IMG/VR virus record: IMGVR_UViG_3300038548_000082
Location: 30,889-94,888 of that record
DNA from: a virus
Taxonomy: Duplodnaviria > Heunggongvirae > Uroviricota > Caudoviricetes
Direction: 5' to 3' (one strand)
DNA: 64,000 nucleotides
In this document: positions 1-64,000 of the stretch, piece by piece
Numbering within the stretch: the first letter of the stretch is position 1
Layout: each line of letters begins with the position of its first letter
Program-made: the position numbers and the translations under genes
Notes under the pieces: generated by a model
Databases searched by the model: none
What the model was told of the DNA's origin: nothing
Seen by the model: the letters and a program-made list of their open reading frames with translations, nothing else

Positions 1-153
1 CAAAAAAGCCTGACAGAGGAACAGTTAAAGATGTGCATGGCTGTTAGGTTGAGGACCAAACGAAATGGGATCATCCTTGGAATAATTACCACAGGAATTG
101 GGTTTAGTTTTCTTGTTATTCTGGCATCAGCAATTAAGTCTTTAACAATATAG
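1..153 (+). CDS. 3' end of upstream gene (partial, hydrophobic C-terminus)
   Basis: Open frame from window edge to TAG at 151-153; no start in window. Confidence 0.4.
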   Translation, partial: QKSLTEEQLKMCMAVRLRTKRNGIILGIITTGIGFSFLVILASAIKSLTI

Positions 154-162
154 GGGATTATT

Positions 163-348
163 ATGACAGTACAAGTATTTCTTACAGTATGGTTAGTTCT
201 ACAAATCATCTGCCGATGTTGCAGACAACCTGAGCTAAATAGGTTGCGAGAGCAGACTGAGAAACAATTAGTAGCAGCTATCGGTGGTAATGTTCTTTGG
301 GGTATTGGTATGTTTGCTTGTCTTTATTACGGCGGTTTTTATAATTAA
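163..348 (+). CDS. hypothetical small membrane protein
   Basis: ORF track; hydrophobic/Cys-rich 61 aa. Confidence 0.4.
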   Translation: MTVQVFLTVWLVLQIICRCCRQPELNRLREQTEKQLVAAIGGNVLWGIGMFACLYYGGFYN

Positions 349-362
349 TTAAGAGGTAACTT

Positions 363-566
363 ATGATTGAATGGAAAAACACACGTAAGAATGGGGTAGT
401 TGCTATTGGAACTAAAGCTATTGGTAACAGCTCTATTACATGGGTTATCAAGAAATCTGCTGGTGGGTTAAATTACCAACTGTTTCTAGGTGAGACTGAA
501 AAGAATCCGATGTACTCTAGACCTTCTATTAATGATTGTAAGGTATTAGCAGAAGCCTTTTTGTGA
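363..566 (+). CDS. hypothetical protein
   Basis: ORF track, co-directional tight spacing. Confidence 0.4.
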   Translation: MIEWKNTRKNGVVAIGTKAIGNSSITWVIKKSAGGLNYQLFLGETEKNPMYSRPSINDCKVLAEAFL

Positions 567-634
567 ATTAGGTGTTGACAGTGGTGGGGAGTTGTGAGAA
601 GATACGCTTAACTTAACTGATAGAGGAAAACCAC

Positions 635-1159
635 ATGAGCTTACTTTCATTCCTTACTAAGACTGACCCAGAAGTAACTGAGCTTGAAGCGTGTATTGAA
701 GCCTTACGTATCTTATCTGTTCAGAAGTTCTTCCTACCCGCTACTCTCTCGGAAATTGAGGAAATTAAAAGCTCGGATTTGTTCGGGGAAATCAGTGGGG
801 CAGCTAAGAATAGGTTTGCATATAATGAAAGACGTATAGCAAACGTTAAAGAGCCAGTACTCCAAATTATCGAGGGAATGGTCAATCGCACTATCGACTG
901 GACTAAAGTGAATCACAATGATCCTGATCGTGAGGTACAGGTAACTTACACTTTGATTATCTCTGAGGATGAAGAAATCTCCTTTGAAACTTATCGTGGT
1001 CATCGTGGTAATACTTGTTCTGCTTCTTGGTTGACTGCATCAGAGCGAGGTGTTATCCTAGAGGCAATTCATGGGATTGAGGGAGAGAATCGTGAAAAAG
1101 AAAACAAAGCAGAACGGGAAAGGATCACACAGTTGCTTAAAGCTAAATCCAGTAGCTAA
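635..1159 (+). CDS. hypothetical protein
   Basis: ORF track 174 aa; RBS-like GGAAAA upstream. Confidence 0.5.
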   Translation: MSLLSFLTKTDPEVTELEACIEALRILSVQKFFLPATLSEIEEIKSSDLFGEISGAAKNRFAYNERRIANVKEPVLQIIEGMVNRTIDWTKVNHNDPDREVQVTYTLIISEDEEISFETYRGHRGNTCSASWLTASERGVILEAIHGIEGENREKENKAERERITQLLKAKSSS

Positions 1160-1257
1160 GTATGCTCGTAGGTTCAACCTAGCCACGGTTCAAGAGGATC
1201 GTAAGAAAGCCATGAAGCGTGGTAAGACTAAACACAAGAATTTGAGGAGTTGGTAAC

Positions 1258-2484
1258 ATGGAAACATACTTAGTAGGTGGAGCAGTCAGGGATAAGCTTA
1301 TGGGTTTAACTCCAAAGGATCTAGACTACGTAGTAGTTGGGCAAACACCTGAGAAGATGCTTGAACAAGGCTTCTCTCAGGTTGGTGCTGACTTCCCAGT
1401 GTTCCTACACCCTGAGACAGGTGACGAGTACGCACTAGCAAGGGCTGAGAAGAAAGTTGGAGTTGGTTACACTGACTTCACTTGTGTATGGGACTGTGTG
1501 CCTATCTGGGAGGACTTAGATCGTAGAGACCTAACTATTAACTCTATTGCTATGCATTCTAATGGGGATCTCATGGACCCTTGTAATGGTCAGCAGGATA
1601 TCGAGGATAAGATACTACGACACACCTCAGAAGCCTTCTCAGAAGATCCTGTACGTGTTTTACGTATTGCACGTTTCTTAGCACGTTTTGGCGATGAGTG
1701 GACTGTAGCACCGGAGACTTACGCTCTTTGTCAGCGTGTAGCTTGGGCAGAGTTCAAGCACCTGACACCTGAGAGAGTGTTCAAGGAAATGGATAAGGCT
1801 TTATCTGAGCCTCACCCTTGGCTGTTCTTTGAGTTCCTGCACATGCTTGACTTTCACTGGTTTAAAGAGTTGTGGGATCTAAAAGGTATCCCTCAGCCTA
1901 TCACTCATCACCCTGAGAATTGCACATTTCAGCATACTATGTTAAGCCTTAAGCAAGGTGTGAAGATGAGCTTTTCTAATGAACAGTTGTTCGCTGTTCT
2001 GTGTCATGATCTAGGTAAAGCTCCCTGTTGGAAAGAACGAGGGAATCTACATGGACATGAAAGCGCAGGTATTCCTTTTGTAGAAGCTTTATGTGACCGT
2101 CTTAAAGTTCCCTCATCTTACAGGGAATTAGCTGTGAAGGTGTGTGAGAACCACCAACGGGGTCATAAGGTTATGGATATGAAGCCTGCTAGCATTCATA
2201 ACTTGTTTAAGAAACTTGATTGTATTCGTAAACCTGATATACTGGGTAAATTCACTGAATGTAATTGGGCTGATGCGACTGGTAGGTTGGGGTTTGAAGA
2301 CAAGGATTACCCTCAAAGAGGCTTCTTATTCAGTTGTTTGTTTGCTGTACAAGGGGTAGACACCAAAACTATCGCTGAAGAATGTATTGAAAAAGGTTTG
2401 ACAGGTGCTGACATTGGTGAGAGAATACGTGTAAAGCAAATAGACGCTATTAGAGGAGTTAAGAACACATGGAACAAGAATTGA
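1258..2484 (+). CDS. cca: CCA-adding tRNA nucleotidyltransferase with HD domain
   Basis: N-terminal GGAVRD...DLD head motif and HD motif (LCHDLGK); 408 aa, same size/architecture as bacterial Cca. Confidence 0.85.
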   Translation: METYLVGGAVRDKLMGLTPKDLDYVVVGQTPEKMLEQGFSQVGADFPVFLHPETGDEYALARAEKKVGVGYTDFTCVWDCVPIWEDLDRRDLTINSIAMHSNGDLMDPCNGQQDIEDKILRHTSEAFSEDPVRVLRIARFLARFGDEWTVAPETYALCQRVAWAEFKHLTPERVFKEMDKALSEPHPWLFFEFLHMLDFHWFKELWDLKGIPQPITHHPENCTFQHTMLSLKQGVKMSFSNEQLFAVLCHDLGKAPCWKERGNLHGHESAGIPFVEALCDRLKVPSSYRELAVKVCENHQRGHKVMDMKPASIHNLFKKLDCIRKPDILGKFTECNWADATGRLGFEDKDYPQRGFLFSCLFAVQGVDTKTIAEECIEKGLTGADIGERIRVKQIDAIRGVKNTWNKN

Positions 2485-2918
2485 GAGCATATTTCTTTCA
2501 GAACATGTACTTGCAAGGGATTCATGCAGGTATTCAAAGCCAGCATTGTACTGCTGAGATGTTCTGTAAGTACAGTATCGGTAATGATTTGGATCAACCT
2601 ATGGCAAGAACCTTATATGCTTGGGCTACCTTCCATAAAACAACTATCGTGCTTAATGGTGGCGATGCTTCCAACCTGAAACGTATTGCAACGTTACTGG
2701 ATTCTCACCCACATAATTACCCTTGGACTTACTTCGAAGAAAGTGAAGAAGCCCTTGGTGGTTGTATTACTAACGTGGGGATCATCTTGCCTGAGAAGAT
2801 TTTTAATCACTTTTCTAGTGATGGTGAGATTGTAGAGTGTCCCTACAGTAACACGACATTAACGGAGTTTGAGATTAACTTAGCAATGGAGGTATCACAA
2901 TGCAGGTTGATGAGCTAA
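2469..2918 (+). CDS. hypothetical protein
   Basis: ORF track 149 aa; translationally coupled to neighbours. Confidence 0.45.
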   Translation: MEQELRAYFFQNMYLQGIHAGIQSQHCTAEMFCKYSIGNDLDQPMARTLYAWATFHKTTIVLNGGDASNLKRIATLLDSHPHNYPWTYFEESEEALGGCITNVGIILPEKIFNHFSSDGEIVECPYSNTTLTEFEINLAMEVSQCRLMS

Positions 2919-3421
2919 ACAGTATTGTACAGCACTACGCTGGTTCCTTATCTTATGGGACCAACTTACCCACTTCGGATGTAGATATTCGAGGGGTATT
3001 CTGTGCTGAGCCTAAGAACATTCGTACACCCTTCTACCCTGTACGTGAAGTCACACTACAGGATGAAGAGGATGGTAAGTTATACGAGCTTAGTACATAC
3101 ATGCATCTATACACTCAAGGTAATCCTAATATCTTAGAGACCTTGTGGGTAGACAATACAGATATCATTCAAGGTAGCGATGTTTACTCCTACCTACGAG
3201 GCTATCGTACAGACTTGCTAAGTTCTAAGGTAGCCTTTACCTTTAGTGGTTATGCTATCAGTCAGTTGAAGCGTATCAAAGGTCATAACAAGTGGATAAC
3301 CCAAGAGCAACGTGGGTATGCTAAACTTAGGGCTTCATTACGTTCTGGTGATATTTCTGAGAACCAGATAGTATACCACTTCGGAGAAAAGACTCTAAAT
3401 AAGGTTAAGGAAACAAAATGA
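2900..3421 (+). CDS. predicted nucleotidyltransferase, N-terminal half (pfam10127-like), split gene
   Basis: Motif GSxxYGxxxxxSDVDxRGV typical of pol-beta-fold NTases; stop overlaps HEG start (ATGA). Confidence 0.55.
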   Translation: MQVDELNSIVQHYAGSLSYGTNLPTSDVDIRGVFCAEPKNIRTPFYPVREVTLQDEEDGKLYELSTYMHLYTQGNPNILETLWVDNTDIIQGSDVYSYLRGYRTDLLSSKVAFTFSGYAISQLKRIKGHNKWITQEQRGYAKLRASLRSGDISENQIVYHFGEKTLNKVKETK

Positions 3422-4053
3422 AGTATTATGTGTACACGCTGTCTGATAATCACAAGATTTTTTATATAGGTAAGGGTTCGGGGGACAGGATGTATCGACA
3501 TCTTAAAAAGGTTAAAAGAGGGGCTACAACGGACAATCACCACCTTGACAATAAACTGCAAAAGATGTTACGCGATGGTGTGCAAATCTCATACAACAAG
3601 GTGTATGAAACTGGTGATGAAGGTCTTGCTTATGCTCATGAAAGGGAGCTAGTTGCTAAGGTGGGACTTTCTAATCTCTGTAATATACAAGCAGGGGGTT
3701 ATGGTGGTAACAGTCCCTCACAAGAGACTAGAGACAAAATTAGTGCATCCAAAAAGAGGAAGCCATTGACAGAGGCACACAAACAGAAGTTACGAGAAGC
3801 CAAACTAGGGATAAAACAGACACAGGAAACAAAGGATAAGCGGTCTCTTTCACTGAAAGGTAAGCCACAAACCGATAAACAAAAGGCATCAAACCACAAA
3901 AGGGGTCTTAAGGGTAGAAAACTTACCGAGGAGCACAAGCAGAAGCTACGGGATGCGAAGTTGAAAAACCCGACTAAATACTGGCTAGGAAAAGAAATCC
4001 CAGAAGAAACTAAACAGAAGATATCAACTACTTTAAAGGGGACTGAGAAATGA
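3418..4053 (+). CDS. GIY-YIG homing endonuclease with NUMOD3 repeats
   Basis: KYYVY...IFYIGKGSGDRMYRH GIY-YIG motif; C-terminal repeated KGxKxxEEHKQKLR NUMOD3-like units. Confidence 0.8.
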   Translation: MKYYVYTLSDNHKIFYIGKGSGDRMYRHLKKVKRGATTDNHHLDNKLQKMLRDGVQISYNKVYETGDEGLAYAHERELVAKVGLSNLCNIQAGGYGGNSPSQETRDKISASKKRKPLTEAHKQKLREAKLGIKQTQETKDKRSLSLKGKPQTDKQKASNHKRGLKGRKLTEEHKQKLRDAKLKNPTKYWLGKEIPEETKQKISTTLKGTEK

Positions 4054-4727
4054 ATATAACCAAGTTACTCGCTGATCCTGACGTAAGTCTTTTAACAGAG
4101 GAGAAGCCACAGCACAAAGACTACTTAAAGTTGGTGCAGAACTTTACAACGGCTAAGATTCTACCAAGAGAGTTCAACTTTGATTATTTGCGTGGTCACA
4201 GCATGGTACATTATGGTGGTAATACCTTTGGTGTGGATACTGGAGGAAGTGTTAGTGCTGTTACTGTTGATGGAGATTTCAACGTCTCTGCAAAACAAGC
4301 AGAAAGGAACGCTAACTCAGGTCATACACCTAAGTACATAGTCAAGTACCTAGCAGAAGATTACAAGCTTGCTAAGGAGAAGCATTACAACTACTGGAAC
4401 TGGAAGAACAATCGTAATGAGAAAAGAAGTGCATTAGAAGAAGATTTCGGTTATGATACAAAACATGCCATGCACTTAGTACGATTACTACGTATGGGTG
4501 AAGAGATTCTTTCAGGTCAAGGTGTAATTGTTAAGCGTCCTGACGCTCAAGAGTTATTAGACATTCGAGCTGGTCAGTGGAGCTATGAGGAGTTATTAGC
4601 TTACGCTGAGACGAAGGATGAGCTGATTAGAGGCGAGTTGTACAAGAATACAAGCTTACCTAAGACACCTAACATTAAATTAGCTAGCAAGGTCTTGATG
4701 GAAGCTCAAGACATGTGCTGGAATTAA
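4050..4727 (+). CDS. predicted nucleotidyltransferase, C-terminal half (pfam10127-like helical region)
   Basis: KHAMHLVRLLRMGEEIL motif characteristic of the C-terminal region of the same NTase family; start overlaps HEG stop (ATGA). Confidence 0.45.
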   Translation: MNITKLLADPDVSLLTEEKPQHKDYLKLVQNFTTAKILPREFNFDYLRGHSMVHYGGNTFGVDTGGSVSAVTVDGDFNVSAKQAERNANSGHTPKYIVKYLAEDYKLAKEKHYNYWNWKNNRNEKRSALEEDFGYDTKHAMHLVRLLRMGEEILSGQGVIVKRPDAQELLDIRAGQWSYEELLAYAETKDELIRGELYKNTSLPKTPNIKLASKVLMEAQDMCWN

Positions 4728-4984
4728 GAGGAGGGTTCGCAATGGGTGCTGGAGGATTGAGCTTAGCTTGGGCAGTTAAAGCTACCGCAGGTTATCGACT
4801 TGAAAACTATGATGGTGCTTTTATTGTCTACCCCGGTGCTGCTGCTGATTGCAAATCCTACTGTATTCAAGAGTCATTAGAAGCAGTTGTTATTAACGAA
4901 AAAACAGACCAAATAACCTTGGAGAAATACTATGACGCAACAGGAAAAAGGTACATCAATCCTAACTCGAACGGTTATTTTTAG
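4715..4984 (+). CDS. hypothetical protein
   Basis: ORF track. Confidence 0.3.
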   Translation: MLELRGGFAMGAGGLSLAWAVKATAGYRLENYDGAFIVYPGAAADCKSYCIQESLEAVVINEKTDQITLEKYYDATGKRYINPNSNGYF

Positions 4985-5621
4985 TGGGGGTACGATGGTA
5001 CATGTACGTCCTCATTTTAGTTTGTGTGCTCCAGCTTATGGTAAGGTGGGGAGATCCATAGGCGATTTGTTGACATCATGTACTGGTTTTAATAAAGGTT
5101 CACACCTTATCGAAGTCCTCAGTACAAATATGGCTGGTGGTAACCACGGTATTGAAACCAACAACGACCTTGATACAGCTTTGAGTGGGGTTCTGGCAGA
5201 CCCTTTAACCAAAGTTATTGTTATGGCTGCTGCTGTTTGTGACTTCGAGCCACATCATTTAGAAAACTTTAAAATGATTACTCATGACTTCGGAAAGACT
5301 GAAGAACGTCTTAGTTCACAAGACAGCTACTCACTAACGCTAATACCTTCTGCCAAGATCCTTCAACGTATTAAACAGGAACGTCCTGATATCTTTCTGG
5401 TTAGTTTCAAAACTACCTCTGACGAGGACGTGACAGCTTTGATAAGTAAGTCTAAGCAGAACATGAGTGTGACAGAAGCAGATGTGGTCTTTGGTAATGA
5501 TATAAAACGCCATTTTAACCTGTTAGTTAGTGGGGAAAGTATTACCTCTCTTGATAGATCGGGATGTGTGTCTGAGTTGGTTGGTATTCTAAAAGATGTT
5601 GTTGAGAAGTTCGAGGTATGA
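4932..5621 (+). CDS. CoaB-like (DFP / phosphopantothenoylcysteine synthetase family) protein
   Basis: Alignable by eye to E. coli Dfp CoaB domain: TVIFSGGT..VRPHFS..APAYGKVG vs RVLITAGPT..VRYISNHSSGKMG; AAAVCDF vs CAAVADY; NDI vs NDV. Confidence 0.5.
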   Translation: MTQQEKGTSILTRTVIFSGGTMVHVRPHFSLCAPAYGKVGRSIGDLLTSCTGFNKGSHLIEVLSTNMAGGNHGIETNNDLDTALSGVLADPLTKVIVMAAAVCDFEPHHLENFKMITHDFGKTEERLSSQDSYSLTLIPSAKILQRIKQERPDIFLVSFKTTSDEDVTALISKSKQNMSVTEADVVFGNDIKRHFNLLVSGESITSLDRSGCVSELVGILKDVVEKFEV

Positions 5622-5682
5622 CATTAGCCGGTATACCACTCAAGTGGATTCTCATTATGGCCTCAAGGGGGTTTTGATTATC

Positions 5683-5753
5683 CGCTCAAGCGATTTCTCA
5701 TATACGACTCAAGCGATTTCTGATTCACGCCTCAAGCGATTTCTCATATACGG
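5683..5753. repeat. three tandem direct repeats (~23 bp, core CTCAAGCGATTTCT)
   Basis: Core at 5685-5698, 5708-5721, 5731-5744; degenerate copy at 5661. Confidence 0.7.
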
Positions 5754-5799
5754 GTTTACACGTTTTTACACGAGAATTTGCTTTGAAAAGTGGATTTTT

Positions 5800-5900
5800 A
5801 CGAATACGAATGAGAATCATTATCAAACGCGAATGATTATCATTCAAGGTGTGAATACGAATCATTATCATTATCAAACACGAATAAGAATCATTAGCAT
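5800..5900. repeat. AATACGAAT...AATCATT repeat family (4 copies)
   Basis: Repeated AATACGAATgagAATCATTATCAAAC units; inverse of repeats at 13229-13386. Confidence 0.65.
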
Positions 5901-6014
5901 TTAGAAAACACCGCCCACTCTCTCTTCCTCTCTGATGAGATTCCGCTTAGACTTCCCTGCCTACCCCCTCTCAACAAGGCGAACTTCTTTCGCCCTCTCT
6001 CAAGTAGTGGGGCT

Positions 6015-6042
6015 ATCTTAACAGGCTGATAGCAGCTGTCAA
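6015..6042 (-). promoter_or_regulatory. sigma70-like promoter on minus strand (TTGACA-16-TAAGAT) reading leftwards into ORF-free repeats
   Basis: Reverse complement of 6015-6042 gives TTGACAgctgctatcagcctgtTAAGAT; part of 35-bp perfect inverted repeat. Confidence 0.5.
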
Positions 6043-6277
6043 CACTTTATTAAAAAGAATTTAAAATACTTTATTAGTAATGAGAATCATTCGCATTCGC
6101 TAAATAACGCCCACCTTCCCCTCCTCCGTAGTCAGAATGTATAGAGATCATAACATACTGATTAGCCCCGTCAACCACTAATTACAACTAATCACAAATA
6201 AACCTAAATTAAATTACCTATATAAGAAGCAACAACAAATCAAAAGTATTTTAAATTCTTTTTAATAAAGTGTTGAC
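6038..6277. repeat. 35-bp perfect inverted repeat (arms 6038-6072 and 6243-6277) carrying divergent promoters
   Basis: gtcaacactttattaaaaagaatttaaaatacttt vs its exact reverse complement. Confidence 0.8.
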
Positions 6278-6300
6278 TCTCTCTGTAGCTTTGTTAAGAT
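6273..6300 (+). promoter_or_regulatory. sigma70-like promoter (TTGACT-16-TAAGAT)
   Basis: Consensus boxes upstream of ORF 6340. Confidence 0.6.
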
Positions 6301-6339
6301 AGCACCACTTAAACAAAACGACTAAACAGGTACAAGCGA

Positions 6340-6645
6340 ATGATCACTAAAACCTCTATTAATACAACTGTTATTCTAAAGCTTTTAAAAGCCTTTCGTG
6401 AAGCTCAAAAACACGGAATAGCCCATGTTAGGAATAGGAAAGGAAACGCCTTTTTAGCTGTTAGAAAATTCATTGTTAACGGTAAAGTTTTTTTCCAAGT
6501 GTTAGACAAACATGGTAACAATGTTAAAAGGTTGATAACTTCAATGGTTTGCTCTTTTATGAATGCTGATATTGTTTCTCATAATGTGGCTGGCCTTTTA
6601 GTGGATCGTTTAGCCTACCCTTTCCAATTAGGGCAAAGAGCTTAA
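6340..6645 (+). CDS. hypothetical early protein
   Basis: ORF track; own promoter and conserved leader. Confidence 0.5.
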   Translation: MITKTSINTTVILKLLKAFREAQKHGIAHVRNRKGNAFLAVRKFIVNGKVFFQVLDKHGNNVKRLITSMVCSFMNADIVSHNVAGLLVDRLAYPFQLGQRA

Positions 6646-6652
6646 AAAGTTC

Positions 6653-6681
6653 TTGACAGCTAAATAGATACCCTGTAAATT
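6653..6681 (+). promoter_or_regulatory. sigma70-like promoter (TTGACA-17-TAAATT)
   Basis: Sequence boxes. Confidence 0.5.
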
Positions 6682-6711
6682 ACAAACTCAATTAATTAAA
6701 AGGTTTAGAAA

Positions 6712-6855
6712 ATGACTAATTCAGCGATGCAAAAAATCCGTAAACATCAAAAGCCAAAGACTAACAAGGATCTAGTCAAAGAGCATAAGAGCACAATTCG
6801 CAAGGCGAGAAAAAACCGCCATAATCTTTGGATTATCAAAGGAGATTTATTATAA
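6712..6855 (+). CDS. hypothetical small basic protein (47 aa)
   Basis: ATG after promoter; stop overlaps next start (TAATG). Confidence 0.3.
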   Translation: MTNSAMQKIRKHQKPKTNKDLVKEHKSTIRKARKNRHNLWIIKGDLL

Positions 6856-7145
6856 TGACTAATTTTCTAAACCGTAATGAAGTAGACGCCATTTTATTCG
6901 ACTTACAAGGTCAAATGGTAAGTGTTGACTTTATCAAAAAAGATGGAACAAAACGTAAACTTAACGGACAATTAGTACCTAGCCCCGGTAGCCATAATGG
7001 GCATAGTAATCTATTCACTATTGCGCTAGCTAGTAGCAAAAAGGACAATAAAGCATTTCGTTCTGCTAGTCGTGATAAGATTACGCGAATTGCTGGCAAG
7101 GGTAAAGTTTTTGCTGTACGTAGTAGCCTAGCAAGCTTGATCTAA
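6855..7145 (+). CDS. hypothetical protein
   Basis: Internal ATG with GGAG RBS preferred over ORF-track start 6828. Confidence 0.5.
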   Translation: MTNFLNRNEVDAILFDLQGQMVSVDFIKKDGTKRKLNGQLVPSPGSHNGHSNLFTIALASSKKDNKAFRSASRDKITRIAGKGKVFAVRSSLASLI

Positions 7146-7223
7146 GAGGTTTTAGCCCTTAGCCTATGCGATTGTATAGGCTAATACTAAACCCTTTTAA
7201 ACCGCCTTATAGGACGTTCTACG

Positions 7224-7577
7224 ATGTTTGACGATACCACATTAAAAGCAATACATTGTTATAAATCCTTTGAGCAAGATATAAGCCACAATTACAGTTT
7301 TGACAGAAAAGTTGTTATTTTAAAAAGTGTTGACGGCAGCTATAGATTTTGCTATAAACGTGCATTAGACCAAGGTATACGCGCTTTTGATAGTTGCTTA
7401 ATTGTGAGTAGTTCAAACACTATTACCAGTGTTTACACTGTACCTAGTAAGAGGCGGCAAAAAATAGCTAAACAGCTACTATTAGTAGCACGTTTAACAC
7501 TTGGTAGTGTTTACCATAACGACCATTTAACGGTTAGCGGTAAACTATGGCGAGATAGTGTAGAAAACTTAAAATAA
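7224..7577 (+). CDS. hypothetical protein
   Basis: ORF track; contains internal promoter-like TTGACG-17-TATAAA at ~7327. Confidence 0.5.
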   Translation: MFDDTTLKAIHCYKSFEQDISHNYSFDRKVVILKSVDGSYRFCYKRALDQGIRAFDSCLIVSSSNTITSVYTVPSKRRQKIAKQLLLVARLTLGSVYHNDHLTVSGKLWRDSVENLK

Positions 7578-7581
7578 AGTG

Positions 7582-7609
7582 TTGACAGCTACTATCAACC
7601 TGTTAAGAT
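7582..7609 (+). promoter_or_regulatory. sigma70-like promoter (AAGTGTTGACA-16-TAAGAT) + conserved leader
   Basis: Sequence boxes. Confidence 0.6.
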
Positions 7610-7641
7610 AGCTACAACTTAAACAAAGAGAGCAAACAACC

Positions 7642-8325
7642 ATGACTAAACTTACATTAAAAGCTGCTAAAAAATTCGGTGTCGTTACTAAAGGCAATAG
7701 CAAAATTCATGGTTCTACATTCTCTACTGATCCTTATCGTTGCAAGGTGGGATCTAAGCTTGTCAATGTCGAAGGTAGCACTTGCTCTAATTGCTACGCT
7801 CTTAAGCTTGCTAAAGTTTACCCAAGTGCGGCTAAGTCATGGTCCGATAACTTAGACTTATTTAGGGGCGCTGTTTATACTGGTGAGTTGCTAGAATGGT
7901 GTGAAGCAATCGCACATCAAATCAAAATGATTAGCAATCTAAAAGTTAAAAAAGGCGACAAAGGCGCTATGTTTCATCGGTGGTTTACAGCTGGTGATTT
8001 AGACAGTATGGATATGTTGCGCGCTTTTGTTAAAGTGGCTCAATTATTACCTGAAATCGAGTTTTGGCTACCAACACGAGAAAAGGCACTTGTTAGCCAA
8101 TATAAAAACGGCCTTGGTGTTGTCCCTAGTAACATGGTAATACGTCTCTCAAGCGCAATAATAGACGCTAGACCAATACTAGCAGCTAACACTAGCACTA
8201 CGCACAATAAAGGCGCTAAATCATACGGTTTTAAATGCCCAGCTCAAAAGACTAGCGGCAATTGTAACGATTGTACAACATGCTGGAATTCAGACATTAA
8301 AAACATTTCTTATGAAATACACTAA
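7642..8325 (+). CDS. hypothetical Cys-rich (putative zinc-binding) protein
   Basis: ORF track 227 aa; CxxC...C clusters. Confidence 0.5.
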   Translation: MTKLTLKAAKKFGVVTKGNSKIHGSTFSTDPYRCKVGSKLVNVEGSTCSNCYALKLAKVYPSAAKSWSDNLDLFRGAVYTGELLEWCEAIAHQIKMISNLKVKKGDKGAMFHRWFTAGDLDSMDMLRAFVKVAQLLPEIEFWLPTREKALVSQYKNGLGVVPSNMVIRLSSAIIDARPILAANTSTTHNKGAKSYGFKCPAQKTSGNCNDCTTCWNSDIKNISYEIH

Positions 8326-8333
8326 ATAAGTGT

Positions 8334-8362
8334 TTACAAGCCATACTGCACAATGTAGTATG
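8334..8362 (+). promoter_or_regulatory. promoter-like TTTACA-17-TAGTAT overlapping terminator hairpin
   Basis: taagtgTTTACA resembles cassette -35 consensus. Confidence 0.4.
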
Positions 8363-8370
8363 GCTTTATT
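8340..8370 (+). terminator. rho-independent terminator
   Basis: GCCATACT-loop-AGTATGGC followed by TTTATT. Confidence 0.6.
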
Positions 8371-8394
8371 AATCACTAGTAAGGAAGTAAGGAT

Positions 8395-8619
8395 ATGTCA
8401 TTCAGTAGAGATCAAAAGTTTTGCGGTAAATGCGGTAAACCTTGCGAGGTTATCACTATTGACGATGGCATAGGTAGCCACGAATTTTGGGGTAGTGTGT
8501 CAATTCACCATGATTATATTACCGTATCGGATTGCTGTGAGAGTGAACAGTATTTTGATGAAATAGAAGCTTTTGAGGAGCTAGGTGATAGCCACTTACA
8601 AATTGATTTAAAATTGTAA
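8395..8619 (+). CDS. small zinc-ribbon-like protein
   Basis: CGKCGKPC...DCC motif. Confidence 0.45.
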   Translation: MSFSRDQKFCGKCGKPCEVITIDDGIGSHEFWGSVSIHHDYITVSDCCESEQYFDEIEAFEELGDSHLQIDLKL

Positions 8620-8626
8620 TTAAGTG

Positions 8627-8655
8627 TTGACAAGTTAAAAACCGCTTGATAAGAT
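8627..8655 (+). promoter_or_regulatory. sigma70-like promoter (TAAGTGTTGACA-17-TAAGAT)
   Basis: Sequence boxes; stop codon TAA embedded in extended -35. Confidence 0.6.
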
Positions 8656-8687
8656 AGCTACACATTAAACGAAGCGAGTACAAAGTA

Positions 8688-8975
8688 ATGATATATTCAA
8701 CCATTACAACTGTTAAGAAAACTATTAACGTATTACCTCATAAAGTGCCAGCTATCAAAGATGCAGCTGCGAGGGGTGAGCAAGTTTTCTTCACTAATAG
8801 TGGCTATAATGCTAACAAAGGCACGGTACTCTTTGATGGTGGCTTAAATTATCATGTGTATGGTGGTAAACTGGGTCTAAGTCAAGAAACCATTGAACAA
8901 TTACAAGCTAAAGGCTTGGGTATTCTGGACACAACAAAAGGCTTTTTTCAATTCGCGTATTATGAAAATAAGTAA
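8688..8975 (+). CDS. hypothetical protein
   Basis: ORF track. Confidence 0.5.
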   Translation: MIYSTITTVKKTINVLPHKVPAIKDAAARGEQVFFTNSGYNANKGTVLFDGGLNYHVYGGKLGLSQETIEQLQAKGLGILDTTKGFFQFAYYENK

Positions 8976-8983
8976 ATAAATAC

Positions 8984-9011
8984 TTGCTAATAGCTGTCAG
9001 AGTGTTAAGAT
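8984..9011 (+). promoter_or_regulatory. sigma70-like promoter (TTGCTA-16-TAAGAT)
   Basis: Sequence boxes + conserved leader. Confidence 0.55.
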
Positions 9012-9043
9012 AGCTACAACTTAAACAGAAAGAGTATAAGACA

Positions 9044-9436
9044 ATGAACAACCCAAACATGATTAAAACAGCCCGTAATATCCTAGAAACTTCTATCAAT
9101 GCCGTAGATGCTAGCCCTAGCGATTACACGCTAACAGAGCTAAAGGAGCTTATGGCTGAAATTCTAGACAACACAGAGGTTGACTATTGTCTAGAGTTAG
9201 ACGGTTTTGGTGAGGTTCGTTTAATTCATTCAGATGATATGGCTGAAATCTGGACCGAATCACTACTTGAGCAAATTAAAGACTGTTATGAACTTGATAA
9301 GATTCCCGCCTTTGTTTCTATTGATTGGGAACAGACCGTCGAAAATTGCAAGATTGACGGCATGGGTCACCACTTTTCTAGTTATGATGGCAACGAATAC
9401 AGCTCAGGGGACTGGTATATATTCAGAACTAACTAA
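9044..9436 (+). CDS. hypothetical acidic protein
   Basis: ORF track. Confidence 0.5.
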   Translation: MNNPNMIKTARNILETSINAVDASPSDYTLTELKELMAEILDNTEVDYCLELDGFGEVRLIHSDDMAEIWTESLLEQIKDCYELDKIPAFVSIDWEQTVENCKIDGMGHHFSSYDGNEYSSGDWYIFRTN

Positions 9437-9459
9437 ACCAAGTTATTTTAACAAAGTGC

Positions 9460-9488
9460 TTTACATTGTGAGAGCACTTGATTAAGAT
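9460..9488 (+). promoter_or_regulatory. promoter (TTTACA-17-TAAGAT) with inverted repeat AAGTGCT/AGCACTT in spacer
   Basis: Sequence. Confidence 0.5.
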
Positions 9489-9520
9489 AGCTACAACTTA
9501 AACAAAACGAGTACAGCTCA

Positions 9521-9604
9521 ATGATTAATCTAAATAATGTAGTTAAAGGTGTTTCTTGGGGTTCTATCTTGTTGACAGTAGTCACCGTAGCTTTAGGGGC
9601 CTAA
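9521..9604 (+). CDS. 27-aa hydrophobic peptide
   Basis: ATG directly after conserved leader; single TM-like segment. Confidence 0.3.
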   Translation: MINLNNVVKGVSWGSILLTVVTVALGA

Positions 9605-9608
9605 AACA

Positions 9609-9749
9609 ATGTTAGATACTGCAATTACGCTAACAGGTCTATTTGTCTTTGTAATGGTTTTCGCTATTGGTGGTAGTGTTATTACCAACAAACTGTTAAA
9701 ATCGCTTAAAACGCCTCTCAGGGGCGCTACAAAGCATCCAACTAATTAA
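9609..9749 (+). CDS. 46-aa small membrane peptide
   Basis: ATG 5 nt after previous stop; hydrophobic N-terminus, basic C-terminus. Confidence 0.3.
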   Translation: MLDTAITLTGLFVFVMVFAIGGSVITNKLLKSLKTPLRGATKHPTN

Positions 9750-9837
9750 GAGAATGTATAGAAAAAGCTTGCTATTAGGATTAGTAAGCTTTAATATGTA
9801 GTTTCTTTCAACAGTAAAGCAAAAGCGAGTGCAATTT

Positions 9838-10068
9838 ATGAGTAATGTCGTGTTAGTAGCAACTAGTTATACAGGTTTTTTAAATTCTCAAAAAGCTGTC
9901 AAGGAAGCTTTTGATAATGACAAGGATTTCATTATTAAAAACGTTACAGACAGGTACTATGGTAAACCCTGTAATAAGTCGGATTTGTTACAAGCTACAG
10001 AGTATAATTGTGCTCAAATTTATTATGGTAAGAATAACGCTAAAGTGGTTTGTATTTATTTCAAATAA
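9838..10068 (+). CDS. hypothetical protein
   Basis: ORF track (start moved to MSNVVL). Confidence 0.45.
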   Translation: MSNVVLVATSYTGFLNSQKAVKEAFDNDKDFIIKNVTDRYYGKPCNKSDLLQATEYNCAQIYYGKNNAKVVCIYFK

Positions 10069-10071
10069 GTG

Positions 10072-10099
10072 TTGCATTGTTCTCAAAAGTCTGTAATAT
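10072..10099 (+). promoter_or_regulatory. promoter (TTGCAT-16-TAATAT), leader family 2 (CTTACTTACTTA)
   Basis: Sequence. Confidence 0.5.
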
Positions 10100-10133
10100 A
10101 GATCTTACTTACTTAGACAAGCAAGGCAGCGAC

Positions 10134-10253
10134 ATGAAACAGCATACTAAAGACATACTAGGCGGATTCGTTCAAGTGGTTGAAGTGGCTGACCATGGCA
10201 TAGTAGTTAGCTTGGTTGTCAAGTGTTTATTTCTTACAATTATTATTAAATAA
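10134..10253 (+). CDS. 39-aa small hydrophobic protein
   Basis: Internal ATG downstream of promoter. Confidence 0.35.
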   Translation: MKQHTKDILGGFVQVVEVADHGIVVSLVVKCLFLTIIIK

Positions 10254-10366
10254 GCCGCCACTTTGAGAGAGTGCGAACAGGTCGCTAGTAGGGATTCCAA
10301 ATCTCGAACGCGCCTTATTAGGTATGCTCAAAGCTGGCGCAATTATTATTAAATAGGGTTGACATT

Positions 10367-10618
10367 ATGAAAGCTTTAGTAACTATTAATTCAGTATTGA
10401 CTGTTATCATTAGTGGTCGTGGGTGTCAAGAAATTGACGATAAAACAGCTAAGTTAGTTAGTGCTGGCAATCCTGATAATAAGATTAATAGCTGGTATGT
10501 TGAATATGAGAAAAAGTCAAATACAGCGCCAGTTATCAGTATCCATAAAAACGCTAGTTTGGATCTTTACAAACAAGCGTATGAGACAATCGAAAACTTC
10601 CATAAATATCGTAAATAA
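10367..10618 (+). CDS. hypothetical protein
   Basis: ORF track. Confidence 0.5.
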   Translation: MKALVTINSVLTVIISGRGCQEIDDKTAKLVSAGNPDNKINSWYVEYEKKSNTAPVISIHKNASLDLYKQAYETIENFHKYRK

Positions 10619-10621
10619 GTG

Positions 10622-10648
10622 TTGACAGCTTAAGCCAAGGTCTATAAT
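10622..10648 (+). promoter_or_regulatory. promoter (TTGACA-15-TATAAT), leader family 2
   Basis: Sequence. Confidence 0.6.
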
Positions 10649-10690
10649 ATAGGCCTTACTTACTTAAACAAGCAATCAGGATTACAGAAT

Positions 10691-11086
10691 ATGAGCATTT
10701 TTACTAAATCAACAGTTATCGCATCCTACCCAGCATATGACATTATTAAGCGCGAAAAAGCTAGACAAGGTTATGTCAATCTTGTAGCTGGTGAGACCTT
10801 GGTAAAGTCTGACCATTTAGGCAGCTACAAAATCAATAGTGCGGTATCTTATGCCCTAGAGAATAATCAAGATCCTATTGAATCGTATAATCAGTGCCTG
10901 TCTAATGGTGACGATACCCATTGGATTAACGCTCAAGCGTCTAGCCTATCAGATTGCAAGGAAGCTAAAAAAGTTCATATTGAGATTGACTTTGAAACAA
11001 CTTATATGTTTGAGGGTAAATGGTTCAATATTAAGCCATCTGCTAATAACAACCTAAGGTTAGTACCGGCAACTTTTATCTTGTAA
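10691..11086 (+). CDS. hypothetical protein
   Basis: ORF track. Confidence 0.5.
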   Translation: MSIFTKSTVIASYPAYDIIKREKARQGYVNLVAGETLVKSDHLGSYKINSAVSYALENNQDPIESYNQCLSNGDDTHWINAQASSLSDCKEAKKVHIEIDFETTYMFEGKWFNIKPSANNNLRLVPATFIL

Positions 11087-11093
11087 TTAAGTG

Positions 11094-11122
11094 TTGACAA
11101 GGGGCGCAAGCCCCTATACTAT
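11094..11122 (+). promoter_or_regulatory. promoter TTGACA-[AGGGGCGCAAGCCCCT hairpin]-TATACT
   Basis: Sequence; GNRA-loop hairpin inside spacer. Confidence 0.55.
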
Positions 11123-11153
11123 AGCTACTCATTAAACAAAACGAGCAAAGATT

Positions 11154-11531
11154 ATGAAAACCTTTATTTTCTGGAATCCTGAAAAAGTTAGCGGTAACAC
11201 TACTCTCAACGGTTATACGTGTACCGTAGGGGAGCTACAAACCTTTGAAGCGGAGGAGAGTATTAGTATTAGTAGCACTCTATCGTTAGTTGATGAGGAG
11301 CAAGCCAAGGCGTTTGTAGAAGCTGTTTTATGTGAAGGTGACTTAGAGCTACGCTATGCTGAAATAATAGACTTCCAGAAGCTCTTATCAGTAATGGAGT
11401 GCTTGATTGATACAGTACAGAGTACTACAGACCTAGAAAATGTCTATGATGACAGCAAAGAACAGTCTTTTAGCTGGCAGGAAGTTATGGAACAGTACCA
11501 AGTATTAAAAGTACTTGCTAAGGTTGAATAA
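11154..11531 (+). CDS. hypothetical acidic protein
   Basis: ORF track. Confidence 0.5.
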   Translation: MKTFIFWNPEKVSGNTTLNGYTCTVGELQTFEAEESISISSTLSLVDEEQAKAFVEAVLCEGDLELRYAEIIDFQKLLSVMECLIDTVQSTTDLENVYDDSKEQSFSWQEVMEQYQVLKVLAKVE

Positions 11532-11534
11532 GTG

Positions 11535-11563
11535 TTGACAAGGGGCGCAAGCCCCTATACTAT
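11535..11563 (+). promoter_or_regulatory. promoter TTGACA-[hairpin]-TATACT (duplicate of 11094 module)
   Basis: Near-identical 60-bp module. Confidence 0.55.
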
Positions 11564-11594
11564 AGCTACTCATTCAACAAAACGAGCAAAGACT

Positions 11595-11858
11595 ATGAAA
11601 ACTTCAAAAACCGTATTGTCAGACGCGATTTTCTACTGCATGCAAAGTGAAAAGCTTTGGGACCATAACGACCAAAAATTTAAGGTTTGTGTTGACGTTT
11701 TGCAGCTGCCTTGCTTGATTGATGGGGTGACTGTTAGCGGTCAAAGCATCGTTGACTATGCTAGTGACATGAAAGAGCTGTATGCTGAGGGTAGCTACAG
11801 CCCTAGCGAGTTTCATGACATGTTTATAAGTGTTGAGAATTTCTTAGAGATCCAATAA
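11595..11858 (+). CDS. hypothetical protein
   Basis: Internal ATG after promoter/leader; ORF-track start 11532 would read through promoter. Confidence 0.5.
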   Translation: MKTSKTVLSDAIFYCMQSEKLWDHNDQKFKVCVDVLQLPCLIDGVTVSGQSIVDYASDMKELYAEGSYSPSEFHDMFISVENFLEIQ

Positions 11859-11865
11859 ATAAGTG

Positions 11866-11896
11866 TTGACAAGGGGCTAGCGCCCCTATACTATGG
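11866..11896 (+). promoter_or_regulatory. promoter TTGACA-[AGGGGCTAGCGCCCCT palindrome]-TATACT
   Basis: Sequence. Confidence 0.55.
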
Positions 11897-11928
11897 TTAC
11901 TCTTTAAACGAATACAGGAATTAAACAA

Positions 11929-12099
11929 ATGTACTGCATTTACAGTCTAAACCATACTAGCCAGAAAACATATCTCACAGACTTGGATGGCGAGCGTGTA
12001 ATCTACACAAAGGAGCTAGCAGAGCAACAACTAGAAATCTTTGAACAATTACCGTATAAGTCTTTGTATGTTACTTGGCATATGATCAAATATAGCTAA
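11929..12099 (+). CDS. 56-aa hypothetical protein
   Basis: ATG after leader family 1 variant. Confidence 0.4.
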   Translation: MYCIYSLNHTSQKTYLTDLDGERVIYTKELAEQQLEIFEQLPYKSLYVTWHMIKYS

Positions 12100-12125
12100 T
12101 ACAATCCAGCGAAAGCCTACAAAAC

Positions 12126-12155
12126 CTCTAGTGGTTATCTGCTAGGGGTTTTTCT
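12126..12155 (+). terminator. rho-independent terminator ending early cassette
   Basis: CCTCTAG-loop-CTAGGGG + TTTTT. Confidence 0.6.
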
Positions 12156-12181
12156 ACATCTAGTGCCTACCAACAGTCTAT

Positions 12182-12218
12182 ACCACAACATGTAGTATGA
12201 TACCATATGTTGTGGTAC
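12182..12218. repeat. 11-bp inverted repeat hairpin (TACCACAACAT / ATGTTGTGGTA); partial third copy at ~12311
   Basis: Sequence; also CTACATCTAGTG direct repeats at 12154 and 12237. Confidence 0.6.
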
Positions 12219-12887
12219 AAGTGAACCAATAACACTACATCTAGTGGTATATAAAAACTCTGTTTAATATAACAAAACGTTCTAGGTTAATTTATAACCA
12301 CTACCACTACATGTTGTGGTTTGCAAGTTATTTTTAACTATTATGAACTGTATTCTAAAATAGTGTGGTACAATCTCTATAAGGGTTTTTATAAGGTCTT
12401 ACAAAGCAGTTAAACGCACTATAAAAAGGTTTGTAAGCGAGTATAGCAGCTCCTCAAGAGAATAGATATACCCATAAGGCATAGCCAAAGGGTATAGAGT
12501 GTAAATACTATAAGAGACGTTTAAAGGCCTTTAAAGAGTATGATATTAAATAGGCCTTTTAAAACGTTTTAAGTAGAGTAAAACTTAATCACTCTAGTAT
12601 CGGCTTTGCCTACTACCTCTATTAATACTAGCCTTATAGCGAATAGGCGAGCCGTTAAAGCTCTTATAAGCGAGTTTGCCTAGCATCCTATAAAGAGGGT
12701 AGGGTATAAGCTAACATTGCTTACAGGCTACTATAGGGGCTATGAGAGTTGTCAAGTGTTATTAGCTGCTAATATGAGTTGTAAATTCTTCTACATTGTC
12801 TCTTATTCTCTCTTATGGGTTAGACCCCCTCACATCTTTCCACATATGTCAAGCTTTATTTTAATTATTTCCTCTCGTTAATAAGTG

Positions 12888-13340
12888 TTGACAATACCCT
12901 ACCAGCATGCTAGGCGTATCACTCTAGCTGCTAAGCAATTACCATGCCAGAACTTTCCAATAGTGTGAGCATACTAACAGCCCCTTGTCAACCCTTAATT
13001 AATCCTTGACAATACCCTTGCCCTATGCTAGGGCTATTCCAATCCTCATAGCACACACAAGGCCCCTTGTCAACCCTTGACATTATGTTATCAGTATGCT
13101 ATGAACATCGGTATAGTGTGAGCATACTCTACACTCTATGTCAACCCTTGACAGTATGCTGATAGTATGCTAGTGATGATGAGGTGTTGACAAGGAGTTA
13201 ACAGTATGCTAGCCACAGCATGAGAATGATTCGTATTAGCCATATGATAATGATTCGCATTCAACTAATAATACTTGACAAGGCGATGATAGTATGATAG
13301 TGATAATTAATAGTTGACAAGGCATTGATAGTATGCTAGG
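12888..13340. repeat. array of ~10 units TTGACA-N11-(G/C)(T/C)ATGCTAG, 7 direct and 3 inverted
   Basis: Direct units at 12888, 13006, 13077, 13148, 13187, 13275, 13314; inverted (CCCCTTGTCAACCCTT ... GAGCATACT) at ~12966-12993, 13046-13078, 13121-13150. Confidence 0.75.
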
Positions 13341-13386
13341 AGGATGATGAGAATGATAGTGCGAATGATAATGATTCGTATTCAAT
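13229..13386. repeat. AATGATTCG(T/C)ATT repeat family (inverse orientation of 5800-5900 family)
   Basis: GCGAATGATAATGATTCGTATTC (13362-13384) is 20/23 reverse-complement match to 5853-5875. Confidence 0.65.
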
Positions 13387-13591
13387 AAAAATATTCTTAA
13401 AAACCTATTGACTTTTGATATGGTTTTGTGGTACGGTTAAACACCTATACCGATAAGTTCAAATATTCAAAAGGTACTTCAAAGGGTTAACAACGTTAGG
13501 AGGATATTCTCCCTATAGGAGACAGGAGAAACCCCTTTCAATTGCTGATCGGGGTTATAAAAATTTGGAATTGTGAGGAAGAGGTGTACAA

Positions 13592-13798
13592 TTATTGATC
13601 AATCTTGAAATGGTTCTTAAATGTAGTAGCACTTACATACCCTATCATCCCTCCTGTGTCACACCTACTCAGACGATACCGTTCAATCCCTCTGAAGCCT
13701 CCTAAGGGAGTTGCTACTACTTTGTCATGTAGTTGGTAACGTCCTCTTTGGTCTCTGACAATAGCCACAGCATAGACGTTCTTACCTTTTAGTTCCAT
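13592..13798 (-). CDS. hypothetical protein
   Basis: ORF track, minus-strand block. Confidence 0.4.
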   Translation of the reverse strand: MELKGKNVYAVAIVRDQRGRYQLHDKVVATPLGGFRGIERYRLSRCDTGGMIGYVSATTFKNHFKIDQ

Positions 13799-13975
13799 TT
13801 ATAAATCACCAGATAGTCTCTTGTGTACTCTCCTGTCTTGTCATTCTGTACCAAGGGTGAGGTAGGTACTATCTGAACCACAGCTACCGTTCTAGGGAGT
13901 GCATTAATCACATTTTTAAGTTTGGTAGCAGTACAGTCCTTAGCTTCATTACACATTGTCATATATTACTACCTC

Positions 13976-14167
13976 CTATATTATCACACAACTGAAGATC
14001 CGATAAGTCTCTTCTAAATACCTAGCAGTCAGTGGCATACACTCGTTATCCTCATCATCCCAAGAGAAAGTGATAGGACGCCCGTCTTCGTCTCTGAACT
14101 GATCAACCTCGTCTCTGACACACTGAGGTGCTCCTCCTAAACCTATTACAATTGAATCCCTACTCAT
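13976..14167 (-). CDS. hypothetical protein
   Basis: ORF track. Confidence 0.4.
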   Translation of the reverse strand: MSRDSIVIGLGGAPQCVRDEVDQFRDEDGRPITFSWDDEDNECMPLTARYLEETYRIFSCVII

Positions 14168-14168
14168 G

Positions 14169-14360
14169 TTAATCTCCCATAACAGTTAGTTCTAATGCTT
14201 GTGTTATATGTCTCTTTATGATCCGGTAGCTCTCCTTCCCGTCTAATAGAGTACCATCATCATAAGCTAGTAGGAACTCCAGTTCGTTGTCAATCACATC
14301 ATGAATGATCTTGAAGCCACTCCCATCGTATTTAAGATTTGCCATACTCTTAACCTCCAC
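14169..14360 (-). CDS. hypothetical protein
   Basis: ORF track. Confidence 0.4.
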   Translation of the reverse strand: MEVKSMANLKYDGSGFKIIHDVIDNELEFLLAYDDGTLLDGKESYRIIKRHITQALELTVMGD

Positions 14361-14733
14361 TTCTAGCTATAATATTAATATCCTGTTTACAGGTAGGGCT
14401 ATAATCGTAACCACCTTTAAAGATCTTGCAAACATTAGGATGGTTCTCTGTATCTCTTATCTTGCATCCTACACCAACTTCCAAAGCCCTGCAAGTAAAG
14501 AACCCAGCAGTCTTTAAATACGCCTTGTTGTCCTCTAGTGTAAAGATATAAGGGTTTATCTTCTTAGCCCTACGCTTCGAAATAGGTGTCCAGTACTTAC
14601 GGAGTAACCTACCATCAGTGTAACGTTTCGGATCTTTTAGAAGGTTAGGCCAAACCTTAGCGGGGATGTGAATTACCTCGCAACATTTGGTACACCTACC
14701 TGTAGTGGATATGCAACTCATACCACCCTCCAC
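14350..14733 (-). CDS. hypothetical Cys-rich protein
   Basis: ORF track; multiple CxxC. Confidence 0.45.
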   Translation of the reverse strand: MEGGMSCISTTGRCTKCCEVIHIPAKVWPNLLKDPKRYTDGRLLRKYWTPISKRRAKKINPYIFTLEDNKAYLKTAGFFTCRALEVGVGCKIRDTENHPNVCKIFKGGYDYSPTCKQDINIIARSGG

Positions 14734-14963
14734 TTATATGTGTATTTACGTCTACCTTTAATAAAGTTCTTATTTGATTTTATCACAATTAACATTACAT
14801 CTACGGGTAGGTGTCGATGAAGTTGATACTGAAGGTGTTTGGTGTTACAAAACTTGGGTACTGTGATTATAAGGATTCCTCCTATCACACTCTCCGTGAT
14901 GTCAGCTCTCCACACCCCTGTCAACTTTAAGACGTTTTTTACATCTTGTCTAGTCTTTATCAT
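14718..14963 (-). CDS. hypothetical protein
   Basis: ORF track. Confidence 0.4.
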   Translation of the reverse strand: MIKTRQDVKNVLKLTGVWRADITESVIGGILIITVPKFCNTKHLQYQLHRHLPVDVMLIVIKSNKNFIKGRRKYTYKWRVV

Positions 14964-14972
14964 ACTAACCTC

Positions 14973-15440
14973 CTATATATTACCTGTTGCTAAATACTTA
15001 ACCTTATCCCATAAAGTCGCTTTAGGGTCTTCTTCAAACCTTGTCTCCCACGTTTGAGGGGGTGTGGGGTTAGGTGCTAAGGGTGTGTTAAAATACGAAA
15101 TAGCCTTTTCTAATTGTGTATCCAGTAACTCCCTCTGAGAAGGAATAGTATGAGAATTTTTAGTGAAAGTATACAACTCCTCTACCTCTCCTGTCCCTAC
15201 ATTAGTCCTGAACTTAAGTCTAGGCTTCTCAACATCTTGTTCTTCCAATGTAAGGAGTTCCTCGACTGCTCTAGCTATGGTGATCATACCAGAACCTAGG
15301 ATATGATTCAACCCTACCTTATCTGTGTACCACGCCTCAAACTCTTCACCAGAGTCAAACTTGTCTAGGTAGTCATTGTATATTCCTGCACCAGTACTAT
15401 GGTACTGTTCATACCACTTGAGTGTTTTTCTTTTAAACAT
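14973..15440 (-). CDS. hypothetical protein
   Basis: ORF track. Confidence 0.5.
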   Translation of the reverse strand: MFKRKTLKWYEQYHSTGAGIYNDYLDKFDSGEEFEAWYTDKVGLNHILGSGMITIARAVEELLTLEEQDVEKPRLKFRTNVGTGEVEELYTFTKNSHTIPSQRELLDTQLEKAISYFNTPLAPNPTPPQTWETRFEEDPKATLWDKVKYLATGNI

Positions 15441-15443
15441 AGA

Positions 15444-15641
15444 CTATTCCTGTACCCTGAATATCTCAGAGAGTTCCTTAGCTTTAAACATAATCCACTC
15501 ATTATCAAGTCGGTAAGTTTCTTGACCATCTTTACTCTCCACAAGCAGTGACCCCTCTACAGTGATATCCGTGTACCCTGTGTTGGTTCTTGAAACCAAA
15601 GTACTAGCTACTTTTGATAGCTGATTGTTTGTGGGTCTCAT
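15444..15641 (-). CDS. hypothetical protein
   Basis: ORF track. Confidence 0.4.
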   Translation of the reverse strand: MRPTNNQLSKVASTLVSRTNTGYTDITVEGSLLVESKDGQETYRLDNEWIMFKAKELSEIFRVQE

Positions 15642-15937
15642 TATGAAGTCTCCTTAGGGTACACTATCACCTCAGCCTCGTCTCTAGCTTCCTTAGCTAC
15701 TAACAACGCCTTAGCGTATTCACAGGCTTTGATAATAGTGTCTAAGGAACTTGGGTTATCAGTCCTAATCTCTAAGAAAGGGGTACGAACTTCTTCCTCA
15801 AGATTTTCTCTAGACACAAGATCACCTGCTTCACGTTCAATGTTACTTGTTGCGAGGACTATAGCAGCCACTCCACTTGATTTGTAAATACCTGCACTTA
15901 CTACTGTCTTACCATCACCTAATTCTAAGGTAAACAT
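15641..15937 (-). CDS. hypothetical protein
   Basis: ORF track. Confidence 0.45.
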   Translation of the reverse strand: MFTLELGDGKTVVSAGIYKSSGVAAIVLATSNIEREAGDLVSRENLEEEVRTPFLEIRTDNPSSLDTIIKACEYAKALLVAKEARDEAEVIVYPKETS

Positions 15938-15966
15938 ATTAATTCTCCTTATGGTTAAAGTTATCT

Positions 15967-16449
15967 CTACAGCCCTTGCTGTACATAGAAGTCATTAAGT
16001 TTAAACTTACTCTTAGCTTCACCCAAGATAGTGAAAGCTTCATGATACTTCTGCACACGTAGTGCATCCTTAACTGACAGCCCCTTTAAACGTGTGATAC
16101 AAGAGTTATGCTCCAGATCCTTACGCTTAACTCGTATGGCATCTAAGTTAGTTGTGATACCTGCAATGTAGGTCTCAAGATAGTCATCACCATCTTTGTG
16201 GGTTAACAAGTCTAATGCACCACGAACACGAGAGCTAAACCCCTCTACCAGAAGATACCCCATAGTGATTTGACTATCCTCAATCACATCATGTAACACA
16301 GCGATAGTTGCTAGCTGTGTATCAAACATTAATTGATTCATCAAATGCAGTGGATGTAAGATATAAGGTTTACCACCCTTATCGAACTGTCCTGTGTGAG
16401 CTTTTGTGGCTATCTCAATAGCTGTTGCTAGTTGTTCCATTTCGTTCAT
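15967..16449 (-). CDS. HD-domain (p)ppGpp hydrolase-like (small alarmone hydrolase / SpoT-hydrolase-like)
   Basis: KGGKPYILHPLHLMNQL and AVLHDVIEDS motifs = RelA/SpoT HD hydrolase signature. Confidence 0.7.
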   Translation of the reverse strand: MNEMEQLATAIEIATKAHTGQFDKGGKPYILHPLHLMNQLMFDTQLATIAVLHDVIEDSQITMGYLLVEGFSSRVRGALDLLTHKDGDDYLETYIAGITTNLDAIRVKRKDLEHNSCITRLKGLSVKDALRVQKYHEAFTILGEAKSKFKLNDFYVQQGL

Positions 16450-16455
16450 ATATAA

Positions 16456-16854
16456 TTACTCCTTAAAAGCGTTATTAATAACTCTGGTAGTTCGATAAAG
16501 GTCGCTATCTATATAGGCGATACCACCAGTCCGTTTAACTAGGTCAACAACAGCTTTAAGACTTCTCAACTGGAATTCATCGAATCCTTCTGGAATCACA
16601 TGTAAGATGGTGACCTTACCTTTGGTATTAGCTGAATCTACTACTTCCGCTATACTGAAAACACCTGTCATCTTTTTGGTGATAACATAAAGGTGAATAT
16701 CACACTCCATTTCTTTTTCATACTCTTCTATCGCTTGACAATCTGGTGTCCAATCCTTAACAACTGGATTGAAGGATGATACCCCTAGGGACAGAATAAG
16801 ATAATCCCTCCATGACGTACCAGCACAAGTTCCACCTAAAAATACTTTACTCAT
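16456..16854 (-). CDS. hypothetical protein (possible nucleoside 2-deoxyribosyltransferase-like Rossmann fold)
   Basis: N-terminal VFLGGTCAGTSW glycine-rich start; weak resemblance only. Confidence 0.4.
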   Translation of the reverse strand: MSKVFLGGTCAGTSWRDYLILSLGVSSFNPVVKDWTPDCQAIEEYEKEMECDIHLYVITKKMTGVFSIAEVVDSANTKGKVTILHVIPEGFDEFQLRSLKAVVDLVKRTGGIAYIDSDLYRTTRVINNAFKE

Positions 16855-16855
16855 A

Positions 16856-17110
16856 TTAACCTCCTAATAATTCAACATACCCTTCCAAGCTTCCTAACAT
16901 AGCCTCATCCAGAAAGGTATACAAGCGTTTAAGACCTTCAGGATCTAATGTGACGCTAGTCAAAACCCTCTCACCATTTGTCATGATCTCGATATTAAGC
17001 TCATCAATATTAGGCATGTGTGTAAGAGTGATAGTATCCTCTGGAGATAGGTTACAGGGTAGCGTTAAGACACTAATGTCACTCATCTTGTTTCTCCTTA
17101 ATTTGCTCAA
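16856..17110 (-). CDS. hypothetical protein
   Basis: ORF track. Confidence 0.4.
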   Translation of the reverse strand: MSKLRRNKMSDISVLTLPCNLSPEDTITLTHMPNIDELNIEIMTNGERVLTSVTLDPEGLKRLYTFLDEAMLGSLEGYVELLGG

Positions 17111-17291
17111 TCATGTGATATTCTACCATGATTTTGTGATATCTGCAAGTAAATTCATGCTCCATATAATCAGGAGTCTTGGTACAGCAATCACAAGACC
17201 CTATGACATCTACCAGCATCTTTAACTTCCTATCAGTAAGGTCCGTCATCAACATCCCCACTGGACTTAGAAGCTTTGAAGGGTTCACCAT
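17079..17291 (-). CDS. hypothetical Cys-rich protein
   Basis: ORF track. Confidence 0.35.
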   Translation of the reverse strand: MVNPSKLLSPVGMLMTDLTDRKLKMLVDVIGSCDCCTKTPDYMEHEFTCRYHKIMVEYHMIEQIKEKQDE

Positions 17292-17481
17292 TACCCATCA
17301 TAAGGATTGTACCTACCATCACCTCCTCTACTGTACGACAGGATTGTGTGACCCTCTGTGGGGTTGCTCTCTTAAGGGCTTCCATACGTTCTTTGTATTC
17401 CCTATGAGCTTTATAACGTGTGTAGACTATACCTACCCCAGTTAGCACCAACAACGCTAAAAACACTGTTAAAGTAACCAT
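17233..17481 (-). CDS. small membrane protein (N-terminal TM)
   Basis: ORF track; hydrophobic N-terminus. Confidence 0.4.
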   Translation of the reverse strand: MVTLTVFLALLVLTGVGIVYTRYKAHREYKERMEALKRATPQRVTQSCRTVEEVMVGTILMMGNGEPFKASKSSGDVDDGPY

Positions 17482-17483
17482 AT

Positions 17484-17651
17484 CTACTTCTCCTTCTTAG
17501 CTGCTGCAACTAACTGATTAGCTAATTCCATTAGAGCGAAGTTAAGATTAAAAGGCTTGTCCTTCTTCTCTACTCCATCTTCAAGAGACAAAGTGATCTT
17601 CACACCCTCTGCCTCATCTTCAAAAATCTTTGTATATGTCTTCTCTGTCAT
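17484..17651 (-). CDS. 55-aa acidic protein
   Basis: Minus-strand ATG at 17651; stop abuts next start; below ORF-track cutoff. Confidence 0.3.
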   Translation of the reverse strand: MTEKTYTKIFEDEAEGVKITLSLEDGVEKKDKPFNLNFALMELANQLVAAAKKEK

Positions 17652-17758
17652 CTTTTAAACCCCTCTCCTAACGCCGAAACTGTGAATAACACGCAGACTA
17701 CAAATAACACTATAGCTGCGCAGGTAATAGCCCCTACTACTGCAAGGAATGTTAGCAT
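17648..17758 (-). CDS. 36-aa membrane peptide
   Basis: Minus-strand ATG at 17758; ATGA overlap with next gene. Confidence 0.3.
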   Translation of the reverse strand: MLTFLAVVGAITCAAIVLFVVCVLFTVSALGEGFKR

Positions 17759-17952
17759 GTTATCTCCCCACGACCTTTAACAGTCTCTGTACCTGTGTCA
17801 TCAGGACCACCTGTAGCCTGTTCCCAACATACTCCCATAATAAAGCCAATAGCTAACACCGCAATAAAGCTTAAACTTAAAATCAAACCCATATCAACTC
17901 TCCTTAAATATTGATGCATAGATATTATGCACTTGTTTTGTAATCCTACCAC
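17752..17952 (-). CDS. small membrane protein
   Basis: ORF track. Confidence 0.3.
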   Translation of the reverse strand: MVGLQNKCIISMHQYLRRVDMGLILSLSFIAVLAIGFIMGVCWEQATGGPDDTGTETVKGRGEITC

Positions 17953-18499
17953 CGTTTAAGTGGTCTAGACGCTGTAAAAGCACCATAGCTTCGTTATTGT
18001 CTCTCAAGTTGTAAGTGGGTATACCTAATTTCATAGCTAGGTTAACAGCAGTCCTAGTCCCACCAAGAACTTGACCATACTCATCTGTTGGTGCGTAGTA
18101 GACTACAAAATCACTCTTAACCTTCTCCTTACCAAGCACCTGAAAGACGTTACGAGCGTGGAAAGCTTGTGTCATATCATCCATCTTGTCGAATTTAGGT
18201 AGAACCTCAGACTTTATCAACTGTTTCCTCGCCCATTGGAAAGCTTTATCATTCAAAGTCAAGTAATTGACACCATCAATGTTAGTAGCCTTCCTAAAAC
18301 CACCCCAAGGTAGGTAAATTGATGTCTTATTAGGTGAAATGCTTGCAGCACCTCTCTCAAAGTTAATATCACTACCAGATGCATGACCTGAACGCAGCAC
18401 TAAGCCCGCATGAGCAAGGTGAGCAGCAATAGCCACTTGAGCGAAAGCTACTTCTACGGGTACTCCCTCTTCCCTACAACCAATACCTGTATAAAACAT
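17894..18499 (-). CDS. DprA/Smf-like Rossmann-fold (SLOG superfamily) protein
   Basis: LRSGHASGSDINFERGA resembles DprA SGxAxGID..AHxGAL nucleotide-binding motif. Confidence 0.45.
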   Translation of the reverse strand: MFYTGIGCREEGVPVEVAFAQVAIAAHLAHAGLVLRSGHASGSDINFERGAASISPNKTSIYLPWGGFRKATNIDGVNYLTLNDKAFQWARKQLIKSEVLPKFDKMDDMTQAFHARNVFQVLGKEKVKSDFVVYYAPTDEYGQVLGGTRTAVNLAMKLGIPTYNLRDNNEAMVLLQRLDHLNGGRITKQVHNIYASIFKES

Positions 18500-18553
18500 C
18501 AGTGTACCTCCGACGAGAAGTTCTGAGGTACTATTTTACCTTCAAAAACTGCT

Positions 18554-18841
18554 TTAACCAGACGTTGCCTCATCTCGTCCTCTTCTTTTTGGAGCTGCAT
18601 TAATTCTTGCAGCGAGAGTAGTATCACCTTCATCTTTTGACCTCCTATCCATAACTGTACCTTTTAATGAATGTTTACACATCCTACCGATCATAACGTT
18701 CCTGTTCGGGTTACCTGTGTTCAACAATACACTAAGAGAAGTCTCATTGTCAAATAATTTAGTGTTACTTAACCCGAAAACTTCATCAATTAGGGCTAGA
18801 AACTCTTCTTTGGAAGTGGTTTTAACGTGATTAATGGTCAT
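18554..18841 (-). CDS. hypothetical protein
   Basis: ORF track. Confidence 0.45.
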   Translation of the reverse strand: MTINHVKTTSKEEFLALIDEVFGLSNTKLFDNETSLSVLLNTGNPNRNVMIGRMCKHSLKGTVMDRRSKDEGDTTLAARINAAPKRRGRDEATSG

Positions 18842-18850
18842 ATACTCCTC

Positions 18851-19291
18851 CTAGTAACTCCAAAGCCTTGGGGCTGCTCTACGTTCATCTAAATGGATAA
18901 AACGGCTCCCTGAGTCTCCTGTGAGGTTTATACCTATACCTGTGTATCCAAGTGCAAAGGCTTGTTTAACAATCTTGTGGCAATCTTCTGTCGGCACTCG
19001 AAAGTCGATGGCGGCAATGCTATGATATCCGGGTTTGGATTTGTCCACTTCGATAGGATGGGTTGGGGAACGATAAGCACTATTGACATACATAGGCTTA
19101 TCGTACCAATCACGGATTTCCTGAATACCGTCCATAAGTTGTGTGAATTCTTCGACATTGGGGTTTTCCTCTCCAGTGTGTTGGCAGACTAACTCTTCTT
19201 TTGTGAAGTTAGGCCAGCGATCATAATCATACATAATCATGTTCCTCTTAGTTAGAATGTTGTTGGTTGAGCTATCCCTCGGATCACCCAC
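18851..19291 (-). CDS. peptidase M15 family (zinc D-Ala-D-Ala carboxypeptidase fold; putative endolysin or cell-wall hydrolase)
   Basis: SAYRSPTHP ... HSIAAIDF ... FIHLD motifs (H/D/H zinc ligands of M15). Confidence 0.6.
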   Translation of the reverse strand: MGDPRDSSTNNILTKRNMIMYDYDRWPNFTKEELVCQHTGEENPNVEEFTQLMDGIQEIRDWYDKPMYVNSAYRSPTHPIEVDKSKPGYHSIAAIDFRVPTEDCHKIVKQAFALGYTGIGINLTGDSGSRFIHLDERRAAPRLWSY

Positions 19292-19476
19292 ATAAAACCT
19301 TGTTGTAAGTTGGTCTTACCTAAGGCGACACACCGTTGGTCAATAGCATCAGAACCCTCTATCTTGGCTAAGAACTCTTTGCATTCTTCTGCTAGGGCCT
19401 TACCCTCGTTCATCAGGGCTATCTCTGCTACGTTAAGGTCTCTGTAACCTTTGATCATCTTGTGTTGGTTGTCCAT
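19252..19476 (-). CDS. hypothetical protein
   Basis: ORF track. Confidence 0.4.
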   Translation of the reverse strand: MDNQHKMIKGYRDLNVAEIALMNEGKALAEECKEFLAKIEGSDAIDQRCVALGKTNLQQGFMWVIRGIAQPTTF

Positions 19477-19477
19477 A

Positions 19478-19924
19478 TTACATCTCCTTGTTTAAATGGG
19501 GTCTTTCACCGTTAACCCAACCTGAGTAACTAACCTCGTAATCCTTTCTTTGGAAGGCGTAGTGTATCACTACATTGTTGGTATTGACAGTAGTTTCTGT
19601 GTGATCATGATCTACTTGTAGTAGCCAGCACCGCTCTGAGAATATCATGTCATCTACGAGGTTGCATAGTTCACAGTCATCTTCAGGGTGGGGCTTGCTT
19701 AATAGCAGATCCTCAACATTACAGATAGCTTGTTCGGCTTGAGACTTTGTAGGGTTGTGGATAACAAACCAACCTTTGTGAGTAGGGTCAGTGTTCAATA
19801 ACCTTCGTTGGATAGCACCCCTGCTAACCCCAAACCGCATAGCAATAGGTGTTATACTGGGGTATAGTCCTTCTGGGGTATTATATACTCTTGTAAATTT
19901 AGCGTTTCTTACTCTTTTAAACAA
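19478..19924 (-). CDS. HNH endonuclease with N-terminal HTH
   Basis: CELC...VDHDH His-Me finger motif; N-terminal helix-turn-helix-like IAMRFGVSRGAIQRRL. Confidence 0.5.
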   Translation of the reverse strand: MFKRVRNAKFTRVYNTPEGLYPSITPIAMRFGVSRGAIQRRLLNTDPTHKGWFVIHNPTKSQAEQAICNVEDLLLSKPHPEDDCELCNLVDDMIFSERCWLLQVDHDHTETTVNTNNVVIHYAFQRKDYEVSYSGWVNGERPHLNKEM

Positions 19925-20200
19925 AATAATGTCCTTTTTCCGGTGGGTATACAGTTTTATCTTTTTATGTGTTATAGTTTATTCCCTCTTTAAAGCTTCT
20001 TTTAGGTTCTCTTAACCTAACCTTTAGGGATTTAGAGTAAGGGAGGGATTACCCCCTCCTTTGTTTACTTAAACCCCTATATATTTAAAGTATATTAATA
20101 ATCTATAAAGACCTTTAAAGCATATTTATAGCTAATAGGGTATCACACAATTCTGTATTGTCAACCCCCTAATTATAAACTATTTTAAGGGGACAATAAT

Positions 20201-20332
20201 ATGCAGACTAACAGTGATAAAGATGCTGAAAGCCAAGCAGAACGAAGTGATGTGGAATTAAACGAATTGTTATCAGAGGTTCCTGAGTTAGAGGACTCGA
20301 TAGAACAGAATAAGGAACCAGATGATGAGTGA
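20201..20332 (+). CDS. 43-aa highly acidic protein
   Basis: ATG with upstream GGGGA; overlaps next start. Confidence 0.3.
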   Translation: MQTNSDKDAESQAERSDVELNELLSEVPELEDSIEQNKEPDDE

Positions 20333-20702
20333 TACCCCTGTAGAGGAAACAAGCCAAGAAGACCCTCAAAAGCGTAAAGGCTTCGGAAGTAATCCTGAGA
20401 ATATCAATAGGAAAGGTAGACCTAAAGGCAGTCGTAACAAGTCTAAGCTTATTCAAGCTCAGTTAGCATTTGACGACTATTCAACTCTTGCAGTAGAACG
20501 TCTAAAGCAGATCATGATGAATGATACAGCTGCGTTAGGAGTGAAAGAAGTCCCCGTATCGATGCAAGTACAAGCTGCTAAGGTAATCATTGATAAGGCT
20601 ATCGCTAACGAGAAAGAGAAAGACGCCAAGGCTAAAGCTAATACACCTACTAGGGAAACCCCGCAGGTTCCTAAAGTCTTTTCAACAGCTTCAGCAAACT
20701 AA
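20322..20702 (+). CDS. basic DNA-binding-like protein (GRPKGSRNK AT-hook-like motif)
   Basis: ORF track; could be regulator or small terminase-like, unresolved. Confidence 0.45.
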   Translation: MMSDTPVEETSQEDPQKRKGFGSNPENINRKGRPKGSRNKSKLIQAQLAFDDYSTLAVERLKQIMMNDTAALGVKEVPVSMQVQAAKVIIDKAIANEKEKDAKAKANTPTRETPQVPKVFSTASAN

Positions 20703-20715
20703 TTCAAAATAGGTG

Positions 20716-20744
20716 TTGACAGAAGCTGAAACAGGGCTTATACT
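20716..20744 (+). promoter_or_regulatory. strong sigma70 promoter (TTGACA-17-TATACT) driving tRNA-Arg
   Basis: Sequence. Confidence 0.6.
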
Positions 20745-20762
20745 TGTCGCATACAAATTAAA

Positions 20763-20836
20763 AGCCCCTTACTTAACAGGAGAAAGCTTAGTTTACGAAA
20801 CTAAGGATCAGGGTTCGAGTCCTTGAGGGGCTGCCA
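20763..20836 (+). tRNA. tRNA-Arg (anticodon ACG)
   Basis: Manual fold: acceptor AGCCCCT/AGGGGCT, AC stem TTAGT/ACTAA loop TTACGAA, T-loop TTCGAGT, CCA encoded. Confidence 0.7.
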
Positions 20837-21143
20837 ACATAGGAGAAGTTAAAATGAAAGTAACATGCAGTAAAGTTAAACGTCTCCGACAAGGTGGCGG
20901 CTCTAGTAACAGTCCTACAGTTACCAGTAAAGTAACAGCATTCCGATGGCAACCTAAAGACCTAAGCGATATTAAAGGTATTTAGGGTTACGGACACAAG
21001 GTGTCAGAAGGATTCCAAACCCTTCTTACGGGGAGCATTACCTCGGTAGCCTGCCAAAGAGAGAACAACGGATTAAGGGACAGGTACTTGCATCCTGCTT
21101 ATCGACGCTGTAACAAGCTTAGCAAGAAAAGTAAAATAAAGAG

Positions 21144-21171
21144 TTGACATATACAAGAGTCGTGTTATTAT
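21144..21171 (+). promoter_or_regulatory. promoter (TTGACA-16-TATTAT) with hairpin across -10
   Basis: Sequence. Confidence 0.5.
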
Positions 21172-21287
21172 AACCACTCTTGAAGAAAGAAATCCAAAGT
21201 AACTTAACAGAAACTAAGGAGGACGATATGCAAATCGGGGGCTAAAGACCCTCAGCCAAGAAAAGTAGAATTAACTGTTGACAGTGA

Positions 21288-21315
21288 GTAAAAACGTGTT
21301 ATACTGTGCAACATA
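21288..21315 (+). promoter_or_regulatory. promoter (TTGACA-16-TATACT) upstream of tRNA-Lys
   Basis: Sequence. Confidence 0.6.
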
Positions 21316-21376
21316 ACTTAAACTAACCCATAAGGAGGGTTTCAATGAAACAATCAGACAAACCCAATAAACTTAT

Positions 21377-21452
21377 GGGTGTGTAGCTCAATTGGTAGAG
21401 CAGGGAGCTTTTAACTCTCAGGTCGTCGGTTCAATCCCGACCACACCCACCA
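21377..21452 (+). tRNA. tRNA-Lys (anticodon TTT)
   Basis: Manual cloverleaf; GGGTGTG/CACACCC acceptor, loop CTTTTAA, CCA encoded. Confidence 0.85.
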
Positions 21453-21849
21453 AAGAGTGTATTTAAAGGAGACCTTTAACCACAACAGTTATAACATCGT
21501 GTTGATGTAGAAACAGTAAAGTTAGAGATCTCGTTTAAGTATATTCACTTGAAATAGATAATTCAGTGTAGCCTAAGAAGCAGCTTGAATGTACTTATAG
21601 ATCCTTTTAATTGACACATAGCAGCTAGTAATGAGTGACTAATTAGTCAATGTGTTCTATAAAATATTAACAATGAAACATTTGCTCTACGCACTAAACA
21701 GTAGAAACACATCTTATAAAGAAGATTAGTGGATGTAGAGCACTTAATTAAGGAGATTATCATGGAATCACGAGAGATTATAACCGATCCCAGATAACTC
21801 ACCGCAAACTATAAACGGTTGTGGTGGGTTTTATTTAGGATCACTACAA

Positions 21850-21926
21850 CCGAGTGTGGGGCAGTTTGGTAGCCTACTCTGTTTGGAACGGAGGTGTCGC
21901 AGGTTCGAATCCTGCCACTCGGACCA
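21850..21926 (+). tRNA. tRNA-Pro (anticodon TGG)
   Basis: Manual cloverleaf; loop TTTGGAA; T-loop TTCGAAT. Confidence 0.8.
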
Positions 21927-21939
21927 ATTTTTAAATTGT

Positions 21940-22015
21940 GTCCTTATAGTTTATATGGTTAGAACGGTGGGCTTTCACCCCGCAGAACCGAGTTCGATCC
22001 TCGGTAAGGACACCA
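21940..22015 (+). tRNA. tRNA-Glu (anticodon TTC)
   Basis: Manual cloverleaf; loop CTTTCAC. Confidence 0.8.
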
Positions 22016-22017
22016 AT

Positions 22018-22093
22018 GCTCTGGTAGCTCAGTTGGTAGAGCAAACGGTCGATAACCGTTAGGTCATTGGTTCAAGTCCAATACAGAGTACCA
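22018..22093 (+). tRNA. tRNA-Ile (anticodon GAT), C at position 33
   Basis: Manual cloverleaf; loop TCGATAA; 7-66 mismatch. Confidence 0.6.
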
Positions 22094-22100
22094 AATTAAT

Positions 22101-22170
22101 GCGGATAAGCTTAAGGTTAGTCGCTGGGTTTCCAACCCATGTAGTTAGGGTTCGACTCCCTGTATCCGCT
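22101..22170 (+). tRNA. tRNA-Gly (anticodon TCC), 3' CCA not encoded
   Basis: Acceptor GCGGATA/TATCCGC as in T4 tRNA-Gly; loop TTTCCAA; ends ...GCT then CAA. Confidence 0.7.
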
Positions 22171-22321
22171 CAAACATTGACAGCAAGATCTGAGGAAAGG
22201 TGGTTTCATGCAGTGAGATGCAGTCCTCTATAAATCTCGTAAAGCTCCTAATGTAGGAGTCGAACCACACGCTGTTAATTAGTCCATATGCTTTGGAAGA
22301 GTAATGGACGACCAAATTAAA

Positions 22322-22396
22322 GGTTTTGTAGCTCAGAGGCAGAGCAGTCGGTTGTCAGCCGTCAGGTCGGGATTTCAAAATTCCTCAAAACCGCCA
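22322..22396 (+). tRNA. tRNA-Asp (anticodon GTC)-like, noncanonical T-arm
   Basis: Acceptor GGTTTTG/CAAAACC; loop TTGTCAG; U-U mismatch in AC stem, weak 53-61 pair; possibly pseudogene. Confidence 0.45.
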
Positions 22397-22398
22397 AT

Positions 22399-22474
22399 GC
22401 TCGAATAGCTCAGTTGGCAGAGCGCCTCCCTTGTAAGGAGGATGTCGTGGGTTCAACTCCTACTTTGAGCGCCA
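22399..22474 (+). tRNA. tRNA-Thr (anticodon TGT)
   Basis: Manual cloverleaf; loop CTTGTAA. Confidence 0.8.
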
Positions 22475-22557
22475 AATTAAACGGGGGTGCTATAGACAAG
22501 GCTGGATAATTACCAGATGATATAGATTCCATCTCCGACCAAACAATTGCGGTATAG

Positions 22558-22633
22558 AGAAGTGGTTATCTCGTTGGGTTCATAACCCAAAGATCGGGGG
22601 TTCAAATCCCTCTACCGCTACCAAACATTAATT
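22558..22633 (+). tRNA. tRNA-Met (CAT), initiator-like
   Basis: GGG/CCC in anticodon stem, A11-U24, 1-72 mismatch (T-T); loop TTCATAA. Confidence 0.75.
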
Positions 22634-22655
22634 AATACAAGGCTGTATATATTAA

Positions 22656-22865
22656 ATGAGCGTGATACATTTAACGACTAAGATACAAGAAACAATTAAA
22701 ACGATCCTTACCCCTTTGGAAAAGACTGAAATGGAAGAGGTGATCGAGTCAGTAAATGATGAAAGTACTATTCGAGGCGAATGGGCTTTTGAAGCTGGTA
22801 AAAAGGCTAGAGATGTAGGAAGAACTAATTCACCACCTGAAGTCTACGATGTTTTAGTAGACTGA
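22656..22865 (+). CDS. hypothetical protein
   Basis: ORF track. Confidence 0.4.
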   Translation: MSVIHLTTKIQETIKTILTPLEKTEMEEVIESVNDESTIRGEWAFEAGKKARDVGRTNSPPEVYDVLVD

Positions 22866-22888
22866 AGTTACTTAACAAGTACAAACAA

Positions 22889-22965
22889 TTCCTCGTGGGG
22901 CGCAAGGTGTGCCGAGTGGCTGTTAACCACTGTCGTAGTAACGTTCGATTCGTTAACGGGGAGCC
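22889..22965 (+). tRNA. tRNA-Asn (anticodon GTT)
   Basis: Acceptor TCCTCGT/ACGGGGA, AC stem AGTGG/CCACT loop CTGTTAA, T-loop TTCGATT; 7-nt variable loop. Confidence 0.65.
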
Positions 22966-23048
22966 AATTTCGACTAGACATACTTAAATCGTGAGTTCAC
23001 GAGCCTTCGGGTGGGTTGGTCAAGTCTCTGTTAATATGGAGACAAAAC

Positions 23049-23423
23049 ATGAAAGTTTGCACTTTGTGCGAAGAGAATAAACCCTTAACCGAGTTTAGGA
23101 AAAGGGCTAATAGAACCGGGTATCATGTACACTGTAAACCCTGCCAAGTCCTTTACGTGAGTAATAGGAGAAGGGAAATAAAGAAGCAGTGTCTTGAGTA
23201 TAAAGGTGGGTGTTGTTCAAAGTGTGGTTACGATAAATCAGACTATGCTTTAGAGTTTCACCACAGAGACCCCGAAAAGAAAGACTTCAGTATAAATAGA
23301 GGAGCTTCTTTAGTTTTTGATAAACTAAAAGAGGAACTTGATAAATGTGACTTACTTTGTGCTAATTGCCACAGAGAGGAACACGAACGATTAACACATA
23401 CACTAGGAGATTCGTCATTATGA
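23049..23423 (+). CDS. HNH endonuclease
   Basis: CTLC...C..C zinc knuckle, EFHHRDP and CANCH motifs. Confidence 0.65.
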   Translation: MKVCTLCEENKPLTEFRKRANRTGYHVHCKPCQVLYVSNRRREIKKQCLEYKGGCCSKCGYDKSDYALEFHHRDPEKKDFSINRGASLVFDKLKEELDKCDLLCANCHREEHERLTHTLGDSSL

Positions 23424-23500
23424 ACTTTACTTATCAACATAGCCAATTTAGTTTCCAATATTACTTTAGTTAGATAAGTAGGTTCCCGAGTGGATGCTTA

Positions 23501-23584
23501 TTTAATATAGGGTCTGCTCGCATGATGGAGAATGCACCGCACTGTAAATGCGCTACGAGAGTTGTCTTGGTTCGATTCCAAGTA
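23501..23584 (+). tRNA. tRNA-Tyr (anticodon GTA), type II
   Basis: Loop CTGTAAA, long variable arm, T-loop TTCGATT. Confidence 0.6.
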
Positions 23585-23591
23585 GGCCCAC

Positions 23592-23677
23592 CAAAATTTA
23601 GGAAGATTGGCAGAGCGGTAATGCAGCTCCCTGCTAAGGAGTACAGTCGAAAGGCTGCGTAGGTTCGATTCCTACAT
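23592..23677 (+). tRNA. tRNA-Ser (anticodon GCT), type II
   Basis: Acceptor GGAAGAT/ATCTTCC, loop CTGCTAA, long variable arm. Confidence 0.8.
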
Positions 23678-23678
23678 C

Positions 23679-23754
23679 TTCCGCCAAGGGTCTGTAGCTC
23701 ATCTGGTAGAGCATCGGTGTGAAGTACCGAGTGTAATAGGTTCAAGTCCTATCA
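23679..23754 (+). tRNA. tRNA-Phe (anticodon GAA)
   Basis: Manual cloverleaf; loop GTGAAGT. Confidence 0.8.
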
Positions 23755-23877
23755 GGCCCACCAAATTATAGTGGTGGTCTAATGCAAACAGGTGAGCAGC
23801 TGGATTGTGATTCCAGTGATATGGAGTTCGAGACTCCAAGGCCACACATCTATTCTATCAACGTCGAGGAGACTGTT

Positions 23878-24264
23878 ATGGATACAAAAACGAAGGCTAA
23901 ACAAAAGAAAGCCCTTCAACTTGGTATGAACCCTGCCACAGCGAGTGGTAGGTTGGTTAAAGATACGCTATTCCGCTTAGCTGTATCTACAGGACACAAG
24001 TGCTTCCAGTGCGGTGAAGAACTAACCAGAGAAACGTTCTCCATAGAGCACATGGAACCGTGGTTAGATAGCGAAGACCCTAAAGGTAACTTCTTTGACC
24101 AAGGTAATATAGCTTTTAGCCACCTTAGTTGTAATCGTGCAGCAGCCCGCCCCAGACCACGTACAGCAACTCGTGCAGAGGCACAAGCTACCTTTCGAGG
24201 TAGATTGGGTAAAACCGAACAGGCTAGACGACGAAAGGAGCAGTACCAACGTACAGGCACCTAG
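23878..24264 (+). CDS. HNH endonuclease (terminase-associated type?)
   Basis: CFQCGEEL...SIEHMEPW...SHLSCN; internal ATG with GAGGAG RBS chosen over 23782. Confidence 0.55.
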   Translation: MDTKTKAKQKKALQLGMNPATASGRLVKDTLFRLAVSTGHKCFQCGEELTRETFSIEHMEPWLDSEDPKGNFFDQGNIAFSHLSCNRAAARPRPRTATRAEAQATFRGRLGKTEQARRRKEQYQRTGT

Positions 24265-24559
24265 ACACCAATTAATAAGGTTTTTATTATGAGTACAGAA
24301 GTGTAACTTACGTCAATAAGACGACAGTAAACATCAAAATTAAGGAGCTACAAAAGCTTCTTAAAACTGCACAGAACCCCATTATAAAAGATAGGCTTCT
24401 GGTAGACTTAAAGTCATATAGGGCAATAAAGCACCTATTAGATCAAAAAGATTAAAAGGAAATATACCAATGTTCAAAATTACTTACATACTATTATCGC
24501 TCTCGTTATCCCTTAAATAGGGAGGATGAGTAGCACCTTATCTTCCTTAACAATACATT

Positions 24560-24645
24560 GGAAGGTAGGGCTTAGTGGTAAGCAACTAGTCTTGAAAACT
24601 AGCCCTGTGTAAAAGCAGATGGTTCGACTCCATTACCTTCCTCCA
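24560..24645 (+). tRNA. tRNA-Ser (anticodon TGA), type II
   Basis: Acceptor GGAAGGT/ACCTTCC, loop CTTGAAA. Confidence 0.75.
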
Positions 24646-24652
24646 AACAATC

Positions 24653-24729
24653 GCTCCGGTGGTCAAATTGGAATAGGCAGCAGACTTAAAATCTGTGGAT
24701 TGCGAGTTCAACTCTCGCTCGGAGCACCA
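24653..24729 (+). tRNA. tRNA-Leu (anticodon TAA) with short variable loop
   Basis: Loop CTTAAAA, A73 discriminator, 5-nt variable loop (atypical for Leu). Confidence 0.65.
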
Positions 24730-24734
24730 AACAT

Positions 24735-24811
24735 GGGCTGGTATAAGAATTGGCATATTTGCCTCGCTTAGAACGAGGAGTTTTCGGGTTCGAGTCCCGA
24801 TCAGCCCACCA
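24735..24811 (+). tRNA. tRNA-Leu (anticodon TAG) with short variable loop
   Basis: Loop CTTAGAA, A73, 5-nt variable loop. Confidence 0.65.
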
Positions 24812-24830
24812 AATTCAAGACTAACCTCTA

Positions 24831-24881
24831 GGGCCTCTAGCTCAATTGGTTAGAGCACTCGACTCTTGGGAAGGCCCACCA
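24831..24881 (+). pseudogene. truncated tRNA-like element (acceptor + canonical D-arm + 3' acceptor-CCA; anticodon/T arms missing)
   Basis: GGGCCTC TAGCTCAATTGGTTAGAGC ... AAGGCCC A CCA, 51 nt. Confidence 0.35.
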
Positions 24882-25031
24882 AATCCACTAGATAGAACAC
24901 CAAACCCTTGTTAAACGACAGACGGAGGTGAACAGACGGCTTAGTATGCGTCATATCTTGGCTTGCAGGAAAGACTGCTATAAGGCTCGTCGTGAGACGC
25001 CCTGCCCCACCCACTACTTATTAAGGTTCTC

Positions 25032-26600
25032 ATGAGTGCTAATGTTTACAGACCCCAAGAGGGTGCTCAAGAAATAGCTATGAATGCTCCACAGGACATC
25101 GTAATTTATGGTGGGGCTGCTGGTTCTGGTAAAACGCACTTAATGCTACTTAGACCACTATTACAAATTCACGATCCAAAATTTAATGCTATCTTCTTCC
25201 GTAGAACAGGCCCTCAGTTATCTGGTGCTGGTTCTGTATGGGATGAGGCTAAACAACTTTATTCGGAATTCGGAGCACGTATCCGAGAGAATGATAGAGA
25301 GATCATCTTCCCCTCAGGTGCGAAGATTAAGTTTTCTCACATGGAACACGAAAAGAACAAAATAGACCACCAAGGTAAGCAGTATACTCATGTCTACTTT
25401 GATGAAGGTACACACTTTACTCAAGGCCAAATAACATATCTTATGTCTCGACTGCGTTCGGCAGCTGAGGTAAAGAGTTCTATGTTTATTTCTTGTAACC
25501 CTGATCCTGATAGCTTCATCGCCCAATTAATTGATTGGTGGTTAGATGAAGATGGCTTCCCAGATAAAAAGAAGTCAGGAGTTACCAAGTATTATGGTAG
25601 TGTCAAGAACGACATATACTTTACAGATACTGAAGAGGAGATGGCTGAACTGTATCCACAAGTTTGCTGGGTATGGAATCCGTTAACAGAAAAAAAGATT
25701 TACGTACCACCAAAGACTATCACCTTTATAGGTGGGACTATCTTTGATAACCCTGCCTTGATTATGGCTAACCCTAACTATCTTGCTGAGCTTAACGCTT
25801 TGCCTCAGATAGAGAAGGATCGTTTATTACATGGTAACTGGTATGCTAGACCTGAAGGTTCCTCACATTTCCAGAGGAAATGGTTAACAGTTGTAGATCG
25901 AGTTCCAGAGTCAGCTATTAATTGCAGAGCTTGGGATAAGGCAGCTACAGAACCTTCTGAAAAGAATACTCACCCAGATTATACAGCCTCTATAAGAATG
26001 GCTAAAGATCGTCATGGTTTCTTCTACTTGATAGGAGACTTTCAGGAAGATAACTATGATAAAAAAGATTGTAAACAGAATAAGGTACTTGGACGATTCA
26101 GAGAACGTTCCGGTAGGCGAGACGTACTGATACATAAACAAACGGAACACGATGGTAGTAGTTGCACTGTAGTCTTTTCACAAGACCCCGGTTCAGCTGG
26201 TATAACGGAATTCACAGAATCCGCTAAGAAACTTATTTGTGAGGGATACGTGGTTAAAAAAGATCCTATGCCCACACAAAGTGGTAAGCTCACTAGATAC
26301 CTACCTTTTTCAAGTGCAGCAGAGAATGGACTTGTTTACTTAGTCAAAAACACTTTCAACCCTGCAACACTAGAAGCATTCTTTAAGGAGAATGAAGCTT
26401 TTGATGGGGAGAGGTCTAGTGACCACAGGAAAGATGATTGGCCTGATACAGTTGCTTCTGCTTTTAATCACTTATCCTCTGCACGAACAGTTAGATTGGT
26501 ATGTCGTAACCAAAACAGAACGAGTACGATGGCTTCAGAAATACTCGCTACAGAGTCTGTTAAGGTTTCCGATCTTGAACGGATGGATATGAAAATTTAA
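25032..26600 (+). CDS. terL: terminase large subunit
   Basis: Walker A GGAAGSGKT near N-terminus; 522 aa; position upstream of portal. Confidence 0.85.
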   Translation: MSANVYRPQEGAQEIAMNAPQDIVIYGGAAGSGKTHLMLLRPLLQIHDPKFNAIFFRRTGPQLSGAGSVWDEAKQLYSEFGARIRENDREIIFPSGAKIKFSHMEHEKNKIDHQGKQYTHVYFDEGTHFTQGQITYLMSRLRSAAEVKSSMFISCNPDPDSFIAQLIDWWLDEDGFPDKKKSGVTKYYGSVKNDIYFTDTEEEMAELYPQVCWVWNPLTEKKIYVPPKTITFIGGTIFDNPALIMANPNYLAELNALPQIEKDRLLHGNWYARPEGSSHFQRKWLTVVDRVPESAINCRAWDKAATEPSEKNTHPDYTASIRMAKDRHGFFYLIGDFQEDNYDKKDCKQNKVLGRFRERSGRRDVLIHKQTEHDGSSCTVVFSQDPGSAGITEFTESAKKLICEGYVVKKDPMPTQSGKLTRYLPFSSAAENGLVYLVKNTFNPATLEAFFKENEAFDGERSSDHRKDDWPDTVASAFNHLSSARTVRLVCRNQNRTSTMASEILATESVKVSDLERMDMKI

Positions 26601-26628
26601 AATAATTTAAACAAAGGGGTCACAATTA

Positions 26629-27111
26629 ATGACACAAGAGAATAAACCAGATCGCCTAGTAATCTTATCTAAAGGTTTCGGCGCACGTTTTGAAAAAGAA
26701 TTCTTCCTGCGAATCCAAGAAGCATTTGATGGTGGTTATCGTATCGCAGAAACAGATCTACGTGATGACGTATCTATGCGTAATTTCCGTGGGCATCAGG
26801 GACGTGCTGTATTGTATCTAGAAGGTACTGCTCCTGAGAAGTGGACCCCAGTGGTTGTTAAAGCCGAGGCTGAACTGGTAAAGGACAAAGCACCTATTGT
26901 TAAAGAAGAAGTTAAAGAAGTGGCAACAGGTGCAGCAGAGAATAAGCCACTTTCCTCTCTTGAAGAACTAAACACACTATCAAAGGCTAAAGAGCTTAAA
27001 GAGTTCGCTGTTAAGCACAAGATAGAACTTCCAAACGATGTTAAGGCTGCTAAAGCTATCAAGAAGTTTCTCCAAGATAATCTAGAAGCTCTGGATGCTC
27101 CAGAATCTTAA
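26629..27111 (+). CDS. hypothetical protein (C-terminal HeH/SAP-like helix pair)
   Basis: ORF track. Confidence 0.45.
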   Translation: MTQENKPDRLVILSKGFGARFEKEFFLRIQEAFDGGYRIAETDLRDDVSMRNFRGHQGRAVLYLEGTAPEKWTPVVVKAEAELVKDKAPIVKEEVKEVATGAAENKPLSSLEELNTLSKAKELKEFAVKHKIELPNDVKAAKAIKKFLQDNLEALDAPES

Positions 27112-27142
27112 TCAATAAACCCTCTGTCACAGGATAGATAAT

Positions 27143-28762
27143 ATGTCTGATATAGAAAAGGCAGAGAGTACTAGTACAGTGGTGACCCGTCCCCTTACAG
27201 AGAAGGGTCAACCTCAAATACTGACATCAACCCGCTTTATACAAGACCAACGAAAAGTTGACTTGGTAATGCCTAAACGTCTATGTACGTTCGATAAGAT
27301 GGCAGAGGATGATGCTGTAGCTAACTCTATAGATGTTACCAACATCTTGGTAACCACTGCAATAAAGAATGGGGAGTTTGTTTCTCCTAGTGGAAGTGCA
27401 TCTAGTAAGTTAGCAGCAGACTTTCTTAATTACGCAATCAGGAATCTAACTTCAGGTACTTGGTTAGAGTCTGTGAATAACTCTACTACTGATCTTCAGT
27501 ATGGCTTCTCATTACAAAACATTGTAGTGGAAACTAGAAGAACTGGTCAGTTCGCTGGCGCTAAAGTCCTTAAGAAACTATCCCCACGAGATCAAAAGTC
27601 AGTTTTTGGTTGGGTCTGGGATAAAAGTTTACGAGATTTAAAAGGTTTTGTACAGAAGCCTAACAGGGTACAACTCAGAGAACCTAAAGCATCACAATTC
27701 GAGAACGGGATTTTACTTTCTAGTATTTCAGGGGGTTTGTTAAGACCTCGATACCCGTTTATTAGTAAACAACAAATGCTTCACTTCAGGCATAACCCTA
27801 CTAACAATAATCCACAAGGCGACTCCCCATTAACTCATATCTATGATGCGTGGCTGGAAAAGAAACTTGTAGAACGTTACGAAGTAGTGGGTGTATCTAA
27901 AGACCTTGGTGGGGCTGTCGTATTACGAGTTCCATCTGAGTTAGTAGAACGAGCTAACGATCCTGTAACCTACCCTGTTGAAGCAGCTGAGTATTCGCAA
28001 CTTCAAAAAGACGCAGGCGCATTACACGCTGGTGAATCTAGTTTTATTGTTTTGACCTCAGATGTGGATGAAAACACAAAGACGCCTTTATTCGATTTCG
28101 AATTAAAAGGTATTGATGGTGGTGGTAAGCAGTACAACACTTCTGACATTATTGATCAGAAGCGTAAAAGTATTTACAACATGTTTGGTACTGGTTTTCT
28201 ATTAACTGGTCAATCTGGGCATGGCTCTAACGCTCTATCATCTAACCAAATGACTACTCATGACTACTATGTTAATCGTAGTGTTATGTGGAAAGAAGAT
28301 GTTATCAACACCCAATTGGCACCACGTCTTCTTGCAATAAACAACATAAAGTTAGATTGGAAAGACATGCCGGTGTTTAAGTCAGCTGATCCTTCCAAAC
28401 CTGACCTAGATGTTGTTTCTAAAGTGTTACAACGTGCTGACTCAGTTAATGCTCTAACACCTAAAGCGTTTGAGTCTTTATACGCAGATGCTGGGTGGAG
28501 CACTGACGGGCTAGAGGAGTTCCTTGATAAGCGGGCTGCTGATGCAGAGGCTGCTGCTACAGCTGTTAACGAAAGTAAAGCTGGTGGTGCTAACGGTGGA
28601 ACAAGCGGTACAGGTAACTCTCAAAGCGGTAAATCTGGTGGCTCTAACACTAATAACAGTGTTGCTAAGAGCTTAAGAGTTGAAGGTGATAGAATCATCG
28701 ACAATGATACTGATGAAGTAGTTAACCTTGAAGAATTAGACGATGAAGGTAACTACAAATAA
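27143..28762 (+). CDS. portal protein
   Basis: 539 aa, follows terL; glycine-rich C-terminus. Confidence 0.75.
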   Translation: MSDIEKAESTSTVVTRPLTEKGQPQILTSTRFIQDQRKVDLVMPKRLCTFDKMAEDDAVANSIDVTNILVTTAIKNGEFVSPSGSASSKLAADFLNYAIRNLTSGTWLESVNNSTTDLQYGFSLQNIVVETRRTGQFAGAKVLKKLSPRDQKSVFGWVWDKSLRDLKGFVQKPNRVQLREPKASQFENGILLSSISGGLLRPRYPFISKQQMLHFRHNPTNNNPQGDSPLTHIYDAWLEKKLVERYEVVGVSKDLGGAVVLRVPSELVERANDPVTYPVEAAEYSQLQKDAGALHAGESSFIVLTSDVDENTKTPLFDFELKGIDGGGKQYNTSDIIDQKRKSIYNMFGTGFLLTGQSGHGSNALSSNQMTTHDYYVNRSVMWKEDVINTQLAPRLLAINNIKLDWKDMPVFKSADPSKPDLDVVSKVLQRADSVNALTPKAFESLYADAGWSTDGLEEFLDKRAADAEAAATAVNESKAGGANGGTSGTGNSQSGKSGGSNTNNSVAKSLRVEGDRIIDNDTDEVVNLEELDDEGNYK

Positions 28763-28789
28763 CCCCTTTAAAAGAGAGCAAACAATTAT

Positions 28790-30169
28790 ATGAATATTAA
28801 TGTAGATAAAGCTACGGTGGAAAATCAACGCCGTTTACTGTCAGATGCGGTTACTGATGGGTGGGTAACAGACTTTGATCTTGATAGTAGTGAGGTGTTT
28901 ATTGAAAGATGGCAGGGGGATAAACATAGAACATTCCGCCACACTTTCACTATGACAGATACCTCAGTGGAAATTTCTGAAGATAGTACAGAGGTTATAC
29001 GAACTACTGATTTTAAAGATGTTGAGAAATCTCTAGAAGTACCTGTCACAGAAAGTAAACTTATGGCTATACTAGACAAGTTCTTCGGTGGCTCTAAGCG
29101 ACAGGTTAACGTTATCAAGCAGTTTGGTGATGACAGCGAAATGTATTGTATCGAGCCTCTTTATACTGCTCCCGGTGAGACAGATGGTCATGGCGATGTC
29201 ATGGATCTGGAAGGTCTTACTGGAATGGTTGACAGCATTAACAAAGCTAATGACGAAGGCCGTTTGCAGAATGGTTTGTTTCACAAGCACAAGACAAACG
29301 TATGGTCTCTTGAGAAAGCTTGGATCAACCCTACCGAATGTATGATCGGAGACACATTGGTTCCTGAAGGTCAGCCTATTGCTAAGACAGTCTTCAATAA
29401 CGAACGTGCTTTCCAAATGCGTGTTGATGGTGATATCTCTGGACTTAGTATCGGAGCACGAGCGACAGGTACTGTTGATCTGACTAAAGATCTAGCCGAC
29501 ATCCAAGCACGTCCTACAGCTGTTCGTAAGCTACTAGGTGTACACTTCGACTGGGATCACCCAGAACTAACATACACAAGTCCTTCTCAAGGAGGAGCAG
29601 CCAGTTTGAAAAACGAATCATACGAAATTAGCAAGGCCAAGAAAGCTACAATCAAAGACCTTGATAAAGAACAAACATTAATCTTGAAAGAGATTGATGA
29701 AGAATTTGTCTCACTTGAAAAACATTTAGGTGTAGATGATAACCAGACCCCTTCTTCCTCGGCTGAGGCTAAGGTTGGGGAAGATAACCAAGTAACTAAA
29801 GGTACTAATATGACTGACGTAACTCGTGAAGAGTTTGAAGCCCTTCAAAAGGCACTGGCAGTTTCTGAGGCAGTAAACGCATTAAGTGGGTACGGTTTTG
29901 AAACTGATATTAATAAAGCCGTAGCTGGCGCTATCGCTGCTCTGGACGACGAAGGTAAGGAAGCTGTTACAAAAGCTTTCGATGCACTTGTAGCTCGTAC
30001 AGAAGCAGAAGTAGAAAAAGCTAAAGCAGCTACCCCTGAAGAAGAAAGCGAACTGTCAAAAGCTCTCTCTAAAGAAGCTGGTGAAGGTGGTGAAGCAGAG
30101 GAGCCTGTTGAAAAATCTCTTGCAGAACGTGCTCGTGACGCCCAAGATAAAATGAAAGGAGATAAGTAA
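28790..30169 (+). CDS. prohead protease / scaffolding protein (Mu gpI-like)
   Basis: Position; C-terminal acidic coiled-coil scaffold-like segment. Confidence 0.55.
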   Translation: MNINVDKATVENQRRLLSDAVTDGWVTDFDLDSSEVFIERWQGDKHRTFRHTFTMTDTSVEISEDSTEVIRTTDFKDVEKSLEVPVTESKLMAILDKFFGGSKRQVNVIKQFGDDSEMYCIEPLYTAPGETDGHGDVMDLEGLTGMVDSINKANDEGRLQNGLFHKHKTNVWSLEKAWINPTECMIGDTLVPEGQPIAKTVFNNERAFQMRVDGDISGLSIGARATGTVDLTKDLADIQARPTAVRKLLGVHFDWDHPELTYTSPSQGGAASLKNESYEISKAKKATIKDLDKEQTLILKEIDEEFVSLEKHLGVDDNQTPSSSAEAKVGEDNQVTKGTNMTDVTREEFEALQKALAVSEAVNALSGYGFETDINKAVAGAIAALDDEGKEAVTKAFDALVARTEAEVEKAKAATPEEESELSKALSKEAGEGGEAEEPVEKSLAERARDAQDKMKGDK

Positions 30170-30837
30170 TGCCAGTTAACGCTACCGCTCGTAAATTCCT
30201 AACCGATCTAGTAAAAGCTGTTGATAACTTCGCTGAAGATACAGCTGTTCGTTTTAATTTTGAAACCGTAGGTGTAGAAGGTTCTGGTGATGTCGATAAC
30301 ATTGGTATTCCTCTGTTGTGGGACGAAACTGCCGCTGCATTCCTAGAACTAGCTGCTCCTGCTGATTGGACTGCTAGTGTCGTTACTGCTGTTGGGGATG
30401 TTGTCAAGCCCACTACTCGTGACGGTAATGAGTACGTTTGTACTGTAGCCGGTACTACTAATGACACTGAAGGTGAGCCTACTTGGGTCACAACCCTTGG
30501 TGGTGAAACTATCGAAACTGATTTAGTACAATGGACAGCTCGTAAAGCTTACGCTGTAGATTCCGCAGGTACATCACCTCTTAAGAACAAGTCCCGTATC
30601 GCTGTAACTGTAGGTGATCTGTTCGGAGTAGGTTTCAACAAGAAAGATACAACTCTGTCAGGTACTCCTGTAAATATGACAGTTATTTATCGTGGTGAAG
30701 CTGCCTTGATTAATGAAGGCTTTATCTGGGGAAGTGTTGCAGCTGCCGACCAAGCTGAGTTCTTATTAGCTCTGGAAGACGCTCGTATCACAACTATCAC
30801 CAATGCTGAAGTTGTTTCTCCAACATTCACTTCTTAA
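30169..30837 (+). CDS. head protein (possible decoration protein)
   Basis: Position between scaffold and major capsid gene. Confidence 0.4.
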   Translation: MPVNATARKFLTDLVKAVDNFAEDTAVRFNFETVGVEGSGDVDNIGIPLLWDETAAAFLELAAPADWTASVVTAVGDVVKPTTRDGNEYVCTVAGTTNDTEGEPTWVTTLGGETIETDLVQWTARKAYAVDSAGTSPLKNKSRIAVTVGDLFGVGFNKKDTTLSGTPVNMTVIYRGEAALINEGFIWGSVAAADQAEFLLALEDARITTITNAEVVSPTFTS

Positions 30838-30854
30838 TTTAAGGATAACAATAC

Positions 30855-31937
30855 ATGAAAATTGAACAAAGTGGAATCGAATTCGATAAGGCGCTAAGCC
30901 CTGCACAAGGAAGCGATTTTGAGATGGAGGACGTAAGTCCTCTCGTGGAACGAACTGAGGTCTCTCCGGGCCTCTTGACTGCCCTTTTAGGTGGGATGAC
31001 TAACGATGTTTTCCTAGAAACTAATACCATCAAGTATGATGAACTGGATGACACCGCTCAGTTGCCTGACGGTAAGGCGTTTGATGCTTACGGTCCAGAC
31101 ATTCAGAAAGACAAAGCTCGTCAGTTAATCTACGAAGTAGGTTCTTTCGGGATTCGTTCTAACGTAGCTCCTAAGGATTACGCAAATAAGCGTGTTCCCG
31201 GTACACAGGAACTAATGGATGAAGCATACCTGTTAGGTCGTATGAACATGAAGGCTGAGAAGTCTTGGGCAATGTTCGATGAGCTGGCTTTTGCTCAGCT
31301 ACTGACTCTGGATACAAACATCACTCGTGGTGGTCCTCAGCCAGTATACAACTACCATACAGATATTCTGGGTGGTGCTCGTCCCGCTAAGATCTCTATG
31401 AACTTGGCTGGTTCTGTAGATCACTTCCAACTGTTTGCTGAGCAACTTGACTTGCTGGAAACTGACGTTGAGAAGACCAACAACACTATGGATATGCCAG
31501 TGGTTATCTGTGGTAAGGACTTCTTCAACACACGTCTGACTATTGAGAAGCAAGAAGGACTAGCCCGTGATATGCGTGGTATCCTTGATCTGCAAACAAT
31601 GGGTGTACCAACTAGTAGCTTCGGTTCTGGTAATGGTCGTTTCCAATATCAGTGGTTCGATTCTTTCGACGGTCTACGTTACATCCGTTACAGTGCCTCT
31701 ATTCTGGGTACTAAGATGATCGGTGACGACGATGCTTACTTGATCCCTATCGGTGCTGAAACGTTCATGAAACGTGCTTATGCTCCTGCTCAGACACGTA
31801 CATACGTTAATACCACTGCTCAGAAGCGTTATGCTTGGAGTCGTGAGCATGAGCGTAATGGCGTAACAATGAATCAGGAAAGTAATTGCCTTCCTATCGA
31901 CGTGAATCCACAACTGATTCGTGCGTTGACTGTTTAA
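30855..31937 (+). CDS. major capsid protein
   Basis: 360 aa, position, followed by strong terminator. Confidence 0.65.
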   Translation: MKIEQSGIEFDKALSPAQGSDFEMEDVSPLVERTEVSPGLLTALLGGMTNDVFLETNTIKYDELDDTAQLPDGKAFDAYGPDIQKDKARQLIYEVGSFGIRSNVAPKDYANKRVPGTQELMDEAYLLGRMNMKAEKSWAMFDELAFAQLLTLDTNITRGGPQPVYNYHTDILGGARPAKISMNLAGSVDHFQLFAEQLDLLETDVEKTNNTMDMPVVICGKDFFNTRLTIEKQEGLARDMRGILDLQTMGVPTSSFGSGNGRFQYQWFDSFDGLRYIRYSASILGTKMIGDDDAYLIPIGAETFMKRAYAPAQTRTYVNTTAQKRYAWSREHERNGVTMNQESNCLPIDVNPQLIRALTV

Positions 31938-31957
31938 TCACAGGTTCAGCTTTAACA

Positions 31958-31990
31958 AAAGAGCTACAATTAAGTAGCTCTTTTTGCTAT
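31958..31990 (+). terminator. rho-independent terminator after capsid gene
   Basis: AAAGAGCTAC-AATTAA-GTAGCTCTTT + TTTTT. Confidence 0.65.
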
Positions 31991-32028
31991 TTGTTTTTCA
32001 TAAAGAATAAATAGCAAAAATCATATTC

Positions 32029-32547
32029 TTGGAGGAAACCGTGGCAACAATAGATAGAGCACAATTACTAACAGAGGAAAAGGTATGGTTGCCAACTGAC
32101 AATGTCTTAACTGATGCCCATATGAACGCGATTAACGAAAGTGTCATCGCTAATCAAATTCCTGCTGATAACGATGTATATTTTGCTGAAGCATTATGTA
32201 AAGGTCTTAGAGCAATAGCTTTCGCTAATAAATCAAAGTTCCAAGTAGATTCCAAAGGTATAAAGAAAGAGAAAGTCGGTGATGTTGAGGTAGAGAAATT
32301 CGCATCAACAGGTTCAGATCCTTGGGGCGACTTTATTAAGTCATTAGTAGACCTTTGTCCTCTCTTTGGTTTCACAGGATTGAAGAATGCAGGCCCAACA
32401 AGTATCGGTATGCAAATCAGCCCTAGTGACGGATTCAAAATTACTGATGAAGCAAATGCTGATAGTCTTATAGATGTAGATATCACTTGCCCCAACACAG
32501 GTACTTCCTCAGTATTAAGGGATGATACAGGGTTATTAACCCTCTAG
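32029..32547 (+). CDS. hypothetical virion-associated protein
   Basis: ORF track. Confidence 0.45.
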   Translation: MEETVATIDRAQLLTEEKVWLPTDNVLTDAHMNAINESVIANQIPADNDVYFAEALCKGLRAIAFANKSKFQVDSKGIKKEKVGDVEVEKFASTGSDPWGDFIKSLVDLCPLFGFTGLKNAGPTSIGMQISPSDGFKITDEANADSLIDVDITCPNTGTSSVLRDDTGLLTL

Positions 32548-32620
32548 TGTAAACACACTAAAGAGACATACAACTGATATGTCCATTGAAGATAAATATT
32601 AACAGATATAGGATAATAAA

Positions 32621-32875
32621 ATGGTTACTCGCGCATACCTTCAAGACCCAGCTTCAGATGTAATTCCAGTAACTAAAGCTGACGCTGATCTCCCAGACGG
32701 TGTATGTAAAGCCCTCCTGATTGGTTCAGCTGGTACTCTCAATGTCCAAATGCTTGGCATAGATGGTGTAGCTGTCACCAGAGCTAGTTTACCTTTAGAA
32801 GCAGGGATATACCCTTTCCAGTGCGTACAAGTACGAACAGGTGGGACAGCAGATAATATCCACGCTATTTACTAA
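32621..32875 (+). CDS. hypothetical protein
   Basis: ORF track. Confidence 0.4.
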   Translation: MVTRAYLQDPASDVIPVTKADADLPDGVCKALLIGSAGTLNVQMLGIDGVAVTRASLPLEAGIYPFQCVQVRTGGTADNIHAIY

Positions 32876-33048
32876 GGGGTTTAACTATGAAATTAAATAG
32901 GATGCTATCTTTTAGACTAGGATTCTTTCCAACAAAAAATTACACTGATGGTATAGGTTTACTTTTAAACTGGATTTTGACCACAGGTTTTTGGGTTGAT
33001 GATAATATTTGGCTGGATGAAGCCCTATGGAATGATGGAGTATAATAA

Positions 33049-34407
33049 ATGGCGAAGATAACACCAGTAACCAATGGGTTACAAGGTCTAACAACTAGAA
33101 CTCAGCTTAACGAGGCTATGAAAACTGTTGAGGTATCCTCTAAGTTTTCTGGCGATGGTTCTGAAGGTAGTACCTTAGATATTGATAATATTCCTTGGGG
33201 AACTCTTAACGGCACTTTGAGTAATCAGACTGACCTACAAACTGCTCTTGATGCAAAACAAATAGCATATCAAAAACAAGTTGTAGTTAACTCTATGTCT
33301 GATTTCCCAGCACCAGTGACTGGGGTTATTACCTTAGTAGCTGATACTAGATATTTAATTGCAAACGACTTAACAACAAGTGATCGTTTTGTATTACCAA
33401 ATAACTGTACTCTTAAAGGGTTATCAACCAACGTATCTACTATGACTTATACTGGTACGGGAGATATGTTCACTTGGGTCAATTCTGGAATCATTTTAGA
33501 AGATTTCATTATTGTAGCAGCTTTAGGAAGGGTTATTAATGCTAGCAACACTGGACAAGTACTACGTTTTGAAAACATCGTAATCCTTGAGTGTGATCGT
33601 ATAGGGATTTTCGCAGGATCATCCTCACCTAGATTTACGTTTTTCACTTGTGTTGATGCTAAAACTGATGGAATTGAGTTTAGTGGAACATTTGCTAATG
33701 TACTTTATGGTCCGAGTTTGATGGTTCTTAATGGTGGAACTATGTTTAAACTAGGTTCATCTACCTTTGATTCTTTTACTGTAAATCCTATTGATATAAC
33801 TTTAGGTGTTGGTACAACATTTATTTCTGGCTTAGCTAACTCAGGTAACATTAACGTAGGTGGGACAGGACAAGTCCTTACAAGTAGATTCTCAGGCGCA
33901 GGTACAATCTTAGCAGATATAAACATCGACGATATACGTTGGGTGTTCGATAACAACGACGACATTTCTGATACTAACCCCGACTCGTTAATAGCGATAA
34001 CTGATAATGCTACCGAGACTGTTATCGCTAATCCAAGTACAGACGGAACAAACGCAGTTTTAGTTACAGGGACATGGGATTTAATTCGTGAGTCTCAGTA
34101 CTCTAGTACAGCTGCTGGGCGTGTAACTGCATTAGCACCGAGACCTATGGCGCAACCTGTAGATATCCAAGTGACAGCAGCAGCTGTATCAGGGACTAAC
34201 AAAGTTGTGGCTATATACTTAGCTGTAGATGGAGTTGTAATCCCAGCAGCTAGGAGTGTAAACAAGGTAGGTCAAAACGATCCAAGGACTTTTAGTATTC
34301 CTTGGCAGATCAACTTCACAACAGGTAAGTTTATTGAAGTCTTCGTTGAAAACCAATCAGATGCAGTAAACATTATAGTTACTGATGCGATCATTAGAGT
34401 AAGATAA
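33049..34407 (+). CDS. structural protein with predicted beta-helix repeats (fiber/depolymerase-like)
   Basis: Repetitive G/T/N/S-rich 452 aa typical of beta-helix fibers. Confidence 0.45.
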   Translation: MAKITPVTNGLQGLTTRTQLNEAMKTVEVSSKFSGDGSEGSTLDIDNIPWGTLNGTLSNQTDLQTALDAKQIAYQKQVVVNSMSDFPAPVTGVITLVADTRYLIANDLTTSDRFVLPNNCTLKGLSTNVSTMTYTGTGDMFTWVNSGIILEDFIIVAALGRVINASNTGQVLRFENIVILECDRIGIFAGSSSPRFTFFTCVDAKTDGIEFSGTFANVLYGPSLMVLNGGTMFKLGSSTFDSFTVNPIDITLGVGTTFISGLANSGNINVGGTGQVLTSRFSGAGTILADINIDDIRWVFDNNDDISDTNPDSLIAITDNATETVIANPSTDGTNAVLVTGTWDLIRESQYSSTAAGRVTALAPRPMAQPVDIQVTAAAVSGTNKVVAIYLAVDGVVIPAARSVNKVGQNDPRTFSIPWQINFTTGKFIEVFVENQSDAVNIIVTDAIIRVR

Positions 34408-34425
34408 ACAGTTTGTGGAGGAGCT

Positions 34426-34920
34426 ATGTCAGTTAGTTTTAAAATGAAAAAGGTTGGAAACAGCTTACAAAAAATCACACAGCAATTCCACAAGATTGAT
34501 AATGAATCGGTAGAGGTAGGACACTTTAAAGAACAAGGCACACACCCTTCGGGGTTCACCTATGCTCAACTAATGGCCTTACACCATAATGGCGGTAATC
34601 CATCGGGTAGTGCGCCTATCCCACCTAGGCCTGTCTTAGACTTACTATTCTTCAAGAATTCGAACCTCTCTGATCCAAAGTTTGCAGCTGCATTTAAAGC
34701 TTGGAGGGGGAGAACCTTAAGCGAAAGTTCTAATGGTATACTCCTAGCACAAATAGGAATTATCCTTAGGAAGAAAGAAAAGGCTATATTCGGATCATCA
34801 GCACTAGCCCCTAATGCGGTTCCTCCTAAAGACAGGAATGACCCTCTGGTAGACACTGGTGAACTTAGGTCTAAGGTCGCTTATAAGACCTCTATTAACA
34901 AACAAGTGAAGGAGGAGTAA
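34426..34920 (+). CDS. virion morphogenesis / head-tail joining protein
   Basis: Position. Confidence 0.4.
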   Translation: MSVSFKMKKVGNSLQKITQQFHKIDNESVEVGHFKEQGTHPSGFTYAQLMALHHNGGNPSGSAPIPPRPVLDLLFFKNSNLSDPKFAAAFKAWRGRTLSESSNGILLAQIGIILRKKEKAIFGSSALAPNAVPPKDRNDPLVDTGELRSKVAYKTSINKQVKEE

Positions 34921-35304
34921 TTGCTTAAACTATTAAAGACATCAACCCTCACAATAACAAGGGATAACGGTGGTGGTTTCTGGGATGATAAGGGGCGATG
35001 GACAGAAGACGCAACCCCAATTGACTTCGATATTCTATGTAGCATCCAGCCATTCAAGTTGGGGGATATACAGAAGGTACTCCCTGAGGGTATCACAACA
35101 AACGACGCAGTTATTGTCAGAACTAAAACAAGCTTAAAGACTTCAGAGCAGATCGGAGTTAAAGAGAAGGCAGATACAACCAACCTTGATGGGTTCACGT
35201 ATGAAGCCTTCTTCTCTGAGAACTGGAGTCGCTTTGGACTTTCAACCGATCACTATAAAGTCACGTTTCTCCGTAAGGATCAACCATCTGGAGGTTCCTT
35301 ATGA
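34921..35304 (+). CDS. neck/tail completion protein (TTG start)
   Basis: ORF track. Confidence 0.4.
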   Translation: MLKLLKTSTLTITRDNGGGFWDDKGRWTEDATPIDFDILCSIQPFKLGDIQKVLPEGITTNDAVIVRTKTSLKTSEQIGVKEKADTTNLDGFTYEAFFSENWSRFGLSTDHYKVTFLRKDQPSGGSL

Positions 35305-35882
35305 GTCTTGATTATGATGGTATTTTAGATAAGTTTATTCTGGTTGCACAAGAAGCTTTACCTACTGAACTTTCTTTAATAGGTATTAATTCTGATCTCC
35401 CTGCGGTTATTAGGGCAAGACAAACAGGCCCTAAACCTGATTACCCTTATGTAACGATAGATGTGTTAGACACAATAGATGAGTCTGGTTGGTTAACCAA
35501 TACGCATATCGACACTAACGATGACACTGTTGTCGAAACAAATAAACAACTCTTAATTAATTATAGAGTTTATGGTGGTAATGCCATCAACATAGCTAAT
35601 AGTCTTTACGGATTCTTTCGATTGAATAGAGTCCTTGGAGATGTTAGAAGCACATTGGGGGGTTCTGTAGTATCTACTTCAGATATAGATCAGTTACCAA
35701 TTCTATTGGCAGATGAGTTTCTGGAGTCTGCTTCCTTTAACCTAATTTTTAATATTACGGATACCTTTACTGACACCTCTGGGTCTGACGCTTTTGATAA
35801 GGTCAATTTAGATGGTGAATTATTTGATAGTGCAGGCTCACCTGTATTACCTAATATAAGTATCACTGTACCCACACCTTAA
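35301..35882 (+). CDS. neck/tail completion protein
   Basis: ORF track; overlapping start. Confidence 0.45.
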   Translation: MSLDYDGILDKFILVAQEALPTELSLIGINSDLPAVIRARQTGPKPDYPYVTIDVLDTIDESGWLTNTHIDTNDDTVVETNKQLLINYRVYGGNAINIANSLYGFFRLNRVLGDVRSTLGGSVVSTSDIDQLPILLADEFLESASFNLIFNITDTFTDTSGSDAFDKVNLDGELFDSAGSPVLPNISITVPTP

Positions 35883-35902
35883 CGCATAAAAGGAGAATTA
35901 TC

Positions 35903-37249
35903 TTGGCCTTACAAGATATCGTAAACGTATCTATCTCCCTTCAAACTACAGCAGTTTCAAGGGCAGGATTTGGTACACCAATCTTTATCGGAGCACACCG
36001 TTGGTTCACAGAACGTGTACGCTCTTATACTTCAACTACAGCTGCTGCTGTTGACCTCCCCTCTGGTTCAGAAGAACTAGCGGCGATTAACTCGGCATTC
36101 TCACAGGATGTATCTCCATCCGTAGTTAAAGTTGGTCGTCGTGACGTAGACCTATTAACCTACACTCCAGACGCTGTATTAGCTGTTGGTGAAGTTTTTG
36201 AGATTACTGTAGTTGGTACTGATGATGTAGCTATTGCTGCTTCTTTCACAACTATCACAGGCTCAGAGACACCTACAGAGATTGTAACTGCACTTACCTC
36301 TGACCTATCAGCTATTGTCGGTGTTACTGTTGGTGGTACAGCTACTTTAACATTAGCTGAAGCTACTCCCGGTACGCCTTTTGCGGTTACTAAGATCACT
36401 AAGTTGACTCAAGTGGCAACAGTTACAGAAACTGCTGGTGACACGCTTACTGCGATTGAAGCTGTTGATATAGACTTCTACTTTATTGCAGCTAACGACC
36501 ATACAGAGGCTTTCGTCCTTGCTATGGCAGCAGCGGTAGAAACACGTAGTAAGATCTATTTTGTCTCTACGGACGAAGCAGGAGCACTAGCTACCCTCGC
36601 AATACCTGCTACAGACATCTTAGGTAAGCTGGCAGAAAATAACCAATTCCGTACTTCAGGTTGGTTCCATCAAAATGCAGATACAACATTCCCAGAAATG
36701 GCGTTTATCTCTCTTGCTGCTCCTTCTGATCCGGGAAGTAAAGTTTGGGCTAACAACAAGATTGCAGGTGTTCCATCCTCTCGTGATGCGCTAGGTATTC
36801 CACTTACTTTCACACAACAAAGTAACTTGGATGCTCGTAACGCTAACTGGATTGCCACAGTTGGTGGTGTTGATATCTCTAGACGAGGTAAAGTAGCTGG
36901 TGATGAATGGATCGACACTATCCGTAATCGTGACTTCCTTGAAGCACGTTTAACAGAAGGTTTGCAGAACTTACTGATCAACCAACCTGTTATCCCTTAC
37001 ACGGATAGTGGTATTAGTACAGTACGTAGCACAGTTACTTCTGTGTTGAATCGTTCTGTATCTACTTCAACAACACCATCTATCTTGCAAGAAAATAACC
37101 CGTACACAACTGACTTCCCAAGAGCAGCTGACGTACCTTTCGCGGATAAGCAGAACAGAGAATTAAATGCCTCGTTCGTTGGCTTCCTAGCCGGTGCTAT
37201 CCAAATCACTAACATCACAGGTGTTCTCACCTTTGATAACTTAGCTTAA
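35903..37249 (+). CDS. tail sheath protein
   Basis: 448 aa immediately upstream of ~170-aa tube gene; contractile-tail gene order. Confidence 0.6.
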   Translation: MALQDIVNVSISLQTTAVSRAGFGTPIFIGAHRWFTERVRSYTSTTAAAVDLPSGSEELAAINSAFSQDVSPSVVKVGRRDVDLLTYTPDAVLAVGEVFEITVVGTDDVAIAASFTTITGSETPTEIVTALTSDLSAIVGVTVGGTATLTLAEATPGTPFAVTKITKLTQVATVTETAGDTLTAIEAVDIDFYFIAANDHTEAFVLAMAAAVETRSKIYFVSTDEAGALATLAIPATDILGKLAENNQFRTSGWFHQNADTTFPEMAFISLAAPSDPGSKVWANNKIAGVPSSRDALGIPLTFTQQSNLDARNANWIATVGGVDISRRGKVAGDEWIDTIRNRDFLEARLTEGLQNLLINQPVIPYTDSGISTVRSTVTSVLNRSVSTSTTPSILQENNPYTTDFPRAADVPFADKQNRELNASFVGFLAGAIQITNITGVLTFDNLA

Positions 37250-37262
37250 GGGGTAAGTTTAA

Positions 37263-37763
37263 ATGGCACTTCCTGTATATTCAAGTCGTGATGTAAGCAT
37301 TGCATGGGCTGGGGTAGCCTTAGACGGTTTAGCCCCAGATACTTTTGTAACGTTCTCACGTAGCGTTGACCTAACTGATGAAGAAGTTGGTTCGGATGGT
37401 AAAGTTGCAATCTCACGTACTCCAGATAAAACTGGTAGTTGTACTTTGTCTTTCCAACAAAACTCAGAAGCTAACTTAATCCTGTCTGGTGTAATGGCAG
37501 CACAAGAGGGTAGCTCTACTTTCATCACAGGTAGTATTACGGTTGTAGATCCTTCTGGCAGTACGGTAGCTTTGCTAACCAACTGTCACATTAAGACTGC
37601 ACCTGAAACTACTCTAGGTATTACCGCAACAGGCCAATCAAAAGATTGGGTATTTTTCTGTGAAGGCATGAACTTCACTTCAGCTCCAGAGGGAGTTGCT
37701 TCAAGTTCAGAAGAAGCAGCACGAATCGCCAGCGGGATTAGTACTATCTTAGGTAATATTTAA
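37263..37763 (+). CDS. tail tube protein
   Basis: 166 aa, followed by terminator then chaperone pair. Confidence 0.6.
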   Translation: MALPVYSSRDVSIAWAGVALDGLAPDTFVTFSRSVDLTDEEVGSDGKVAISRTPDKTGSCTLSFQQNSEANLILSGVMAAQEGSSTFITGSITVVDPSGSTVALLTNCHIKTAPETTLGITATGQSKDWVFFCEGMNFTSAPEGVASSSEEAARIASGISTILGNI

Positions 37764-37777
37764 AAAGTAAAAACAAA

Positions 37778-37806
37778 GGGAGAAGTGTAACAGCTCTCCC
37801 TTTTTC
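37778..37806 (+). terminator. rho-independent terminator after tube gene
   Basis: GGGAGA-loop-TCTCCC + TTTTT. Confidence 0.65.
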
Positions 37807-37827
37807 TAATTTAGGAGGAAACTAAAT

Positions 37828-38304
37828 ATGAGCGATATCGCATCAATAGCAGCAAAAACTTTAGAACAAGCTGGGGTACACTCAGTTACAATTAAGGATA
37901 AGGCATACACAATTACCTTACTCCCTGCTACCCAATCCTTGGCAGTAGCTACTCAACTCTTTAAACTATTTCTTCCATCTCTGGGTGCGTATTTTGACTC
38001 AGCTGAAAGTGCAGATTTAGTCTTACCAGAAGACAGTAACCCCTTCACAGAGATCTGTTTACTTCTCGTGGGACAATTGGATAAGATCAGCGTCCTAGAA
38101 ATTGTTACGATCCTAACACAAGGGATTAAACGTAATGGTGTTGACATTGACGTAGATGAAGAATTCAAAGGGGATCTAGCTGGATTACTCACAATCCTAG
38201 AATATATTCTGAGAGAGAATTGTGGTAATTTTTTAGCAGATTGGCTGGCGGTAAAGGGTATCACTCTCCCCTCAATGGGAACTCTGATGCAGAGTCAGGC
38301 GTAA
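37828..38304 (+). CDS. tail assembly chaperone (G-like)
   Basis: Position before tape measure; slippery site near 3' end. Confidence 0.6.
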   Translation: MSDIASIAAKTLEQAGVHSVTIKDKAYTITLLPATQSLAVATQLFKLFLPSLGAYFDSAESADLVLPEDSNPFTEICLLLVGQLDKISVLEIVTILTQGIKRNGVDIDVDEEFKGDLAGLLTILEYILRENCGNFLADWLAVKGITLPSMGTLMQSQA

Positions 38305-38534
38305 ACCACAGATCAGTCATGAAATCGATAGAGAAAACTTCTTCTCTTGAAAATAATGACTGGTTCTTTCTTAATATTCTTGCTTCAAAAAGTTGTAGAG
38401 GGGAGACCCTCCACAGCTTGATGTATCAATACTCCCTCCCAGAAATTTTAAAGTTAAAAGAGTTTGTGGAGATTATGGAAGATGTTGAACGGGCTGCCTA
38501 CAAAGACCAAAAAGCAGAAAGTAAGACTAAATAA
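37828..38534 (+). CDS. tail assembly chaperone -1 frameshift product (GT-like)
   Basis: Slippery heptamer T_TTT_TTA at 38229-38235 in frame of 37828 ORF; -1 frame open to 38534. Confidence 0.55.
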
Positions 38535-38581
38535 GAACAGCTACAACAAATGTATAAATAACAACAGCAGGGGATAGATTA

Positions 38582-40516
38582 GTGACTACACAGGTAATAA
38601 ATGATTGGCTTGTAAAAGTTGGCTTCGATGACTCTGAGGTTACAAAAGGTTCTAAAAGAACTTTAGCTACAATGCAGAAAGTGGCTAAGGCTCAGAACTC
38701 AGCTTTAACCAAGCAAGAAAGGGCCGCAGCTAAAACAACTAACCACTTAAGAGCACAAAACGCTTTAGAATCTAAGCGACTACAGCTACTTAGATCCATA
38801 GACCGAGCTAAAGATTTAGGATTAAAAACTGGTGGATTCACTCAATCCCTAAGGGGTGGTAATCCTGTTAGGTTAGAGCAACGTAGGTTAGAGCTTGAAA
38901 AGCTAGTAACACAAGAGAAAAGAAAGCAGAAAGATTTAGCAGCCAGAGCTACACCACAAGGTTTGAAAGCTAGGCCAAGGCCAAAGGCTTTTGGTTTAGG
39001 TGAAACTGGTGAGCTACAAGCTACTAATAAGATAGACACAGTAGTGAGAGCAGCTGAACGGGGTTTAGGTAAAACCTCTGAAGAGTTTAAGAGAATTAAT
39101 GCAGAAGCTATTAAACTAAAAAAGACTTTCTCGACTATCACTTCTAAAACTGGTTTGATCAAACTTAACAATCAAATCCTACGTTTGAGAGAAAGAACAA
39201 CCGCTGCTACTTCTGCTGCCAGAAGACAGACAGGGGTTATGGAGTCTCAGAAGTCTGCTGCTAATAACTTACGAGCTAGTATTCTCCAGCTAGGTAAATC
39301 ATACGCTTCGATCTTTGCTATTATCGAAGGTGGTAGAGCTTTCTTCCGAGCTGGTACAGAGATTGAATCCCTCAAGGCGACTTTCCTTGCAGCTTCAGGG
39401 AGTATAGAAGAGGCAGGACAAAACTTCGAGTTTGTTAAAGGTGCTGCAAATGATATTGGGATAAGCTTAGTAGCCGCAGGTAAAGGTTATGCTAAGATAG
39501 CGGCCTCTGCCAAAGGGGCTGGACTTGGTATGGCAGAAACCAACGAAATCTTTCTGGCTGCCGCTGAATCTTCTCGTACCTTCGGTCTAAATGCTGAAAG
39601 AACTAACTTAGTCTTCTTAGCATTTTCTCAGATCTTATCTAAGGGTAAGGTATCTCAGGAAGAATTACGTAGACAGTTAGGTGAGCAGCTTCCCGGTGTA
39701 ATGACAACAGCCGCGAAAGCTATGAATGTCACCACAGGGGAATTAGAAAAAATGATTGCGGCAGGTATTCCTGCTGAAGACTTTCTTGGGAAATTCTCTA
39801 AGCAACTACGTTTGCAAGTAAGGGAGAACGGAGCACTTTCAGCTGCTCAAGGAAAGCTATTAGCTAACTTTGATAGATTTAAGAACTCACTAGTACTCTT
39901 CTCTTCAACCCTTTTTGAAATGGGTGGGATAGGTAAAAGTTCAGGTCGAGCACTTAACGCAGTTGGTAAATTAGTAAAGTCAATTACACCGTTCTTCACA
40001 GTACTCGCTAAAGGTATAAGTTTCCTTATAGACATAATCACAGGTGTGATTGATGGTGTCTCTCTTGCAATAGATATCTTTACCATGTTCACAGGCATCT
40101 TAATAGATGGTGATAGTAGTATTAAAGACTACACCAGTTCGTTAAGGATTCTTATAGGAATGTTTAAAATCCTTGGTGGGGTATTGTTGCTACCTTTTGC
40201 ATTAATGACTGATATGGCTAGTATCTTTGATAGATTCAAAGATACTATTGACACTTCATCTTTTGCTAAGTTCGCATCTACTCTCGTAGGTGTTGGTCTT
40301 GAAGTACGTAGGTCAGTGCTTTTATCTGCTGGAGATATTGGTGGGGCTGAGTTTACTAATCCCTTCCTAGGTGATAAGAAGGGTTCAGAAGGTAAGACGA
40401 TAAACTCTAACAATACCTTTAGTCCACAAATTACTGTACAAGGAACTGGTGACCCAGAAGCTATTACAGGTGCCTTAGATGACTGGTGGAATGATAAAAT
40501 GAGGTTAGCAAACTAA
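38582..40516 (+). CDS. tail tape measure protein (GTG start)
   Basis: 644 aa, coiled-coil/Ala-rich, follows chaperone pair. Confidence 0.75.
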   Translation: MTTQVINDWLVKVGFDDSEVTKGSKRTLATMQKVAKAQNSALTKQERAAAKTTNHLRAQNALESKRLQLLRSIDRAKDLGLKTGGFTQSLRGGNPVRLEQRRLELEKLVTQEKRKQKDLAARATPQGLKARPRPKAFGLGETGELQATNKIDTVVRAAERGLGKTSEEFKRINAEAIKLKKTFSTITSKTGLIKLNNQILRLRERTTAATSAARRQTGVMESQKSAANNLRASILQLGKSYASIFAIIEGGRAFFRAGTEIESLKATFLAASGSIEEAGQNFEFVKGAANDIGISLVAAGKGYAKIAASAKGAGLGMAETNEIFLAAAESSRTFGLNAERTNLVFLAFSQILSKGKVSQEELRRQLGEQLPGVMTTAAKAMNVTTGELEKMIAAGIPAEDFLGKFSKQLRLQVRENGALSAAQGKLLANFDRFKNSLVLFSSTLFEMGGIGKSSGRALNAVGKLVKSITPFFTVLAKGISFLIDIITGVIDGVSLAIDIFTMFTGILIDGDSSIKDYTSSLRILIGMFKILGGVLLLPFALMTDMASIFDRFKDTIDTSSFAKFASTLVGVGLEVRRSVLLSAGDIGGAEFTNPFLGDKKGSEGKTINSNNTFSPQITVQGTGDPEAITGALDDWWNDKMRLAN

Positions 40517-41091
40517 TGTCAATCTATTACATTATAGACGAAGACGGTGTTATCTATGCTTTAGACGCTACCACTCAAGTCGCTTATACAGAGACTGGGG
40601 TAGCTACTGATAACGTTATTGAGTCAGGGGATTCAGCCTCTGACCATTTCGTCAACAAGCCTTTGACTATTAGTTTTCAAGGTGTTATCTCTGATACGAA
40701 ATCTGTATCTTCTTCGGAGATAAATTCAAAGACACCAGAAGACTATATCAACGGACTTCGAAGTCTAAAACAAAGTAAGCGTTTTGTTTCATTCTTTTAT
40801 GGGGAGAAGCTAGGAAGAATAAGTAATTGTCTTATAACACAGTTACTTATTACCCAGAACCGCAGGAACGGGTCTTTTAATGGGATAGATAGTTTTTCTA
40901 TCAAATGCTCATTAAAGCAAGTACGTATAGCTCAAAGAGCATTAGTTACTCCTTTCAGAGACCCTACAAAAGCAGATGACTTCCAAGACCAAGTAGACGG
41001 AAAAGCAGGTACAGAAGAAAAAGAACCAGCAACCGCTGTTGGTAGAGCACTAGCCTTAATAGAGTCTGGTGTTGAAGATGTTACTAACTAA
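40516..41091 (+). CDS. tail protein (DNA circulation/tail X-like position)
   Basis: Position. Confidence 0.4.
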   Translation: MSIYYIIDEDGVIYALDATTQVAYTETGVATDNVIESGDSASDHFVNKPLTISFQGVISDTKSVSSSEINSKTPEDYINGLRSLKQSKRFVSFFYGEKLGRISNCLITQLLITQNRRNGSFNGIDSFSIKCSLKQVRIAQRALVTPFRDPTKADDFQDQVDGKAGTEEKEPATAVGRALALIESGVEDVTN

Positions 41092-41108
41092 CCCTGAGGA
41101 ACCGTAAG

Positions 41109-41435
41109 ATGCCGTTAAGTTTACCTGTACCTGATGCAGCTTGGTCTAGCCAAGGTATTACCTTAGGTGGGAAAGACTACACGTTTACCTTCTCCTACAA
41201 TACTAAAGATAGTCGGTGGAGGTTTGACATATCCTTAGGTGGAGTAGTAGTCATTGCTGGTGTTAAAGTAATGGAGAACCAATCCCTACTCAGTAGGTAC
41301 ATCCTAGAAGACTTTGATCACGGTGATATACTTTGTATGAGATTTAAGGATGATGACCTTCCTGTGGGAAGAGATAACTTGGGGTTAGGCAAACCCTACG
41401 AGCTAATTTATTTCACTAATGAAGAATTGAGTTAA
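41109..41435 (+). CDS. tail protein
   Basis: ORF track. Confidence 0.4.
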   Translation: MPLSLPVPDAAWSSQGITLGGKDYTFTFSYNTKDSRWRFDISLGGVVVIAGVKVMENQSLLSRYILEDFDHGDILCMRFKDDDLPVGRDNLGLGKPYELIYFTNEELS

Positions 41436-41444
41436 GAGGTTTTA

Positions 41445-42428
41445 ATGGAGGACGTATTTAATCGTAGATACTCTTTAACCATAGGGAGGTCTGCACAACT
41501 GATCCAAAGAACTATCCCTGCCTCCATCATTAAACCGGGTGGAGTAGAGAGTACACCTTCGCCAGCAGGAGCAGGGTTTACTCTTGCAGATGGTAGCTAT
41601 AAAGACTTTCTCGTGAAGCCGGGGGGTGCTATAACACTCTCAGAATTACGTGTGACAGCAAGTGTAGAGTATACCAAAGAAGGTAAAACAAACAAACAAA
41701 CAACAGTCATAACTATCTTTAATCTATCCCAAACTAATCAGCAATTTATTAGGTCTGAGGATACTGTTCTCTTCAGAGCAGGTTATGATAAGGATGGGGA
41801 AACCCCTCCGTTAGTTTTTGTAGGTCAGATTAAGAGTGTGACTACAGAGAAGAAAGGACAAGACACTATTACGAAACTTCTGTGTACCGATGCCGAAATT
41901 CCTAGGAAGAATGTTAGGATTAGTAGGCCACCTACCAGAGATGAGACTAGCGAGACAATAGCACAATGGTTTGCAGATATAGCAGCTAAAAATGGGATAC
42001 CAACGGGCAACGTATTTGTTCCAATAGCTATTCCTTATCCTTCTGGACTACCTTTAGCTGGACCGTTATTTCCTCTTATGGAAGACTTCTGTGATAGAAA
42101 CAACCTTAAAGCTTATGTCACTTTAGGAAGACTTTACATAGAACCAATAGATAGCATCCCAGTTAGTGAAAAGGTTGATATAGAAGCTATAAACATAAAG
42201 GGTTCTATAAGAAAAGAAGATGACTCCACAAGTAAGAGTTCATTAGATAGCGATAAACGTTCCGGTATTATCTTTAACGTTTTCCTTAATGGGAACATCA
42301 CTTTGGCTACTGTAGTTAACATTAAGTTTGGAGACTATAGAGGTGAGTATGATATTTCCTCCCTAAAAGTTAAGTTGGATCTTGAAGGGAAGGATTGGGA
42401 CACGATAGTTAGTTGTAAGAGGAGGTAA
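41445..42428 (+). CDS. baseplate hub / tail protein D-like
   Basis: 327 aa preceding spike gene, Mu gp44/P2 gpD position. Confidence 0.5.
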   Translation: MEDVFNRRYSLTIGRSAQLIQRTIPASIIKPGGVESTPSPAGAGFTLADGSYKDFLVKPGGAITLSELRVTASVEYTKEGKTNKQTTVITIFNLSQTNQQFIRSEDTVLFRAGYDKDGETPPLVFVGQIKSVTTEKKGQDTITKLLCTDAEIPRKNVRISRPPTRDETSETIAQWFADIAAKNGIPTGNVFVPIAIPYPSGLPLAGPLFPLMEDFCDRNNLKAYVTLGRLYIEPIDSIPVSEKVDIEAINIKGSIRKEDDSTSKSSLDSDKRSGIIFNVFLNGNITLATVVNIKFGDYRGEYDISSLKVKLDLEGKDWDTIVSCKRR

Positions 42429-42430
42429 CA

Positions 42431-43102
42431 ATGGCATCAGTAGAATTGTCAGATATAGTGCTAAGATTGATGGAGCAGTTTGTAAAAGAACGTATGTACA
42501 CATCCACTCTTGCTACAGTTTTGAATACAGATAACTTTGGAGAAGATCAAACAATAGATGTTCAACCAGATATCAATAATGTGTTTGATGATGGAGTTAT
42601 TTTAGAGCTTCCCCCTATCCTTGATGTACCCGTACAGTTTCCTTCTGCTGGTGGTGGTATAATGTCTTTTCCAATTAAAAAGGGAGACACGGTACTGTTA
42701 GTATTCTCCATGCATAGTCTTGATGAATGGATGGAAGGAAAAGCAGCTGACACTGGTTCAATTACACCAGCGGATAGACGGATGTATAACCTTAATGACG
42801 CTATTGCGATTCCGGGGGTGTATACTAAACACACTAATCTCAGTCCTAACATTACCGACACTGAGTTAAAGTTTAATGAGTTATCTATAAAGCTTGAAGA
42901 AGCTGGTGATGTAAGTGTATCAAACCCTACCCACTCCCTTAAGTTAAAAGCTAACGGTGATGTACTGCATTCCAGTGGAGCTAAGATAACAGCGGCAGGG
43001 GATTTTATTACAGCGTCTGGTATCTCTTTAGATAACCATGTACATGTTGGTTCTGCAACTGCACCAGATGGCCCAGTATCAAACACAGGAGCGGCTCAAT
43101 AA
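42431..43102 (+). CDS. baseplate spike (gpV-like)
   Basis: C-terminal ...DNHVHVGSATAPDGPVS motif typical of gpV spike apex. Confidence 0.65.
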   Translation: MASVELSDIVLRLMEQFVKERMYTSTLATVLNTDNFGEDQTIDVQPDINNVFDDGVILELPPILDVPVQFPSAGGGIMSFPIKKGDTVLLVFSMHSLDEWMEGKAADTGSITPADRRMYNLNDAIAIPGVYTKHTNLSPNITDTELKFNELSIKLEEAGDVSVSNPTHSLKLKANGDVLHSSGAKITAAGDFITASGISLDNHVHVGSATAPDGPVSNTGAAQ

Positions 43103-43494
43103 TGGCAGTTGATATATTTTTAAACCCAGCTACGGATGATATAGATATCTCCAGCAATAAAACTATGAGGCTAACTAGTAATATTGAGGAGAGTTCAAGG
43201 CAGCAAGTTTTAATTAACCTAGCTACTTTCAAAGGTGAGTGGTTCGCTAATATCTTGTCTGGACTCCCCTACCTTAAAAACGATAATAACCCAGAACAAT
43301 TGATGGGGCAGACTGAAACGTTAAACTTCGATATAGCGATTAAGGAAGGTATTTTAAGTAGGGAAAACATTACCTCCTTAGCTTCATACACTTCTGAGTT
43401 CGATAGGCAGGAACGAGTTTTCACAGTTAGCTTCACAGCCATAACAAATACAGGAGAAGTCATTACAGTTGATGATCTCTCAGTAGTAATATAG
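43102..43494 (+). CDS. baseplate wedge protein gpW/gp25-like
   Basis: 130 aa, position after V. Confidence 0.6.
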   Translation: MAVDIFLNPATDDIDISSNKTMRLTSNIEESSRQQVLINLATFKGEWFANILSGLPYLKNDNNPEQLMGQTETLNFDIAIKEGILSRENITSLASYTSEFDRQERVFTVSFTAITNTGEVITVDDLSVVI

Positions 43495-43505
43495 GAGGAA
43501 TACCC

Positions 43506-44960
43506 TTGGCAGGTTTAGATGAGAATGGTCTTACGATATTAAGACTCCCAGAAGTAATCGAAGAAGTAGAAACGTCTGAGCAAACAAATATAGATCCAAA
43601 CATCAACACACAAGATGATGAGTTACTGGGACAACTTAACACTATCTTTTCAGCAGCTATTGCAGAACAGTGGGCGATAGGACAAGCAGTTAACGATAAC
43701 TTTAACCCACTTAAAGCAGAGGGAAAGAACTTAGATGATGTAGCAGCTATTATTGGTATTACCAGAATAGGTGCAACTAAGTCCTCTACAGATAGCCAAG
43801 AGTTTACAGGGGATGAAGGTACATCTATTCCTGTTGAGACTATCCTTGAGAACCCAAATACTACTGATAGATTTGTAACTACAACAGCGTTAATCCTTTC
43901 CATTGCGAGTGCTATCGCCGCTAACTTAAATGTGCAATCAGTTTTAGATAACACAACCTACACAGTTTTTGTTAACGCTACTCAGTATGATTTCCTTAGT
44001 GATGGCACAGCTACTGAAGGTGAAATACTTGCGGGCCTTAAAGCTGCTATAGATGCTGATGGGGCTGCAACATGGACAGCAGATGTTGTTGGTTCTGATT
44101 TAATTATCACAACCTCTGACACAAGTAACATTGCAGTTTCTGGTCTTGTTAACATGGTTGCTAATAAGGCAACAGACAATACGGATGCTTCAGCAGTTGT
44201 TACTGGTTCTATCTCTGCTACTACAAACTCAGTTGTAACTTTAATCTCAACTATCGCAGGACTAGATTCTACTACCAACACCTCTGCATATGTGGTAGGT
44301 AGAGATACTGAAACTGATGAAGAGTTCAGAATACGTATCATAACTTCCCAACAAATCTCTGGTAGATCTACTGTACCTGCTATTGAAGATGCAGTCGCTA
44401 ATGTTATTGGGGTGTCTAGTACAAAAGTTTTTGAAAACAGAACTCTTATAACTGATGGCGATGGTCGTCCCGGTAAATCATTCGAGACAATTGTTTCTGG
44501 TGGTACAGATACCGATGTTTCACAAGAGATTTATGATTCTAAACCAGCAGGTATAGAAACCTTTGGTACTACTAATTCTGAAGAAGTTTTAGACTCACAA
44601 GGAGAGACAGCACTAGATAGTGATGGTGCTCCTGTGTTAATTAACTTCACAAGACCTTCCGCTATTAGTTTAGGGTTTAGAGTTAGATATACTAAGTATG
44701 ATGAAGAAACTTTCCCAGCTGATGGTGATACAGCGATTAACAATGTCGTAGTCGCGTTTACAAATGCCCTTGGGGTTGATGTAGATGTTATACCGAGCCG
44801 TTATTTCGGACCTATCTATGCAGCTGTTGAAGGTATTAATTCTTTAACTGTGGAAGTGGAGCTTATTTCTAGTCCCGGTTTCCAGACTACTAAATTACCA
44901 ATAGACTTCAGAGAGTTTGCATCAACTATTACAGCTAATGTTGATGTAGCGGAGGTGTAA
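43506..44960 (+). CDS. baseplate J-like protein
   Basis: 484 aa, position W-J-I. Confidence 0.65.
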   Translation: MAGLDENGLTILRLPEVIEEVETSEQTNIDPNINTQDDELLGQLNTIFSAAIAEQWAIGQAVNDNFNPLKAEGKNLDDVAAIIGITRIGATKSSTDSQEFTGDEGTSIPVETILENPNTTDRFVTTTALILSIASAIAANLNVQSVLDNTTYTVFVNATQYDFLSDGTATEGEILAGLKAAIDADGAATWTADVVGSDLIITTSDTSNIAVSGLVNMVANKATDNTDASAVVTGSISATTNSVVTLISTIAGLDSTTNTSAYVVGRDTETDEEFRIRIITSQQISGRSTVPAIEDAVANVIGVSSTKVFENRTLITDGDGRPGKSFETIVSGGTDTDVSQEIYDSKPAGIETFGTTNSEEVLDSQGETALDSDGAPVLINFTRPSAISLGFRVRYTKYDEETFPADGDTAINNVVVAFTNALGVDVDVIPSRYFGPIYAAVEGINSLTVEVELISSPGFQTTKLPIDFREFASTITANVDVAEV

Positions 44961-44961
44961 T

Positions 44962-45528
44962 GTGACAGAAATAGTTTTTGTAGATCAAGTTACGCAAGGG
45001 CTTGAAAGGCTTATCACTCAGTGGAAGGATAAGCCTAATGTAGTGGGGCTTCTTACCTCTTATCTTGAGAATGTTCAGGAGGTCCAAGACACATACCAAC
45101 AGCTTAATGATGAACGTGGCTTAGAGACAGCAATAGGAGCACAACTTGATGTTCTAGGGATTATCATTGGTGAGTCAAGAGTTGGACGAAATGACACTGA
45201 CTACCGAGTAGCTCTTAAAACTAGAATTGCTATTAATACTTCTGATGGTACAGAACCTAAAATTACTGAAGCATTAAAAATCCTTACTGGGGTTTCTAAC
45301 TTCTCAGTTAGAGATAGCTACCCCGCAGCAATTCGTGTAGTTTTTGGGGTAGGTTTAGAAGAGTCTGAACTACAAGCAATTTTTGATGCTCTAGATCAGA
45401 TTGTATCTGCAACGATACTCCCTGCATTAGATGCAGAGTTTGAATTAGTTTTTGATGATGGTAATACCTTAGGGGTCTCTCAAAGCCCTGACGATAACTT
45501 CAGTGTTATCACATCTATAACCTCTTAA
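44962..45528 (+). CDS. baseplate/tail protein I-like
   Basis: 188 aa after J. Confidence 0.5.
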   Translation: MTEIVFVDQVTQGLERLITQWKDKPNVVGLLTSYLENVQEVQDTYQQLNDERGLETAIGAQLDVLGIIIGESRVGRNDTDYRVALKTRIAINTSDGTEPKITEALKILTGVSNFSVRDSYPAAIRVVFGVGLEESELQAIFDALDQIVSATILPALDAEFELVFDDGNTLGVSQSPDDNFSVITSITS

Positions 45529-45544
45529 GAAGAACAGGACATTT

Positions 45545-46006
45545 ATGGCAAATGTAAGATTAAGTACAAGACCAGATGCCCCTACAGGTATTGATCCATC
45601 CTCTATTGTTTGGGTGGAACGAGATACTGGGGGTAGTGTTTTTGTAACAGAAAAAACCACGGTAGGTGCTTTGGTAACCCCTGAGTTTATTTCCAGAGCA
45701 GATGCTTATACTGCTATTGCTGGGGATCATATTCTTCCAGACAACTCAGCTGGTGTGTTGACTATTAATTTACTAGCAACACCTAGTACAGGAGATACTG
45801 TAATTTTCAGGCCAACCAAGGATCAGTTATATTCTGTCTTTGCATTGACCGTAGGGAGAAACGGATCAACTATTATGGGTCTTGCAGAAGATACTGTAGC
45901 TGGTTTTGATGGGGCAACTACAGAAGATAACATAGAATTTGAATTTAAATATAACGGAACAACTTGGGTTATTTCCCAAACAGCCGTTATTGGAACAACA
46001 CTCTAA
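45545..46006 (+). CDS. tail fiber-associated protein
   Basis: ORF track. Confidence 0.4.
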   Translation: MANVRLSTRPDAPTGIDPSSIVWVERDTGGSVFVTEKTTVGALVTPEFISRADAYTAIAGDHILPDNSAGVLTINLLATPSTGDTVIFRPTKDQLYSVFALTVGRNGSTIMGLAEDTVAGFDGATTEDNIEFEFKYNGTTWVISQTAVIGTTL

Positions 46007-46020
46007 GAGGAGGAAAACTT

Positions 46021-47892
46021 ATGAGTAATATTGGAGATTTTTTTGGAGGTGGTGGTGTAGGAAGCCCTGAGTGGCAGTACATTACCAAAGACCTAGGAAC
46101 AGCTGGTGTTTATTCCGCAGTAGATGGCGATGATTTGCAGGTGGATACTGTAGATGCTACGGCTGTTGTAGTTGCGGTAGCACCTCATGATACTTCTTGG
46201 GTAGATGTGGCAGAGTCCACTATAGCGCAACCTAGGATAACAGCTTCAAGTGCTAATATGGGAACTGTCTCAACCACAGACGTATTCACTACGACAGATT
46301 CACAGAGCATTACGATAAGCGATTATCTGGCTACTTCTGCGTCAAATGAAGTTTTTATAGGCTTTGCAGATATTGCAGCCTCTGCGTCACCAGCAGTCGC
46401 ATCAGACATTTTTTACAATATATCCGTCAGGAATAATACAAGCTTTGTATTTGTAGATGGTTCCTCGGTATATAACCACGGCGCTCAAGCTATTACAGCA
46501 GAAGTGCAATTGAGGCTCAATGGCGATGTTGTCTTTTGGATGGACGAAGAAATTGTACATACAGCAACCGGAAGAACTACAAGCCTGAGACCTTCGGTTA
46601 TCATTCTTCCTATAAATGACTGGGTAGAGACTCAGCTATCTGCACGTGCAGAAGATGGCAAAACAGGTTACACAATTGAACTTCCGGTCACAGATATTGC
46701 TGCTGTAAACATGGTATTGATTGATGATTGGTCTAAGGATTTCGACGTATTTCCTATGACTATCAAAGGTCAATCCGGTGACACTGTAACAGGTGAGACT
46801 GAACTAACACTAGATACTGTAACCGAAGCTAGAGATTTTGTTTCAGCTATTGGGTCTACTGATTGGGCTATTGCAGATAAAGCGATAGTAGCAGCTCCAG
46901 AGGCTATAATCCCACCTAAACGTAGTACTGAATTCCCTAATAGGAACTTAGCAAATGCTGTCTATAATACAGGAGCAGCGAATTCGGCAGTAATAGATAG
47001 TACTACTCAGCGTGGGTCTTACTTACCTATATCGGATTCCTCTGATGATATGATCAGTATTAGGTTAAGTGATCCTGAAGCTGTCACTAGTATTCAAACA
47101 TTAGTAAGGAAGAATATAGTAACATACAGTCAAGTCTGGTCTAAAACCACCATAGACGGTATTAATCATCGGAGTAACTTCCACTATGACGTAGCTGGGG
47201 GTAAGATATGGTTAGTGTTAGGCTCAAATAGTGTCGTCACCGCCTTGGTAGAAATAAATATTCTAACAGGGGCTGAAACTTCTCATGCATTTTCATCGAG
47301 TTTTAATACCCAGACTGATAACGACCCTTTTGCTGCGACACCTAACTTATACCGATTAGCAAGTGGTAACTTTATACTTCTATGGGTTAACGTTACCGCA
47401 GTTACTGCTATCCCTGAGATGCAGTATCAAGAATTCACAGCAACAGGTACGTTAGTTGGTGCTATTACTACCGTGCAAGTTAATGGAACAGATGCCTTCT
47501 TTAATGGTACTTACATTACTAAAGATAATAAGACCATGTGTGATTCTATTTATGAATCTACCCATAAGGTTGGGGCATCTAACATTAATATCTACAGAGG
47601 TGGGGGTATAATGAATGTCACCTACTCCGGAGCTACTTCCGAGCAATTAGGATCAACTAACATAGTTAGTAGCCAACAAGACACCTTAATGTTTGCTACT
47701 AAAATCATGGTCTGGGGGGAGGATACAGTGGCTATTGTAGCCGACCAAACCCCTGTAGACCCTCGTGTTTTCCAACCTGTATATGGGGTTAGGTTCTTCG
47801 ACAGGACAGACTTTGATAGATGGTTAAATGAACTGGCAGATGTTTATGATATGCCACTTGGCGTAGACCTACTAAACGGATTGGTGCAATAA
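46021..47892 (+). CDS. tail fiber protein
   Basis: ATG with AAGAGGAGG RBS; G/T/S-rich repetitive 620+ aa. Confidence 0.55.
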   Translation: MSNIGDFFGGGGVGSPEWQYITKDLGTAGVYSAVDGDDLQVDTVDATAVVVAVAPHDTSWVDVAESTIAQPRITASSANMGTVSTTDVFTTTDSQSITISDYLATSASNEVFIGFADIAASASPAVASDIFYNISVRNNTSFVFVDGSSVYNHGAQAITAEVQLRLNGDVVFWMDEEIVHTATGRTTSLRPSVIILPINDWVETQLSARAEDGKTGYTIELPVTDIAAVNMVLIDDWSKDFDVFPMTIKGQSGDTVTGETELTLDTVTEARDFVSAIGSTDWAIADKAIVAAPEAIIPPKRSTEFPNRNLANAVYNTGAANSAVIDSTTQRGSYLPISDSSDDMISIRLSDPEAVTSIQTLVRKNIVTYSQVWSKTTIDGINHRSNFHYDVAGGKIWLVLGSNSVVTALVEINILTGAETSHAFSSSFNTQTDNDPFAATPNLYRLASGNFILLWVNVTAVTAIPEMQYQEFTATGTLVGAITTVQVNGTDAFFNGTYITKDNKTMCDSIYESTHKVGASNINIYRGGGIMNVTYSGATSEQLGSTNIVSSQQDTLMFATKIMVWGEDTVAIVADQTPVDPRVFQPVYGVRFFDRTDFDRWLNELADVYDMPLGVDLLNGLVQ

Positions 47893-47893
47893 C

Positions 47894-48424
47894 ATGAAGA
47901 AGTTTAATTATGAAGAACGTGGTGGTATTTACGGAGCGCAGATTAAGTATCCTGATGATACTTTTGATGAGAATGGAGTCCTGATAGTAGATGGCATGTA
48001 CTTGTGGGTAGCTGCCTCTCGATTAGGTAACATAGTTATTGGCTACTATAAAGGTACTTTGGAACTTGAAGACTATGTCCCAGATGTACCTCCAGTAGTC
48101 CCAGTAGCTATAACATCCCTTACAGGAGCCTTAACAGTCTCTCAGGACTTCTCAACAGCAGTAGTAACAGAGTTAACGCCCTTTACCTTTACTGCTAGCG
48201 TACCTCTAGGTGTAGACTCAACATTCTTAATGCCCATTAAGAGAATTGATACTGGCAGAACTGTTTACGTGACTGCTAACGTAGTTTCAGATGTCCTGAC
48301 AGTTACAGCTTCCTTACCAACATCTGGTAAGTGGGTTTGCGGGGAAGATGAAATTAATTCCAACTTGACAGATGAAACATTTAGTTTCTCTTTCTCTGGT
48401 ATTACTATCACAGCAGTCCAATAA
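47894..48424 (+). CDS. tail fiber assembly / distal fiber protein
   Basis: Position. Confidence 0.4.
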   Translation: MKKFNYEERGGIYGAQIKYPDDTFDENGVLIVDGMYLWVAASRLGNIVIGYYKGTLELEDYVPDVPPVVPVAITSLTGALTVSQDFSTAVVTELTPFTFTASVPLGVDSTFLMPIKRIDTGRTVYVTANVVSDVLTVTASLPTSGKWVCGEDEINSNLTDETFSFSFSGITITAVQ

Positions 48425-48435
48425 GGCGGTTTGTA

Positions 48436-48666
48436 ATGAAAGGTATTAAAAGGTACTTTTGGAATATCCTGATCTGGGTTACTCAAGGGCTTAACACTTT
48501 CCTTGGCGGTAATCCTGATGAGGCTACTAGCTCTCGTTGTTGGAGACTTAGGTACAAACCTTTCTGGAAACACCTTAGACGTTTAATTGATAAGTTGTTT
48601 GGAGAAGGACATTGTGAAGCTGCTTATGAAGCAGAGAAAAGAAAAGTAGAATCTTGGAAGAAGTAG
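48436..48666 (+). CDS. hypothetical protein
   Basis: ORF track. Confidence 0.35.
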   Translation: MKGIKRYFWNILIWVTQGLNTFLGGNPDEATSSRCWRLRYKPFWKHLRRLIDKLFGEGHCEAAYEAEKRKVESWKK

Positions 48667-48742
48667 TTTCCTCCTACGATGGACCGTACTGACGGGAAAG
48701 GACTCCCATAATTTACAGTATAAAGAATGACGGGAGTTATTA

Positions 48743-49075
48743 ATGCCACCATTCGATGATTTAATAGGTTGGTTTTTTAAAGTAGCTATTGCGGGAATTA
48801 TGTCTTTCCTATGGTGGGGTAAGAAAGAGGACAAGAAATTGTTAGAATCCCATTCAGAAGAAATTGTAAAACTTAGATCAACGGCTGTTACGGAAGATAA
48901 AGTGAGAGAAATTATCACTGAAGTTACCTGTACAGCTATTCATCCTATGATCGAAACCATGTCGGAAATTAAACGACTGGTAAGTGATAATAGGGAAATA
49001 ACAAAGTCTCTCCAACTTAAAATGGCAGAGCAAGAAGGGTATCAAAAAGCTCTTAAAGAAATGACAGATAAGTAA
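48743..49075 (+). CDS. membrane protein with N-terminal TM (lysis-module candidate)
   Basis: Hydrophobic N-terminus + charged coiled C-terminus. Confidence 0.4.
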   Translation: MPPFDDLIGWFFKVAIAGIMSFLWWGKKEDKKLLESHSEEIVKLRSTAVTEDKVREIITEVTCTAIHPMIETMSEIKRLVSDNREITKSLQLKMAEQEGYQKALKEMTDK

Positions 49076-49085
49076 CAGGTGAACT

Positions 49086-49514
49086 ATGGCGTACATACTT
49101 ACTCTACTATTTATTGCACCTTTCATTGATAGGAAGGAGAGTAGGTGGTTCGTTAGTGCATACGCTTTTATATTCTTTGTTACGAGAGAACTCCACAGCA
49201 TTTTTAATGTTGTAGGAGCTGATGGGTTCTTAGTAAACTCTTACGTTCAAATGGCCTGTATGTGTCTGAGCGTCTTTCTCCTTGAGGGTAAGGAAAGGGT
49301 TATCTCTGCCTTAGTCTTTCTCCTGTTTGCTACCTACAACGTTTGTGTAGCTCTCTGGTGGGGAGTTATCCCTTTGTTCTTTCATCCGTGGTTAGTCGTT
49401 GGGGTTATCATGTTACAAATGACAATAGTAACTTTCAAAGAGAGAGGTATTGTTAAAAACACACTTATGATATGCATAGCTACTATAGTAAACTTTGTGG
49501 CGATTAGGTACTAA
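49086..49514 (+). CDS. multi-pass (4 TM) membrane protein
   Basis: Hydropathy by eye. Confidence 0.45.
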   Translation: MAYILTLLFIAPFIDRKESRWFVSAYAFIFFVTRELHSIFNVVGADGFLVNSYVQMACMCLSVFLLEGKERVISALVFLLFATYNVCVALWWGVIPLFFHPWLVVGVIMLQMTIVTFKERGIVKNTLMICIATIVNFVAIRY

Positions 49515-49516
49515 TT

Positions 49517-49747
49517 ATGAAGAAGCCAGCTCACCAGCATTTGAGAGATTGGAGAATAGTTCAAATCGGAGTAACAGGTTTTCTATGTTACGTCCTTTAC
49601 GTTCTAGTTGTATGGATGGTGGCAACACCTTTTGTAAGTTTACAAACTTGGCACTTAGCACCAATCACAATTGCATTCCCAGCCCTAGTAACTGGATTGT
49701 TCGCAATTGTTAACACTATCATGAAAAGGAATGAGAAGGAGGAATGA
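49517..49747 (+). CDS. holin-like small membrane protein (2 TM)
   Basis: 76 aa, two hydrophobic stretches, charged C-terminus. Confidence 0.45.
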   Translation: MKKPAHQHLRDWRIVQIGVTGFLCYVLYVLVVWMVATPFVSLQTWHLAPITIAFPALVTGLFAIVNTIMKRNEKEE

Positions 49748-50165
49748 TATGGCTTGGTACTCAACACTGTTATCCCCGTTGGTTTCAACCATTGGCGGTT
49801 ACTTTAAAGATAAGCAAAAGAATAAAGCAGATAAAAGCAAGCGTAAGGATGAGTTAACACAAGCTAAGCATGAAGCTTCTGTTGAAAGAATTAAACGAGG
49901 TGATAAGGCTGAAGCGGATTATGATAGAATAGCTCAGCAAGCTAAGAAGAATACTATGATGGACGAGATCCTAATTCTTTGGACGCTTGTCATTGTAACA
50001 CTACTCTTTATTCCAGCTACAGCCCCAATTGCAACAGCAGGTTTTGTAGCTTTAGGAACTGCACCAGTTTGGTTCCAGCTAATCTTTATCGGCTGCTATA
50101 TCTCAACCCTTGGTTTGCGATTCTTATTCAGCGGTAGAACGCTGCTAGGTAAAGTAGTTAAGTAA
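49731..50165 (+). CDS. membrane protein (basic N-domain, 2 C-terminal TM)
   Basis: ORF track. Confidence 0.45.
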   Translation: MRRRNDMAWYSTLLSPLVSTIGGYFKDKQKNKADKSKRKDELTQAKHEASVERIKRGDKAEADYDRIAQQAKKNTMMDEILILWTLVIVTLLFIPATAPIATAGFVALGTAPVWFQLIFIGCYISTLGLRFLFSGRTLLGKVVK

Positions 50166-50205
50166 TTTATATCTCAGTTCCTCCTGTTGGTTGTAATGAC
50201 CAACC

Positions 50206-50238
50206 TTGCCTCCTTAGAGAAATCTTTGGAGGCTTTTT
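50206..50238 (+). terminator. rho-independent terminator
   Basis: GCCTCC-loop-GGAGGC + TTTTTT. Confidence 0.65.
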
Positions 50239-50243
50239 TGTGC

Positions 50244-50272
50244 TTGACAGAAAGTGAAGCTCATGGTATACT
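50244..50272 (+). promoter_or_regulatory. sigma70 promoter (TTGACA-17-TATACT) for HEG
   Basis: Sequence. Confidence 0.6.
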
Positions 50273-50297
50273 AACGTTTTATCAAATAGAGTTTAAA

Positions 50298-50906
50298 ATG
50301 AGTAAAGCTACGAGAAAAACCTACGTATACCAGATAGCACGACAAAAAGATGTAGGAGATACAACTAAGGGGTACATTGGGGTCAGCTATAGACCAATGT
50401 ACAGGTTTGCTCAGCACAAGGGACATAGCCCGTGTAATTTAATACTGACCAGAAATTTCAATAAGTACGAGGACTTAGTTATGAAGATACTATTTGAGGG
50501 AACCGAGCAGGAGGCTTATAAGAAAGAGGAAGAGTTACGACCTGATCCAGCGATGGGTTGGAATATAGTACAAGGGGGTAACATACCTCCAACTCGTATG
50601 GGTGGAAAGGTTAGCGACGAGACAAAGTTAAAACAGTCTAAGGCTAAGTTGGGAAATACAAATGTTGGGGAGGGGGAGAACCACCACTTTTACGGTAAAG
50701 TAGGTAAAGACTCTGTTAGGTTCGGTACTAAAGGAGAAAAATCACCCAATCATAAAGGCTTTTGGTTGACGCCAGAAGGAAAATTTGGTTCAATGTCCTT
50801 AGCGGCAGATCATTTTGGTTTGGCTAAGTCCACAATACACTACAGATGTAAAACAAGTACCGCTTGGCAAAAGAAAGGTTGGTGCTTTTTGGATAAGGAG
50901 GAGTAA
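50298..50906 (+). CDS. GIY-YIG homing endonuclease (NUMOD3 + C-terminal HTH)
   Basis: YVYQI...GYIGVS GIY-YIG motif; repeated KxxxHxxKxxxSxxxK; start moved downstream of promoter. Confidence 0.75.
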   Translation: MSKATRKTYVYQIARQKDVGDTTKGYIGVSYRPMYRFAQHKGHSPCNLILTRNFNKYEDLVMKILFEGTEQEAYKKEEELRPDPAMGWNIVQGGNIPPTRMGGKVSDETKLKQSKAKLGNTNVGEGENHHFYGKVGKDSVRFGTKGEKSPNHKGFWLTPEGKFGSMSLAADHFGLAKSTIHYRCKTSTAWQKKGWCFLDKEE

Positions 50907-50909
50907 GCT

Positions 50910-52085
50910 ATGTTAGAAGTACAAAAGTTTTTAAACAGAGAGACAGCGAACTACGGGGTAGGGGATGAGCAGCGAAAGGGGGAGCATGCACTTGCCATGC
51001 TAAAAGAAGCATACGGGATAAAAGCTAACATCTGGAAAGGGCAACTAGTTTGCTTAAACTATTGCCAGATAGAAAGCCCTAAGACTCACCCTATCACGAT
51101 AGAGTCCCGTTCTTTAGTACTAGAATTTGGATCTTGGGAGGTTATTTCAAGGTCGTTCTCAAGGTTCTTTAATCTAGGAGAGATCGGTGAGGTGAATGAA
51201 GAGTGGGTTCCTTGTCCTACTAAAGGTGTGAGTCGATTCCGTACTATGACCTTCCACGAGAAGATGGATGGTTCTTTGATTGGTATCTTCACTTACAAGA
51301 ACCAATTACTTTACCGTACTCGTTCTCTGATTATGCCAGAAGGGGATATCAATGGGACTGGAACTACTTGGAAGGAAGCTATTGAGTCTTGTTTACCTAT
51401 CTCTTGGCGACCTCCTTACAGTAGTGCTCTTGACGTTACATTGATCTGTGAGCTTACTTGTAGGGAGAATCGTGTGGTTGTTAAGTATGATGCCAAACCT
51501 GACTTGACGTTACTGGCTATAAGAGGTCGTGATGGTAAGTATCACGATGCTGAAACAGCTACGTTTATAGCAGACCGTTATGGTTTCTCACTTCCACATA
51601 CCTATAACTTTAGCACAACAGCTGACTGTTTAAGGGCTTGTAAAGAGCTACCAAACCTTGAAGAGGGTTACGTAGGTTATAACCCTGCTGGGATACCTTG
51701 TGTAAAGATTAAGAACCCAGCTTATGTAGCTGCTCATCACTTACGAGGTGAAGGCTTAAATGAGAAACGTATTCTTGATATAATCATTATGCATGAAGAG
51801 GTAGAGTACTTGACACTCTTCCCAGAAGATGAGAACATGTTCGAACCGTATACAGATGCTTATGCTGAAATGGTACAGTCTTTCTATACGTTAGAGAAGC
51901 TGATTAATGAATGGCACTTTGTTCAGATGGATCAGAAGACCTTTGCTATGTTCTTCAAGGACATGCATTACTCTGCTATGGCTTTCCAGATCAGGAAAGG
52001 TAAGACTTGGAAGCAAACGTTTGAAGGGTTGACACAACAGAAGAAACGTGATTTAATACTGAACTACAAAGGAGGATTAGAATGA
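50910..52085 (+). CDS. rnlA: RNA ligase 1 (T4 RnlA-type)
   Basis: Motif [10 protein letters not shown] (T4: KEDGSLVS), EGYVGY (motif IV) and [12 protein letters not shown] (T4: KIKSDWYVSLH). Confidence 0.8.
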
Positions 52086-52249
52086 AAAACAAACGAGGGT
52101 TTACCCTAATTGAACTTATGATTGTTGTTGCTGTTATGGGGATTCTGGCATCAGTGACAGTTCCAGCTTATGAAGATTATCAAGCACGTCAAAACGGCAC
52201 AATGATTTCTTCTGAGAAAAGTGTTGACAACGGTATGATGCTTCAGTAA
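52082..52249 (+). CDS. 55-aa type IV pilin-like (prepilin) peptide
   Basis: MKNKRG|[31 protein letters not shown]: class III signal with G-1, F+1, E+5; AGGAGG 6 nt upstream; ATGA overlap with rnlA stop. Confidence 0.55.
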
Positions 52250-52252
52250 GAT
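52224..52252 (+). promoter_or_regulatory. promoter AAGTGTTGACA-17-TAAGAT (within 3' end of pilin-like ORF)
   Basis: Same extended -35 as early cassette. Confidence 0.55.
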
Positions 52253-52304
52253 ATACAAACTTTAAACTTAACTATTAAAATTAACTAACAAGAGGAAATA
52301 TTAT

Positions 52305-53183
52305 ATGAAAAACATTACACTTCCAAAACTGATCGGCGGTGTTGCCGCTTTACTTCTTACCCTTATCGTGAGCTTGAATAGCTTTACAATCTGTGGTGTA
52401 GGTGAGGAATGCACAGCAACAGCCTTTGGTAAGGTTGTACAAGAAGATATCACGGGTTTTGAAATCATGCCTTTCTGGTATACCGTTCATACCATGAACA
52501 TAAAGGATCAATCTTGGTCTTTTAATGACATGGGAGTACCAGCTAAAGATAAGTTCAAAACGTCAATGGACGTAAGCTTTAATGGTAAGTTTATGTCTGG
52601 GTTCGGTGGGGAGATTACGACTAATGTCGGTACTACGAGTCAGTTCCTCCGAACGCACGTAAACAAGCCTATGCGTTCTTGTGTTATTAAGGCGGGTACT
52701 GCTACTGACAACTCCAAGGAGTTCTTTGATGAAGCAACTCAACGGTTAATGGCACAGACAGCTAAAGAGTGTGTCAACACATACCTTGAGAACATTAAGG
52801 ACACTGGTGGAGCCTTTAAGGTTACAGAAGTACGGTTCTCTGATATCCGATTAGACTCTCGTGTTGAGGCGATGATCGTCAAGACTAAAGAACGAGAAGA
52901 AGCTGAAGAACGTCAAGCATCTCAACTACGTATCAAAGACCTTGAAGCTCAAGAGGTTCAGAAAGTTGCAGCAGCTAACAAGCTAGCAGCAAAGGATAAC
53001 AAAGATGCTGCGATCTCTAAAGCAGAGGGGGTTAAGGAATCTATGATTCTGGAGGCGGAAGGTAACGTCAAGTTAGCTAAGTCAATTACTCCTGCCCTTG
53101 TAGAGTATATCAAGGCTAAGAACTGGGATGGTAAACGGTCTACCCACGTCCTTGGATCAAACACTTCAATGTTCTTGAAGTAA
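52305..53183 (+). CDS. SPFH/band-7 (HflK/C-, stomatin-like) membrane protein
   Basis: N-terminal TM, SPFH core, C-terminal EREEAEERQ...coiled coil. Confidence 0.7.
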   Translation: MKNITLPKLIGGVAALLLTLIVSLNSFTICGVGEECTATAFGKVVQEDITGFEIMPFWYTVHTMNIKDQSWSFNDMGVPAKDKFKTSMDVSFNGKFMSGFGGEITTNVGTTSQFLRTHVNKPMRSCVIKAGTATDNSKEFFDEATQRLMAQTAKECVNTYLENIKDTGGAFKVTEVRFSDIRLDSRVEAMIVKTKEREEAEERQASQLRIKDLEAQEVQKVAAANKLAAKDNKDAAISKAEGVKESMILEAEGNVKLAKSITPALVEYIKAKNWDGKRSTHVLGSNTSMFLK

Positions 53184-53202
53184 ACTAAAGAAAGGAAATA
53201 AA

Positions 53203-53230
53203 GGGGTTGCTTCGGCAGCCCTTTTGTGTT
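53203..53230 (+). terminator. rho-independent terminator (UUCG tetraloop)
   Basis: GGGGTTGC-TTCG-GCAGCCC + TTTTGTGTTT. Confidence 0.65.
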
Positions 53231-53259
53231 TATATAGAGAAAACACAGAGGAGGTTCTT

Positions 53260-53544
53260 ATGAAAGGCTACAGAGTTATTGTAACAAGGCACTGTCAAGT
53301 TAGAGCAAAGCAAAGGTTAAGACTTTTCCTTAGACAACATGAGCTGGAGAACATAGAACGTTTCATAAGACAAGAGTTTAAAGATGCTTATAAATGTATC
53401 CAAATAAACAACGTACCCTTCTACAAAGCTAATGTAGGTTGCGAGATCTTCATTACAAAGTTTGTTAAGTTCTACTGTAAGGTGGAAGGTGAGGTCATCA
53501 TTATAAAGACGATTGTAAAGAATAGAGGTGAATGGAGATATTAG
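53260..53544 (+). CDS. DUF4258-like small protein (possible toxin-fold)
   Basis: VTRHCQVRAKQR resembles DUF4258 FTKHALERMKER motif; GAGGAGG RBS. Confidence 0.35.
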   Translation: MKGYRVIVTRHCQVRAKQRLRLFLRQHELENIERFIRQEFKDAYKCIQINNVPFYKANVGCEIFITKFVKFYCKVEGEVIIIKTIVKNRGEWRY

Positions 53545-53606
53545 TTCTTGACACTAACCTTATTTTGTGTTTATATAAACTTACTTAAACAAAACGGAGA
53601 TTCAAT

Positions 53607-54515
53607 ATGAGCTGGGAAACCCCTTACACAGTAGTCTATGAAGATGATGCAATCCGCTTACTCTGCTTCCGAGAAGTTGATGGCAATCCTATAGTAATCG
53701 TACCTCCACAGGCAGGACATTCAAGTTGGATTGCTGATTACGGTAAAGGTCAAAGCCTTGTCGCAGCTGCAATGGAAACCAGCAATGCTCCTGTGTATTG
53801 TATCGATTTCAAAAGTTGCACATTTGCCAGAAAGCGTGAAGGTATTATGGACCTGCTAAGTCAAGTTGAGATTGCCATAAGCCATGCTGGTGATTGTCCA
53901 GTACACCTTATTGGTCTATGTCAAGGTGGTTGGTTGTCTACGATATTCACTGCCCTCTATCCAGAGCAAGTTGCAAGTCTTACAGTTGCTGGTGCTCCTA
54001 TCGATGCTCATGCTGGCGATTGTATCCTTGCAGATGCTATTAAGAAACCTATGTGGCAATATGAGCTGGTAGTCAAAATGGGTTTAGGTTTAGTTCATGG
54101 GGAGTTTATGCTTGCCAATTGGAAAGCTCCCAATGCTCGAAAGCACTACATAGATCGTTATTTGTTCCCAAGTGAGCGTAATGAGAAATTCTACTCTTGG
54201 TACGATAAAACTTGTGATATAGCAGGCGGCTGGTATCTTTGGTGTATTCAGAACCTTTTTAAAAACAATGATCTTATTCATAATCGTATGGAGATTGATG
54301 GACAAGAAGTGAAGCTATCAAACATCGATTGCCCTGTGTATCTAATTGCAGGAGAGCGTGATGATATCTCTCCAAAAGAGCAAACATTTAATCTGGCTGA
54401 TGCTGTAAGTGGTTATTCACTTAATATCTTGATTCCAAATGCAGGTCATATTGGAGTCTTCATGGGGCCTAAGTCTATGCCAGTTTGGAAGGAACACATC
54501 TTTTCTAAAATGTAG
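53607..54515 (+). CDS. alpha/beta hydrolase with Cys nucleophile (PhaC/PhaZ-like lipase box GLCQGG)
   Basis: G-x-C-x-G-G box, Asp and His candidates downstream. Confidence 0.5.
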   Translation: MSWETPYTVVYEDDAIRLLCFREVDGNPIVIVPPQAGHSSWIADYGKGQSLVAAAMETSNAPVYCIDFKSCTFARKREGIMDLLSQVEIAISHAGDCPVHLIGLCQGGWLSTIFTALYPEQVASLTVAGAPIDAHAGDCILADAIKKPMWQYELVVKMGLGLVHGEFMLANWKAPNARKHYIDRYLFPSERNEKFYSWYDKTCDIAGGWYLWCIQNLFKNNDLIHNRMEIDGQEVKLSNIDCPVYLIAGERDDISPKEQTFNLADAVSGYSLNILIPNAGHIGVFMGPKSMPVWKEHIFSKM

Positions 54516-54576
54516 TTTACATCTAATCCCACTTGTGGTTTAATAGCTTCACTTAAACAGAACGGAGAAACAAAGT

Positions 54577-56229
54577 ATGAAGAACACAGCAGAACAGAAC
54601 ACTTGCGTAGACATTTATTCAGATAAGAAACCTTTCAAGGTTGAAGCTGTAGCAGGTTCTGGTAAAACTACCACTGTTCGTATTATGGCTGAGTCAGATA
54701 TGGAACGTTCAGCTTTGTACTTAGCTTTCAACAAGGCTGCTGCTGATGAAGCTGCTGAGAAGATGCCTTCTAACACAGAGTGTCGTACAACTCACTCTAT
54801 CGCTTACCGTTCAATCATAGGCAGTCCTAACTCGGTACTGGGAAGTAAGCTCTCACGTCCTGCATGGAACCCTAAGAAGTATGTTAATGCTGGTGGTACT
54901 GTGAAAGAGATTAAGAACTTGGCTAAAGTTAAAGATGTACCGGGAGCTAATAAACTAGCTATCGCTCGTGTGGCTAAGCAGTCTGTAGCTTGTTTTGAAG
55001 CTTCTGCATCTAATGCTATCACTGAAGACCACATTCCTTATGTTGAGCTTCAGAAGCTACGTGATAAGGCGGCTAAACTAGATACAGCGTTCTCTGAAAA
55101 GCAGTTTATCAAAGGTGTGCTGTGTTGTGCTGAGACACTTTGGCAAGCTCGTATCGATGAAACTTCACCTGTAGTGATGAGTCATGATACTTATCTAAAG
55201 CTTTACCAACTGAGCAAGCCAGTACTCAACTACGATGTGATCTTCTTAGATGAAGCACAAGATACCTCTGATTGCGTTATCGATATTGTTATGCAGCAGA
55301 TGGATCGAGGTACACAGGTTGTATGTGTTGGTGATACCTACCAGTCCATATACGGCTGGAGAGGCGCTGTAAACGCTTTAGCTAAGATAGACACCAAGAG
55401 TACCCCTTTATCTCAATCGTGGCGCTATGGCCCTGAGGTTGCGTCTGTGGCTACTTATATCCTCGATAGTAAGATGATTGTTAAGGGTTCACCACATTTA
55501 GACACAAAAGTAGGTACTGTTGATACCACCAAGCCTTATACACAGTTATTCCGTACTAACATTAAGTTGATCCAGCAAGGTATTAAGCTTATCCGTCAAG
55601 GTGTAAAGGTCCGTATGGATGTAGATGTTAAGGGCTTTGTAAAGATGCTAACTTCTTTGATCGCTCTTAAGTATGGTGACAACAAGAACGTTAAGCATGA
55701 GGACGTAGTTATACACTCTACTTGGGATGATCTTCTGGATGAGGCTGAGGTAGTTAAGGGCGAGTTAAAGCTCCTGTCAAGCCTTGTAGAGCGTGGTAAT
55801 GCACAGGAAGTACTTGACATCCTTGGCGGTTATACTAAGGCTAGAAACCCTCATGTAATCCTCTCTACTGCACATAAGTCTAAGGGTATGGAATACCCTC
55901 AAGTAATCCTTGGTGATGACTTCATGGATGTATTTGATGATGAAGGTAACTTCATTGAGCCTAGTGATATGGAACGTAACCTTATGTACGTTGCTGCTAC
56001 TCGTGCTATAGAGTGTTTGCAGTTGAATAAGACTGTCTCTGATATCATTGCTCATCGTAAGCGTGGTTCTGACCTATCATTTGAAGAAGATCATGATCGT
56101 TCAGATATGGATAACTTTGAATTAGAGGGATTACTTGAAATGGAAGCGTCTAGCATTGAAGAAAAGTTTGACAAGGTAGTGGGAAATCAAGTAAGATCAC
56201 TTCAAACAGACTTACCTTGGAGGGCGTAA
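54577..56229 (+). CDS. UvrD/PcrA-family DNA helicase
   Basis: Walker A AGSGKTTT, DEAQD box, motif III GDTYQSIYGWRGA. Confidence 0.8.
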   Translation: MKNTAEQNTCVDIYSDKKPFKVEAVAGSGKTTTVRIMAESDMERSALYLAFNKAAADEAAEKMPSNTECRTTHSIAYRSIIGSPNSVLGSKLSRPAWNPKKYVNAGGTVKEIKNLAKVKDVPGANKLAIARVAKQSVACFEASASNAITEDHIPYVELQKLRDKAAKLDTAFSEKQFIKGVLCCAETLWQARIDETSPVVMSHDTYLKLYQLSKPVLNYDVIFLDEAQDTSDCVIDIVMQQMDRGTQVVCVGDTYQSIYGWRGAVNALAKIDTKSTPLSQSWRYGPEVASVATYILDSKMIVKGSPHLDTKVGTVDTTKPYTQLFRTNIKLIQQGIKLIRQGVKVRMDVDVKGFVKMLTSLIALKYGDNKNVKHEDVVIHSTWDDLLDEAEVVKGELKLLSSLVERGNAQEVLDILGGYTKARNPHVILSTAHKSKGMEYPQVILGDDFMDVFDDEGNFIEPSDMERNLMYVAATRAIECLQLNKTVSDIIAHRKRGSDLSFEEDHDRSDMDNFELEGLLEMEASSIEEKFDKVVGNQVRSLQTDLPWRA

Positions 56230-56750
56230 TGACAACGATAGTTATAGACAGACTTAATAAAAGGTTGTACACTGACTCTAGAGTAACGATTACCCCGAAG
56301 GCTACTAAAATCTTTGGAAAGGTAATCTACAGGAAGGGTGAGGAGAGCATCAGGGATGACTGGTGTAAGGTGATGTACAGTACACGTAATAGGATTATAA
56401 CAGGAAGTGGTAACGTTGCTCTGATACAGAAGTACCGAGACTACCTATTAGGTAAGCGTAAGTTCTGTCCTAAGTTAGTTGACACAACGGTATACGATAT
56501 TACTTTCGCTCCTACCTTCAAAGTCATCTGTAATGATGACGGGAAGATCCACGAGTGTACTGGGGACTTCCACGTAACTGGAAGTGGGGCTGACTATGCA
56601 TGTGGTGCTATTGTGGCAAGACCTTTCGCTGAAAGTAAAGATAAAGTGACTACTGCAATAAAAGCAGCTATAAAACTTGACAAGTATTCTGGGGGCGACA
56701 TTGTTGAATACGATCTCTCAGGACGCTGGTACGATGAAGATAAATGTTAA
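56229..56750 (+). CDS. HslV-like Ntn-hydrolase peptidase (proteasome beta family)
   Basis: MTTIV N-terminus (Thr2 nucleophile after Met removal), GSGNVAL and TGSGADYACGAIVA aligning to HslV GFAGGTADAF / IGSGGPYAQAAARA. Confidence 0.6.
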   Translation: MTTIVIDRLNKRLYTDSRVTITPKATKIFGKVIYRKGEESIRDDWCKVMYSTRNRIITGSGNVALIQKYRDYLLGKRKFCPKLVDTTVYDITFAPTFKVICNDDGKIHECTGDFHVTGSGADYACGAIVARPFAESKDKVTTAIKAAIKLDKYSGGDIVEYDLSGRWYDEDKC

Positions 56751-56764
56751 AAGGAGAATAAAAT

Positions 56765-57898
56765 ATGTTACCAACACTATACGGTAAAGCAAGTAATGGA
56801 AAGATTAGGCAGTGGGTTGTCTACGTGGAAGACGATGAAGTTGTTGTCTTATCTGGGCAAGTTAATGGCAAGCAAAAGGAAGATCGCTCTACCAGTGCTC
56901 CCAAGAATATCGGTAAGTCCAATGAGACTACCGCCCACCAACAAGCATGGTTGGAAGCAGAGTCAAAGTGGAAGAAGAAACTTAAGCAAGACTATCGGGA
57001 ATCTGTAGAAGATATCCCTCAGTCAACACTACCTAATCTTGCTCATAAGTATCAAGAGAAGGCTCACACTATCAACTGGAATCAAACTTGGGAACTACCT
57101 AAGCTAGATGGAGTTCGTGGTAGTAGCTTCTATAAGAACAATGGTCAGATTCTTCAGTCACGAGGTGGTGAAGAGTATCCAGTTATTCAGGAGATAGCTG
57201 ATGAACTTGAAGAGTGCTTCTTTGCGGATTATCCAGATTCATTTGTTGATGGTGAGCTTTACTGTCATGGTATGTACTTGGAGGATATTACAGCCTGTGT
57301 TAAGAAGCACAATGAGGATACTAAGAAGATTGAATTTCATGTATTCGATTGGTTGCATAACCAAGATGACAATCATGGATGGTATGAGCGTTATAACAGG
57401 TACTCAAATAAACTAAGTTTGTACTACATGGGCTTAGGGGGAGACTACAACGGACGTATTAAAGGTGTTTACGCAGCCCCCTGTCCATCAGAGCAATTGA
57501 TGTTAGACACTCACGCGATGTATGTTAAACAGGGTTACGAAGGTATCATCCTACGTGACCAGTTCGAGAAGTACAGCTTCGGTAACCGTACAACAGGTAT
57601 CATCAAGTACAAGGTGCCAGAGTCTGAGGAGTTTGTAGTAGACTCCTTCGAGATCTCTAAGCGAGGTGAGGGTACACCTTGGTGTATGTATGTAGGTCTT
57701 GATGGTAAGCCGGGATTATTTAAAGCCCCAGTTGCTACGACTATTGAACGCCGTAAGTTCTATGCTCAGAACCCAGAGAAGTTCATTGGTAAGCATTTAA
57801 CAGTTGACTTTGAGAAGCTTTCGAAGTATGGTAAACCAACTAAGCCAATTGGCAAAGCATTTAGGGAGGTAGATTTAGATGGCAACCCGAAAACATAA
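56765..57898 (+). CDS. ATP-dependent DNA ligase
   Basis: KxDG motif LPKLDGVRG; 377 aa (T7-ligase size). Confidence 0.8.
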   Translation: MLPTLYGKASNGKIRQWVVYVEDDEVVVLSGQVNGKQKEDRSTSAPKNIGKSNETTAHQQAWLEAESKWKKKLKQDYRESVEDIPQSTLPNLAHKYQEKAHTINWNQTWELPKLDGVRGSSFYKNNGQILQSRGGEEYPVIQEIADELEECFFADYPDSFVDGELYCHGMYLEDITACVKKHNEDTKKIEFHVFDWLHNQDDNHGWYERYNRYSNKLSLYYMGLGGDYNGRIKGVYAAPCPSEQLMLDTHAMYVKQGYEGIILRDQFEKYSFGNRTTGIIKYKVPESEEFVVDSFEISKRGEGTPWCMYVGLDGKPGLFKAPVATTIERRKFYAQNPEKFIGKHLTVDFEKLSKYGKPTKPIGKAFREVDLDGNPKT

Positions 57899-58088
57899 AA
57901 GTAATATGAAATACGAGATAGGGGATGAAGTAAACTTCTATCAGAATAAAGAGGTCCGTACAGGCACTGTCAGTTTTATTGGTAGTAGTTTTATTTCTGT
58001 TTACCCAAACACGGCAGAAGTTTCAGATGCAGCTGGTGAGCCTATACGAGAGATTGAATATGTTGTTGAGAAAGGAGATATTATATGA
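57879..58088 (+). CDS. hypothetical protein
   Basis: ORF track. Confidence 0.35.
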   Translation: MATRKHKSNMKYEIGDEVNFYQNKEVRTGTVSFIGSSFISVYPNTAEVSDAAGEPIREIEYVVEKGDII

Positions 58089-58942
58089 GTAGTTTTACAG
58101 TGAGGTTATGTGGAACCAGACAATCTTATTGCACAATGGAGTACACTCTTTTTAATGGTGGTGAAGTAAACCTACGGTTACCTGAGAATTTCCTAGGTAA
58201 TCCAGAGGTGGGGTCAGTTATTGTTGACGCTTGGCTGCAAAGTTCAGATGATATTATAGCTTTGTGTATGCTCACTGATGCGTTGAAACGAGAATATCCA
58301 GTTGCCAAGTACCAACTTCTAATAAACTATATCCCCTATGCTAGGCAGGATAGAGTGTGTAATGAAGGCGAGGCTTTATCTATTAAGGTTTTTGCTAATA
58401 TTATTAATACTCTAAGCTTCGATTCTGTGGCGTTAATAGACCCACATAGTGAAGTCGCAGGTGCTGTACTGGATAATGTAACTCGTGTAGTCACACAAGA
58501 TGAGATTATACAAACGTCCCCTGTGTTAGCTACTAAGCTAAGCGAAAAAGGCGTCATTCTGATTTCCCCTGATGCTGGAGCTACGAAGAAGACTGAAACC
58601 GTTTCTAAAGCTTTTGGTGGTGTACCAGTAGTTCAGGGTTATAAGCAACGGGATCTAGCCACAGGAGCATTATCAGGCTTCGGTGTTAGCGATCCTGAAG
58701 GACTACTACATCAAGCTGATTGTCTAATTGTAGATGATATCTGTGATGGTGGTGGAACTTTCCTAGGGTTAGCTGCTGAACTACGTAAGGCTGGTGCTCA
58801 AACTGTTTCACTCTATGTCACTCACGGTATCTTTTCACAAGGAATTGAGAAACTACTGGACAATGGTATTGACCGTGTGTACACTACGGATTCATTCTTA
58901 AGTGGGGAACAGCATGAGCGACTTGAAGTTATCAAACTGTGA
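58085..58942 (+). CDS. prs: ribose-phosphate pyrophosphokinase (PRPP synthetase)
   Basis: PRPP-binding loop LIVDDICDGGGT. Confidence 0.8.
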   Translation: MSSFTVRLCGTRQSYCTMEYTLFNGGEVNLRLPENFLGNPEVGSVIVDAWLQSSDDIIALCMLTDALKREYPVAKYQLLINYIPYARQDRVCNEGEALSIKVFANIINTLSFDSVALIDPHSEVAGAVLDNVTRVVTQDEIIQTSPVLATKLSEKGVILISPDAGATKKTETVSKAFGGVPVVQGYKQRDLATGALSGFGVSDPEGLLHQADCLIVDDICDGGGTFLGLAAELRKAGAQTVSLYVTHGIFSQGIEKLLDNGIDRVYTTDSFLSGEQHERLEVIKL

Positions 58943-59235
58943 GATCAAAGACTACATCTTGCTGAAGCACGTAAGCAGAGATAGTGGTAAACTTAGAACT
59001 TATTTCATCAAGAGGAGCACTTTGGATGGGAACAGCTACGAGTTTGAAGATGGTTTCAACGAGCGGTATGCTATGCTGCTATCAGACATTGTTACGGAAG
59101 GTCATCTTGTATTCAAATGCAGGTACGACATTAACACCCTACTACTGTTAGGATTAAACATTTATTAAATAATGGTGGACACTTACTCAGTAAATCAGTA
59201 TAGTGTCCTCACTAACTAATACAAAGGAGAAACAC

Positions 59236-60984
59236 ATGAGTAATTTCCCAGCCACTTTGAGTTCAGACGTCTATAAGGTATTCCACCCAGCAGCAGGTCA
59301 CCCTGATATTGTGGCAACCTACGAGAACTTTACAAACCGTAGTGGACGTTTGAGTAACGTCAAAGATAATAAGGCTGTAGTCAATGTAGGTTGGCAGGCT
59401 GTTATTAAGAAGCACTTGATTGACCGTTGGAATAACACCTTCTTCAAGGTAGAGAAGTCTAAGGCTATTGCCCGTTACAAGGTGGTAACTACATCTATCC
59501 TAGGTTACGAAGTCTCTACCACTCACTTGGAGAAGCTACATGATCTTGGCTACTTGCCACTACGTGTTAAGACTTACCCCGAAGGTACTTTAGTTCCTTA
59601 TAGTGTCGCTAGTGCTACATTTGAAACAACTGTATTTGGTTTTGAATGGTTGCCCGGTATGCTTGAGACTGTTATCTCTCAAGAGGTTTGGCCCATTCAG
59701 ACTGCGGCTACCACCTCTCTTGCGTATCAGCGTAAGCAGAAACAGTTATTTGAAGAAACTGGTGGTCCTATGGAGCTGTTACCTTTCATGATTCACGACT
59801 TCTCAGCGCGTGGTGGCTTTGGTGAAGAAGCTTCTGCAATGTCAGGTTTTGGTCACCTAGCAGCAGGTTCAGCAGGTTCGGATACTATCGCAGCAGGTAT
59901 GTTTGCTGAGGAGTACTACTGTGCTGACTGGGAGAATGAATTGATTATGGCTTCCGTCAACGCCACTGAACATAGCGTTACCTGTGGATGGTTAGAAGAA
60001 GGTGAAGCAGTATACTTCAAGCACTTGATGGAGAACGTTGCACCTGAGGGCATCCTGTCCGTTGTATCGGATACTTGGGACTTCTGGCACACTGTTACTG
60101 TAATTGCAGACGAGCTTAAAGAAGTTATCATGAACCGTAATGGTAAGCTTGTGTTCCGTCCTGATAGTGGTGACCCTGTTGATATCTTGTGTGGTACAGG
60201 AGCTGAGTTTAATTTTGAAACCTTGGAAGACGCTCTAGATGAATTTGAGGACTACCACTCTAACCAAGCAACCGAAGATTGTGAGGGTGCTTATAATATT
60301 GGCAACGAGAGCTACACTGATCTAGTTCAGGCTGACGGTAAATACTACGAGATCACTACCAAGTTTGAATATAACCGCCACGACAAGATGTACTACTTCA
60401 TTGACAATTATACCTCTGGATATGGAGAACCTGTTGCAGTGGAAGTAGAAGCTACACCAGAAATGAAAGGTCTTGTAGAAGTCCTATGGGATACCTTCGG
60501 TGGTACAGTTACTGACAAAGGTTTCAAGATGCTTGACGAACACGTTGGTGCTATCTACGGTGATGCAATCACATTAGAACGTCAGGACCAGATTGGTGAC
60601 CGTTTGAAGGCTAAAGGCTTCGTACCTCAGGTAGTACTTGGTGTAGGCTCTTTTAGTTTCCAGTACGTTACTCGTGATACTCACGGCTCAGCTATGAAGG
60701 CTACTAATGTGACTAAGGTAGATCATGTAGCTGCTTCTGAGACGTTTGGGGAGACCCCAACTTATGACCAACCAATCTTCAAAGATCCTAAAACGGATTC
60801 TAAGAAGAAGTCTGCTAAAGGTCTACTACGAGTAGAACGTGAAGATGGTCAGCTTGTTCAATACGACATGCAAACTCGTGAGCAAGAGAAAGAAGGCTTA
60901 CTACAAGTTGTCTTTGAAGATGGTGTGCTGTACAATGAGCAAACCTTAAAAGGCATCCGAGAGCTTGTTGCAAGTCAGCTGTAA
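59236..60984 (+). CDS. nadV: nicotinamide phosphoribosyltransferase
   Basis: N-terminal NFPATLSSDVYKVFHP and overall ~580 aa NAMPT-like; AAGGAG RBS. Confidence 0.8.
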   Translation: MSNFPATLSSDVYKVFHPAAGHPDIVATYENFTNRSGRLSNVKDNKAVVNVGWQAVIKKHLIDRWNNTFFKVEKSKAIARYKVVTTSILGYEVSTTHLEKLHDLGYLPLRVKTYPEGTLVPYSVASATFETTVFGFEWLPGMLETVISQEVWPIQTAATTSLAYQRKQKQLFEETGGPMELLPFMIHDFSARGGFGEEASAMSGFGHLAAGSAGSDTIAAGMFAEEYYCADWENELIMASVNATEHSVTCGWLEEGEAVYFKHLMENVAPEGILSVVSDTWDFWHTVTVIADELKEVIMNRNGKLVFRPDSGDPVDILCGTGAEFNFETLEDALDEFEDYHSNQATEDCEGAYNIGNESYTDLVQADGKYYEITTKFEYNRHDKMYYFIDNYTSGYGEPVAVEVEATPEMKGLVEVLWDTFGGTVTDKGFKMLDEHVGAIYGDAITLERQDQIGDRLKAKGFVPQVVLGVGSFSFQYVTRDTHGSAMKATNVTKVDHVAASETFGETPTYDQPIFKDPKTDSKKKSAKGLLRVEREDGQLVQYDMQTREQEKEGLLQVVFEDGVLYNEQTLKGIRELVASQL

Positions 60985-60998
60985 GTAAAGGAGCACCT

Positions 60999-61169
60999 AT
61001 GAGGTTTATTCTAGTACTGGGATTACTATTATTACTTCATGGGTGCTCTACACAGTTGGAAAAGAACGATGAAGGTTGGGATAGACCTACAATTGGAGAA
61101 GGGGCTTGTCGAGTACGAGGTAAGATTTGGAAAGGTGAGCCTAAACTTAAATGCGAGTGGGCTTTTTAA
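60999..61169 (+). CDS. 56-aa lipoprotein candidate (signal MRFILVLGLLLLLHG|C)
   Basis: AAGGAG RBS, lipobox-like LHGC; alternative to ORF-track 61039..61371 in another frame. Confidence 0.4.
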   Translation: MRFILVLGLLLLLHGCSTQLEKNDEGWDRPTIGEGACRVRGKIWKGEPKLKCEWAF

Positions 61170-61363
61170 TAGGAGGGAGAATGTTCTTATTCTATCTAAT
61201 TTTGGTGTACGTGAGAAAGACCCGCTCAGTGTATACCATGACACAGAAAGGGGTTCAGAGCCTCATTCAACGAGGAGAGACTGTTGTCTCGTGGATACCG
61301 CACTTCTTGAGGTAGTGTATGGGTCTAAAATGAAAATAAATCAGAAGAGGAGTTTGAACACGT

Positions 61364-61624
61364 ATGATTAAAGTAGAGAGTAAAGATGGAAAGGTTTTTG
61401 ACTTTACAAAAATAGATGAGGTTAAGCTATTAGACTCCTCAGTAGATATAGTAAATATCTGGTGGATTGTCTTTTGGGTTATCATCTTCTTTCCTATCGC
61501 TATTGTGTTGGCAGTACTTGGTATGAGTAGTAAGAAATATACTTGCGTAGTTAAAAGCGATGATTATAATGGAGTCCATACATTTGATAAAGTTAATTAT
61601 CACCGATTAATGGTTGGGCTGTAG
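61364..61624 (+). CDS. small membrane protein
   Basis: ORF track; central TM. Confidence 0.4.
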   Translation: MIKVESKDGKVFDFTKIDEVKLLDSSVDIVNIWWIVFWVIIFFPIAIVLAVLGMSSKKYTCVVKSDDYNGVHTFDKVNYHRLMVGL

Positions 61625-61626
61625 CT

Positions 61627-61992
61627 ATGAGTGAAGTTGAAATGTACAAACCATTACCAGATAATCCATTACTTGTAGCACATCCTGCTGGGGATGGTAG
61701 TGTAGCAACACATCAAAGGTTTGTGGCAGGGGTTGCAAATATGGCAAAGGATGGTACAATCTTTCTAGGAGTGAGACACTTCTGTCCGTTGATGCGTCAG
61801 AACCTTGACAACTGGATAGCAGCCAAGGGTATCGATGGAGTCCCTGAGAGAGGTATGGCACAAGGTTTTGTAGACCAACATGGTACTTTCATGGATCGTA
61901 AAGAAGCTAAGCTTGTTGCTGTAGCGGCTGATCAGATTAAACGTGAGATAGACTATTGCGGCGATGAACTGTTTTCAGAACATTTACACTAA
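61627..61992 (+). CDS. hypothetical protein
   Basis: ORF track. Confidence 0.45.
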   Translation: MSEVEMYKPLPDNPLLVAHPAGDGSVATHQRFVAGVANMAKDGTIFLGVRHFCPLMRQNLDNWIAAKGIDGVPERGMAQGFVDQHGTFMDRKEAKLVAVAADQIKREIDYCGDELFSEHLH

Positions 61993-62054
61993 GGGGTTGT
62001 TTAATTCACGGAGTTGGTATACAATGGCTTCAACTTAACAAAGAGGACACTATT

Positions 62055-62492
62055 ATGTTAAAACGAGAAGTTACTATTACCGTGGAAAACACATACTGCG
62101 TCTATGCCTGTATCGTCAAACCGCGTATAAAGTTTGGTTGTTCTGGTCGTTCAGTAGATGATTATGAGGATTCTATTATCGTGTTCTTAACAGAAGAAGA
62201 ATGTGAGCAGATTAAACGCATCAACCCCAAAGCGGTGAAGGAGTACACAGACCTTGATTTCTTAAAACGTTTTAAGATACCTCCCGCAGCTGATCTTAAT
62301 GGTAAGGCTTATGTCATGACTTTAACTAACCCTTGTAAGGATACTGTAGTTTTGGATTCCTCAGGTAACCGAGTAACTACTGACCCTGTTGGGAAGTTTG
62401 CAGTATCTTCTGTGACCTTTACCGAGGTTGATTGGGAGTCTCAAAGTCAGAAGGGAACGAGCCTACGGTTGAAAAGTGTAACAATTATGTAA
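62055..62492 (+). CDS. hypothetical protein
   Basis: ORF track. Confidence 0.45.
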   Translation: MLKREVTITVENTYCVYACIVKPRIKFGCSGRSVDDYEDSIIVFLTEEECEQIKRINPKAVKEYTDLDFLKRFKIPPAADLNGKAYVMTLTNPCKDTVVLDSSGNRVTTDPVGKFAVSSVTFTEVDWESQSQKGTSLRLKSVTIM

Positions 62493-62503
62493 GAGGAGAA
62501 AAT

Positions 62504-62929
62504 ATGACTAAATGGGATGAACGCTACTTAGATCTATGTGACTTGGTAGCATCTTGGAGTAAAGACCCTTCCAGTAAATTTGGAGCTGTCATTGTGGACA
62601 AACAAAACAGGGTAGTAGCTTTAGGCTTTAATGGTTTTGCATCAGGCTTCGAGGATACAGAAGAACGTTGGAATGATCGACAGTTTAAATATCGACATGT
62701 TATTCATGCAGAAGAACAAGCAATCTTACACGCTAAGGTTGACTTAAGTGATTGTAGGGTGTATATTCAAGCTCCACCTTGTAGCAGCTGTATGTCTAAG
62801 ATTGCTCAATCTGGTATAAAGCAAGTTATTTGTCGTAGTCCCAGTGAGGATTATCTGTCCAGATGGAGTGTTGATGAGCCTATGCAAGTAGCCAAAGAGT
62901 GTGGCGTAACTGTAACAATGCTTGACTAA
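62504..62929 (+). CDS. dCMP deaminase
   Basis: HAEEQAI ... PCSSCMSKI zinc-binding CDA motifs. Confidence 0.8.
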   Translation: MTKWDERYLDLCDLVASWSKDPSSKFGAVIVDKQNRVVALGFNGFASGFEDTEERWNDRQFKYRHVIHAEEQAILHAKVDLSDCRVYIQAPPCSSCMSKIAQSGIKQVICRSPSEDYLSRWSVDEPMQVAKECGVTVTMLD

Positions 62930-62972
62930 AGGAGAAAAGTATGATTAATGAATTTTCAGGGGGTAAGAAAAT

Positions 62973-63254
62973 ATGAAAAAGTTGTATAAGTTCTATTGGG
63001 ATTGTGGTCGTATGGGGTCGCTTGATGGTATCTTCATAGCAGACGAGAAAGATGTGGCTGACCTTATTGGTAAAGAGATCAGCTTCGGTGAGGTTCTAGG
63101 GAAACACTCTGACGTCTTCGGGACACTAGATAAAGAAGATCTTGAAGTGGTTTCAGAAGACCAAGACCTTATTCAAAAGATTGAGGACATCTTGGGAGAA
63201 ACATTGGGGGGATTTAACCCCTTGGATTATTATGAACCCGAAGAGGAGAATTAG
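62973..63254 (+). CDS. hypothetical acidic protein
   Basis: ORF track. Confidence 0.4.
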   Translation: MKKLYKFYWDCGRMGSLDGIFIADEKDVADLIGKEISFGEVLGKHSDVFGTLDKEDLEVVSEDQDLIQKIEDILGETLGGFNPLDYYEPEEEN

Positions 63255-64000
63255 ATGACAATAAGTGCTAAAATTATAGCGGATTCAATCAGTAACGGTA
63301 AAAGGATTACAACATGGGAATTAGAGTATCCCCGTTTTATTCATGCAGAGCTTATGACGCATCGGTTGTTTAGCCGTAATGCTGCTAGCTCTCGTGCTAT
63401 CCCTATTGACAAAACTCTTGATCAAGTTCTTAACAATGCTGCAAGCCCTGAAGAGTGGGGTTACAACCAAGCAGGTATGCAAGCTGAGAAGTCCATGTCA
63501 GGTTGGCGTGTAGTCACTGCTAAGTGGTTGTGGAAACAGGCTGCTAAGTTTGCTGTAATGGCAGCAAAGAACCTTCAAGATTTTGGCTTACATAAGCAGA
63601 TTGTAAATCGTGTATTAGAACCATTCGTTCATATGAAAGTGGTAGTTACTGCTACTGAGTGGAACAACTGGTTTTACTTACGTGATCATAAAGATGCACA
63701 ACCAGAGATTCGCATCCTTGCAGCTATGATGAAAGAGATCGTAACTGATGCAACACCACAAGAGCTTAAAGCTGGTGAGTGGCATTTGCCTTATGTAGCC
63801 AATGAGAGACACAGGGGGGGCTTACGAAGCAAACTAGAGGATGGAACTTTGATAACTCTAGAAGATGCTAAGAAGGTCTCATCTTCTTGTTGTGCTCAAG
63901 TAAGTTACCGAGTTCTTGACGAAAGTTTGGAGAAGGCTTTAAAGATCTATGATCAACTTGTAACTATGACTCCAGTACATGCTAGTCCTTTTGAGCATCA
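63255..64000 (+). CDS. thyX: flavin-dependent thymidylate synthase ThyX (3' end beyond window)
   Basis: ThyX motif LMTHRLFSRNAASSRA (RHRx7S); ORF open to window end. Confidence 0.75.
   Translation, partial: MTISAKIIADSISNGKRITTWELEYPRFIHAELMTHRLFSRNAASSRAIPIDKTLDQVLNNAASPEEWGYNQAGMQAEKSMSGWRVVTAKWLWKQAAKFAVMAAKNLQDFGLHKQIVNRVLEPFVHMKVVVTATEWNNWFYLRDHKDAQPEIRILAAMMKEIVTDATPQELKAGEWHLPYVANERHRGGLRSKLEDGTLITLEDAKKVSSSCCAQVSYRVLDESLEKALKIYDQLVTMTPVHASPFEH

Follow-up and report, generated by a model that had tools for sequence, protein, structure and literature searches.

Repeated promoter-leader units between small unrelated genes of a non-T4 myovirus, a probable case of the PeSL cassette model

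The stretch of phage DNA analysed here (64,000 nucleotides, hereafter the window) contains, at 6262-12099 of its + strand, 17 small unrelated ORFs together with 10 copies of a regulatory unit and three looser promoters; 13 of the 17 ORFs have a promoter of their own. These cassettes probably follow the promoter-early stem-loop (PeSL) model, and the region probably holds the early genes of a ~95-kb virulent myovirus not of the T4 type, in a hyperplastic (highly variable) part of its genome. Plateaulakevirus, PWH3a-P1 and rV5-type phages are no more than distant relatives of this phage. For its large terminase, identity to any sequenced phage does not exceed 52 %, the nearest sequences being those of Plateaulakevirus and rV5-like phages. 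Members of the unit family were present in seven or more metagenomic contigs from related phages.

Organization of the repeated unit

The conserved unit covers ~75 bases (70-80 bp), comprises promoter and leader and lies between small genes of unknown function, preceding either a single ORFan or a group of two to four (Table 1). It begins with an A/T-rich, stop-codon-rich stretch (AAATAAGTG) and continues with TTGACA, a spacer of 16-17 bp often displaying TGn and often a hairpin, a -10 box of the form TAnnAT (TAAGAT, TACTAT or TAATAT), AGCTAC and AACTTAAACAAARCGAG, which is followed after 8-10 nt by ATG. The segment behind AGCTAC consists of the initial transcribed sequence AACTTAAACAAA and a minimal Shine-Dalgarno sequence (SD; GAG). 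Conservation was strongest in an asymmetric block, TAAGAT-AGCTAC-AACTTAAAC, extending from -12 to ~+20 and far exceeding that of the spacer and neighbouring codons. Hairpins folding better than shuffled sequences were confined to about half of the units in the window; in relatives, the stems occupied the same place with different sequences.

A first-pass annotation had proposed that small unrelated ORFs follow repeated modules of promoter and leader, and these modules were recovered far above chance. Its figure of more than 12 units sharing both an extended -35 and a leader was an overcount, since 10 units display both features while the promoters at 6653, 8333 and 9769 lack one or the other. 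The TAA stop codon of the upstream gene, said to be embedded in the extended -35, is indeed the TAA of TAAGTG (or TAAAGTG) in four of the 10 units (7582, 10072, 10622 and 11535). It lies four to five nt further 5' in five others and, at 9460, the unit starts 23 nt downstream of the stop; the first unit (6273) has no upstream gene. Of the two -10 boxes put forward, "TATACT" should be read as TACTAT, with a 17-nt spacer and AGCTAC in register.

Neighbouring units formed sub-families (11094/11535/11866, 10072/10622 and 7582/8627/8984/9460). The modules at 11094 and 11535, already described as near-identical, share 73 of the 76 positions that run from TAAGTG to the end of codon three, and their flanks are unrelated.

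Table 1. Promoters, units, ORFs and hairpins of the cassette region, and promoters of the same class elsewhere in the window
Feature	Position	Strand	Description
Further promoter of cassette class	570-634		Outside cassette
Mirror-image twin of unit 1 promoter	6007..6053	-	TTGACA, 16 nt spacer, TAAGAT; profile E = 6e-9; points leftwards into ORF-free DNA; conserved in REL
Unit 1	6262..6339	+	TTGACT, 16 nt spacer, TAAGAT, agcacc, ACTTAAAC leader (33 nt)
ORF W6340	6340..6645	+	101 aa, pI 11.1; core; homologs in REL, L023, L026, L029, L030
Variant promoter	6653..6711	+	TTGACA, 17 nt spacer, TAAATT; 10/12 consensus positions; no family leader
ORF W6712	6712..6855	+	47 aa, basic; core
ORF W6855	6855..7145	+	96 aa; most conserved cassette gene; 11 homologs (58-100 % identity); ATG overlaps upstream stop codon; real SD (GGAG)
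ORF W7224	7224..7577	+	117 aa; core
Solo extended -35 inside W7224	7325..7335	+	TATAAA 17 nt downstream
Unit 2	7571..7641	+	TTGACA, 16 nt spacer, TAAGAT, agctac, AACTTAAAC leader (26 nt)
ORF W7642	7642..8325	+	227 aa; Pfam GP88 family PF17338; accessory; present in L026, L029, L030, L022; absent from REL, L023
Variant unit	8322..8394	+	TTTACA, 17 nt spacer, TAGTAT; strong SD; no family leader; buried in terminator-like hairpin (13-bp stem) followed by TTTATT; -18.3 kcal/mol, z = -4.4
ORF W8395	8395..8619	+	74 aa, CxxC, acidic; homologs in six relatives
Unit 3	8616..8687	+	TTGACA, 17 nt spacer, TAAGAT, agctac, ACATTAAAC leader
ORF W8688	8688..8975	+	95 aa; only homolog in REL (36 % identity)
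Unit 4	8973..9043	+	TTGCTA, 16 nt spacer, TAAGAT, agctac, AACTTAAAC leader
ORF W9044	9044..9436	+	130 aa, pI 4.1; unique to window; no match in PDB and Pfam searches
Unit 5	9449..9520	+	TTTACA, 17 nt spacer, TAAGAT, agctac, AACTTAAAC leader; spacer hairpin GTGCT..AGCAC
ORF W9521	9521..9604	+	27 aa, hydrophobic; REL homolog 56 % identical
ORF W9609	9609..9749	+	46 aa, hydrophobic; lacks own promoter
Degenerate unit	9769..9837	+	TTGCTA, 17 nt spacer, TAATAT; only 3' half of leader (AAAGCGAGTG, 7 nt, ATG); read from sequence; 8/12 positions, below promoter-scan threshold
ORF W9838	9838..10068	+	76 aa; unique
Unit 6 (leader family 2)	10061..10133	+	TTGCAT, 16 nt spacer, TAATAT, agatct, TACTTACTTAGAC leader
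ORF W10134	10134..10253	+	39 aa, hydrophobic; unique
ORF W10367	10367..10618	+	83 aa; unique; preceded by 113 nt of non-coding DNA without family unit
Unit 7 (leader family 2)	10611..10690	+	TTGACA, 17 nt spacer, TAATAT, aggcct, TACTTACTTAAAC leader (34 nt)
ORF W10691	10691..11086	+	131 aa; unique
Unit 8	11083..11153	+	TTGACA, spacer hairpin GGGGCGCAAGCCCC (z = -2.35), TACTAT, agctac, TCATTAAAC leader
ORF W11154	11154..11531	+	125 aa, pI 4.1; unique
Unit 9	11524..11594	+	Near-identical to unit 8, first three codons included
ORF W11595	11595..11858	+	87 aa, acidic; unique; solo -35 copy at 11828-11838
Unit 10	11855..11928	+	TTGACA, hairpin GGGGCTAGCGCCCC (stem as in unit 8, loop different), TACTAT, ggttac, TCTTTAAAC leader
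ORF W11929	11929..12099	+	56 aa; L031 homolog 54 % identical, located elsewhere in that cassette
Terminator-like hairpin	12127..12157	+	CCTCTAG..CTAGGGG, then TTTTTCT; read from sequence; closes cassette
Further promoter of cassette class	21273-21346		Outside cassette
Outside promoter	52219..52304	+	AAGTGTTGACA, 17 nt spacer, TAAGAT, 7 nt, CTTTAAAC
Further promoter of cassette class	53548-53606		Outside cassette
Further promoter of cassette class	54516-54576		Outside cassette

Frequency of the repeats

On the + strand, the exact 11-mer AAGTGTTGACA was counted seven times from 7577 to 12883 and a further time at 52219; the minus strand had one copy, at 6037. The expectation was ~0.03 in 128 kb. 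With up to two mismatches, 47 matches were counted against 28.3 +/- 5 in shuffled sequences, none of 100 shuffles reaching 47. Both of the leader families announced by the first-pass annotation exceeded expectation: family 1 (TAGCTACNNNTTAAACRAA, up to three mismatches) gave eight matches where 1.9 were expected, seven of them inside the cassette, and family 2 gave two where none was expected. A profile built from the units retrieved 10 full-length copies at 6262-11922 and 11 independent ones in REL, a related phage left out of profile building. Solo -35 copies with one mismatch each were located at 6920-6930, 7325-7335 and 11828-11838 (~0.05 such copies expected in 6 kb). The upstream half of unit 1 and the mirror-image twin supply the two arms of a perfect inverted repeat of 35 nt.

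Leaders and translation

Leaders were 25-34 nt long and, rather than AC-rich as first described, A-rich (49 % A, 19 % C). They are also SD-poor rather than SD-less: GAG, AGG or GGA was encountered 8-10 nt before ATG in all 29 units examined from four phages, a minimal SD at fixed spacing. Predicted pairing of the units with the anti-SD amounted to -2.2 to -4.5 kcal/mol, for a median of -6.45 in other genes and a background of -2.9. Translation initiation regions after units were almost unstructured, with a mean folding energy of -1.5 (other genes, -4.3; background, -6.3).

Base composition, near-background pairing and open structure would all suit a leader acting like the "epsilon" element of T7 gene 10, in place of a Shine-Dalgarno sequence, and conserved for that reason. 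The T7 translational enhancer motif is UUAACUUUA, and both it and the window's AACUUAAAC are short A/U-rich motifs upstream of the ribosome-binding site; the latter differs in its letters and is positioned from the -10 box, not from ATG. Such a replacement nevertheless appears quite improbable in view of the minimal SD of all 29 units and of the longer leaders (32-42 nt), in which TTAAAC stays 6-7 nt after the -10, at a varying distance from ATG, and the SD-like triplet stays by ATG. Being fixed to the -10 and present after non-cassette promoters, TTAAAC behaves as a promoter-linked initial transcribed sequence, which weakens the earlier suggestion of an epsilon-like enhancer.

Conservation and cargo variation among relatives

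Unit copies numbered 11 in REL, eight in L023, five in L026 and two to five in each of L029, L030 and L031; L022 displayed three looser ones. Between window and REL, third-codon positions were 0.42 identical over 544 codons. In the three orthologous units of this pair, 26-30 of 32 positions from -10 to +20 were identical (81-94 %), against only 6-10 of 16 in the spacers, and this conservation is purifying. With third positions at 42 % and units at 81-94 %, recent duplication cannot explain unit conservation.

A single promoter-gene module that was recently duplicated in tandem and then diverged, an alternative that the first-pass annotation had set against its own reading, would agree with the sub-families formed by neighbouring units. 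However, no detectable similarity was found among the 17 ORFs, and the unit is conserved, next to unrelated genes, in phages that are close to saturation at synonymous sites. The probability left to this explanation is almost negligible, and duplication of the whole module is refuted by the absence of paralogy and by the conservation of the unit across diverged phages. Local duplication or gene conversion of units alone is likely. As to the ORFs themselves, informative family matches were absent for 16 of 17, the exception being W7642, and structure predictions for two were of too low confidence for use. The part in host takeover or anti-defence that the first-pass annotation suggested for these genes is hypothetical.

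The relatives are mostly short metagenomic contigs, among which gene absence is informative only for REL, L023 and L026. Delimited by conserved flanks on the left and on the right, the cassette measures ~2.9 kb with ~8 ORFs in L026, 5.8 kb with 17 in the window and ~9 kb with ~24 in REL. Only W6340, W6712, W6855 and W7224 were near-universal. W8395 was translocated in L023, where it precedes the W6855 homolog; in L031, the W11929 homolog adjoins a homolog of REL_5098. The comparison of gene content proposed in the first-pass annotation thus bore out its expectation of conserved junctions with cargo varying by presence/absence, and added replacement and translocation.

Homology islands in this shuffled cargo were confined to units. 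Unit 5 is ~95 % identical to the copy at L023:12111, with unrelated flanks on both sides, and homology between window and REL runs through unit 2 to end at the ATG of W7642. Five unit-bearing junctions had a shared gene on one side or both (7224/7642, 7642/8395, 8395/8688, 8688/9044 and 9044/9521), and each of them had a break in one relative or more; 6712/6855 and 6855/7224, which lack a unit, were kept in five and seven fetched relatives, respectively. Synteny breaks without a unit included 9521/9609 relative to REL and an insertion after the W7224 homolog in L029.

Use of the same promoter class outside the cassette

The conserved block also follows the outside promoters, where it precedes tRNA, helicase and other genes, and it was encountered in the more distant phage L022. 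The leader core announced upstream of tRNA-Lys was found at 21308-21325, preceding a 13-codon ORF that overlaps the tRNA.

Since this promoter and its transcribed motif also turn up in genome regions that are conserved, unit conservation could be purely regulatory and recombination incidental. Every early promoter would then need one and the same sequence for recognition by the host polymerase and perhaps also by a phage factor, candidates for which are a repressor/operator protein acting over -12 to +20 to shut off early transcription and a nuclease or translational repressor recognising the common RNA 5' end. The asymmetry of the conserved block and its presence outside the variable region and in L022 fit this explanation. 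It does not predict the identical spacers of neighbouring units, the recurrence of one spacer subtype at positions that are not orthologous between phages, the solo -35 fragments inside ORFs or homology ending exactly at unit borders, and its regulator is a candidate only. A purely regulatory repeat, with cargo variation arising by ordinary illegitimate recombination in which the units have no part, is considered unlikely. Regulatory and recombinational views are compatible, because regulatory constraint would maintain the homology needed by recombination.

Comparison with known systems and proposed mechanism

Morons of lambdoid and other phages are genes inserted, with their own promoter and terminator, between two genes. 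Like the cassettes of the window, they are small autonomous expression units, sometimes with a terminator, present or absent among relatives; unlike them, they lack shared conserved flanks, the window's flanks being a repeated unit that may itself mediate exchange. Clustered strong early promoters of virulent phages are exemplified by those of T5, with conserved transcribed regions, and by the SPO1 host-takeover module. Many near-consensus host-type promoters, short operons of small early genes and conservation into the initial transcribed region are common to these and the window; there, however, they are described as regulatory features of a single genome, whereas comparative evidence of cargo shuffling is specific to PeSL and seen in the window. 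Integron gene cassettes, like the ORFs of the window, are small, unrelated and exchangeable and stand in an array with a recurring element between them. In the window, though, each cassette comes with a promoter, promoter plus leader and not attC form the recurring element, no integrase or attI was evident beside the array, and exchange is presumed homologous, not site-specific.

PeSL cassettes were described in T4-like phages (Arbiol et al. 2010, PMC2839356; Comeau et al. 2014, PMC4122927), morons also being discussed in PMC2839356. PeSLs and the window's units have in common an A/T-rich stretch, a near-consensus sigma70 -35/N17/-10, a stem-loop, often GGGG..CCCC and sometimes between the two boxes, an RBS and ATG; a GGGG..CCCC stem between -35 and -10 defines one published PeSL subclass (PMC2839356). 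In both, ~70-100 bp are conserved between small ORFans of a hyperplastic region, at sites bordering the insertions, deletions and replacements that distinguish related phages, and degraded "half" copies occur. There is also a resemblance between the window's extended -35 (AAATAAGTGTTxACA) and an early promoter of T4 type, AAATAAGTGTT(G/T)ACA being common to the window and to that of Edwardsiella phage PEi20. Differences are the non-T4-like phage with its ~95 kb genome, the minimal SD (GAG), the exceptional conservation of the -10 to +20 block and its use outside the variable region, and the restriction of convincing stem-loops to about half of the units.

Judging from their matches to the consensus, the promoters would be active with the start sites proposed here and at early times, unmodified host sigma70 RNA polymerase firing all units right after infection. 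Each transcript would carry a short (25-34 nt) A-rich unstructured leader, whose accessibility may compensate for the weak SD. Hairpins within or across the promoter may attenuate read-through from the preceding unit or stabilise the 3' end of its transcript, thereby insulating the cassettes. The idea of cassette shuffling is not new and restates the published PeSL model, encountered here in a different phage lineage. Here too, dispersed stretches of 50-75 bp of near-identity would serve as linkers for the phage recombination machinery, through which ORFan cargo may be deleted, inserted, replaced or moved with its expression intact.

Anatomy of the repeated units

One family of repeated promoter-plus-leader elements (units, numbered 1 to 10 from left to right) lay directly 5' of ten of the 17 ORFs (27-227 aa) counted at 6262-12099 (+). 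The consensus, built from 20 units of two phages, started with AAATAAGTG followed by TTGACA, continued with a spacer of 16-17 bp frequently ending in CTGT (a TGn extended -10) and a -10 box TAAGAT (alternatives TACTAT and TAATAT) leading into AGCTAC, and finished with AACTTAAACAAA(A/G)CGAGTA, 8-10 nt and the ATG. Window units had spacers of 16-17 nt, seven out of ten displayed TTGACA as -35, and six matched the sigma70 consensus at 10 of 12 positions. Counts of the unit motifs greatly exceeded shuffled expectation. The profile of the window units detected 11 further copies in the related contig REL, which had contributed nothing to it; ten units were found in the 5.8 kb of the cassette versus zero in the structural block (25-48 kb).

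The first-pass annotation had described more than 12 modules sharing promoter and leader. This description was essentially right, with five details to be corrected, three of them in the promoter. Repeated modules were confirmed, their number being ten that share the unit plus three variants (see table). The stop codon of the upstream gene was embedded in TAAGTG, as had been stated, in four of the ten units and not in the others. With AGCTAC in register and a spacer of 17 nt, the -10 read as TATACT became TACTAT. Stops in all three frames within the last 20 nt up to the -35 were found in six of ten window units and in none of ten REL units, and are not a general property. The TTGACAG / CTGTTAA palindromy of many units was attributed to the -35 box together with the TGn extended -10, not to an element of its own.

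Coordinates of features in and around the cassette (window positions)
Feature	Position	Strand	Remark
Homing-endonuclease-like ORF (PHROG 314)	3418-4053		inside gene block 2469-5621
Nucleotidyltransferase-like gene	4050-4727		in the same block
Tandem GAATACGAATCATTATCAT repeats	5800-5900	+	left of cassette
Putative leftward transcripts	5880-6053; 6079-6174	-	similar 48-nt ends (5883-5930 / 6079-6126, 75 % identical)
Leftward promoter	6042	-	TTGACA, 16 nt spacer, TAAGAT; into ORF-free DNA; perfect 35-nt mirror image of first cassette promoter (6038-6072 / 6243-6277)
Second leftward promoter	6174	-	TTGACG, 16 nt spacer, TATGAT; into ORF-free DNA
Variant promoter	6653	+	family leader absent
Variant promoter	8333	+	both boxes within terminator-like hairpin
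Degenerate promoter	9769	+	third variant of the cassette
ORFs without own promoter	6855, 7224, 9609, 10367	+
Solo extended -35 copies	6920, 7325, 11828		inside ORFs
Clear hairpin	8322-8372		13-bp stem, -18.3 kcal/mol, z = -4.4; buries both 8333 boxes
Other stem-loops	11083, 11524, 11855 (GGGGC..GCCCC); 9449, 10611
Folding no better than shuffles	6262, 7571, 8616, 8973, 10062
Stretch without ORF, 113 nt	10254-10366		between W10134 and W10367; GC-rich inverted repeats GCGCC..GGCGC; no family promoter; TTGACA ends 2 nt before W10367 start
Terminator-like hairpin, then T-run	12127-12157		closes cassette
ACCACAACATGTAGT-based palindromes (in 12160-12330)	12181-12198 with 12200-12217		directly 3' of cassette terminator
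ACCACAACATGTAGT, 15-nt perfect inverted copy	12306-12320
TTGACA-N12-TATGCTAG dense repeat	12880-13350		six copies +, three copies -; in 2.2-kb ORF-free gap between cassette and minus-strand gene block
ATGATAATGATTCGTATTCAA (reverse complement of GAATACGAATCATTATCAT), three copies	13220-13385	+	right of cassette
Promoter + ACTTAAAC outside cassette	570, 21273, 52219, 53548, 54516		21273 precedes a 13-codon ORF and tRNA-Lys
13-codon ORF, strong SD (AAGGAGG)	21346-21387		after family promoter; overlaps 5' end of tRNA-Lys (21377-21452)

Leaders and initial transcribed sequence

Leaders of the window units were 25-34 nt long, assuming a transcription start 7 nt past the -10. The two remaining corrections concern their composition: leaders held to be AC-rich were A-rich instead (49 % A), and leaders held to lack an SD carried GAG, AGG or GGA 8-10 nt 5' of the ATG in all 29 units considered (four phages). 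Predicted anti-SD pairing of the units ranged from -2.2 to -4.5 kcal/mol, compared with a median of -6.45 in 36 other window genes and -2.9 at random positions. Translation initiation regions following units had a mean folding energy of -1.5 kcal/mol and are almost devoid of structure; other genes averaged -4.3 and the background -6.3.

In leaders of 32-42 nt, TTAAAC stayed 6-7 nt past the -10 while the SD-like triplet stayed by the ATG, and at REL:5044 the TTAAAC motif was doubled, one copy for each anchor. As the motif is spaced from the -10 and occurs outside the cassette, it was regarded as a promoter-linked initial transcribed sequence of the phage's host-type promoters generally. Judging from this placement, TTAAAC does not appear to be an enhancer that is specific to the cassette and set by the RBS. 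An epsilon-type enhancer lies 5' of the SD, is set by the RBS and acts via complementarity to 16S rRNA, whereas here the distance to the -10 was held and that to the ATG was not; this anchoring weakens the epsilon-like enhancer proposed at first. The tRNA cluster also seems to be transcribed from this promoter class (predicted promoters at 20711, 21139 and 21273). A scan of 5-25 kb against Rfam returned tRNAs alone above threshold.

Conservation of units and turnover of genes among relatives

The window phage was of the contractile-tailed type, with genes for large terminase, portal, major head protein, tail sheath, tape measure and baseplate proteins. Further genes specified helicase, DNA ligase, RNA ligase, CCA-adding enzyme, nicotinamide phosphoribosyltransferase and 16 tRNAs. 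Its large terminase was at most 52 % identical to that of any sequenced phage (50,697 compared); the nearest terminases belonged to Aeromonas Plateaulakevirus and rV5-like phages, not to T4-like phages (Straboviridae). The cassette had no Megablast match among 50,697 phage records. This lineage is without a sequenced isolate. Since an identical W6855 protein (cassette ORFs are named W plus start position) was carried by a 94.9-kb contig, the genome size is put at about 95 kb.

Related metagenomic contigs were gathered by a DNA pattern scan of IMG/VR, which yielded REL (IMGVR_UViG_3300037628_000218, 93.8 kb) and L022 (IMGVR_UViG_3300037587_000312, 121.7 kb), and by a search with the W6855 protein, which returned 11 homologs and led to the contigs L023, L024, L026, L029, L030 and L031. 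L026 and L029 originate from ERZ23498651 and ERZ23498360. Most relatives are short contigs. The unit profile counted eight units in L023, five in L026 and two to five in each short contig. L022 displayed three looser units whose -10 was TAAGAT and whose start was ATCTTAA(A/T)C; these units and a W7642 homolog (see below) occupied regions 10809-12365 and 17797-18489. The signature of -10 and initial transcribed sequence thus extends past the immediate lineage to this more distant phage. Twelve metagenome loci with one leader-pattern match each lacked the promoter context, L015 looking eukaryotic, and were taken as chance.

Window and REL shared seven orthologous ORFs with protein identities of 40-77 % and 42 % identity at third codon positions. 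Three orthologous units were identical at 26, 27 and 30 of 32 positions from the -10 to +20, their spacers at 6-10 of 16. The alternative that leader conservation stems from recent duplication of one gene in tandem, raised by the first-pass annotation itself, was put to the test: no paralogy was detected among the 17 cassette ORFs, and recent tandem duplication is excluded as the sole cause. Tandem duplication of whole modules was refuted as well.

Relatives had in common a left landmark, made of conserved non-coding DNA that carries a leftward twin promoter, and likewise a right landmark. From one landmark to the other, the ORF count was about eight over the 2.9 kb of L026, about 15 over 5.5 kb in L023, 17 over the 5.8 kb of the window and about 24 over 9 kb in REL. 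Nearly all relatives had W6340, W6712, W6855 and W7224, which formed a core operon. The GP88 (Pfam) gene W7642 was absent from REL and L023 but present in L026, L029, L030 and L022; the L022 homolog was 59 % identical and stood behind a different promoter/terminator. W8395 was found in six relatives, preceding the W6855 homolog in L023; W8688 and W9521 were found in REL only; and W11929, the last cassette gene in the window, had a homolog in L031 adjoining that of REL_5098. For eight of the 17 ORFs no homolog was present in any fetched relative. Cassette proteins matched only families of unknown function in PHROGs and Pfam, GP88 being the sole Pfam family, and the PDB sequence search gave no E value below 0.09. 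Acidic ORFans among them were W8395, W9044, W11154 and W11595. Mean pLDDT of AlphaFold models (56 for W9044 from single sequence, 51 for W6855 from an 11-sequence alignment) was too low for fold searches. The gene block 2469-5621 had no counterpart at the corresponding REL location and formed a second variable spot.

All five unit-bearing junctions with at least one shared flanking gene were disrupted in at least one relative, while the most conserved junctions were the unit-less 6712|6855 and 6855|7224. Homology between window and REL continued at base level through unit 2 and ended at the W7642 ATG. Unit 5 was about 95 % identical to the unit at L023:12111, spacer hairpin included, with unrelated genes on either side; units 8 and 9 were identical at 73 of 76 positions through codon 3, have 46 identical bases in common and preceded unrelated ORFs. 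A few synteny breaks displayed no unit, and the association of breaks with units is imperfect. Relatives were 55-85 % protein-identical, unlike the near-identical pairs of the original PeSL papers (see below), so single events are not reconstructable.

Relation to PeSL cassettes and other known systems

Promoter-early stem-loop cassettes (PeSLs) were defined in T4-like phages by Arbiol et al. 2010 (PMC2839356) and Comeau et al. 2014 (PMC4122927). They measure about 100 bp and comprise an A/T-rich region, a strong sigma70-like early promoter, a stem-loop, an SD and the ATG; the stem-loop is usually GGGG..CCCC and lies between -35 and -10, overlaps either box or stands alongside (PMC2839356, PMC4122927). 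PeSLs are situated between ORFans in hyperplastic regions, at borders of insertions, deletions or replacements, and are able to recombine into mini-circles (PMC2839356, PMC4122927).

BLAST of the consensus unit against sequenced phages led to early-promoter regions of T4-like phages PEi20 (extended -35 AAATAAGTGTTTACA), PM2, KLB31 and phiAS5. Like PeSLs, the units displayed the upstream stretch (TATTTTAAATAAGTG 5' of TTGACA in the 20-unit consensus) and matching -35 and -10 boxes, and ended with the RBS, its SD-like triplet being weak, and start codon of the next ORF, conservation spanning 70-80 bp to the ATG. They formed a cluster within a hyperplastic region, each in an intergenic position between small ORFans, and coincided with borders at which relatives differ by insertion, deletion or replacement. 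The solo extended -35 copies resembled the 'half' elements reported for PeSLs. Stem-loops were convincing in roughly half of the units only; in relatives, stems stood at the equivalent place with different sequences. Units 8-10, reading TTGACA-A-GGGGCGCAAGCCCC-TATACT, are a textbook case of the PeSL subclass with the stem-loop between the boxes. All sequence-level defining features were thus shared except the stem-loop in about half of the units and the T4-like host genome, and the units were assigned to the PeSL type, in a phage lineage new to it. Integron arrays are made of promoterless cassettes bounded by attC beside an integrase and attI, whereas here every cassette had its own promoter; no integrase was found among the flanking ORFs scanned.

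The units probably combine host-polymerase early promoters, short accessible leaders, insulating hairpins and recombination linkers. They would fire as early promoters for the host polymerase and yield short, accessible leaders, hairpins would shield each cassette against read-through, and the repeated units would double as recombination linkers. The main rival, compatible with this combined role and given a minor share of our confidence, holds that conservation is purely regulatory. The asymmetric -12 to +20 block TAAGAT-AGCTAC-AACTTAAACAAARCGAG is conserved well past the needs of a sigma70 promoter and is used outside the variable region; under this rival it could be an operator or RNA target of a phage factor. 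At least five divergent phages conserve the block, and it is present at promoters genome-wide. That a dedicated phage factor recognises it seems improbable. Candidates would be a global regulator or nuclease acting on all early transcripts via their shared 5' end, or a helper of site-specific recombination; the latter, if true, would amount to integron-like cassette exchange with an attachment site doubling as promoter.

Elements flanking the cassette

The first leftward transcript, including a GGGCGA..TCGCC hairpin, was conserved in REL (L005:9211-9440). Both ORF-free transcripts may be small RNAs of the phage; the fold z-score was only -1.2 and an Rfam match was absent. Pairing of the transcripts (5880-6012 and 6079-6146, -) with the leaders was rejected, duplex energies being no different from those with shuffled leaders (z -1.6 to +2.3).

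The inverted GAATACGAATCATTATCAT/ATGATAATGATTCGTATTCAA arrays bracketed the whole 7.5-kb early region and could be protein-binding sites, origin-like or a domain boundary. The TTGACA-N12-TATGCTAG repeat was not considered a sigma70 promoter because its 12-nt spacing is too short; it is possibly an iteron or operator array, and L026:4758 displayed a homologous start, TAAGTGTTGACAATAC.

Significance

Early genes include host-takeover and anti-defence functions. The PeSL principle, by which conserved promoter/terminator linkers express ORFans and help to shuffle them, is here extended past T4-like phages. The eight related contigs constitute a natural comparative series, with a four-gene core and about 4 to 20 variable ORFans between fixed landmarks, and the initial transcribed sequence, strongly conserved and combined with a minimal SD, offers a compact expression element that is open to testing. 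That PeSL-type cassettes also occur in a myovirus lineage that is uncultured and unrelated to T4 suggests a general solution for rapid early-gene turnover.

Follow-up and report, generated by a model that had tools for sequence, protein, structure and literature searches.

The stretch of DNA analysed here (the window, 64,000 nucleotides) comes from a tailed phage whose tail is contractile. Its genes include those for the large terminase, portal, major head protein, tail sheath and tape measure, as well as 16 tRNA genes and genes for a CCA-adding enzyme and a nicotinamide phosphoribosyltransferase. Cultured phages of Aeromonas, Klebsiella and Salmonella have terminases that share no more than 52% identity with this one, and a search of the phage collection gave no DNA match to the window. 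The only other copies of the phage were an identical phage in SRR12660648 and a JGI contig of 94,888 bp. Further genes, one of them rIIB-like, lie upstream of the window, which is therefore internal to the genome. The early cassette is built from repeated promoter modules of 57-74 nt, and the gene-proximal promoters of the phage have the form AATAAGTG-TTGACA-N16/17-TAAGAT, TACTAT, TAATAT or TATACT. Since this is the ordinary sigma-70 form, the host polymerase is conventional.

An earlier note on this DNA had described a 1.5-kb hub free of ORFs where two gene blocks converge, and our reading agreed. The early cassette of small genes (+ strand) ends at 12099, the - strand block ends at 13592, and the convergent junction between them (12100-13591) contains only three short ORFs of 42-54 aa. 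The proteins flanking the hub are orphans. A bidirectional intrinsic terminator at 12121-12153, read directly as AAAA, CCTCTAG, a 10-nt loop, CTAGGGG and TTTTT, closes the + strand early cassette and forms the left boundary of the hub. A hairpin of the form AACCCC...GGGGTT (13531-13557, - strand), also read directly, lies just past the stop of the last - strand gene and is likely the terminator of that block and the right boundary.

Several other elements lie between these boundaries. A palindrome or inverted-repeat family, ACCACAACATGTAGT, occupies 12179-12320 in the left half of the hub, which folds better than shuffled sequences because of it (z = -3.7). An Rfam 15 covariance-model search of the hub returned only two sub-threshold matches to miRNA models, both on a palindrome, and the predicted rightward transcript region 13345-13600 was not unusually stable (z = -0.97). 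Pockets of 27-29% GC were found at 12220-12340, 12500-12580 and 13340-13460. A complete extended -10 promoter is predicted at 13408-13437 on the + strand (TTGACT, 18-bp spacer, TGg, TACGGT; read directly); it has A at -11 and T at -7 and aims at the 3' end of the - strand block. The idea that the hub marks a genome end or terminal-repeat boundary was not supported, as the window is internal and no long hub repeat occurs elsewhere in it.

The main feature of the hub is an array of promoter-like units. A pattern search of the 64-kb window for TTGACA-N11-GTATGCTAG with at most two mismatches gave ten units within 12888-13339, of which seven lie on the + strand and the other three on the - strand. 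When up to three mismatches were allowed, the window contained 11 matches, compared with a mean of 2.64 and a maximum of 8 in 100 shuffles; the eleventh match, with three mismatches, lies elsewhere in the window. Apart from it, neither the window outside the array nor the 9.4 kb upstream contains the unit motif. TTGACA is perfect in all ten units and is separated from the second box by exactly 11 bp in each. Thus, the recount bore out the about ten units with a perfect -35 and a fixed 11-bp spacer, and the seven direct and three inverted copies within about 450 bp, that had been claimed before. The GTATGCTAG box is exact in three units, has one mismatch in four and two mismatches in three, and its core of TG (box positions 4-5) and T (position 7) is invariant. 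The information content of the units peaks over both boxes and is low in the N11 and the flanks, which have diverged while the boxes were kept. The octamer AGTATGCT has ten copies in the window, seven of them inside the array.

The layout of the array has more order than the earlier note described: three face-to-face pairs are joined back to back, and two tandem pairs within a 127-bp duplication follow them. Unit 1 (12888-12913, +; box GCATGCTAG; hexamer at the 17-bp position TAGGCG) retains the AATAAGTG upstream motif typical of the canonical early promoters of the phage. It is faced, over 104 bp end to end, by unit 2 (12966-12991, -; GTATGCTCA; TCACAC). Unit 3 (13006-13031, +; CTATGCTAG; TAGGGC) and unit 4 (13048-13073, -; GTGTGCTAT; TATGAG) face each other over 68 bp, as do unit 5 (13077-13102, +; GTATGCTAT; TATGAA) and unit 6 (13119-13144, -; GTATGCTCA; TCACAC). 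The joints between pairs read TGTCAA-CCC-TTGACA at 13068-13082, where units 4 and 5 stand back to back, and at 13139-13153, where unit 6 meets unit 7. Unit 7 (13148-13173, +; TAGTGA) and unit 8 (13187-13212, +; TAGCCA), both exact matches to the pattern, form the first tandem pair with a spacing of 39 bp. Unit 9 (13275-13300, +; GTATGATAG; TAGTGA), a duplicate of unit 7 (84-nt repeat D3, 75% identity), and unit 10 (13314-13339, +; exact; TAGGAG) form the second, again at 39 bp. MITE-like or Correia-like inverted-repeat elements were rejected, since the 68-bp pairs have interiors that bear no relation to one another; a reading as Type I restriction sites was rejected because the spacing is wrong. 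Two further TTGACA sites on the - strand (12727-12755 and 12824-12852, hexamers starting at 12755 and 12852) have promoter-type upstream sequence and lack a workable -10: the one at 12852 has the sequence TTGACA-N12-TGTGA-GGGGGT, and the one at 12755 has TATAGT at a spacing of only 14 bp. Both look like degenerate relatives of the units.

Fur-box-like repeats accompany the rightward tandem units. Two ATGA(G/T)AATGATTCG(T/C)ATT repeats (13220-13264, +) that fit 13-14 of 19 positions lie directly downstream of unit 8, whose predicted start at about 13222 falls on one of them. A Fur-box-like hexamer array (13296-13385, +) has one part between units 9 and 10 (13296-13314) and another after unit 10 (13343-13385), the latter overlapping the predicted start of that unit at about 13349. 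The 21-mer AATGATAATGATTCGTATTCA of this array is found, identical and on the opposite strand, at about 5.87 kb in a second gene-free hub (5622-6339). This second hub carries a denser Fur-box-like array, with best copies of 15/19 and a perfect AATGAT-n-ATCATT (6-1-6) core at about 5833-5845. Scored against a 19-bp consensus, GATAATGATAATCATTATC, with the core AATGAT-n-ATCATT, the window has 43 Fur-box-like matches, 23 of them in the roughly 500 bp of both arrays together. Fur-like boxes were absent near the arrays of other phages. Of the internal evidence, this overlap with predicted starts hints most strongly that at least the four rightward tandem units may be regulated promoters. Small peptides after units 8 and 10 (MRMIRI...) were considered and rejected, as the ribosome-binding site differs between the two copies.

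We then placed the second box in the promoter register. At a 17-bp spacer, GTATGC|TA reads as an extended -10 element (TRTGn, -17 to -13) followed by T at -12 and A at -11. TG at -15/-14 and T at -12 are present in all ten units, and TRTG in nine. As a promoter reference set we used 80 GP88-linked loci that share only that gene with the window. In these unrelated loci of other phage contigs, genuine promoters have the form TTGACA-N11-nTRTGC-TATAAT, and those of L133 and L135 read TTGACA-N11-GTATGC-TATAAT, with the same GTATGC string as the hub units. TTGACA-N17-TANNNT sites in the 80 loci are enriched for T at -17 (0.68) and A at -16 (0.55), and 24% of them have TG at -15/-14 compared with 8% of other TTGACA sites. 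Since GTATGC precedes TATAAT in the canonical register elsewhere, the box of the earlier note splits into GTATGC and TAG; the box is indeed conserved, and its identity as an extended -10 in the canonical register had been overlooked. For the same reason, TATGCT was rejected as a -10 element with a 12-bp spacer (a T4 MotA-like geometry). The consensus sequences of sigma-32, sigma-28, sigma-54 and sigma-E did not fit the units. Units 2, 4 and 8-10 keep the TTGACAAGG(GGC) start of the ordinary promoters of the phage, and the GTATGCTAG box is absent from its functional promoter cassettes. All conserved positions of the units match expected duplex-DNA contacts of a primary-sigma holoenzyme, namely the -35, the extended -10 and -12. 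Because recognition by sigma-70 holoenzyme would explain all the conserved bases, no separate bipartite DNA-binding protein is needed, and the decoy or binding site for RNA polymerase that had been proposed stays a live option.

The units differ from genuine promoters solely in the downstream half of the -10 hexamer. T at -7 is absent from all ten units, whereas all gene-proximal promoters of the phage carry it, and A at -11 is present in eight, units 2 and 6 being the exceptions. The conservation stops where promoter DNA is read as a single strand, at the bases flipped out on opening (-11 and -7). T at -7 is present in 11 of the 14 comparable single TTGACA-N12-TRTGn sites of the reference loci. 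Tandem units, pooled from the hub and six other contig sets with one genome per set, have it in 1 of 26 (Fisher p = 1.7e-6), and the window alone, with 0/10, differs from the single sites with p = 1e-3; these p values are approximate, as units related by duplication inflate the statistics and the TAR pattern was preset for all comparison phages except L122. T at -7 thus appears to be avoided in the units, more than if it were merely unselected.

A previous report showed that, without help from CarD, promoters missing -7T have very low activity, and that a TGC extended -10 partly compensates for the absent -7T in vitro (Henry et al. 2020, PMC7703639). Therefore, the units may fire to some degree. 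The claim that the hexamers at the 17-bp position are poor sigma70 -10 elements was right, and the units do differ from gene-proximal promoters; that they are not promoters at all is not established, because TGC may compensate (PMC7703639). Alphaproteobacterial promoters typically lack -7T and are activated by CarD (PMC7703639; Myers et al. 2021, PMC8407463), and such promoters would be normal here if the host were an alphaproteobacterium or another CarD-bearing organism.

Units of this kind recur in other phages, all only distantly related to the window phage. When two units in tandem were searched for, a single viral contig matched, L122 (L128 is the same contig), in which five tandem units with a spacing of 39-41 bp head an early block of small genes, one of them a homologue of the window ORF 7642-8325. 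With the pattern relaxed to TRTGCTAR, twice, the scan gave 17 viral contigs: an 11-contig family (L221) related to L122, with a terminase 65% identical, and the groups L215, L217, L218/L220 and L219. In each group, the middle of a non-coding hub contains two to four units whose hexamers are TAG or TAA, at a distance of 160-480 nt to the following same-strand gene, and the tandem TAG-type units in these other lineages lie 39-59 bp apart. In the L221 family, perfect consensus promoters adjoin the genes on both sides of the central units, whose -35 and TGC-TAG boxes are invariant while the N11 spacers are the most variable columns; the family also has a back-to-back TGTCAA-GTG-TTGACA junction. 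No covariation was found downstream of its units in the one alignable region. Four other phage groups have G-rich non-template tracts after the tandem units; no such tract follows the units of the window. In L125, two related units (hexamer TACAAC) stand directly before a ribosome-binding site. As a control, a scan for TAY-type pairs found 3 contigs, and the TAR tandem pattern proved rare in bacterial genomes, with only 4 matches in 596 Gb, 2 of which had normal T-7 hexamers. A single-unit scan of viral contigs gave only single matches, consistent with chance. Three metagenome matches were discounted: L124 resembles a satellite repeat, lying in eukaryote-like DNA that has exon-like segments, and L127 and, probably, L123 are likewise satellite-like, judged from the repeats themselves, and would carry the pattern by chance. 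By their sequence, the TAG-type units form a distinct conserved class beside canonical promoters in several phages.

The proteins that might read the array were sought as well. The ORFs flanking the hub contained no Rep, Par, HTH or other DNA-binding domain, and neither the scanned ORFs of the window nor the Pfam calls for 11.5-25.4 kb showed a partition-protein domain. Nothing resembling a sigma factor, MotA or AsiA turned up in the scanned ORFs, and no small protein was common to the array-bearing phages within the DNA compared. The ORF at 8688-8975 was considered as a binder resembling sigma region 4 and rejected: its Pfam Sigma70_r4 match reached only E = 0.04, it had no meaningful PDB match, and it is an orphan with a mostly beta AlphaFold model of low confidence (pLDDT 52.7). 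As there is neither a common small protein nor a flanking DNA-binding, Rep or Par domain, the reader is most simply the host polymerase. The phage bipartite DNA-binding protein, origin or centromere suggested in the earlier note gained no support from these searches.

We favour, at a probability of roughly 0.55, the reading that the units are sites for a sigma-70-type polymerase under selection to bind well and open poorly, that is, attenuated promoters or docking sites at the junction. The host polymerase with its primary sigma (sigma-70/sigma-A type) would recognise the ten units as extended -10 promoters minus the melting half. Sigma region 4 would bind the perfect TTGACA, and regions 3.0 and 2.4 would read TRTGC (-17 to -13) and T at -12 on duplex DNA across the 17-bp spacer. 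Polymerase would then dock well, with open complexes that are slow to form or unstable, so that the array would be occupied, with firing that is weak or confined to particular conditions. Packed face to face and back to back, neighbouring sites would compete, and the four rightward tandem units might be gated by the Fur-box-like operators over their predicted starts. The hub could thus serve for loading or buffering polymerase where the two blocks converge, with low-level non-coding transcription both ways. Predicted starts only about 3 bp apart, no gene downstream, two units without A at -11 and the avoidance of T at -7 speak against selection for output and so point to attenuated promoters or docking sites. 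The word attenuated is a judgement, as a consensus -35 with TGC may leave the units reasonably active. The nine contiguous conserved bases (G-18 to G-10) exceed what E. coli polymerase is known to need, and this counts against the polymerase reading.

Known promoter arrangements resemble the array in part. Extended -10 promoters (TGn; TRTGn in the Gram-positive '-16 region') share TTGACA, the 17-bp spacer, TRTG, T at -12 and A at -11 with the units. Unlike these promoters, however, the units have four non-consensus positions at the end of the -10, lack T at -7 in 10/10, and form a cluster that points both ways and has no downstream gene. T7 (A1/A2/A3) and T5 likewise have early promoters with several strong -35-type sites in tandem in the non-coding leader of a virulent phage; these have good -10 hexamers, point in one direction and drive genes. 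The L122 array heads an early operon in the same manner, whereas the array of the window is bidirectional and lies at a convergent junction. In 2013, Panyukov and Ozoline reportedly described promoter islands as diffuse, overlapping AT-rich signals, in contrast to the ten discrete, precisely conserved units with fixed spacing found here. E. coli promoter islands are described as dense promoter-like sites that are associated with horizontally acquired DNA and largely inactive in transcription (PMC3661553; PMC7054387). The untranslated repeat region 3 of T5-like phages, an injection stop signal, is organised around paired DnaA boxes inside the terminal repeat (Davison, bioRxiv 10.1101/866236); the hub differs in having a promoter-like motif and no DnaA boxes evident by eye, and in that the window is internal.

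The main rival, which we consider unlikely, is that the units are fully productive extended -10 promoters that make non-coding RNAs or prime or activate an origin via R-loops, on the model of T4 oriF/ori34, the T7 primary origin or ColE1. Leftward RNAs of about 0.8-1 kb would then run over 12120-12960 and end at the bidirectional terminator, and rightward RNAs would be antisense to the end of the - strand block. Compensation by TGC in vitro (PMC7703639) would allow such activity, and the five tandem units of L122 before an early block and the L125 pair directly before a ribosome-binding site suit it, but systematic avoidance of T at -7 (1/26) would be odd under selection for output, as would the lack of A at -11 in units 2 and 6. 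The face-to-face starts within about 3 bp would also run each polymerase into the opposing site. For RNA products, the hub matched no Rfam family, 13345-13600 was not unusually structured, and the alignable downstream region gave no covariation. The G-rich non-template tracts of four other phage groups favour R-loops, and the AT-rich pockets (27-29% GC) and many palindromes of the hub would suit an origin, yet the units of the window lack a G-rich tract. A more improbable reading assigns the array to a dedicated DNA-binding protein other than polymerase, from the phage early genes or the host, acting at an iteron origin, a centromere or a multi-operator switch; the likeness to -35 and extended -10 elements would then be coincidental or a means of competing with polymerase. 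In iteron and centromere arrays, such as F sopC (12 x 43 bp) and the plasmid and P1 iterons, repeats lie about four helical turns apart. The hub likewise has tandem repeats at about four turns in mixed direct and inverted orientation, and the tandem period of 39-41 bp shared with L122 and the exact 68-bp inverted pairs would suit a cooperative DNA-binding protein too. The rigid bipartite motif, the palindromes at the joints (TGTCAA-CCC-TTGACA here, TGTCAA-GTG-TTGACA in the L221 family) and the conserved bases beyond strict polymerase need also speak for such a protein. Against it, each conserved position is a known polymerase contact in the canonical register and the repeat is itself a polymerase consensus, no initiator or partition gene was found near the hub, and the sole lead is the rejected ORF at 8688-8975.

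Two further readings have still lower probability. It is improbable, even beside a dedicated protein, that the units form a different temporal class served by an alternative host sigma, a phage-modified polymerase or a CarD-like stabiliser of open complexes. Their distinctness (TAG with purine-rich sequence) beside canonical promoters in several phages would suit this, as would the alphaproteobacterial CarD promoters, a class likewise defined by the absent T at -7 (PMC7703639, PMC8407463). However, the gene-proximal promoters of this phage have T at -7 and its host may not be alphaproteobacterial; the motif is confined to the array and therefore drives no recognisable gene set, and the ORFs scanned encode no sigma, MotA or AsiA-like protein. 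The least probable reading is that the units are non-functional relics, mobile promoter cassettes decayed after gene loss and local duplication. The early cassette does consist of repeated promoter modules, flanks of these modules recur at unit 1 and several other units, the degenerate TTGACA copies at 12755 and 12852 (-) adjoin the array, and units 7-8 and 9-10 reflect a recent duplication. Relics, however, would hardly keep TTGACA and TG at -15/-14 in 10/10 units with diverged spacers, the same class has invariant boxes in other lineages, and the GTATGCTAG box is absent from the presumed parent cassettes.

A bolder form of the preferred reading, docking at sites that open poorly, is that the TAG-type units are conserved, phage-specific traps for the closed complex that hold sigma-70 holoenzyme without releasing it into elongation. 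We regard this as doubtful. If true, the units would soak up polymerase per genome copy and act as a timer or sponge encoded in DNA, comparable to datA for DnaA or to 6S RNA; alternatively, they would hand polymerase over to adjacent consensus promoters. The takeover of transcription by phages is usually credited to proteins that modify or inhibit polymerase, and a cis-acting DNA array that binds holoenzyme and is selected against opening would offer another kind of lever on the early programme. In annotation, sites of this type escape promoter scanners that require TAnnnT, and a 12-bp spacer to TATGCT is a misreading. The Fur-box-like repeats suggest that part of the early region may respond to iron. 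If the trap reading is true, the recurrence of the units in several uncultured phage lineages would make them a general design, beyond one genome.

The small early genes at 6340-12099 are each preceded by a repeated promoter module of 57-74 nt, which reads AATAAGTG-TTGACA-AGGGGCGCAAGCCCCTA-TACTAT-AGCTAC and contains a GC hairpin in its spacer. Repeats of the module were found at 11084-11161, 11527-11602 and 11856-11912. They are reminiscent of T4-type phages, in which promoter/stem-loop cassettes are mobile. The Logan short-read assembly of the same phage (run SRR12660648) breaks at about 6067 and about 11545, and both breaks adjoin repeated promoter modules. The ribosome-binding sites of the small early genes are weak, whereas AGGAGG is used in the minus-strand block. 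In that leftward block, a 74-aa ORF (19252-19476, minus strand) has a precomputed Pfam match to the Acb2/Tad1 hairpin family of anti-CBASS/Thoeris sponges. Its neighbours are an M15 peptidase gene and a nucleoside deoxyribosyltransferase-like gene. ARAGORN detected a cluster of 16 tRNA genes at 20763-24811, and an additional candidate at 22101-22170 was recognized by Rfam but not by ARAGORN.

A second gene-free hub was found at 5622-6339. Three direct repeats, CTCAAGCGATTTCT(C/G)AT, lie in it at 5685-5750. Fur-box-like copies are densely arrayed at 5800-5900 and 6076-6100; they match at most 15 of the 19 consensus positions, and a perfect AATGATTATCATT core is present among them. Two consensus-type leftward promoters, whose minus-strand -35 elements begin at 6042 and 6174, have no ORF downstream. 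G-rich tracts also occur on the minus strand of this hub. The 15-mer GAGGGGGTAGGCAGG is common to this hub and the viral contig L219, where it sits 3' of a tandem pair of TAG-type units (TTGACA-N11-nTRTGC followed by a TAG hexamer).

The ORF-free hub that holds the ten TTGACA-N11 units contains other elements as well. Inverted repeats and near-perfect palindromes of a single family, ACCACAACATGTAGT / ACTACATGTTGTGGT, occupy 12179-12320 (at 12181-12217, 18-nt arms with 1 nt between them), and some copies of the family include the extended -10-like strings TGgTACAAG or TGgTACAAT. On the plus strand at 13408-13437, the hub also holds an extended -10 promoter with all of its elements (TTGACT, a spacer of 18 bp, TGg and TACGGT), which is directed into the leftward gene block at its 3' end. 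Transcription from this promoter could yield a small RNA, about 100-130 nt long, that stops at the hairpin at 13531-13557.

In a distant relative (contig L122, 8400-9250, minus-strand view), a homologous hub contains dozens of CCTTAG/CTAAGG copies, and two variant units, TAGACA-N11-TTGTGCTAG, lie 5' of its five-unit array. In another viral contig (L225, 11525-11700), the complete promoter TTGACA-N11-TTGTGC-TATGAT forms a 29-bp perfect head-to-tail repeat of at least six copies at the contig end. No G-rich tract follows the ten units of the window; in L215, L218, L219 and L221, such tracts, for example GGGGACGGGGGAGGG and TAGGGGGAGGTGGGTGG, occur on the non-template strand 0-150 nt 3' of TAG-type tandem pairs. 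Tracts in this position are the expected hallmark of origins that form R-loops and are primed by transcription.

Follow-up and report, generated by a model that had tools for sequence, protein, structure and literature searches.

Leader ORFs that appear codon-matched to downstream tRNAs in the accessory tRNA island of an uncultivated phage

Against the tRNA-cleaving systems PARIS, retron-Eco7 and Septu, infection is rescued by phage-encoded tRNA-Lys and tRNA-Tyr (PMC11464382, PMC13096335), and tRNA-Leu genes of only 76-78 nt have already been annotated in Suspvirus, in Vibrio Pogseptimavirus and in a Yersinia phage. The short leader ORFs of the tRNA island described here resemble the attenuator peptides of amino-acid operons, with the difference that their output would probably be tRNA maturation, a form of tRNA-processing control for which we found no experimental precedent in the literature.

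The stretch of DNA analysed (64,000 nt, hereafter the window) comes from a ~95-kb uncultivated phage that is kin to marine metagenome contigs; all features below are on its + strand. The accessory tRNA island is real: it occupies 20.7-24.9 kb, flanked on one side by a conserved 126-aa gene and on the other by that of the large terminase, and is absent from the relatives L058 and L062. ARAGORN finds 16 tRNAs from 20763 to 24811 and Rfam RF00005 also finds 16 in the island at the gathering score, their union being 17 tRNA genes at 20763-24811, grouped in blocks. The initial annotation had recognized the island and its unusual members (CCA-less genes, short-arm Leu tRNAs, an initiator-like Met and a phage CCA-adding enzyme) and had all 16 of its listed anticodons right by ARAGORN and Rfam, but its count of 16 was one too low because tRNA-His(GUG) was missed. 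Besides the 17 genes the island holds one aberrant tRNA-Trp-like gene, at least one tRNA remnant, near-consensus sigma-70 promoters and two HNH homing-endonuclease genes, at 23049-23423 (PHROG 2255 at 5.6e-38, with a weak Pfam HNH match) and 23878-24264 (PHROG 23251 at 1.2e-28). Its anticodon set is rich in U34, which fits the A/T-ending codons of the phage (GC3 34%).

What stands out most at the locus is a set of codon-matched leader ORFs; the mini-ORFs in the initial annotation had been treated there as curiosities. An SD and an ORF of 10-17 codons precede the Lys, Pro-Glu-Ile-Gly, Tyr-Ser-Phe-His and Ser-Leu-Leu blocks, and by codon counts these four ORFs are enriched in codons decoded by the downstream tRNAs, as a fifth, ahead of the Trp-like gene, is weakly. 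For each leader the best-matching block is its own. Wherever a relative has a block it also has the leader, whose codon content follows that of the block (in one relative 8 of 10 codons are cognate, P = 2.6e-6), the relatives being homologous and thus not independent trials. Every leader is enclosed in, or then followed by, conserved helices, and conserved alternative helices are predicted to sequester the 5' acceptor strands of tRNA-Ser and tRNA-Lys. No codon-matched leader precedes the Asp-Thr, Met, Asn or Arg unit.

The strongest match is that of the leader MNFTYQHSQFSFQYYFS (23420-23473; peptides are given without their stops), which lies before the Tyr-Ser(GCU)-Phe-(Gln)-His block and whose start overlaps the stop of the first HNH gene (ATGA). 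Eleven of its 16 codons are cognate (binomial P = 6.8e-8), a proportion reached by 0 of 806 null mini-ORFs, and its Ser codons, ahead of Ser(GCU), are all AGY. With Gln codons scored as cognate where a tRNA-Gln is present, as it is in both L057 and L053, the corresponding leaders have 14 of 16 (MNTSYQQYQFSFHYYFS) and 15 of 16 (MQHTYQQYSQSFHYYFS; P = 2e-12) cognate codons, respectively (leader conservation, 3). Two nucleotides past the stop codon begins a hairpin (23475-23504) with 12 pairs, two of them compensatory (RNAalifold, three sequences).

Before the Ser(UGA)-Leu(UAA)-Leu(UAG) block, the leader MFKITYILLSLSLSLK (24470-24520), which has a weak SD, has 8 of 15 codons cognate (P = 1.8e-4; 1 of 806 null mini-ORFs is as high). 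Its Ser codons, now ahead of Ser(UGA), are UCN, and a Leu/Ser run of UCN, CUN and UUA codons is found in all six relatives. Two conserved, mutually exclusive folds with covariation span this leader and the tRNA (switch region, 24499-24570). In one, segment 0, which contains the Leu/Ser codons (24499-24513), pairs with segment 1 (24519-24534), and segment 2 (24536-24546) pairs with nt 1-11 of tRNA-Ser (24560-24570); 90% of cells are paired, as against 47-57% when the alignment is slid, and 10 pairs covary (RNAalifold and pair counts, six sequences). In the other, segment 1 (24521-24530) forms a hairpin with segment 2 (24537-24546), with 88% of cells paired and four covarying pairs. These helices demand many pyrimidines in segment 0, a composition that on its own leans towards codons for Leu, Ser, Phe and Pro, so the Ser-Leu codon enrichment could in part be a by-product of RNA pairing; that 8 of 8 codons are Leu or Ser nevertheless has P ~0.004 under this pyrimidine-rich null.

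Taken singly, the Lys, Pro and Trp enrichments are modest. The Lys leader, MKQSDKPNKLMGV (21345-21386), contains three AAA codons, with 3 of 12 codons cognate (5 of 806 null mini-ORFs are equally high), and its stop codon, noticed before to lie inside tRNA-Lys, is formed by U8-A9-G10 of that tRNA; in 8 of 8 distinct relatives an SD is followed by an ATG ORF with 2-4 Lys codons that reaches tRNA-Lys or enters it. Upstream, a promoter (TTGACA, extended -10, TATACT; 21278-21305; 11 of 12 positions) is kept in L002, L040, L050, L053, L057 and L060. The leader is spanned by a putative 'anti-acceptor' helix (21327-21379) in which CCCATAAG (21327-21334), overlapping the SD (21332-21338), pairs with CTTATGGG (21372-21379), made up of the last leader codons and nt 1-3 of tRNA-Lys. 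The duplex is calculated at -17.6 kcal/mol versus -6.0 in shuffles (RNAduplex), and reaches -15.3 kcal/mol or lower in 6 of 8 family members versus 2 of 145 control tRNAs; it is weak in L057 and L061, and compensatory variants occur as CCCAATAG:CTATTGGG in L060 and CCCGTAAAG:CTTTACGGG in L053. A second mini-ORF proposed earlier, MQIGG, exists too, each of the two lying 2 nt from where it had been placed, but as a leader it finds no support: it lies at 21228-21245 within a window-specific insertion (21144-21245) that is absent from L060 and different in L057, together with a second promoter-like site (21144-21171; 11 of 12 positions).

The leader of the Pro-Glu-Ile-Gly block, MESREIITDPR (21762-21797), has 4 of 10 codons cognate (10 of 806 null mini-ORFs are as high). 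In its counterparts in relatives (MEQRERDISSDPR, MKHRENNPEPS, MERETNSVPR and MRKEEIINPR; leader conservation, 6) the penultimate residue is always Pro and there are always two Glu, while Ile codons occur only where the block has a tRNA-Ile. A 12-bp hairpin (21795-21838) begins inside the stop codon, with GGTTTTATTT coming after it; of its 12 pairs five are compensatory (RNAalifold, six sequences), and a T-run follows it in the window only.

It is tempting to read these elements together as an attenuator-like, ribosome-sensed control of tRNA maturation; drawn from sequence, this is the best reading we can offer, and we hold it with somewhat better than even confidence. In the Ser-Leu unit, pairing of segments 0 and 1 would free segment 2 to bind nt 1-11 of tRNA-Ser, forming an 'anti-acceptor' that traps the 5' strand, whereas a ribosome stalled at the Leu/Ser codons would mask segment 0 and allow the hairpin of segments 1 and 2 to form, upon which the acceptor stem could fold and RNase P could cut. 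In the Lys unit the SD-proximal CCCATAAG helix with the last leader codons and tRNA nt 1-3 would be kept open by a ribosome held at an early Lys codon. The direction of regulation is deduced from this modelled geometry: slow decoding of the cognate codons, which could arise when the phage codons suit the host poorly or when defence nucleases cleave host tRNAs, is predicted to let more phage tRNA mature. The leaders suggest a phage that detects when decoding runs short and tunes the supply of its own tRNAs in response. U-tracts are mostly missing from the leader hairpins, which leaves classical termination control without support.

The fifth leader belongs to an element at 20985-21056 whose acceptor stem, CCA and noncanonical arms had been noted and taken as degenerate. 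The first part holds, the second does not: homologues and compensatory changes indicate a conserved, aberrant tRNA-Trp(CCA)-like gene rather than debris. Its 3' end is G73-CCA; the D arm consists of a 5-bp stem and a 3-nt loop, the anticodon loop is closed by an A.C pair, and the T loop, AGCATTA, departs from the canonical form. The MFE fold of the element is a cloverleaf. Rfam gives no match at E<=10, ARAGORN in -mt mode calls Trp(cca), and the closest local match, tRNA-Trp of Vibrio phage X1, scores above all 200 shuffles. Each of the four stems shows compensatory changes in the homologues of L060 (6719-6790) and L057 (6720-6791), and the family alignment has 92.8% of its cells paired, with covariation in 15 of 22 pairs. 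The 43-codon leader (20854-20985) has a stop codon overlapping nt 1 of the gene and a conserved CGA-UGG (20944-20949); its homologues (MKNNTLRWQTLVRQSSS in L060, MKHKTLRWQCLMRRSSD in L057, ...GRWR... in L002) every one end at the tRNA 5' end. Neither its cognate-codon enrichment on its own nor the Trp-leader duplexes are significant. Downstream lies a conserved hairpin (21071-21103; 10 pairs, one compensatory; RNAalifold on the window, L060 and L057).

The remaining units are of interest for the tRNAs themselves. A sigma-70-like promoter (TTGACA-17-TATACT, 20716-20744; 11 of 12 consensus positions) precedes tRNA-Arg(ACG) (20763-20836; CCA encoded; Rfam 45.3 bits), called by ARAGORN like tRNA-Lys(UUU) (21377-21452; 71.8 bits). 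The next block (21850-22171) comprises Pro(UGG) (21850-21926; ARAGORN/Rfam), Glu(UUC) (21940-22015), Ile(GAU) (22018-22093), in which the reported noncanonical pairs are G7.A66 and G1.U72, and Gly(UCC) (22101-22171). ARAGORN and Rfam both find Asp(GUC) (22322-22396) and Thr(UGU) (22399-22474); in Asp the anticodon stem does contain a U.U pair and the T stem is irregular, and relatives have its D and T arms in their Gly(UCC) or Ala(UGC) genes. The initiator-like tRNA-Met(CAU) (22548-22623; Rfam 67 bits) bears the hallmarks claimed for it, a U1.U72 mismatch, a GGG/CCC anticodon stem and A11:U24, GGG/CCC not being kept in orthologues. tRNA-Asn(GUU) (22890-22966), with a 7-nt variable loop, is found by ARAGORN only, with no Rfam match even at E<=10; its L060 homologue has a 14-nt variable region. 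The Tyr block (23510-23847) consists of Tyr(GUA) (23510-23593; ARAGORN/Rfam), Ser(GCU) (23601-23686), Phe(GAA) (23688-23763) and His(GUG) (23774-23847; G at -1, A73), and the last block (24560-24811) of Ser(UGA) (24560-24645), Leu(UAA) (24653-24729) and Leu(UAG) (24735-24811). Both Leu tRNAs are, as described, of type I, 77 nt long with a 5-nt variable loop; the cloverleaf is 96.5% paired with covariation in 17 of 20 pairs among 13 phage sequences, and such tRNAs are not peculiar to this phage.

Two of the genes lack an encoded CCA, His(GUG) and Gly(UCC), the latter confirmed as a real gene with U73 (Rfam 36 bits; ARAGORN at relaxed threshold only). Both would presumably need the CCA-adding/repair enzyme, which the phage does encode: a full-length gene outside the island (1258-2484) has Pfam PolyA_pol head, RNA-binding and HD domains and matches NCBIfam NF008137 over its full length (446 bits, cut-off 451) and PHROG 2244 (4.5e-126). 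The trailer CCA-AATTAA, said to follow most tRNAs, is exact only after Ile and Thr and at one orphan site; an A lies directly 3' of the encoded CCA in 15 of 15 island cases, and five of the six CCAAATT sites in the whole window fall inside the island.

A 7-bp stem followed by NCCA occurs elsewhere in the window at ~0.5 per kb per strand, so this criterion alone cannot single out 20985-21056 or the 60-nt element at 22482-22541, in the tRNA slot between Thr and Met. The latter (7-bp terminal stem and ACCA; fold z = -1.96) has no homologue in any relative and no significant match to any tRNA, and its designation as tRNA-like finds no support. The 51-nt remnant at 24831-24881, by contrast, was rightly identified as a truncated tRNA: it keeps the acceptor stem, D arm and CCA and has lost the part from anticodon to T arm (sub-threshold Rfam match, 17.3 bits, E=7), its acceptor stem and 5' flank recur in L039, and its slot, that of an elongator Met(CAU), is filled by an intact tRNA-Met(CAU) in L039, L043, L044, L040 and L051.

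The tRNA island is confirmed and belongs to a known kind, and several of the oddities listed in the initial annotation are correct yet common to other phages. A canonical tRNA gene was taken to be a cloverleaf with D- and T-loop consensus at or above the gathering threshold of 29 bits (Rfam RF00005 / ARAGORN). ARAGORN and RF00005 each returned 16 genes (30.7–71.8 bits for the latter), and their union is 17, all on the plus strand between 20763 and 24811; the 16 anticodons assigned earlier are all borne out, and the gene that had been overlooked is tRNA-His(GUG) at 23774–23847. The tRNA-Gly(UCC) gene at 22101–22170 scores 36 bits with Rfam and is recovered by ARAGORN only at a relaxed threshold, while tRNA-Asn(GUU) at 22890–22966, with a 7-nt variable loop, was found by ARAGORN only and is absent from the Rfam matches even at E ≤ 10. 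CCA is encoded by 15 of the 17 genes and the next nucleotide is always A; tRNA-Gly, as had been stated, lacks it, and so does tRNA-His. The trailer CCAAATTAA, said to follow most tRNAs, shrinks to this A, the exact form occurring after Ile and Thr only, and once more at an orphan site (22312). Sub-threshold Rfam matches to STnc150, YrlA, Plastid-ycf2 (antisense to tRNAs) and, for Ser(UGA), tRNA-Sec were taken as noise.

The unusual pairs reported for individual genes are also present: G7·A66 in tRNA-Ile, and a U·U pair with an odd T stem in tRNA-Asp. The tRNA-Met gene at 22548–22623 has all three of the hallmarks by which a bacterial tRNA-fMet is recognized, namely an unpaired 1:72 position (U1·U72), three consecutive G-C pairs in the anticodon stem (G29-31:C39-41) and A11:U24, and is by its sequence a putative initiator; the GGG/CCC is missing from its orthologues in L039, L053, L060 and L061, which belong to a set of compared phage sequences, mostly metagenomic relatives, that we designate by L numbers.

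The closest described organisation is the T5 tRNA region, the resemblance being one of organisation only and not of DNA homology. Like that region, and like the T4 cluster with SegB, the island is a dense tRNA array with host-type promoters (three, each matching 11 of 12 sigma-70 consensus positions) and interspersed homing endonuclease genes (two, of the HNH type); with T5 it further shares tRNA-like RNAs or pseudogenes, as well as small ORFs that adjoin or extend into the 5' ends of tRNAs. However, the sequence relationship to T5 is limited to single tRNAs, the T5 ORFs are longer and not enriched in cognate codons except for the Cys-rich T5.070, and T5 tRNA-Leu is type II (85 nt). The phage contig to which the window belongs (~94.9 kb) gave only single-tRNA matches when GenBank phages were searched by megablast for close DNA relatives. 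Its TerL is ~50% identical to those of Aeromonas and Klebsiella myoviruses; among cultured phages the nearest by TerL, Aeromonas phage 2L372X, carries no tRNAs close to that gene, and the relatives with 78–86% TerL identity are metagenomic, including one from a TARA ocean sample. Scanning metagenome_contigs with TerL returned distant relatives only, IMG/VR pattern scans with the Lys leader and with element A returned L002 or chance matches, and a scan with a conserved 126-aa protein gave nothing useful. Between the gene for this protein and TerL the relatives carry from 0 to more than 20 tRNA genes, so the island is an accessory, fast-changing module; and because L058 and L062 have 0–1 tRNAs at this place, either TerL itself or other genes coming next after the 126-aa gene, the whole island is dispensable within the phage family.

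Why phages carry tRNAs, and how these are controlled, is debated, the two main ideas being codon compensation and the replacement of host tRNAs destroyed by defence; phage tRNA-Lys and tRNA-Tyr counter tRNA-cleaving defences (PMC11464382, PMC13096335). What sets this island apart is a series of short ORFs, of 10–17 codons (43 in the Trp-like unit) and with SD and ATG kept in relatives, that lie upstream of tRNA blocks and whose codons tend to be those read by the block. The leader of the Pro-Glu-Ile-Gly block encodes MESREIITDPR before its stop codon, that of the Tyr-Ser(GCU)-Phe-His block MNFTYQHSQFSFQYYFS and that of the Ser(UGA)-Leu-Leu block MFKITYILLSLSLSLK. Measured against the codon usage of the phage itself and against the window's other mini-ORFs (806), the cognate fraction is highest in the Tyr-block leader (11/16; binomial P = 6.8e-8; none of the 806 as high) and in the Ser-Leu leader (8/15; P = 1.8e-4; 1/806). 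It is modest in the Lys leader (3/12; P = 0.036; 5/806) and the Pro leader (4/10; P = 0.16; 10/806), and not significant in the Trp-like leader (1/42; 175/806, or 0.217). The best-fitting block for each leader is its own.

In relatives whose Tyr block includes a Gln tRNA the leaders read MNTSYQQYQFSFHYYFS (14/16 cognate) and MQHTYQQYSQSFHYYFS (15/16, P = 2e-12), and Ser-Leu blocks are preceded by MTTCIHILSLLLSLN, MNHMATYLLISLFSLL, MNFKTNNSLSLSLLSS and MTHTMTLSLSLLSLI; as the relatives are homologous, such recurrences are not independent trials. The match extends to codon families: Ser codons are AGY ahead of Ser(GCU) and UCN ahead of Ser(UGA), Ile codons occur in Pro-block leaders only where the block holds tRNA-Ile, and the penultimate residue of the Pro-block leader is always Pro. 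CGA-UGG, found in every Trp-unit leader directly 3' of the Arg(ACG) gene, is only suggestive as a block match.

Mini-ORFs with strong ribosome binding sites had already been pointed out in the initial annotation; the one before tRNA-Lys proves to belong to the conserved set, and MQIGG, which sits in a non-conserved insertion, was rejected as a leader. The Lys arrangement recurs in all eight distinct relatives, each with a TTGACA-N17-TATACT promoter, AAGGAGG, an ATG and 12–21 codons of which 2–4 are Lys. The ORF ends inside the tRNA or, in L061, at its first nucleotide, with the stop codon at tRNA nt 8–10 in six of the eight. Distances from ORF start to tRNA are 32, 32, 32, 32, 38, 38 and 44 nt in seven relatives (all 2 mod 3) and 45 nt in the eighth, so that SD, ATG and frame have been kept through in-frame indels; a scan of 175 tRNAs found such SD-ORF-tRNA overlaps to be otherwise rare.

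It might be argued that all of this belongs to an ordinary island of the T5/T4 type, supplementing codons or replacing cleaved host tRNAs, in which the small ORFs and the helices around them are incidental (leftover gene starts, processing hairpins or RNA-level constraint) and sense nothing. The make-up of the T5 region, in which tRNAs and tRNA-like RNAs are mixed with HNH genes, promoters and small ORFs that adjoin tRNAs, fits this explanation, as do the modest Lys, Pro and Trp enrichments and the several tRNA units of the window that have no leader ORF at all; pyrimidine-rich pairing strands, too, can bias codons towards Leu and Ser. Yet it does not readily account for Tyr-block leaders with 11–15 of 16 codons cognate, the correct Ser codon family and no null ORF as high, for leader content that co-varies with block content, or for a Lys reading frame that survives indels in seven of eight relatives, and we consider it unlikely, if worth keeping in view. 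Nor are there comparable leaders at the tRNA loci of T5, Suspvirus, Vibrio phage X1 and Yersinia phage P778, with the exception of T5.070 before tRNA-Cys. This 42-aa ORF with 5 Cys (34627–34755 in the T5 record, L045) ends 5 nt before the T5 tRNA-Cys(GCA) gene (cognate P = 5e-6), and could be either a zinc ribbon or a leader like those of the window phage. The tRNA array of Erwinia phage Fifi450 has no obvious leader ORFs, the E. coli tRNA-Phe gene pheV, checked as a precedent, has none, and we found no description in the literature of leader peptides before tRNA genes.

The RNA around the leaders is itself constrained. In six Ser-Leu sequences the Leu/Ser codons at 24499–24513 (segment 0) can pair with 24519–24534 (segment 1), and 24536–24546 (segment 2) with nt 1–11 of tRNA-Ser at 24560–24570 (segment 3); 90% of the cells of this 0:1 + 2:3 fold are paired, against 47–57% in slid controls, with double changes in 10 pairs. 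A mutually exclusive 1:2 hairpin, 24521–24530:24537–24546, is conserved to the same degree, being 88% paired with 4 compensatory pairs. The pairing constraint pushes segment 0 towards pyrimidine-rich codons. In the Lys unit the final codons of the leader and tRNA-Lys nt 1–3 are the pairing partner of CCCATAAG, a segment overlapping the SD, and compensatory variants of the helix occur in L060, L053 and L050. The duplex is at or below -15.3 kcal/mol in 6 of 8 members and in 2 of 145 control tRNAs, as computed directly on the duplexes, the MAFFT alignment having misaligned the helix strands. For the Trp leader, pairing with the 5' end of the tRNA did not stand out from shuffles. Immediately after the Ser-Leu leader stop, from 24527 onward, a GGGAGG-ATG begins another reading frame (MSSTLSSL...) extending into tRNA-Ser; its equivalent in L050 stops 16 nt inside the tRNA, and SD and ATG lie too close together for normal initiation.

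These features invite comparison with the amino-acid attenuators trpL, hisL, pheL, leuL, thrL and ilvL, in which likewise a short SD-led ORF packed with the sensed codons, in some cases for more than one amino acid, precedes the regulated genes and the position of the ribosome selects between exclusive helices (pheL, PMC3082878). The window has the RBS-led short ORFs upstream of the tRNA blocks and the cognate codons, strongly in two leaders, modestly in Lys and Pro and not significantly in Trp; exclusive structures are predicted as two folds for Ser-Leu and as a helix overlapping both SD and ORF end for Lys, the other leaders having a hairpin only. The intrinsic terminator, a hairpin with a U-tract, is what is lacking as an output. 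If these were classical transcription attenuators, the leader hairpin would act as a terminator or pause site, a stalled ribosome would block it, and control would fall on read-through into the tRNA block and not on tRNA folding or processing. In the Pro and Tyr leaders a conserved hairpin does start in the stop codon or 2 nt after it, the window Pro hairpin, which starts inside the stop codon, is followed by GGTTTTATTT, and hairpins come directly after the Tyr and Ser-Leu leader stops. However, no T-run follows the hairpins of the relatives or of the other window leaders, a terminator scan of the window made no call at the leader hairpins, and termination leaves unexplained the pairing of segment 2 with tRNA-Ser nt 1–11 and of the Lys leader with tRNA-Lys nt 1–3. 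With U-tracts lacking except at the window Pro hairpin, we do not file the locus as a classical transcription attenuator, a reading that seems to us quite improbable.

We tentatively prefer to view the leaders as attenuator-like switches in which a helix between leader RNA and the 5' acceptor strand of the downstream tRNA, an anti-acceptor helix, would take the place of the terminator. When decoding is fast the ribosome would clear the leader, the 0:1 + 2:3 form would assemble and the tRNA 5' strand would be held; when cognate decoding is slow, a stalled ribosome would cover segment 0 (for Lys, the strand near the SD) and the 1:2 hairpin would form, leaving the acceptor stem free to fold and RNase P to act. 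The direction of control and RNase P as the gated step are deduced from the geometry. In its full form, with multivalent leader peptides as an undescribed class of cis-regulator, in which stalling senses the decoding of the downstream block's own codons and switches an anti-acceptor helix that gates tRNA folding and RNase P maturation to give tRNAs on demand, the proposal is plausible but still somewhat more apt to fail than to hold. Codon-matched leaders joined to anti-acceptor helices would be a new form of attenuation, and would supply tRNAs when, for example, those of the host are scarce or cut by anticodon or variable-loop nucleases. In contrast to amino-acid attenuators, the downstream genes here are tRNAs and not biosynthetic enzymes, the final helix pairs with a tRNA 5' strand in place of a U-tract terminator, and the operon's product would itself be part of what is sensed. 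Like the proposed leaders, T-box riboswitches are RNA switches that act in cis and respond to how much of a particular tRNA is available, but their ligand is uncharged tRNA, bound directly, and their targets are aaRS or amino-acid genes, whereas here sensing would be via the translating ribosome; Rfam found no T-box motif in the window. If the proposal is correct, cognate-codon leader ORFs are direct genomic evidence of feedback from decoding capacity to phage tRNA supply, and attenuation logic gains tRNA folding and processing as a new output, in units that are small (~150–400 nt) and portable.

Both tRNA-Leu genes are, as originally stated, 77 nt long with 5-nt variable loops, and neither has the variable arm of at least 10 nt forming a stem-loop that defines type II. 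Type I Leu genes occupy the same Ser-Leu-Leu position in L039/L057, L043/L044 and L050-52, while the same slots hold two type II genes in L053 (84 and 86 nt) and one of each type in L002 (type II, 86 nt); Suspvirus mistaenkt and Vibrio phage X1 have annotated tRNA-Leu genes of 76–78 nt, and Yersinia phage P778 contains them as well. We found no description of phage type I tRNA-Leu in the literature. E. coli Leu identity rests on A73 and A14 (PMC9976931), and the set examined from that work was A73, U8:A14, C2-G71 and D-loop architecture. Thirteen phage type I sequences align without gaps, with U8, A14, the AAUUGG D loop and A73 invariant (13/13) and C2-G71 in 10/13; 96.5% of cloverleaf cells are paired, with compensatory change in 17 of 20 pairs. 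Judged by these positions the genes would satisfy the E. coli identity rules, and they look functional because A73 and A14 are invariant and the stems covary.

An island in decay, with the type I Leu, the Trp-like and the CCA-less Gly and His genes being non-functional pseudogenes or charged with another amino acid, strikes us as very unlikely. The type I tRNA-Leu of S. coelicolor was not aminoacylated by the E. coli LeuRS (PMC6614811), tRNA remnants are present, and the Trp-like element has lost consensus positions; against this stand the retained Leu identity elements with their strong covariation, Trp-like stems that covary across three phages, and the fit of Leu(UAA) and Leu(UAG) to TTA, CTT and CTA, the phage's commonest Leu codons in a usage that is A/T-ending (GC3 34%). 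Human mitochondrial tRNA-Leu and S. coelicolor tRNA-Leu(CAA) resemble the phage genes in short variable loop, Leu decoding and identity based on A73 and A14 (PMC6614811; PMC9976931), but the phage genes retain a D arm of bacterial type II style (3-bp stem, AAUUGG loop) and the LeuRS of phage hosts is reported to use type II tRNA-Leu. That conserved type I tRNA-Leu genes are spread over several families of phages, infecting hosts believed to rely on type II only, bears on the rules of LeuRS recognition. Septu and retron-Eco7 cut the long variable arm of tRNA-Tyr (PMC13096335); we infer that a possible gain from type I Leu is resistance to nucleases of this kind, and its conservation may bear on their evasion.

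The element at 20985–21056, earlier regarded as degenerate, has conserved homologues (L060 6719–6790, L057 6720–6791) and covarying stems instead. Its minimum-energy structure is a cloverleaf, called as Trp(CCA) by ARAGORN in mitochondrial mode. The sequence it matches best, tRNA-Trp of Vibrio phage X1, likewise combines a D stem of 5 bp with a D loop of 3 nt, and the position of the element is syntenic with that of Trp in L002 (order Arg-Trp-Lys) and L040 (Trp-Lys). Relative to L060 the D stem, the anticodon stem and the T stem each have a single pair-preserving double substitution (three in all), the remaining differences being in loops only; pairing extends to 92.8% of cells in the family alignment, with covariation at 15 of 22 pairs. 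G73 is present and the anticodon is CCA, but the T loop reads AGCATTA (ATCGAAA or ATCGTTA in relatives), and the element lacks the T54-Psi55-C56 and G18-G19 consensus. As Rfam does not call it at E ≤ 10 we do not file it as a canonical tRNA, and take it for a conserved tRNA-Trp-like gene of uncertain competence, not debris. A hairpin 3' of it at 21071–21103 (GATTAAGGGACAGG...CCTGCTTATC) is common to L060 and L057, with one compensatory pair.

The remnant at 24831–24881 is a truncated tRNA, as had been claimed, and its slot is that of an intact tRNA-Met(CAU) in L039, L040, L043, L044 and L051. With an acceptor stem and 5' flank common to L039, it is by this comparison an internally deleted tRNA gene, apparently elongator Met or Ile2 in origin. 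The further element proposed at 22482–22541 finds no support, having no homologues in the relatives and no significant tRNA match; an acceptor stem plus CCA was rejected as a tRNA-like criterion for lack of specificity, since a 7-bp stem with NCCA occurs by chance at ~0.5 per kb per strand.

Variation of other kinds is seen in neighbouring genes. The variable region of Asn(GUU) is extended across the family, from 7 nt in the window to 14 nt in L060 (11128–11211), and in L002 (967–1052) and L061 (7482–7567) the gene is 86 nt, type-II-like and with G73; this is the opposite of the Leu situation, and a long-arm G73 tRNA for Asn codons might also draw SerRS. The Asp(GUC) gene at 22322–22396 has a D arm and odd T arm (U53·U61, GGGATTTCAAAATTCC) common to the Gly(UCC) genes in the same Gly-Thr slot of relatives, and is 81% identical to the Ala(UGC) gene of L050 (loci compared: L050 3859–3933, L040 4374–4448, L001 2228–2301), which looks like alloacceptor remoulding of a single tRNA scaffold. 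The 150-nt spacer 22172–22321 ends 3' in a hairpin and GACCAAATTAA and has a TTTGGAA loop resembling the anticodon loop of Pro(UGG), which may mark it as a decayed paralogue of that gene, the match not being significant. In L053 a Ser(GCU)-Phe-Gln-His block is tandemly duplicated (4020–4375 and 4682–5037), reminiscent of T6, where the homing endonuclease SegB is reported to drive tRNA amplification (PMC13096335).

The phage does encode a predicted CCA-adding/repair enzyme, as had been proposed. The full-length gene at 1258–2484 carries PF01743, PF12627 and PF01966 domains and scores 446.4 bits with NF008137, slightly below the cut-off of 451; its product has the nucleotidyltransferase head and RNA-binding region of class II enzymes together with the HD domain of the gamma-proteobacterial type, and is a putative member of that class. 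It is adjoined by genes for an RlaP-like nucleotidyltransferase of an RNA-repair family (2900–3421) and a GIY-YIG/NUMOD3 endonuclease (3418–4053), and with 2900–4053 may form an RNA-repair neighbourhood. Upstream of the island, on the minus strand at 17894–18499, lies a DprA-like DNA recombination-mediator gene (PHROG 768, 4.5e-46).
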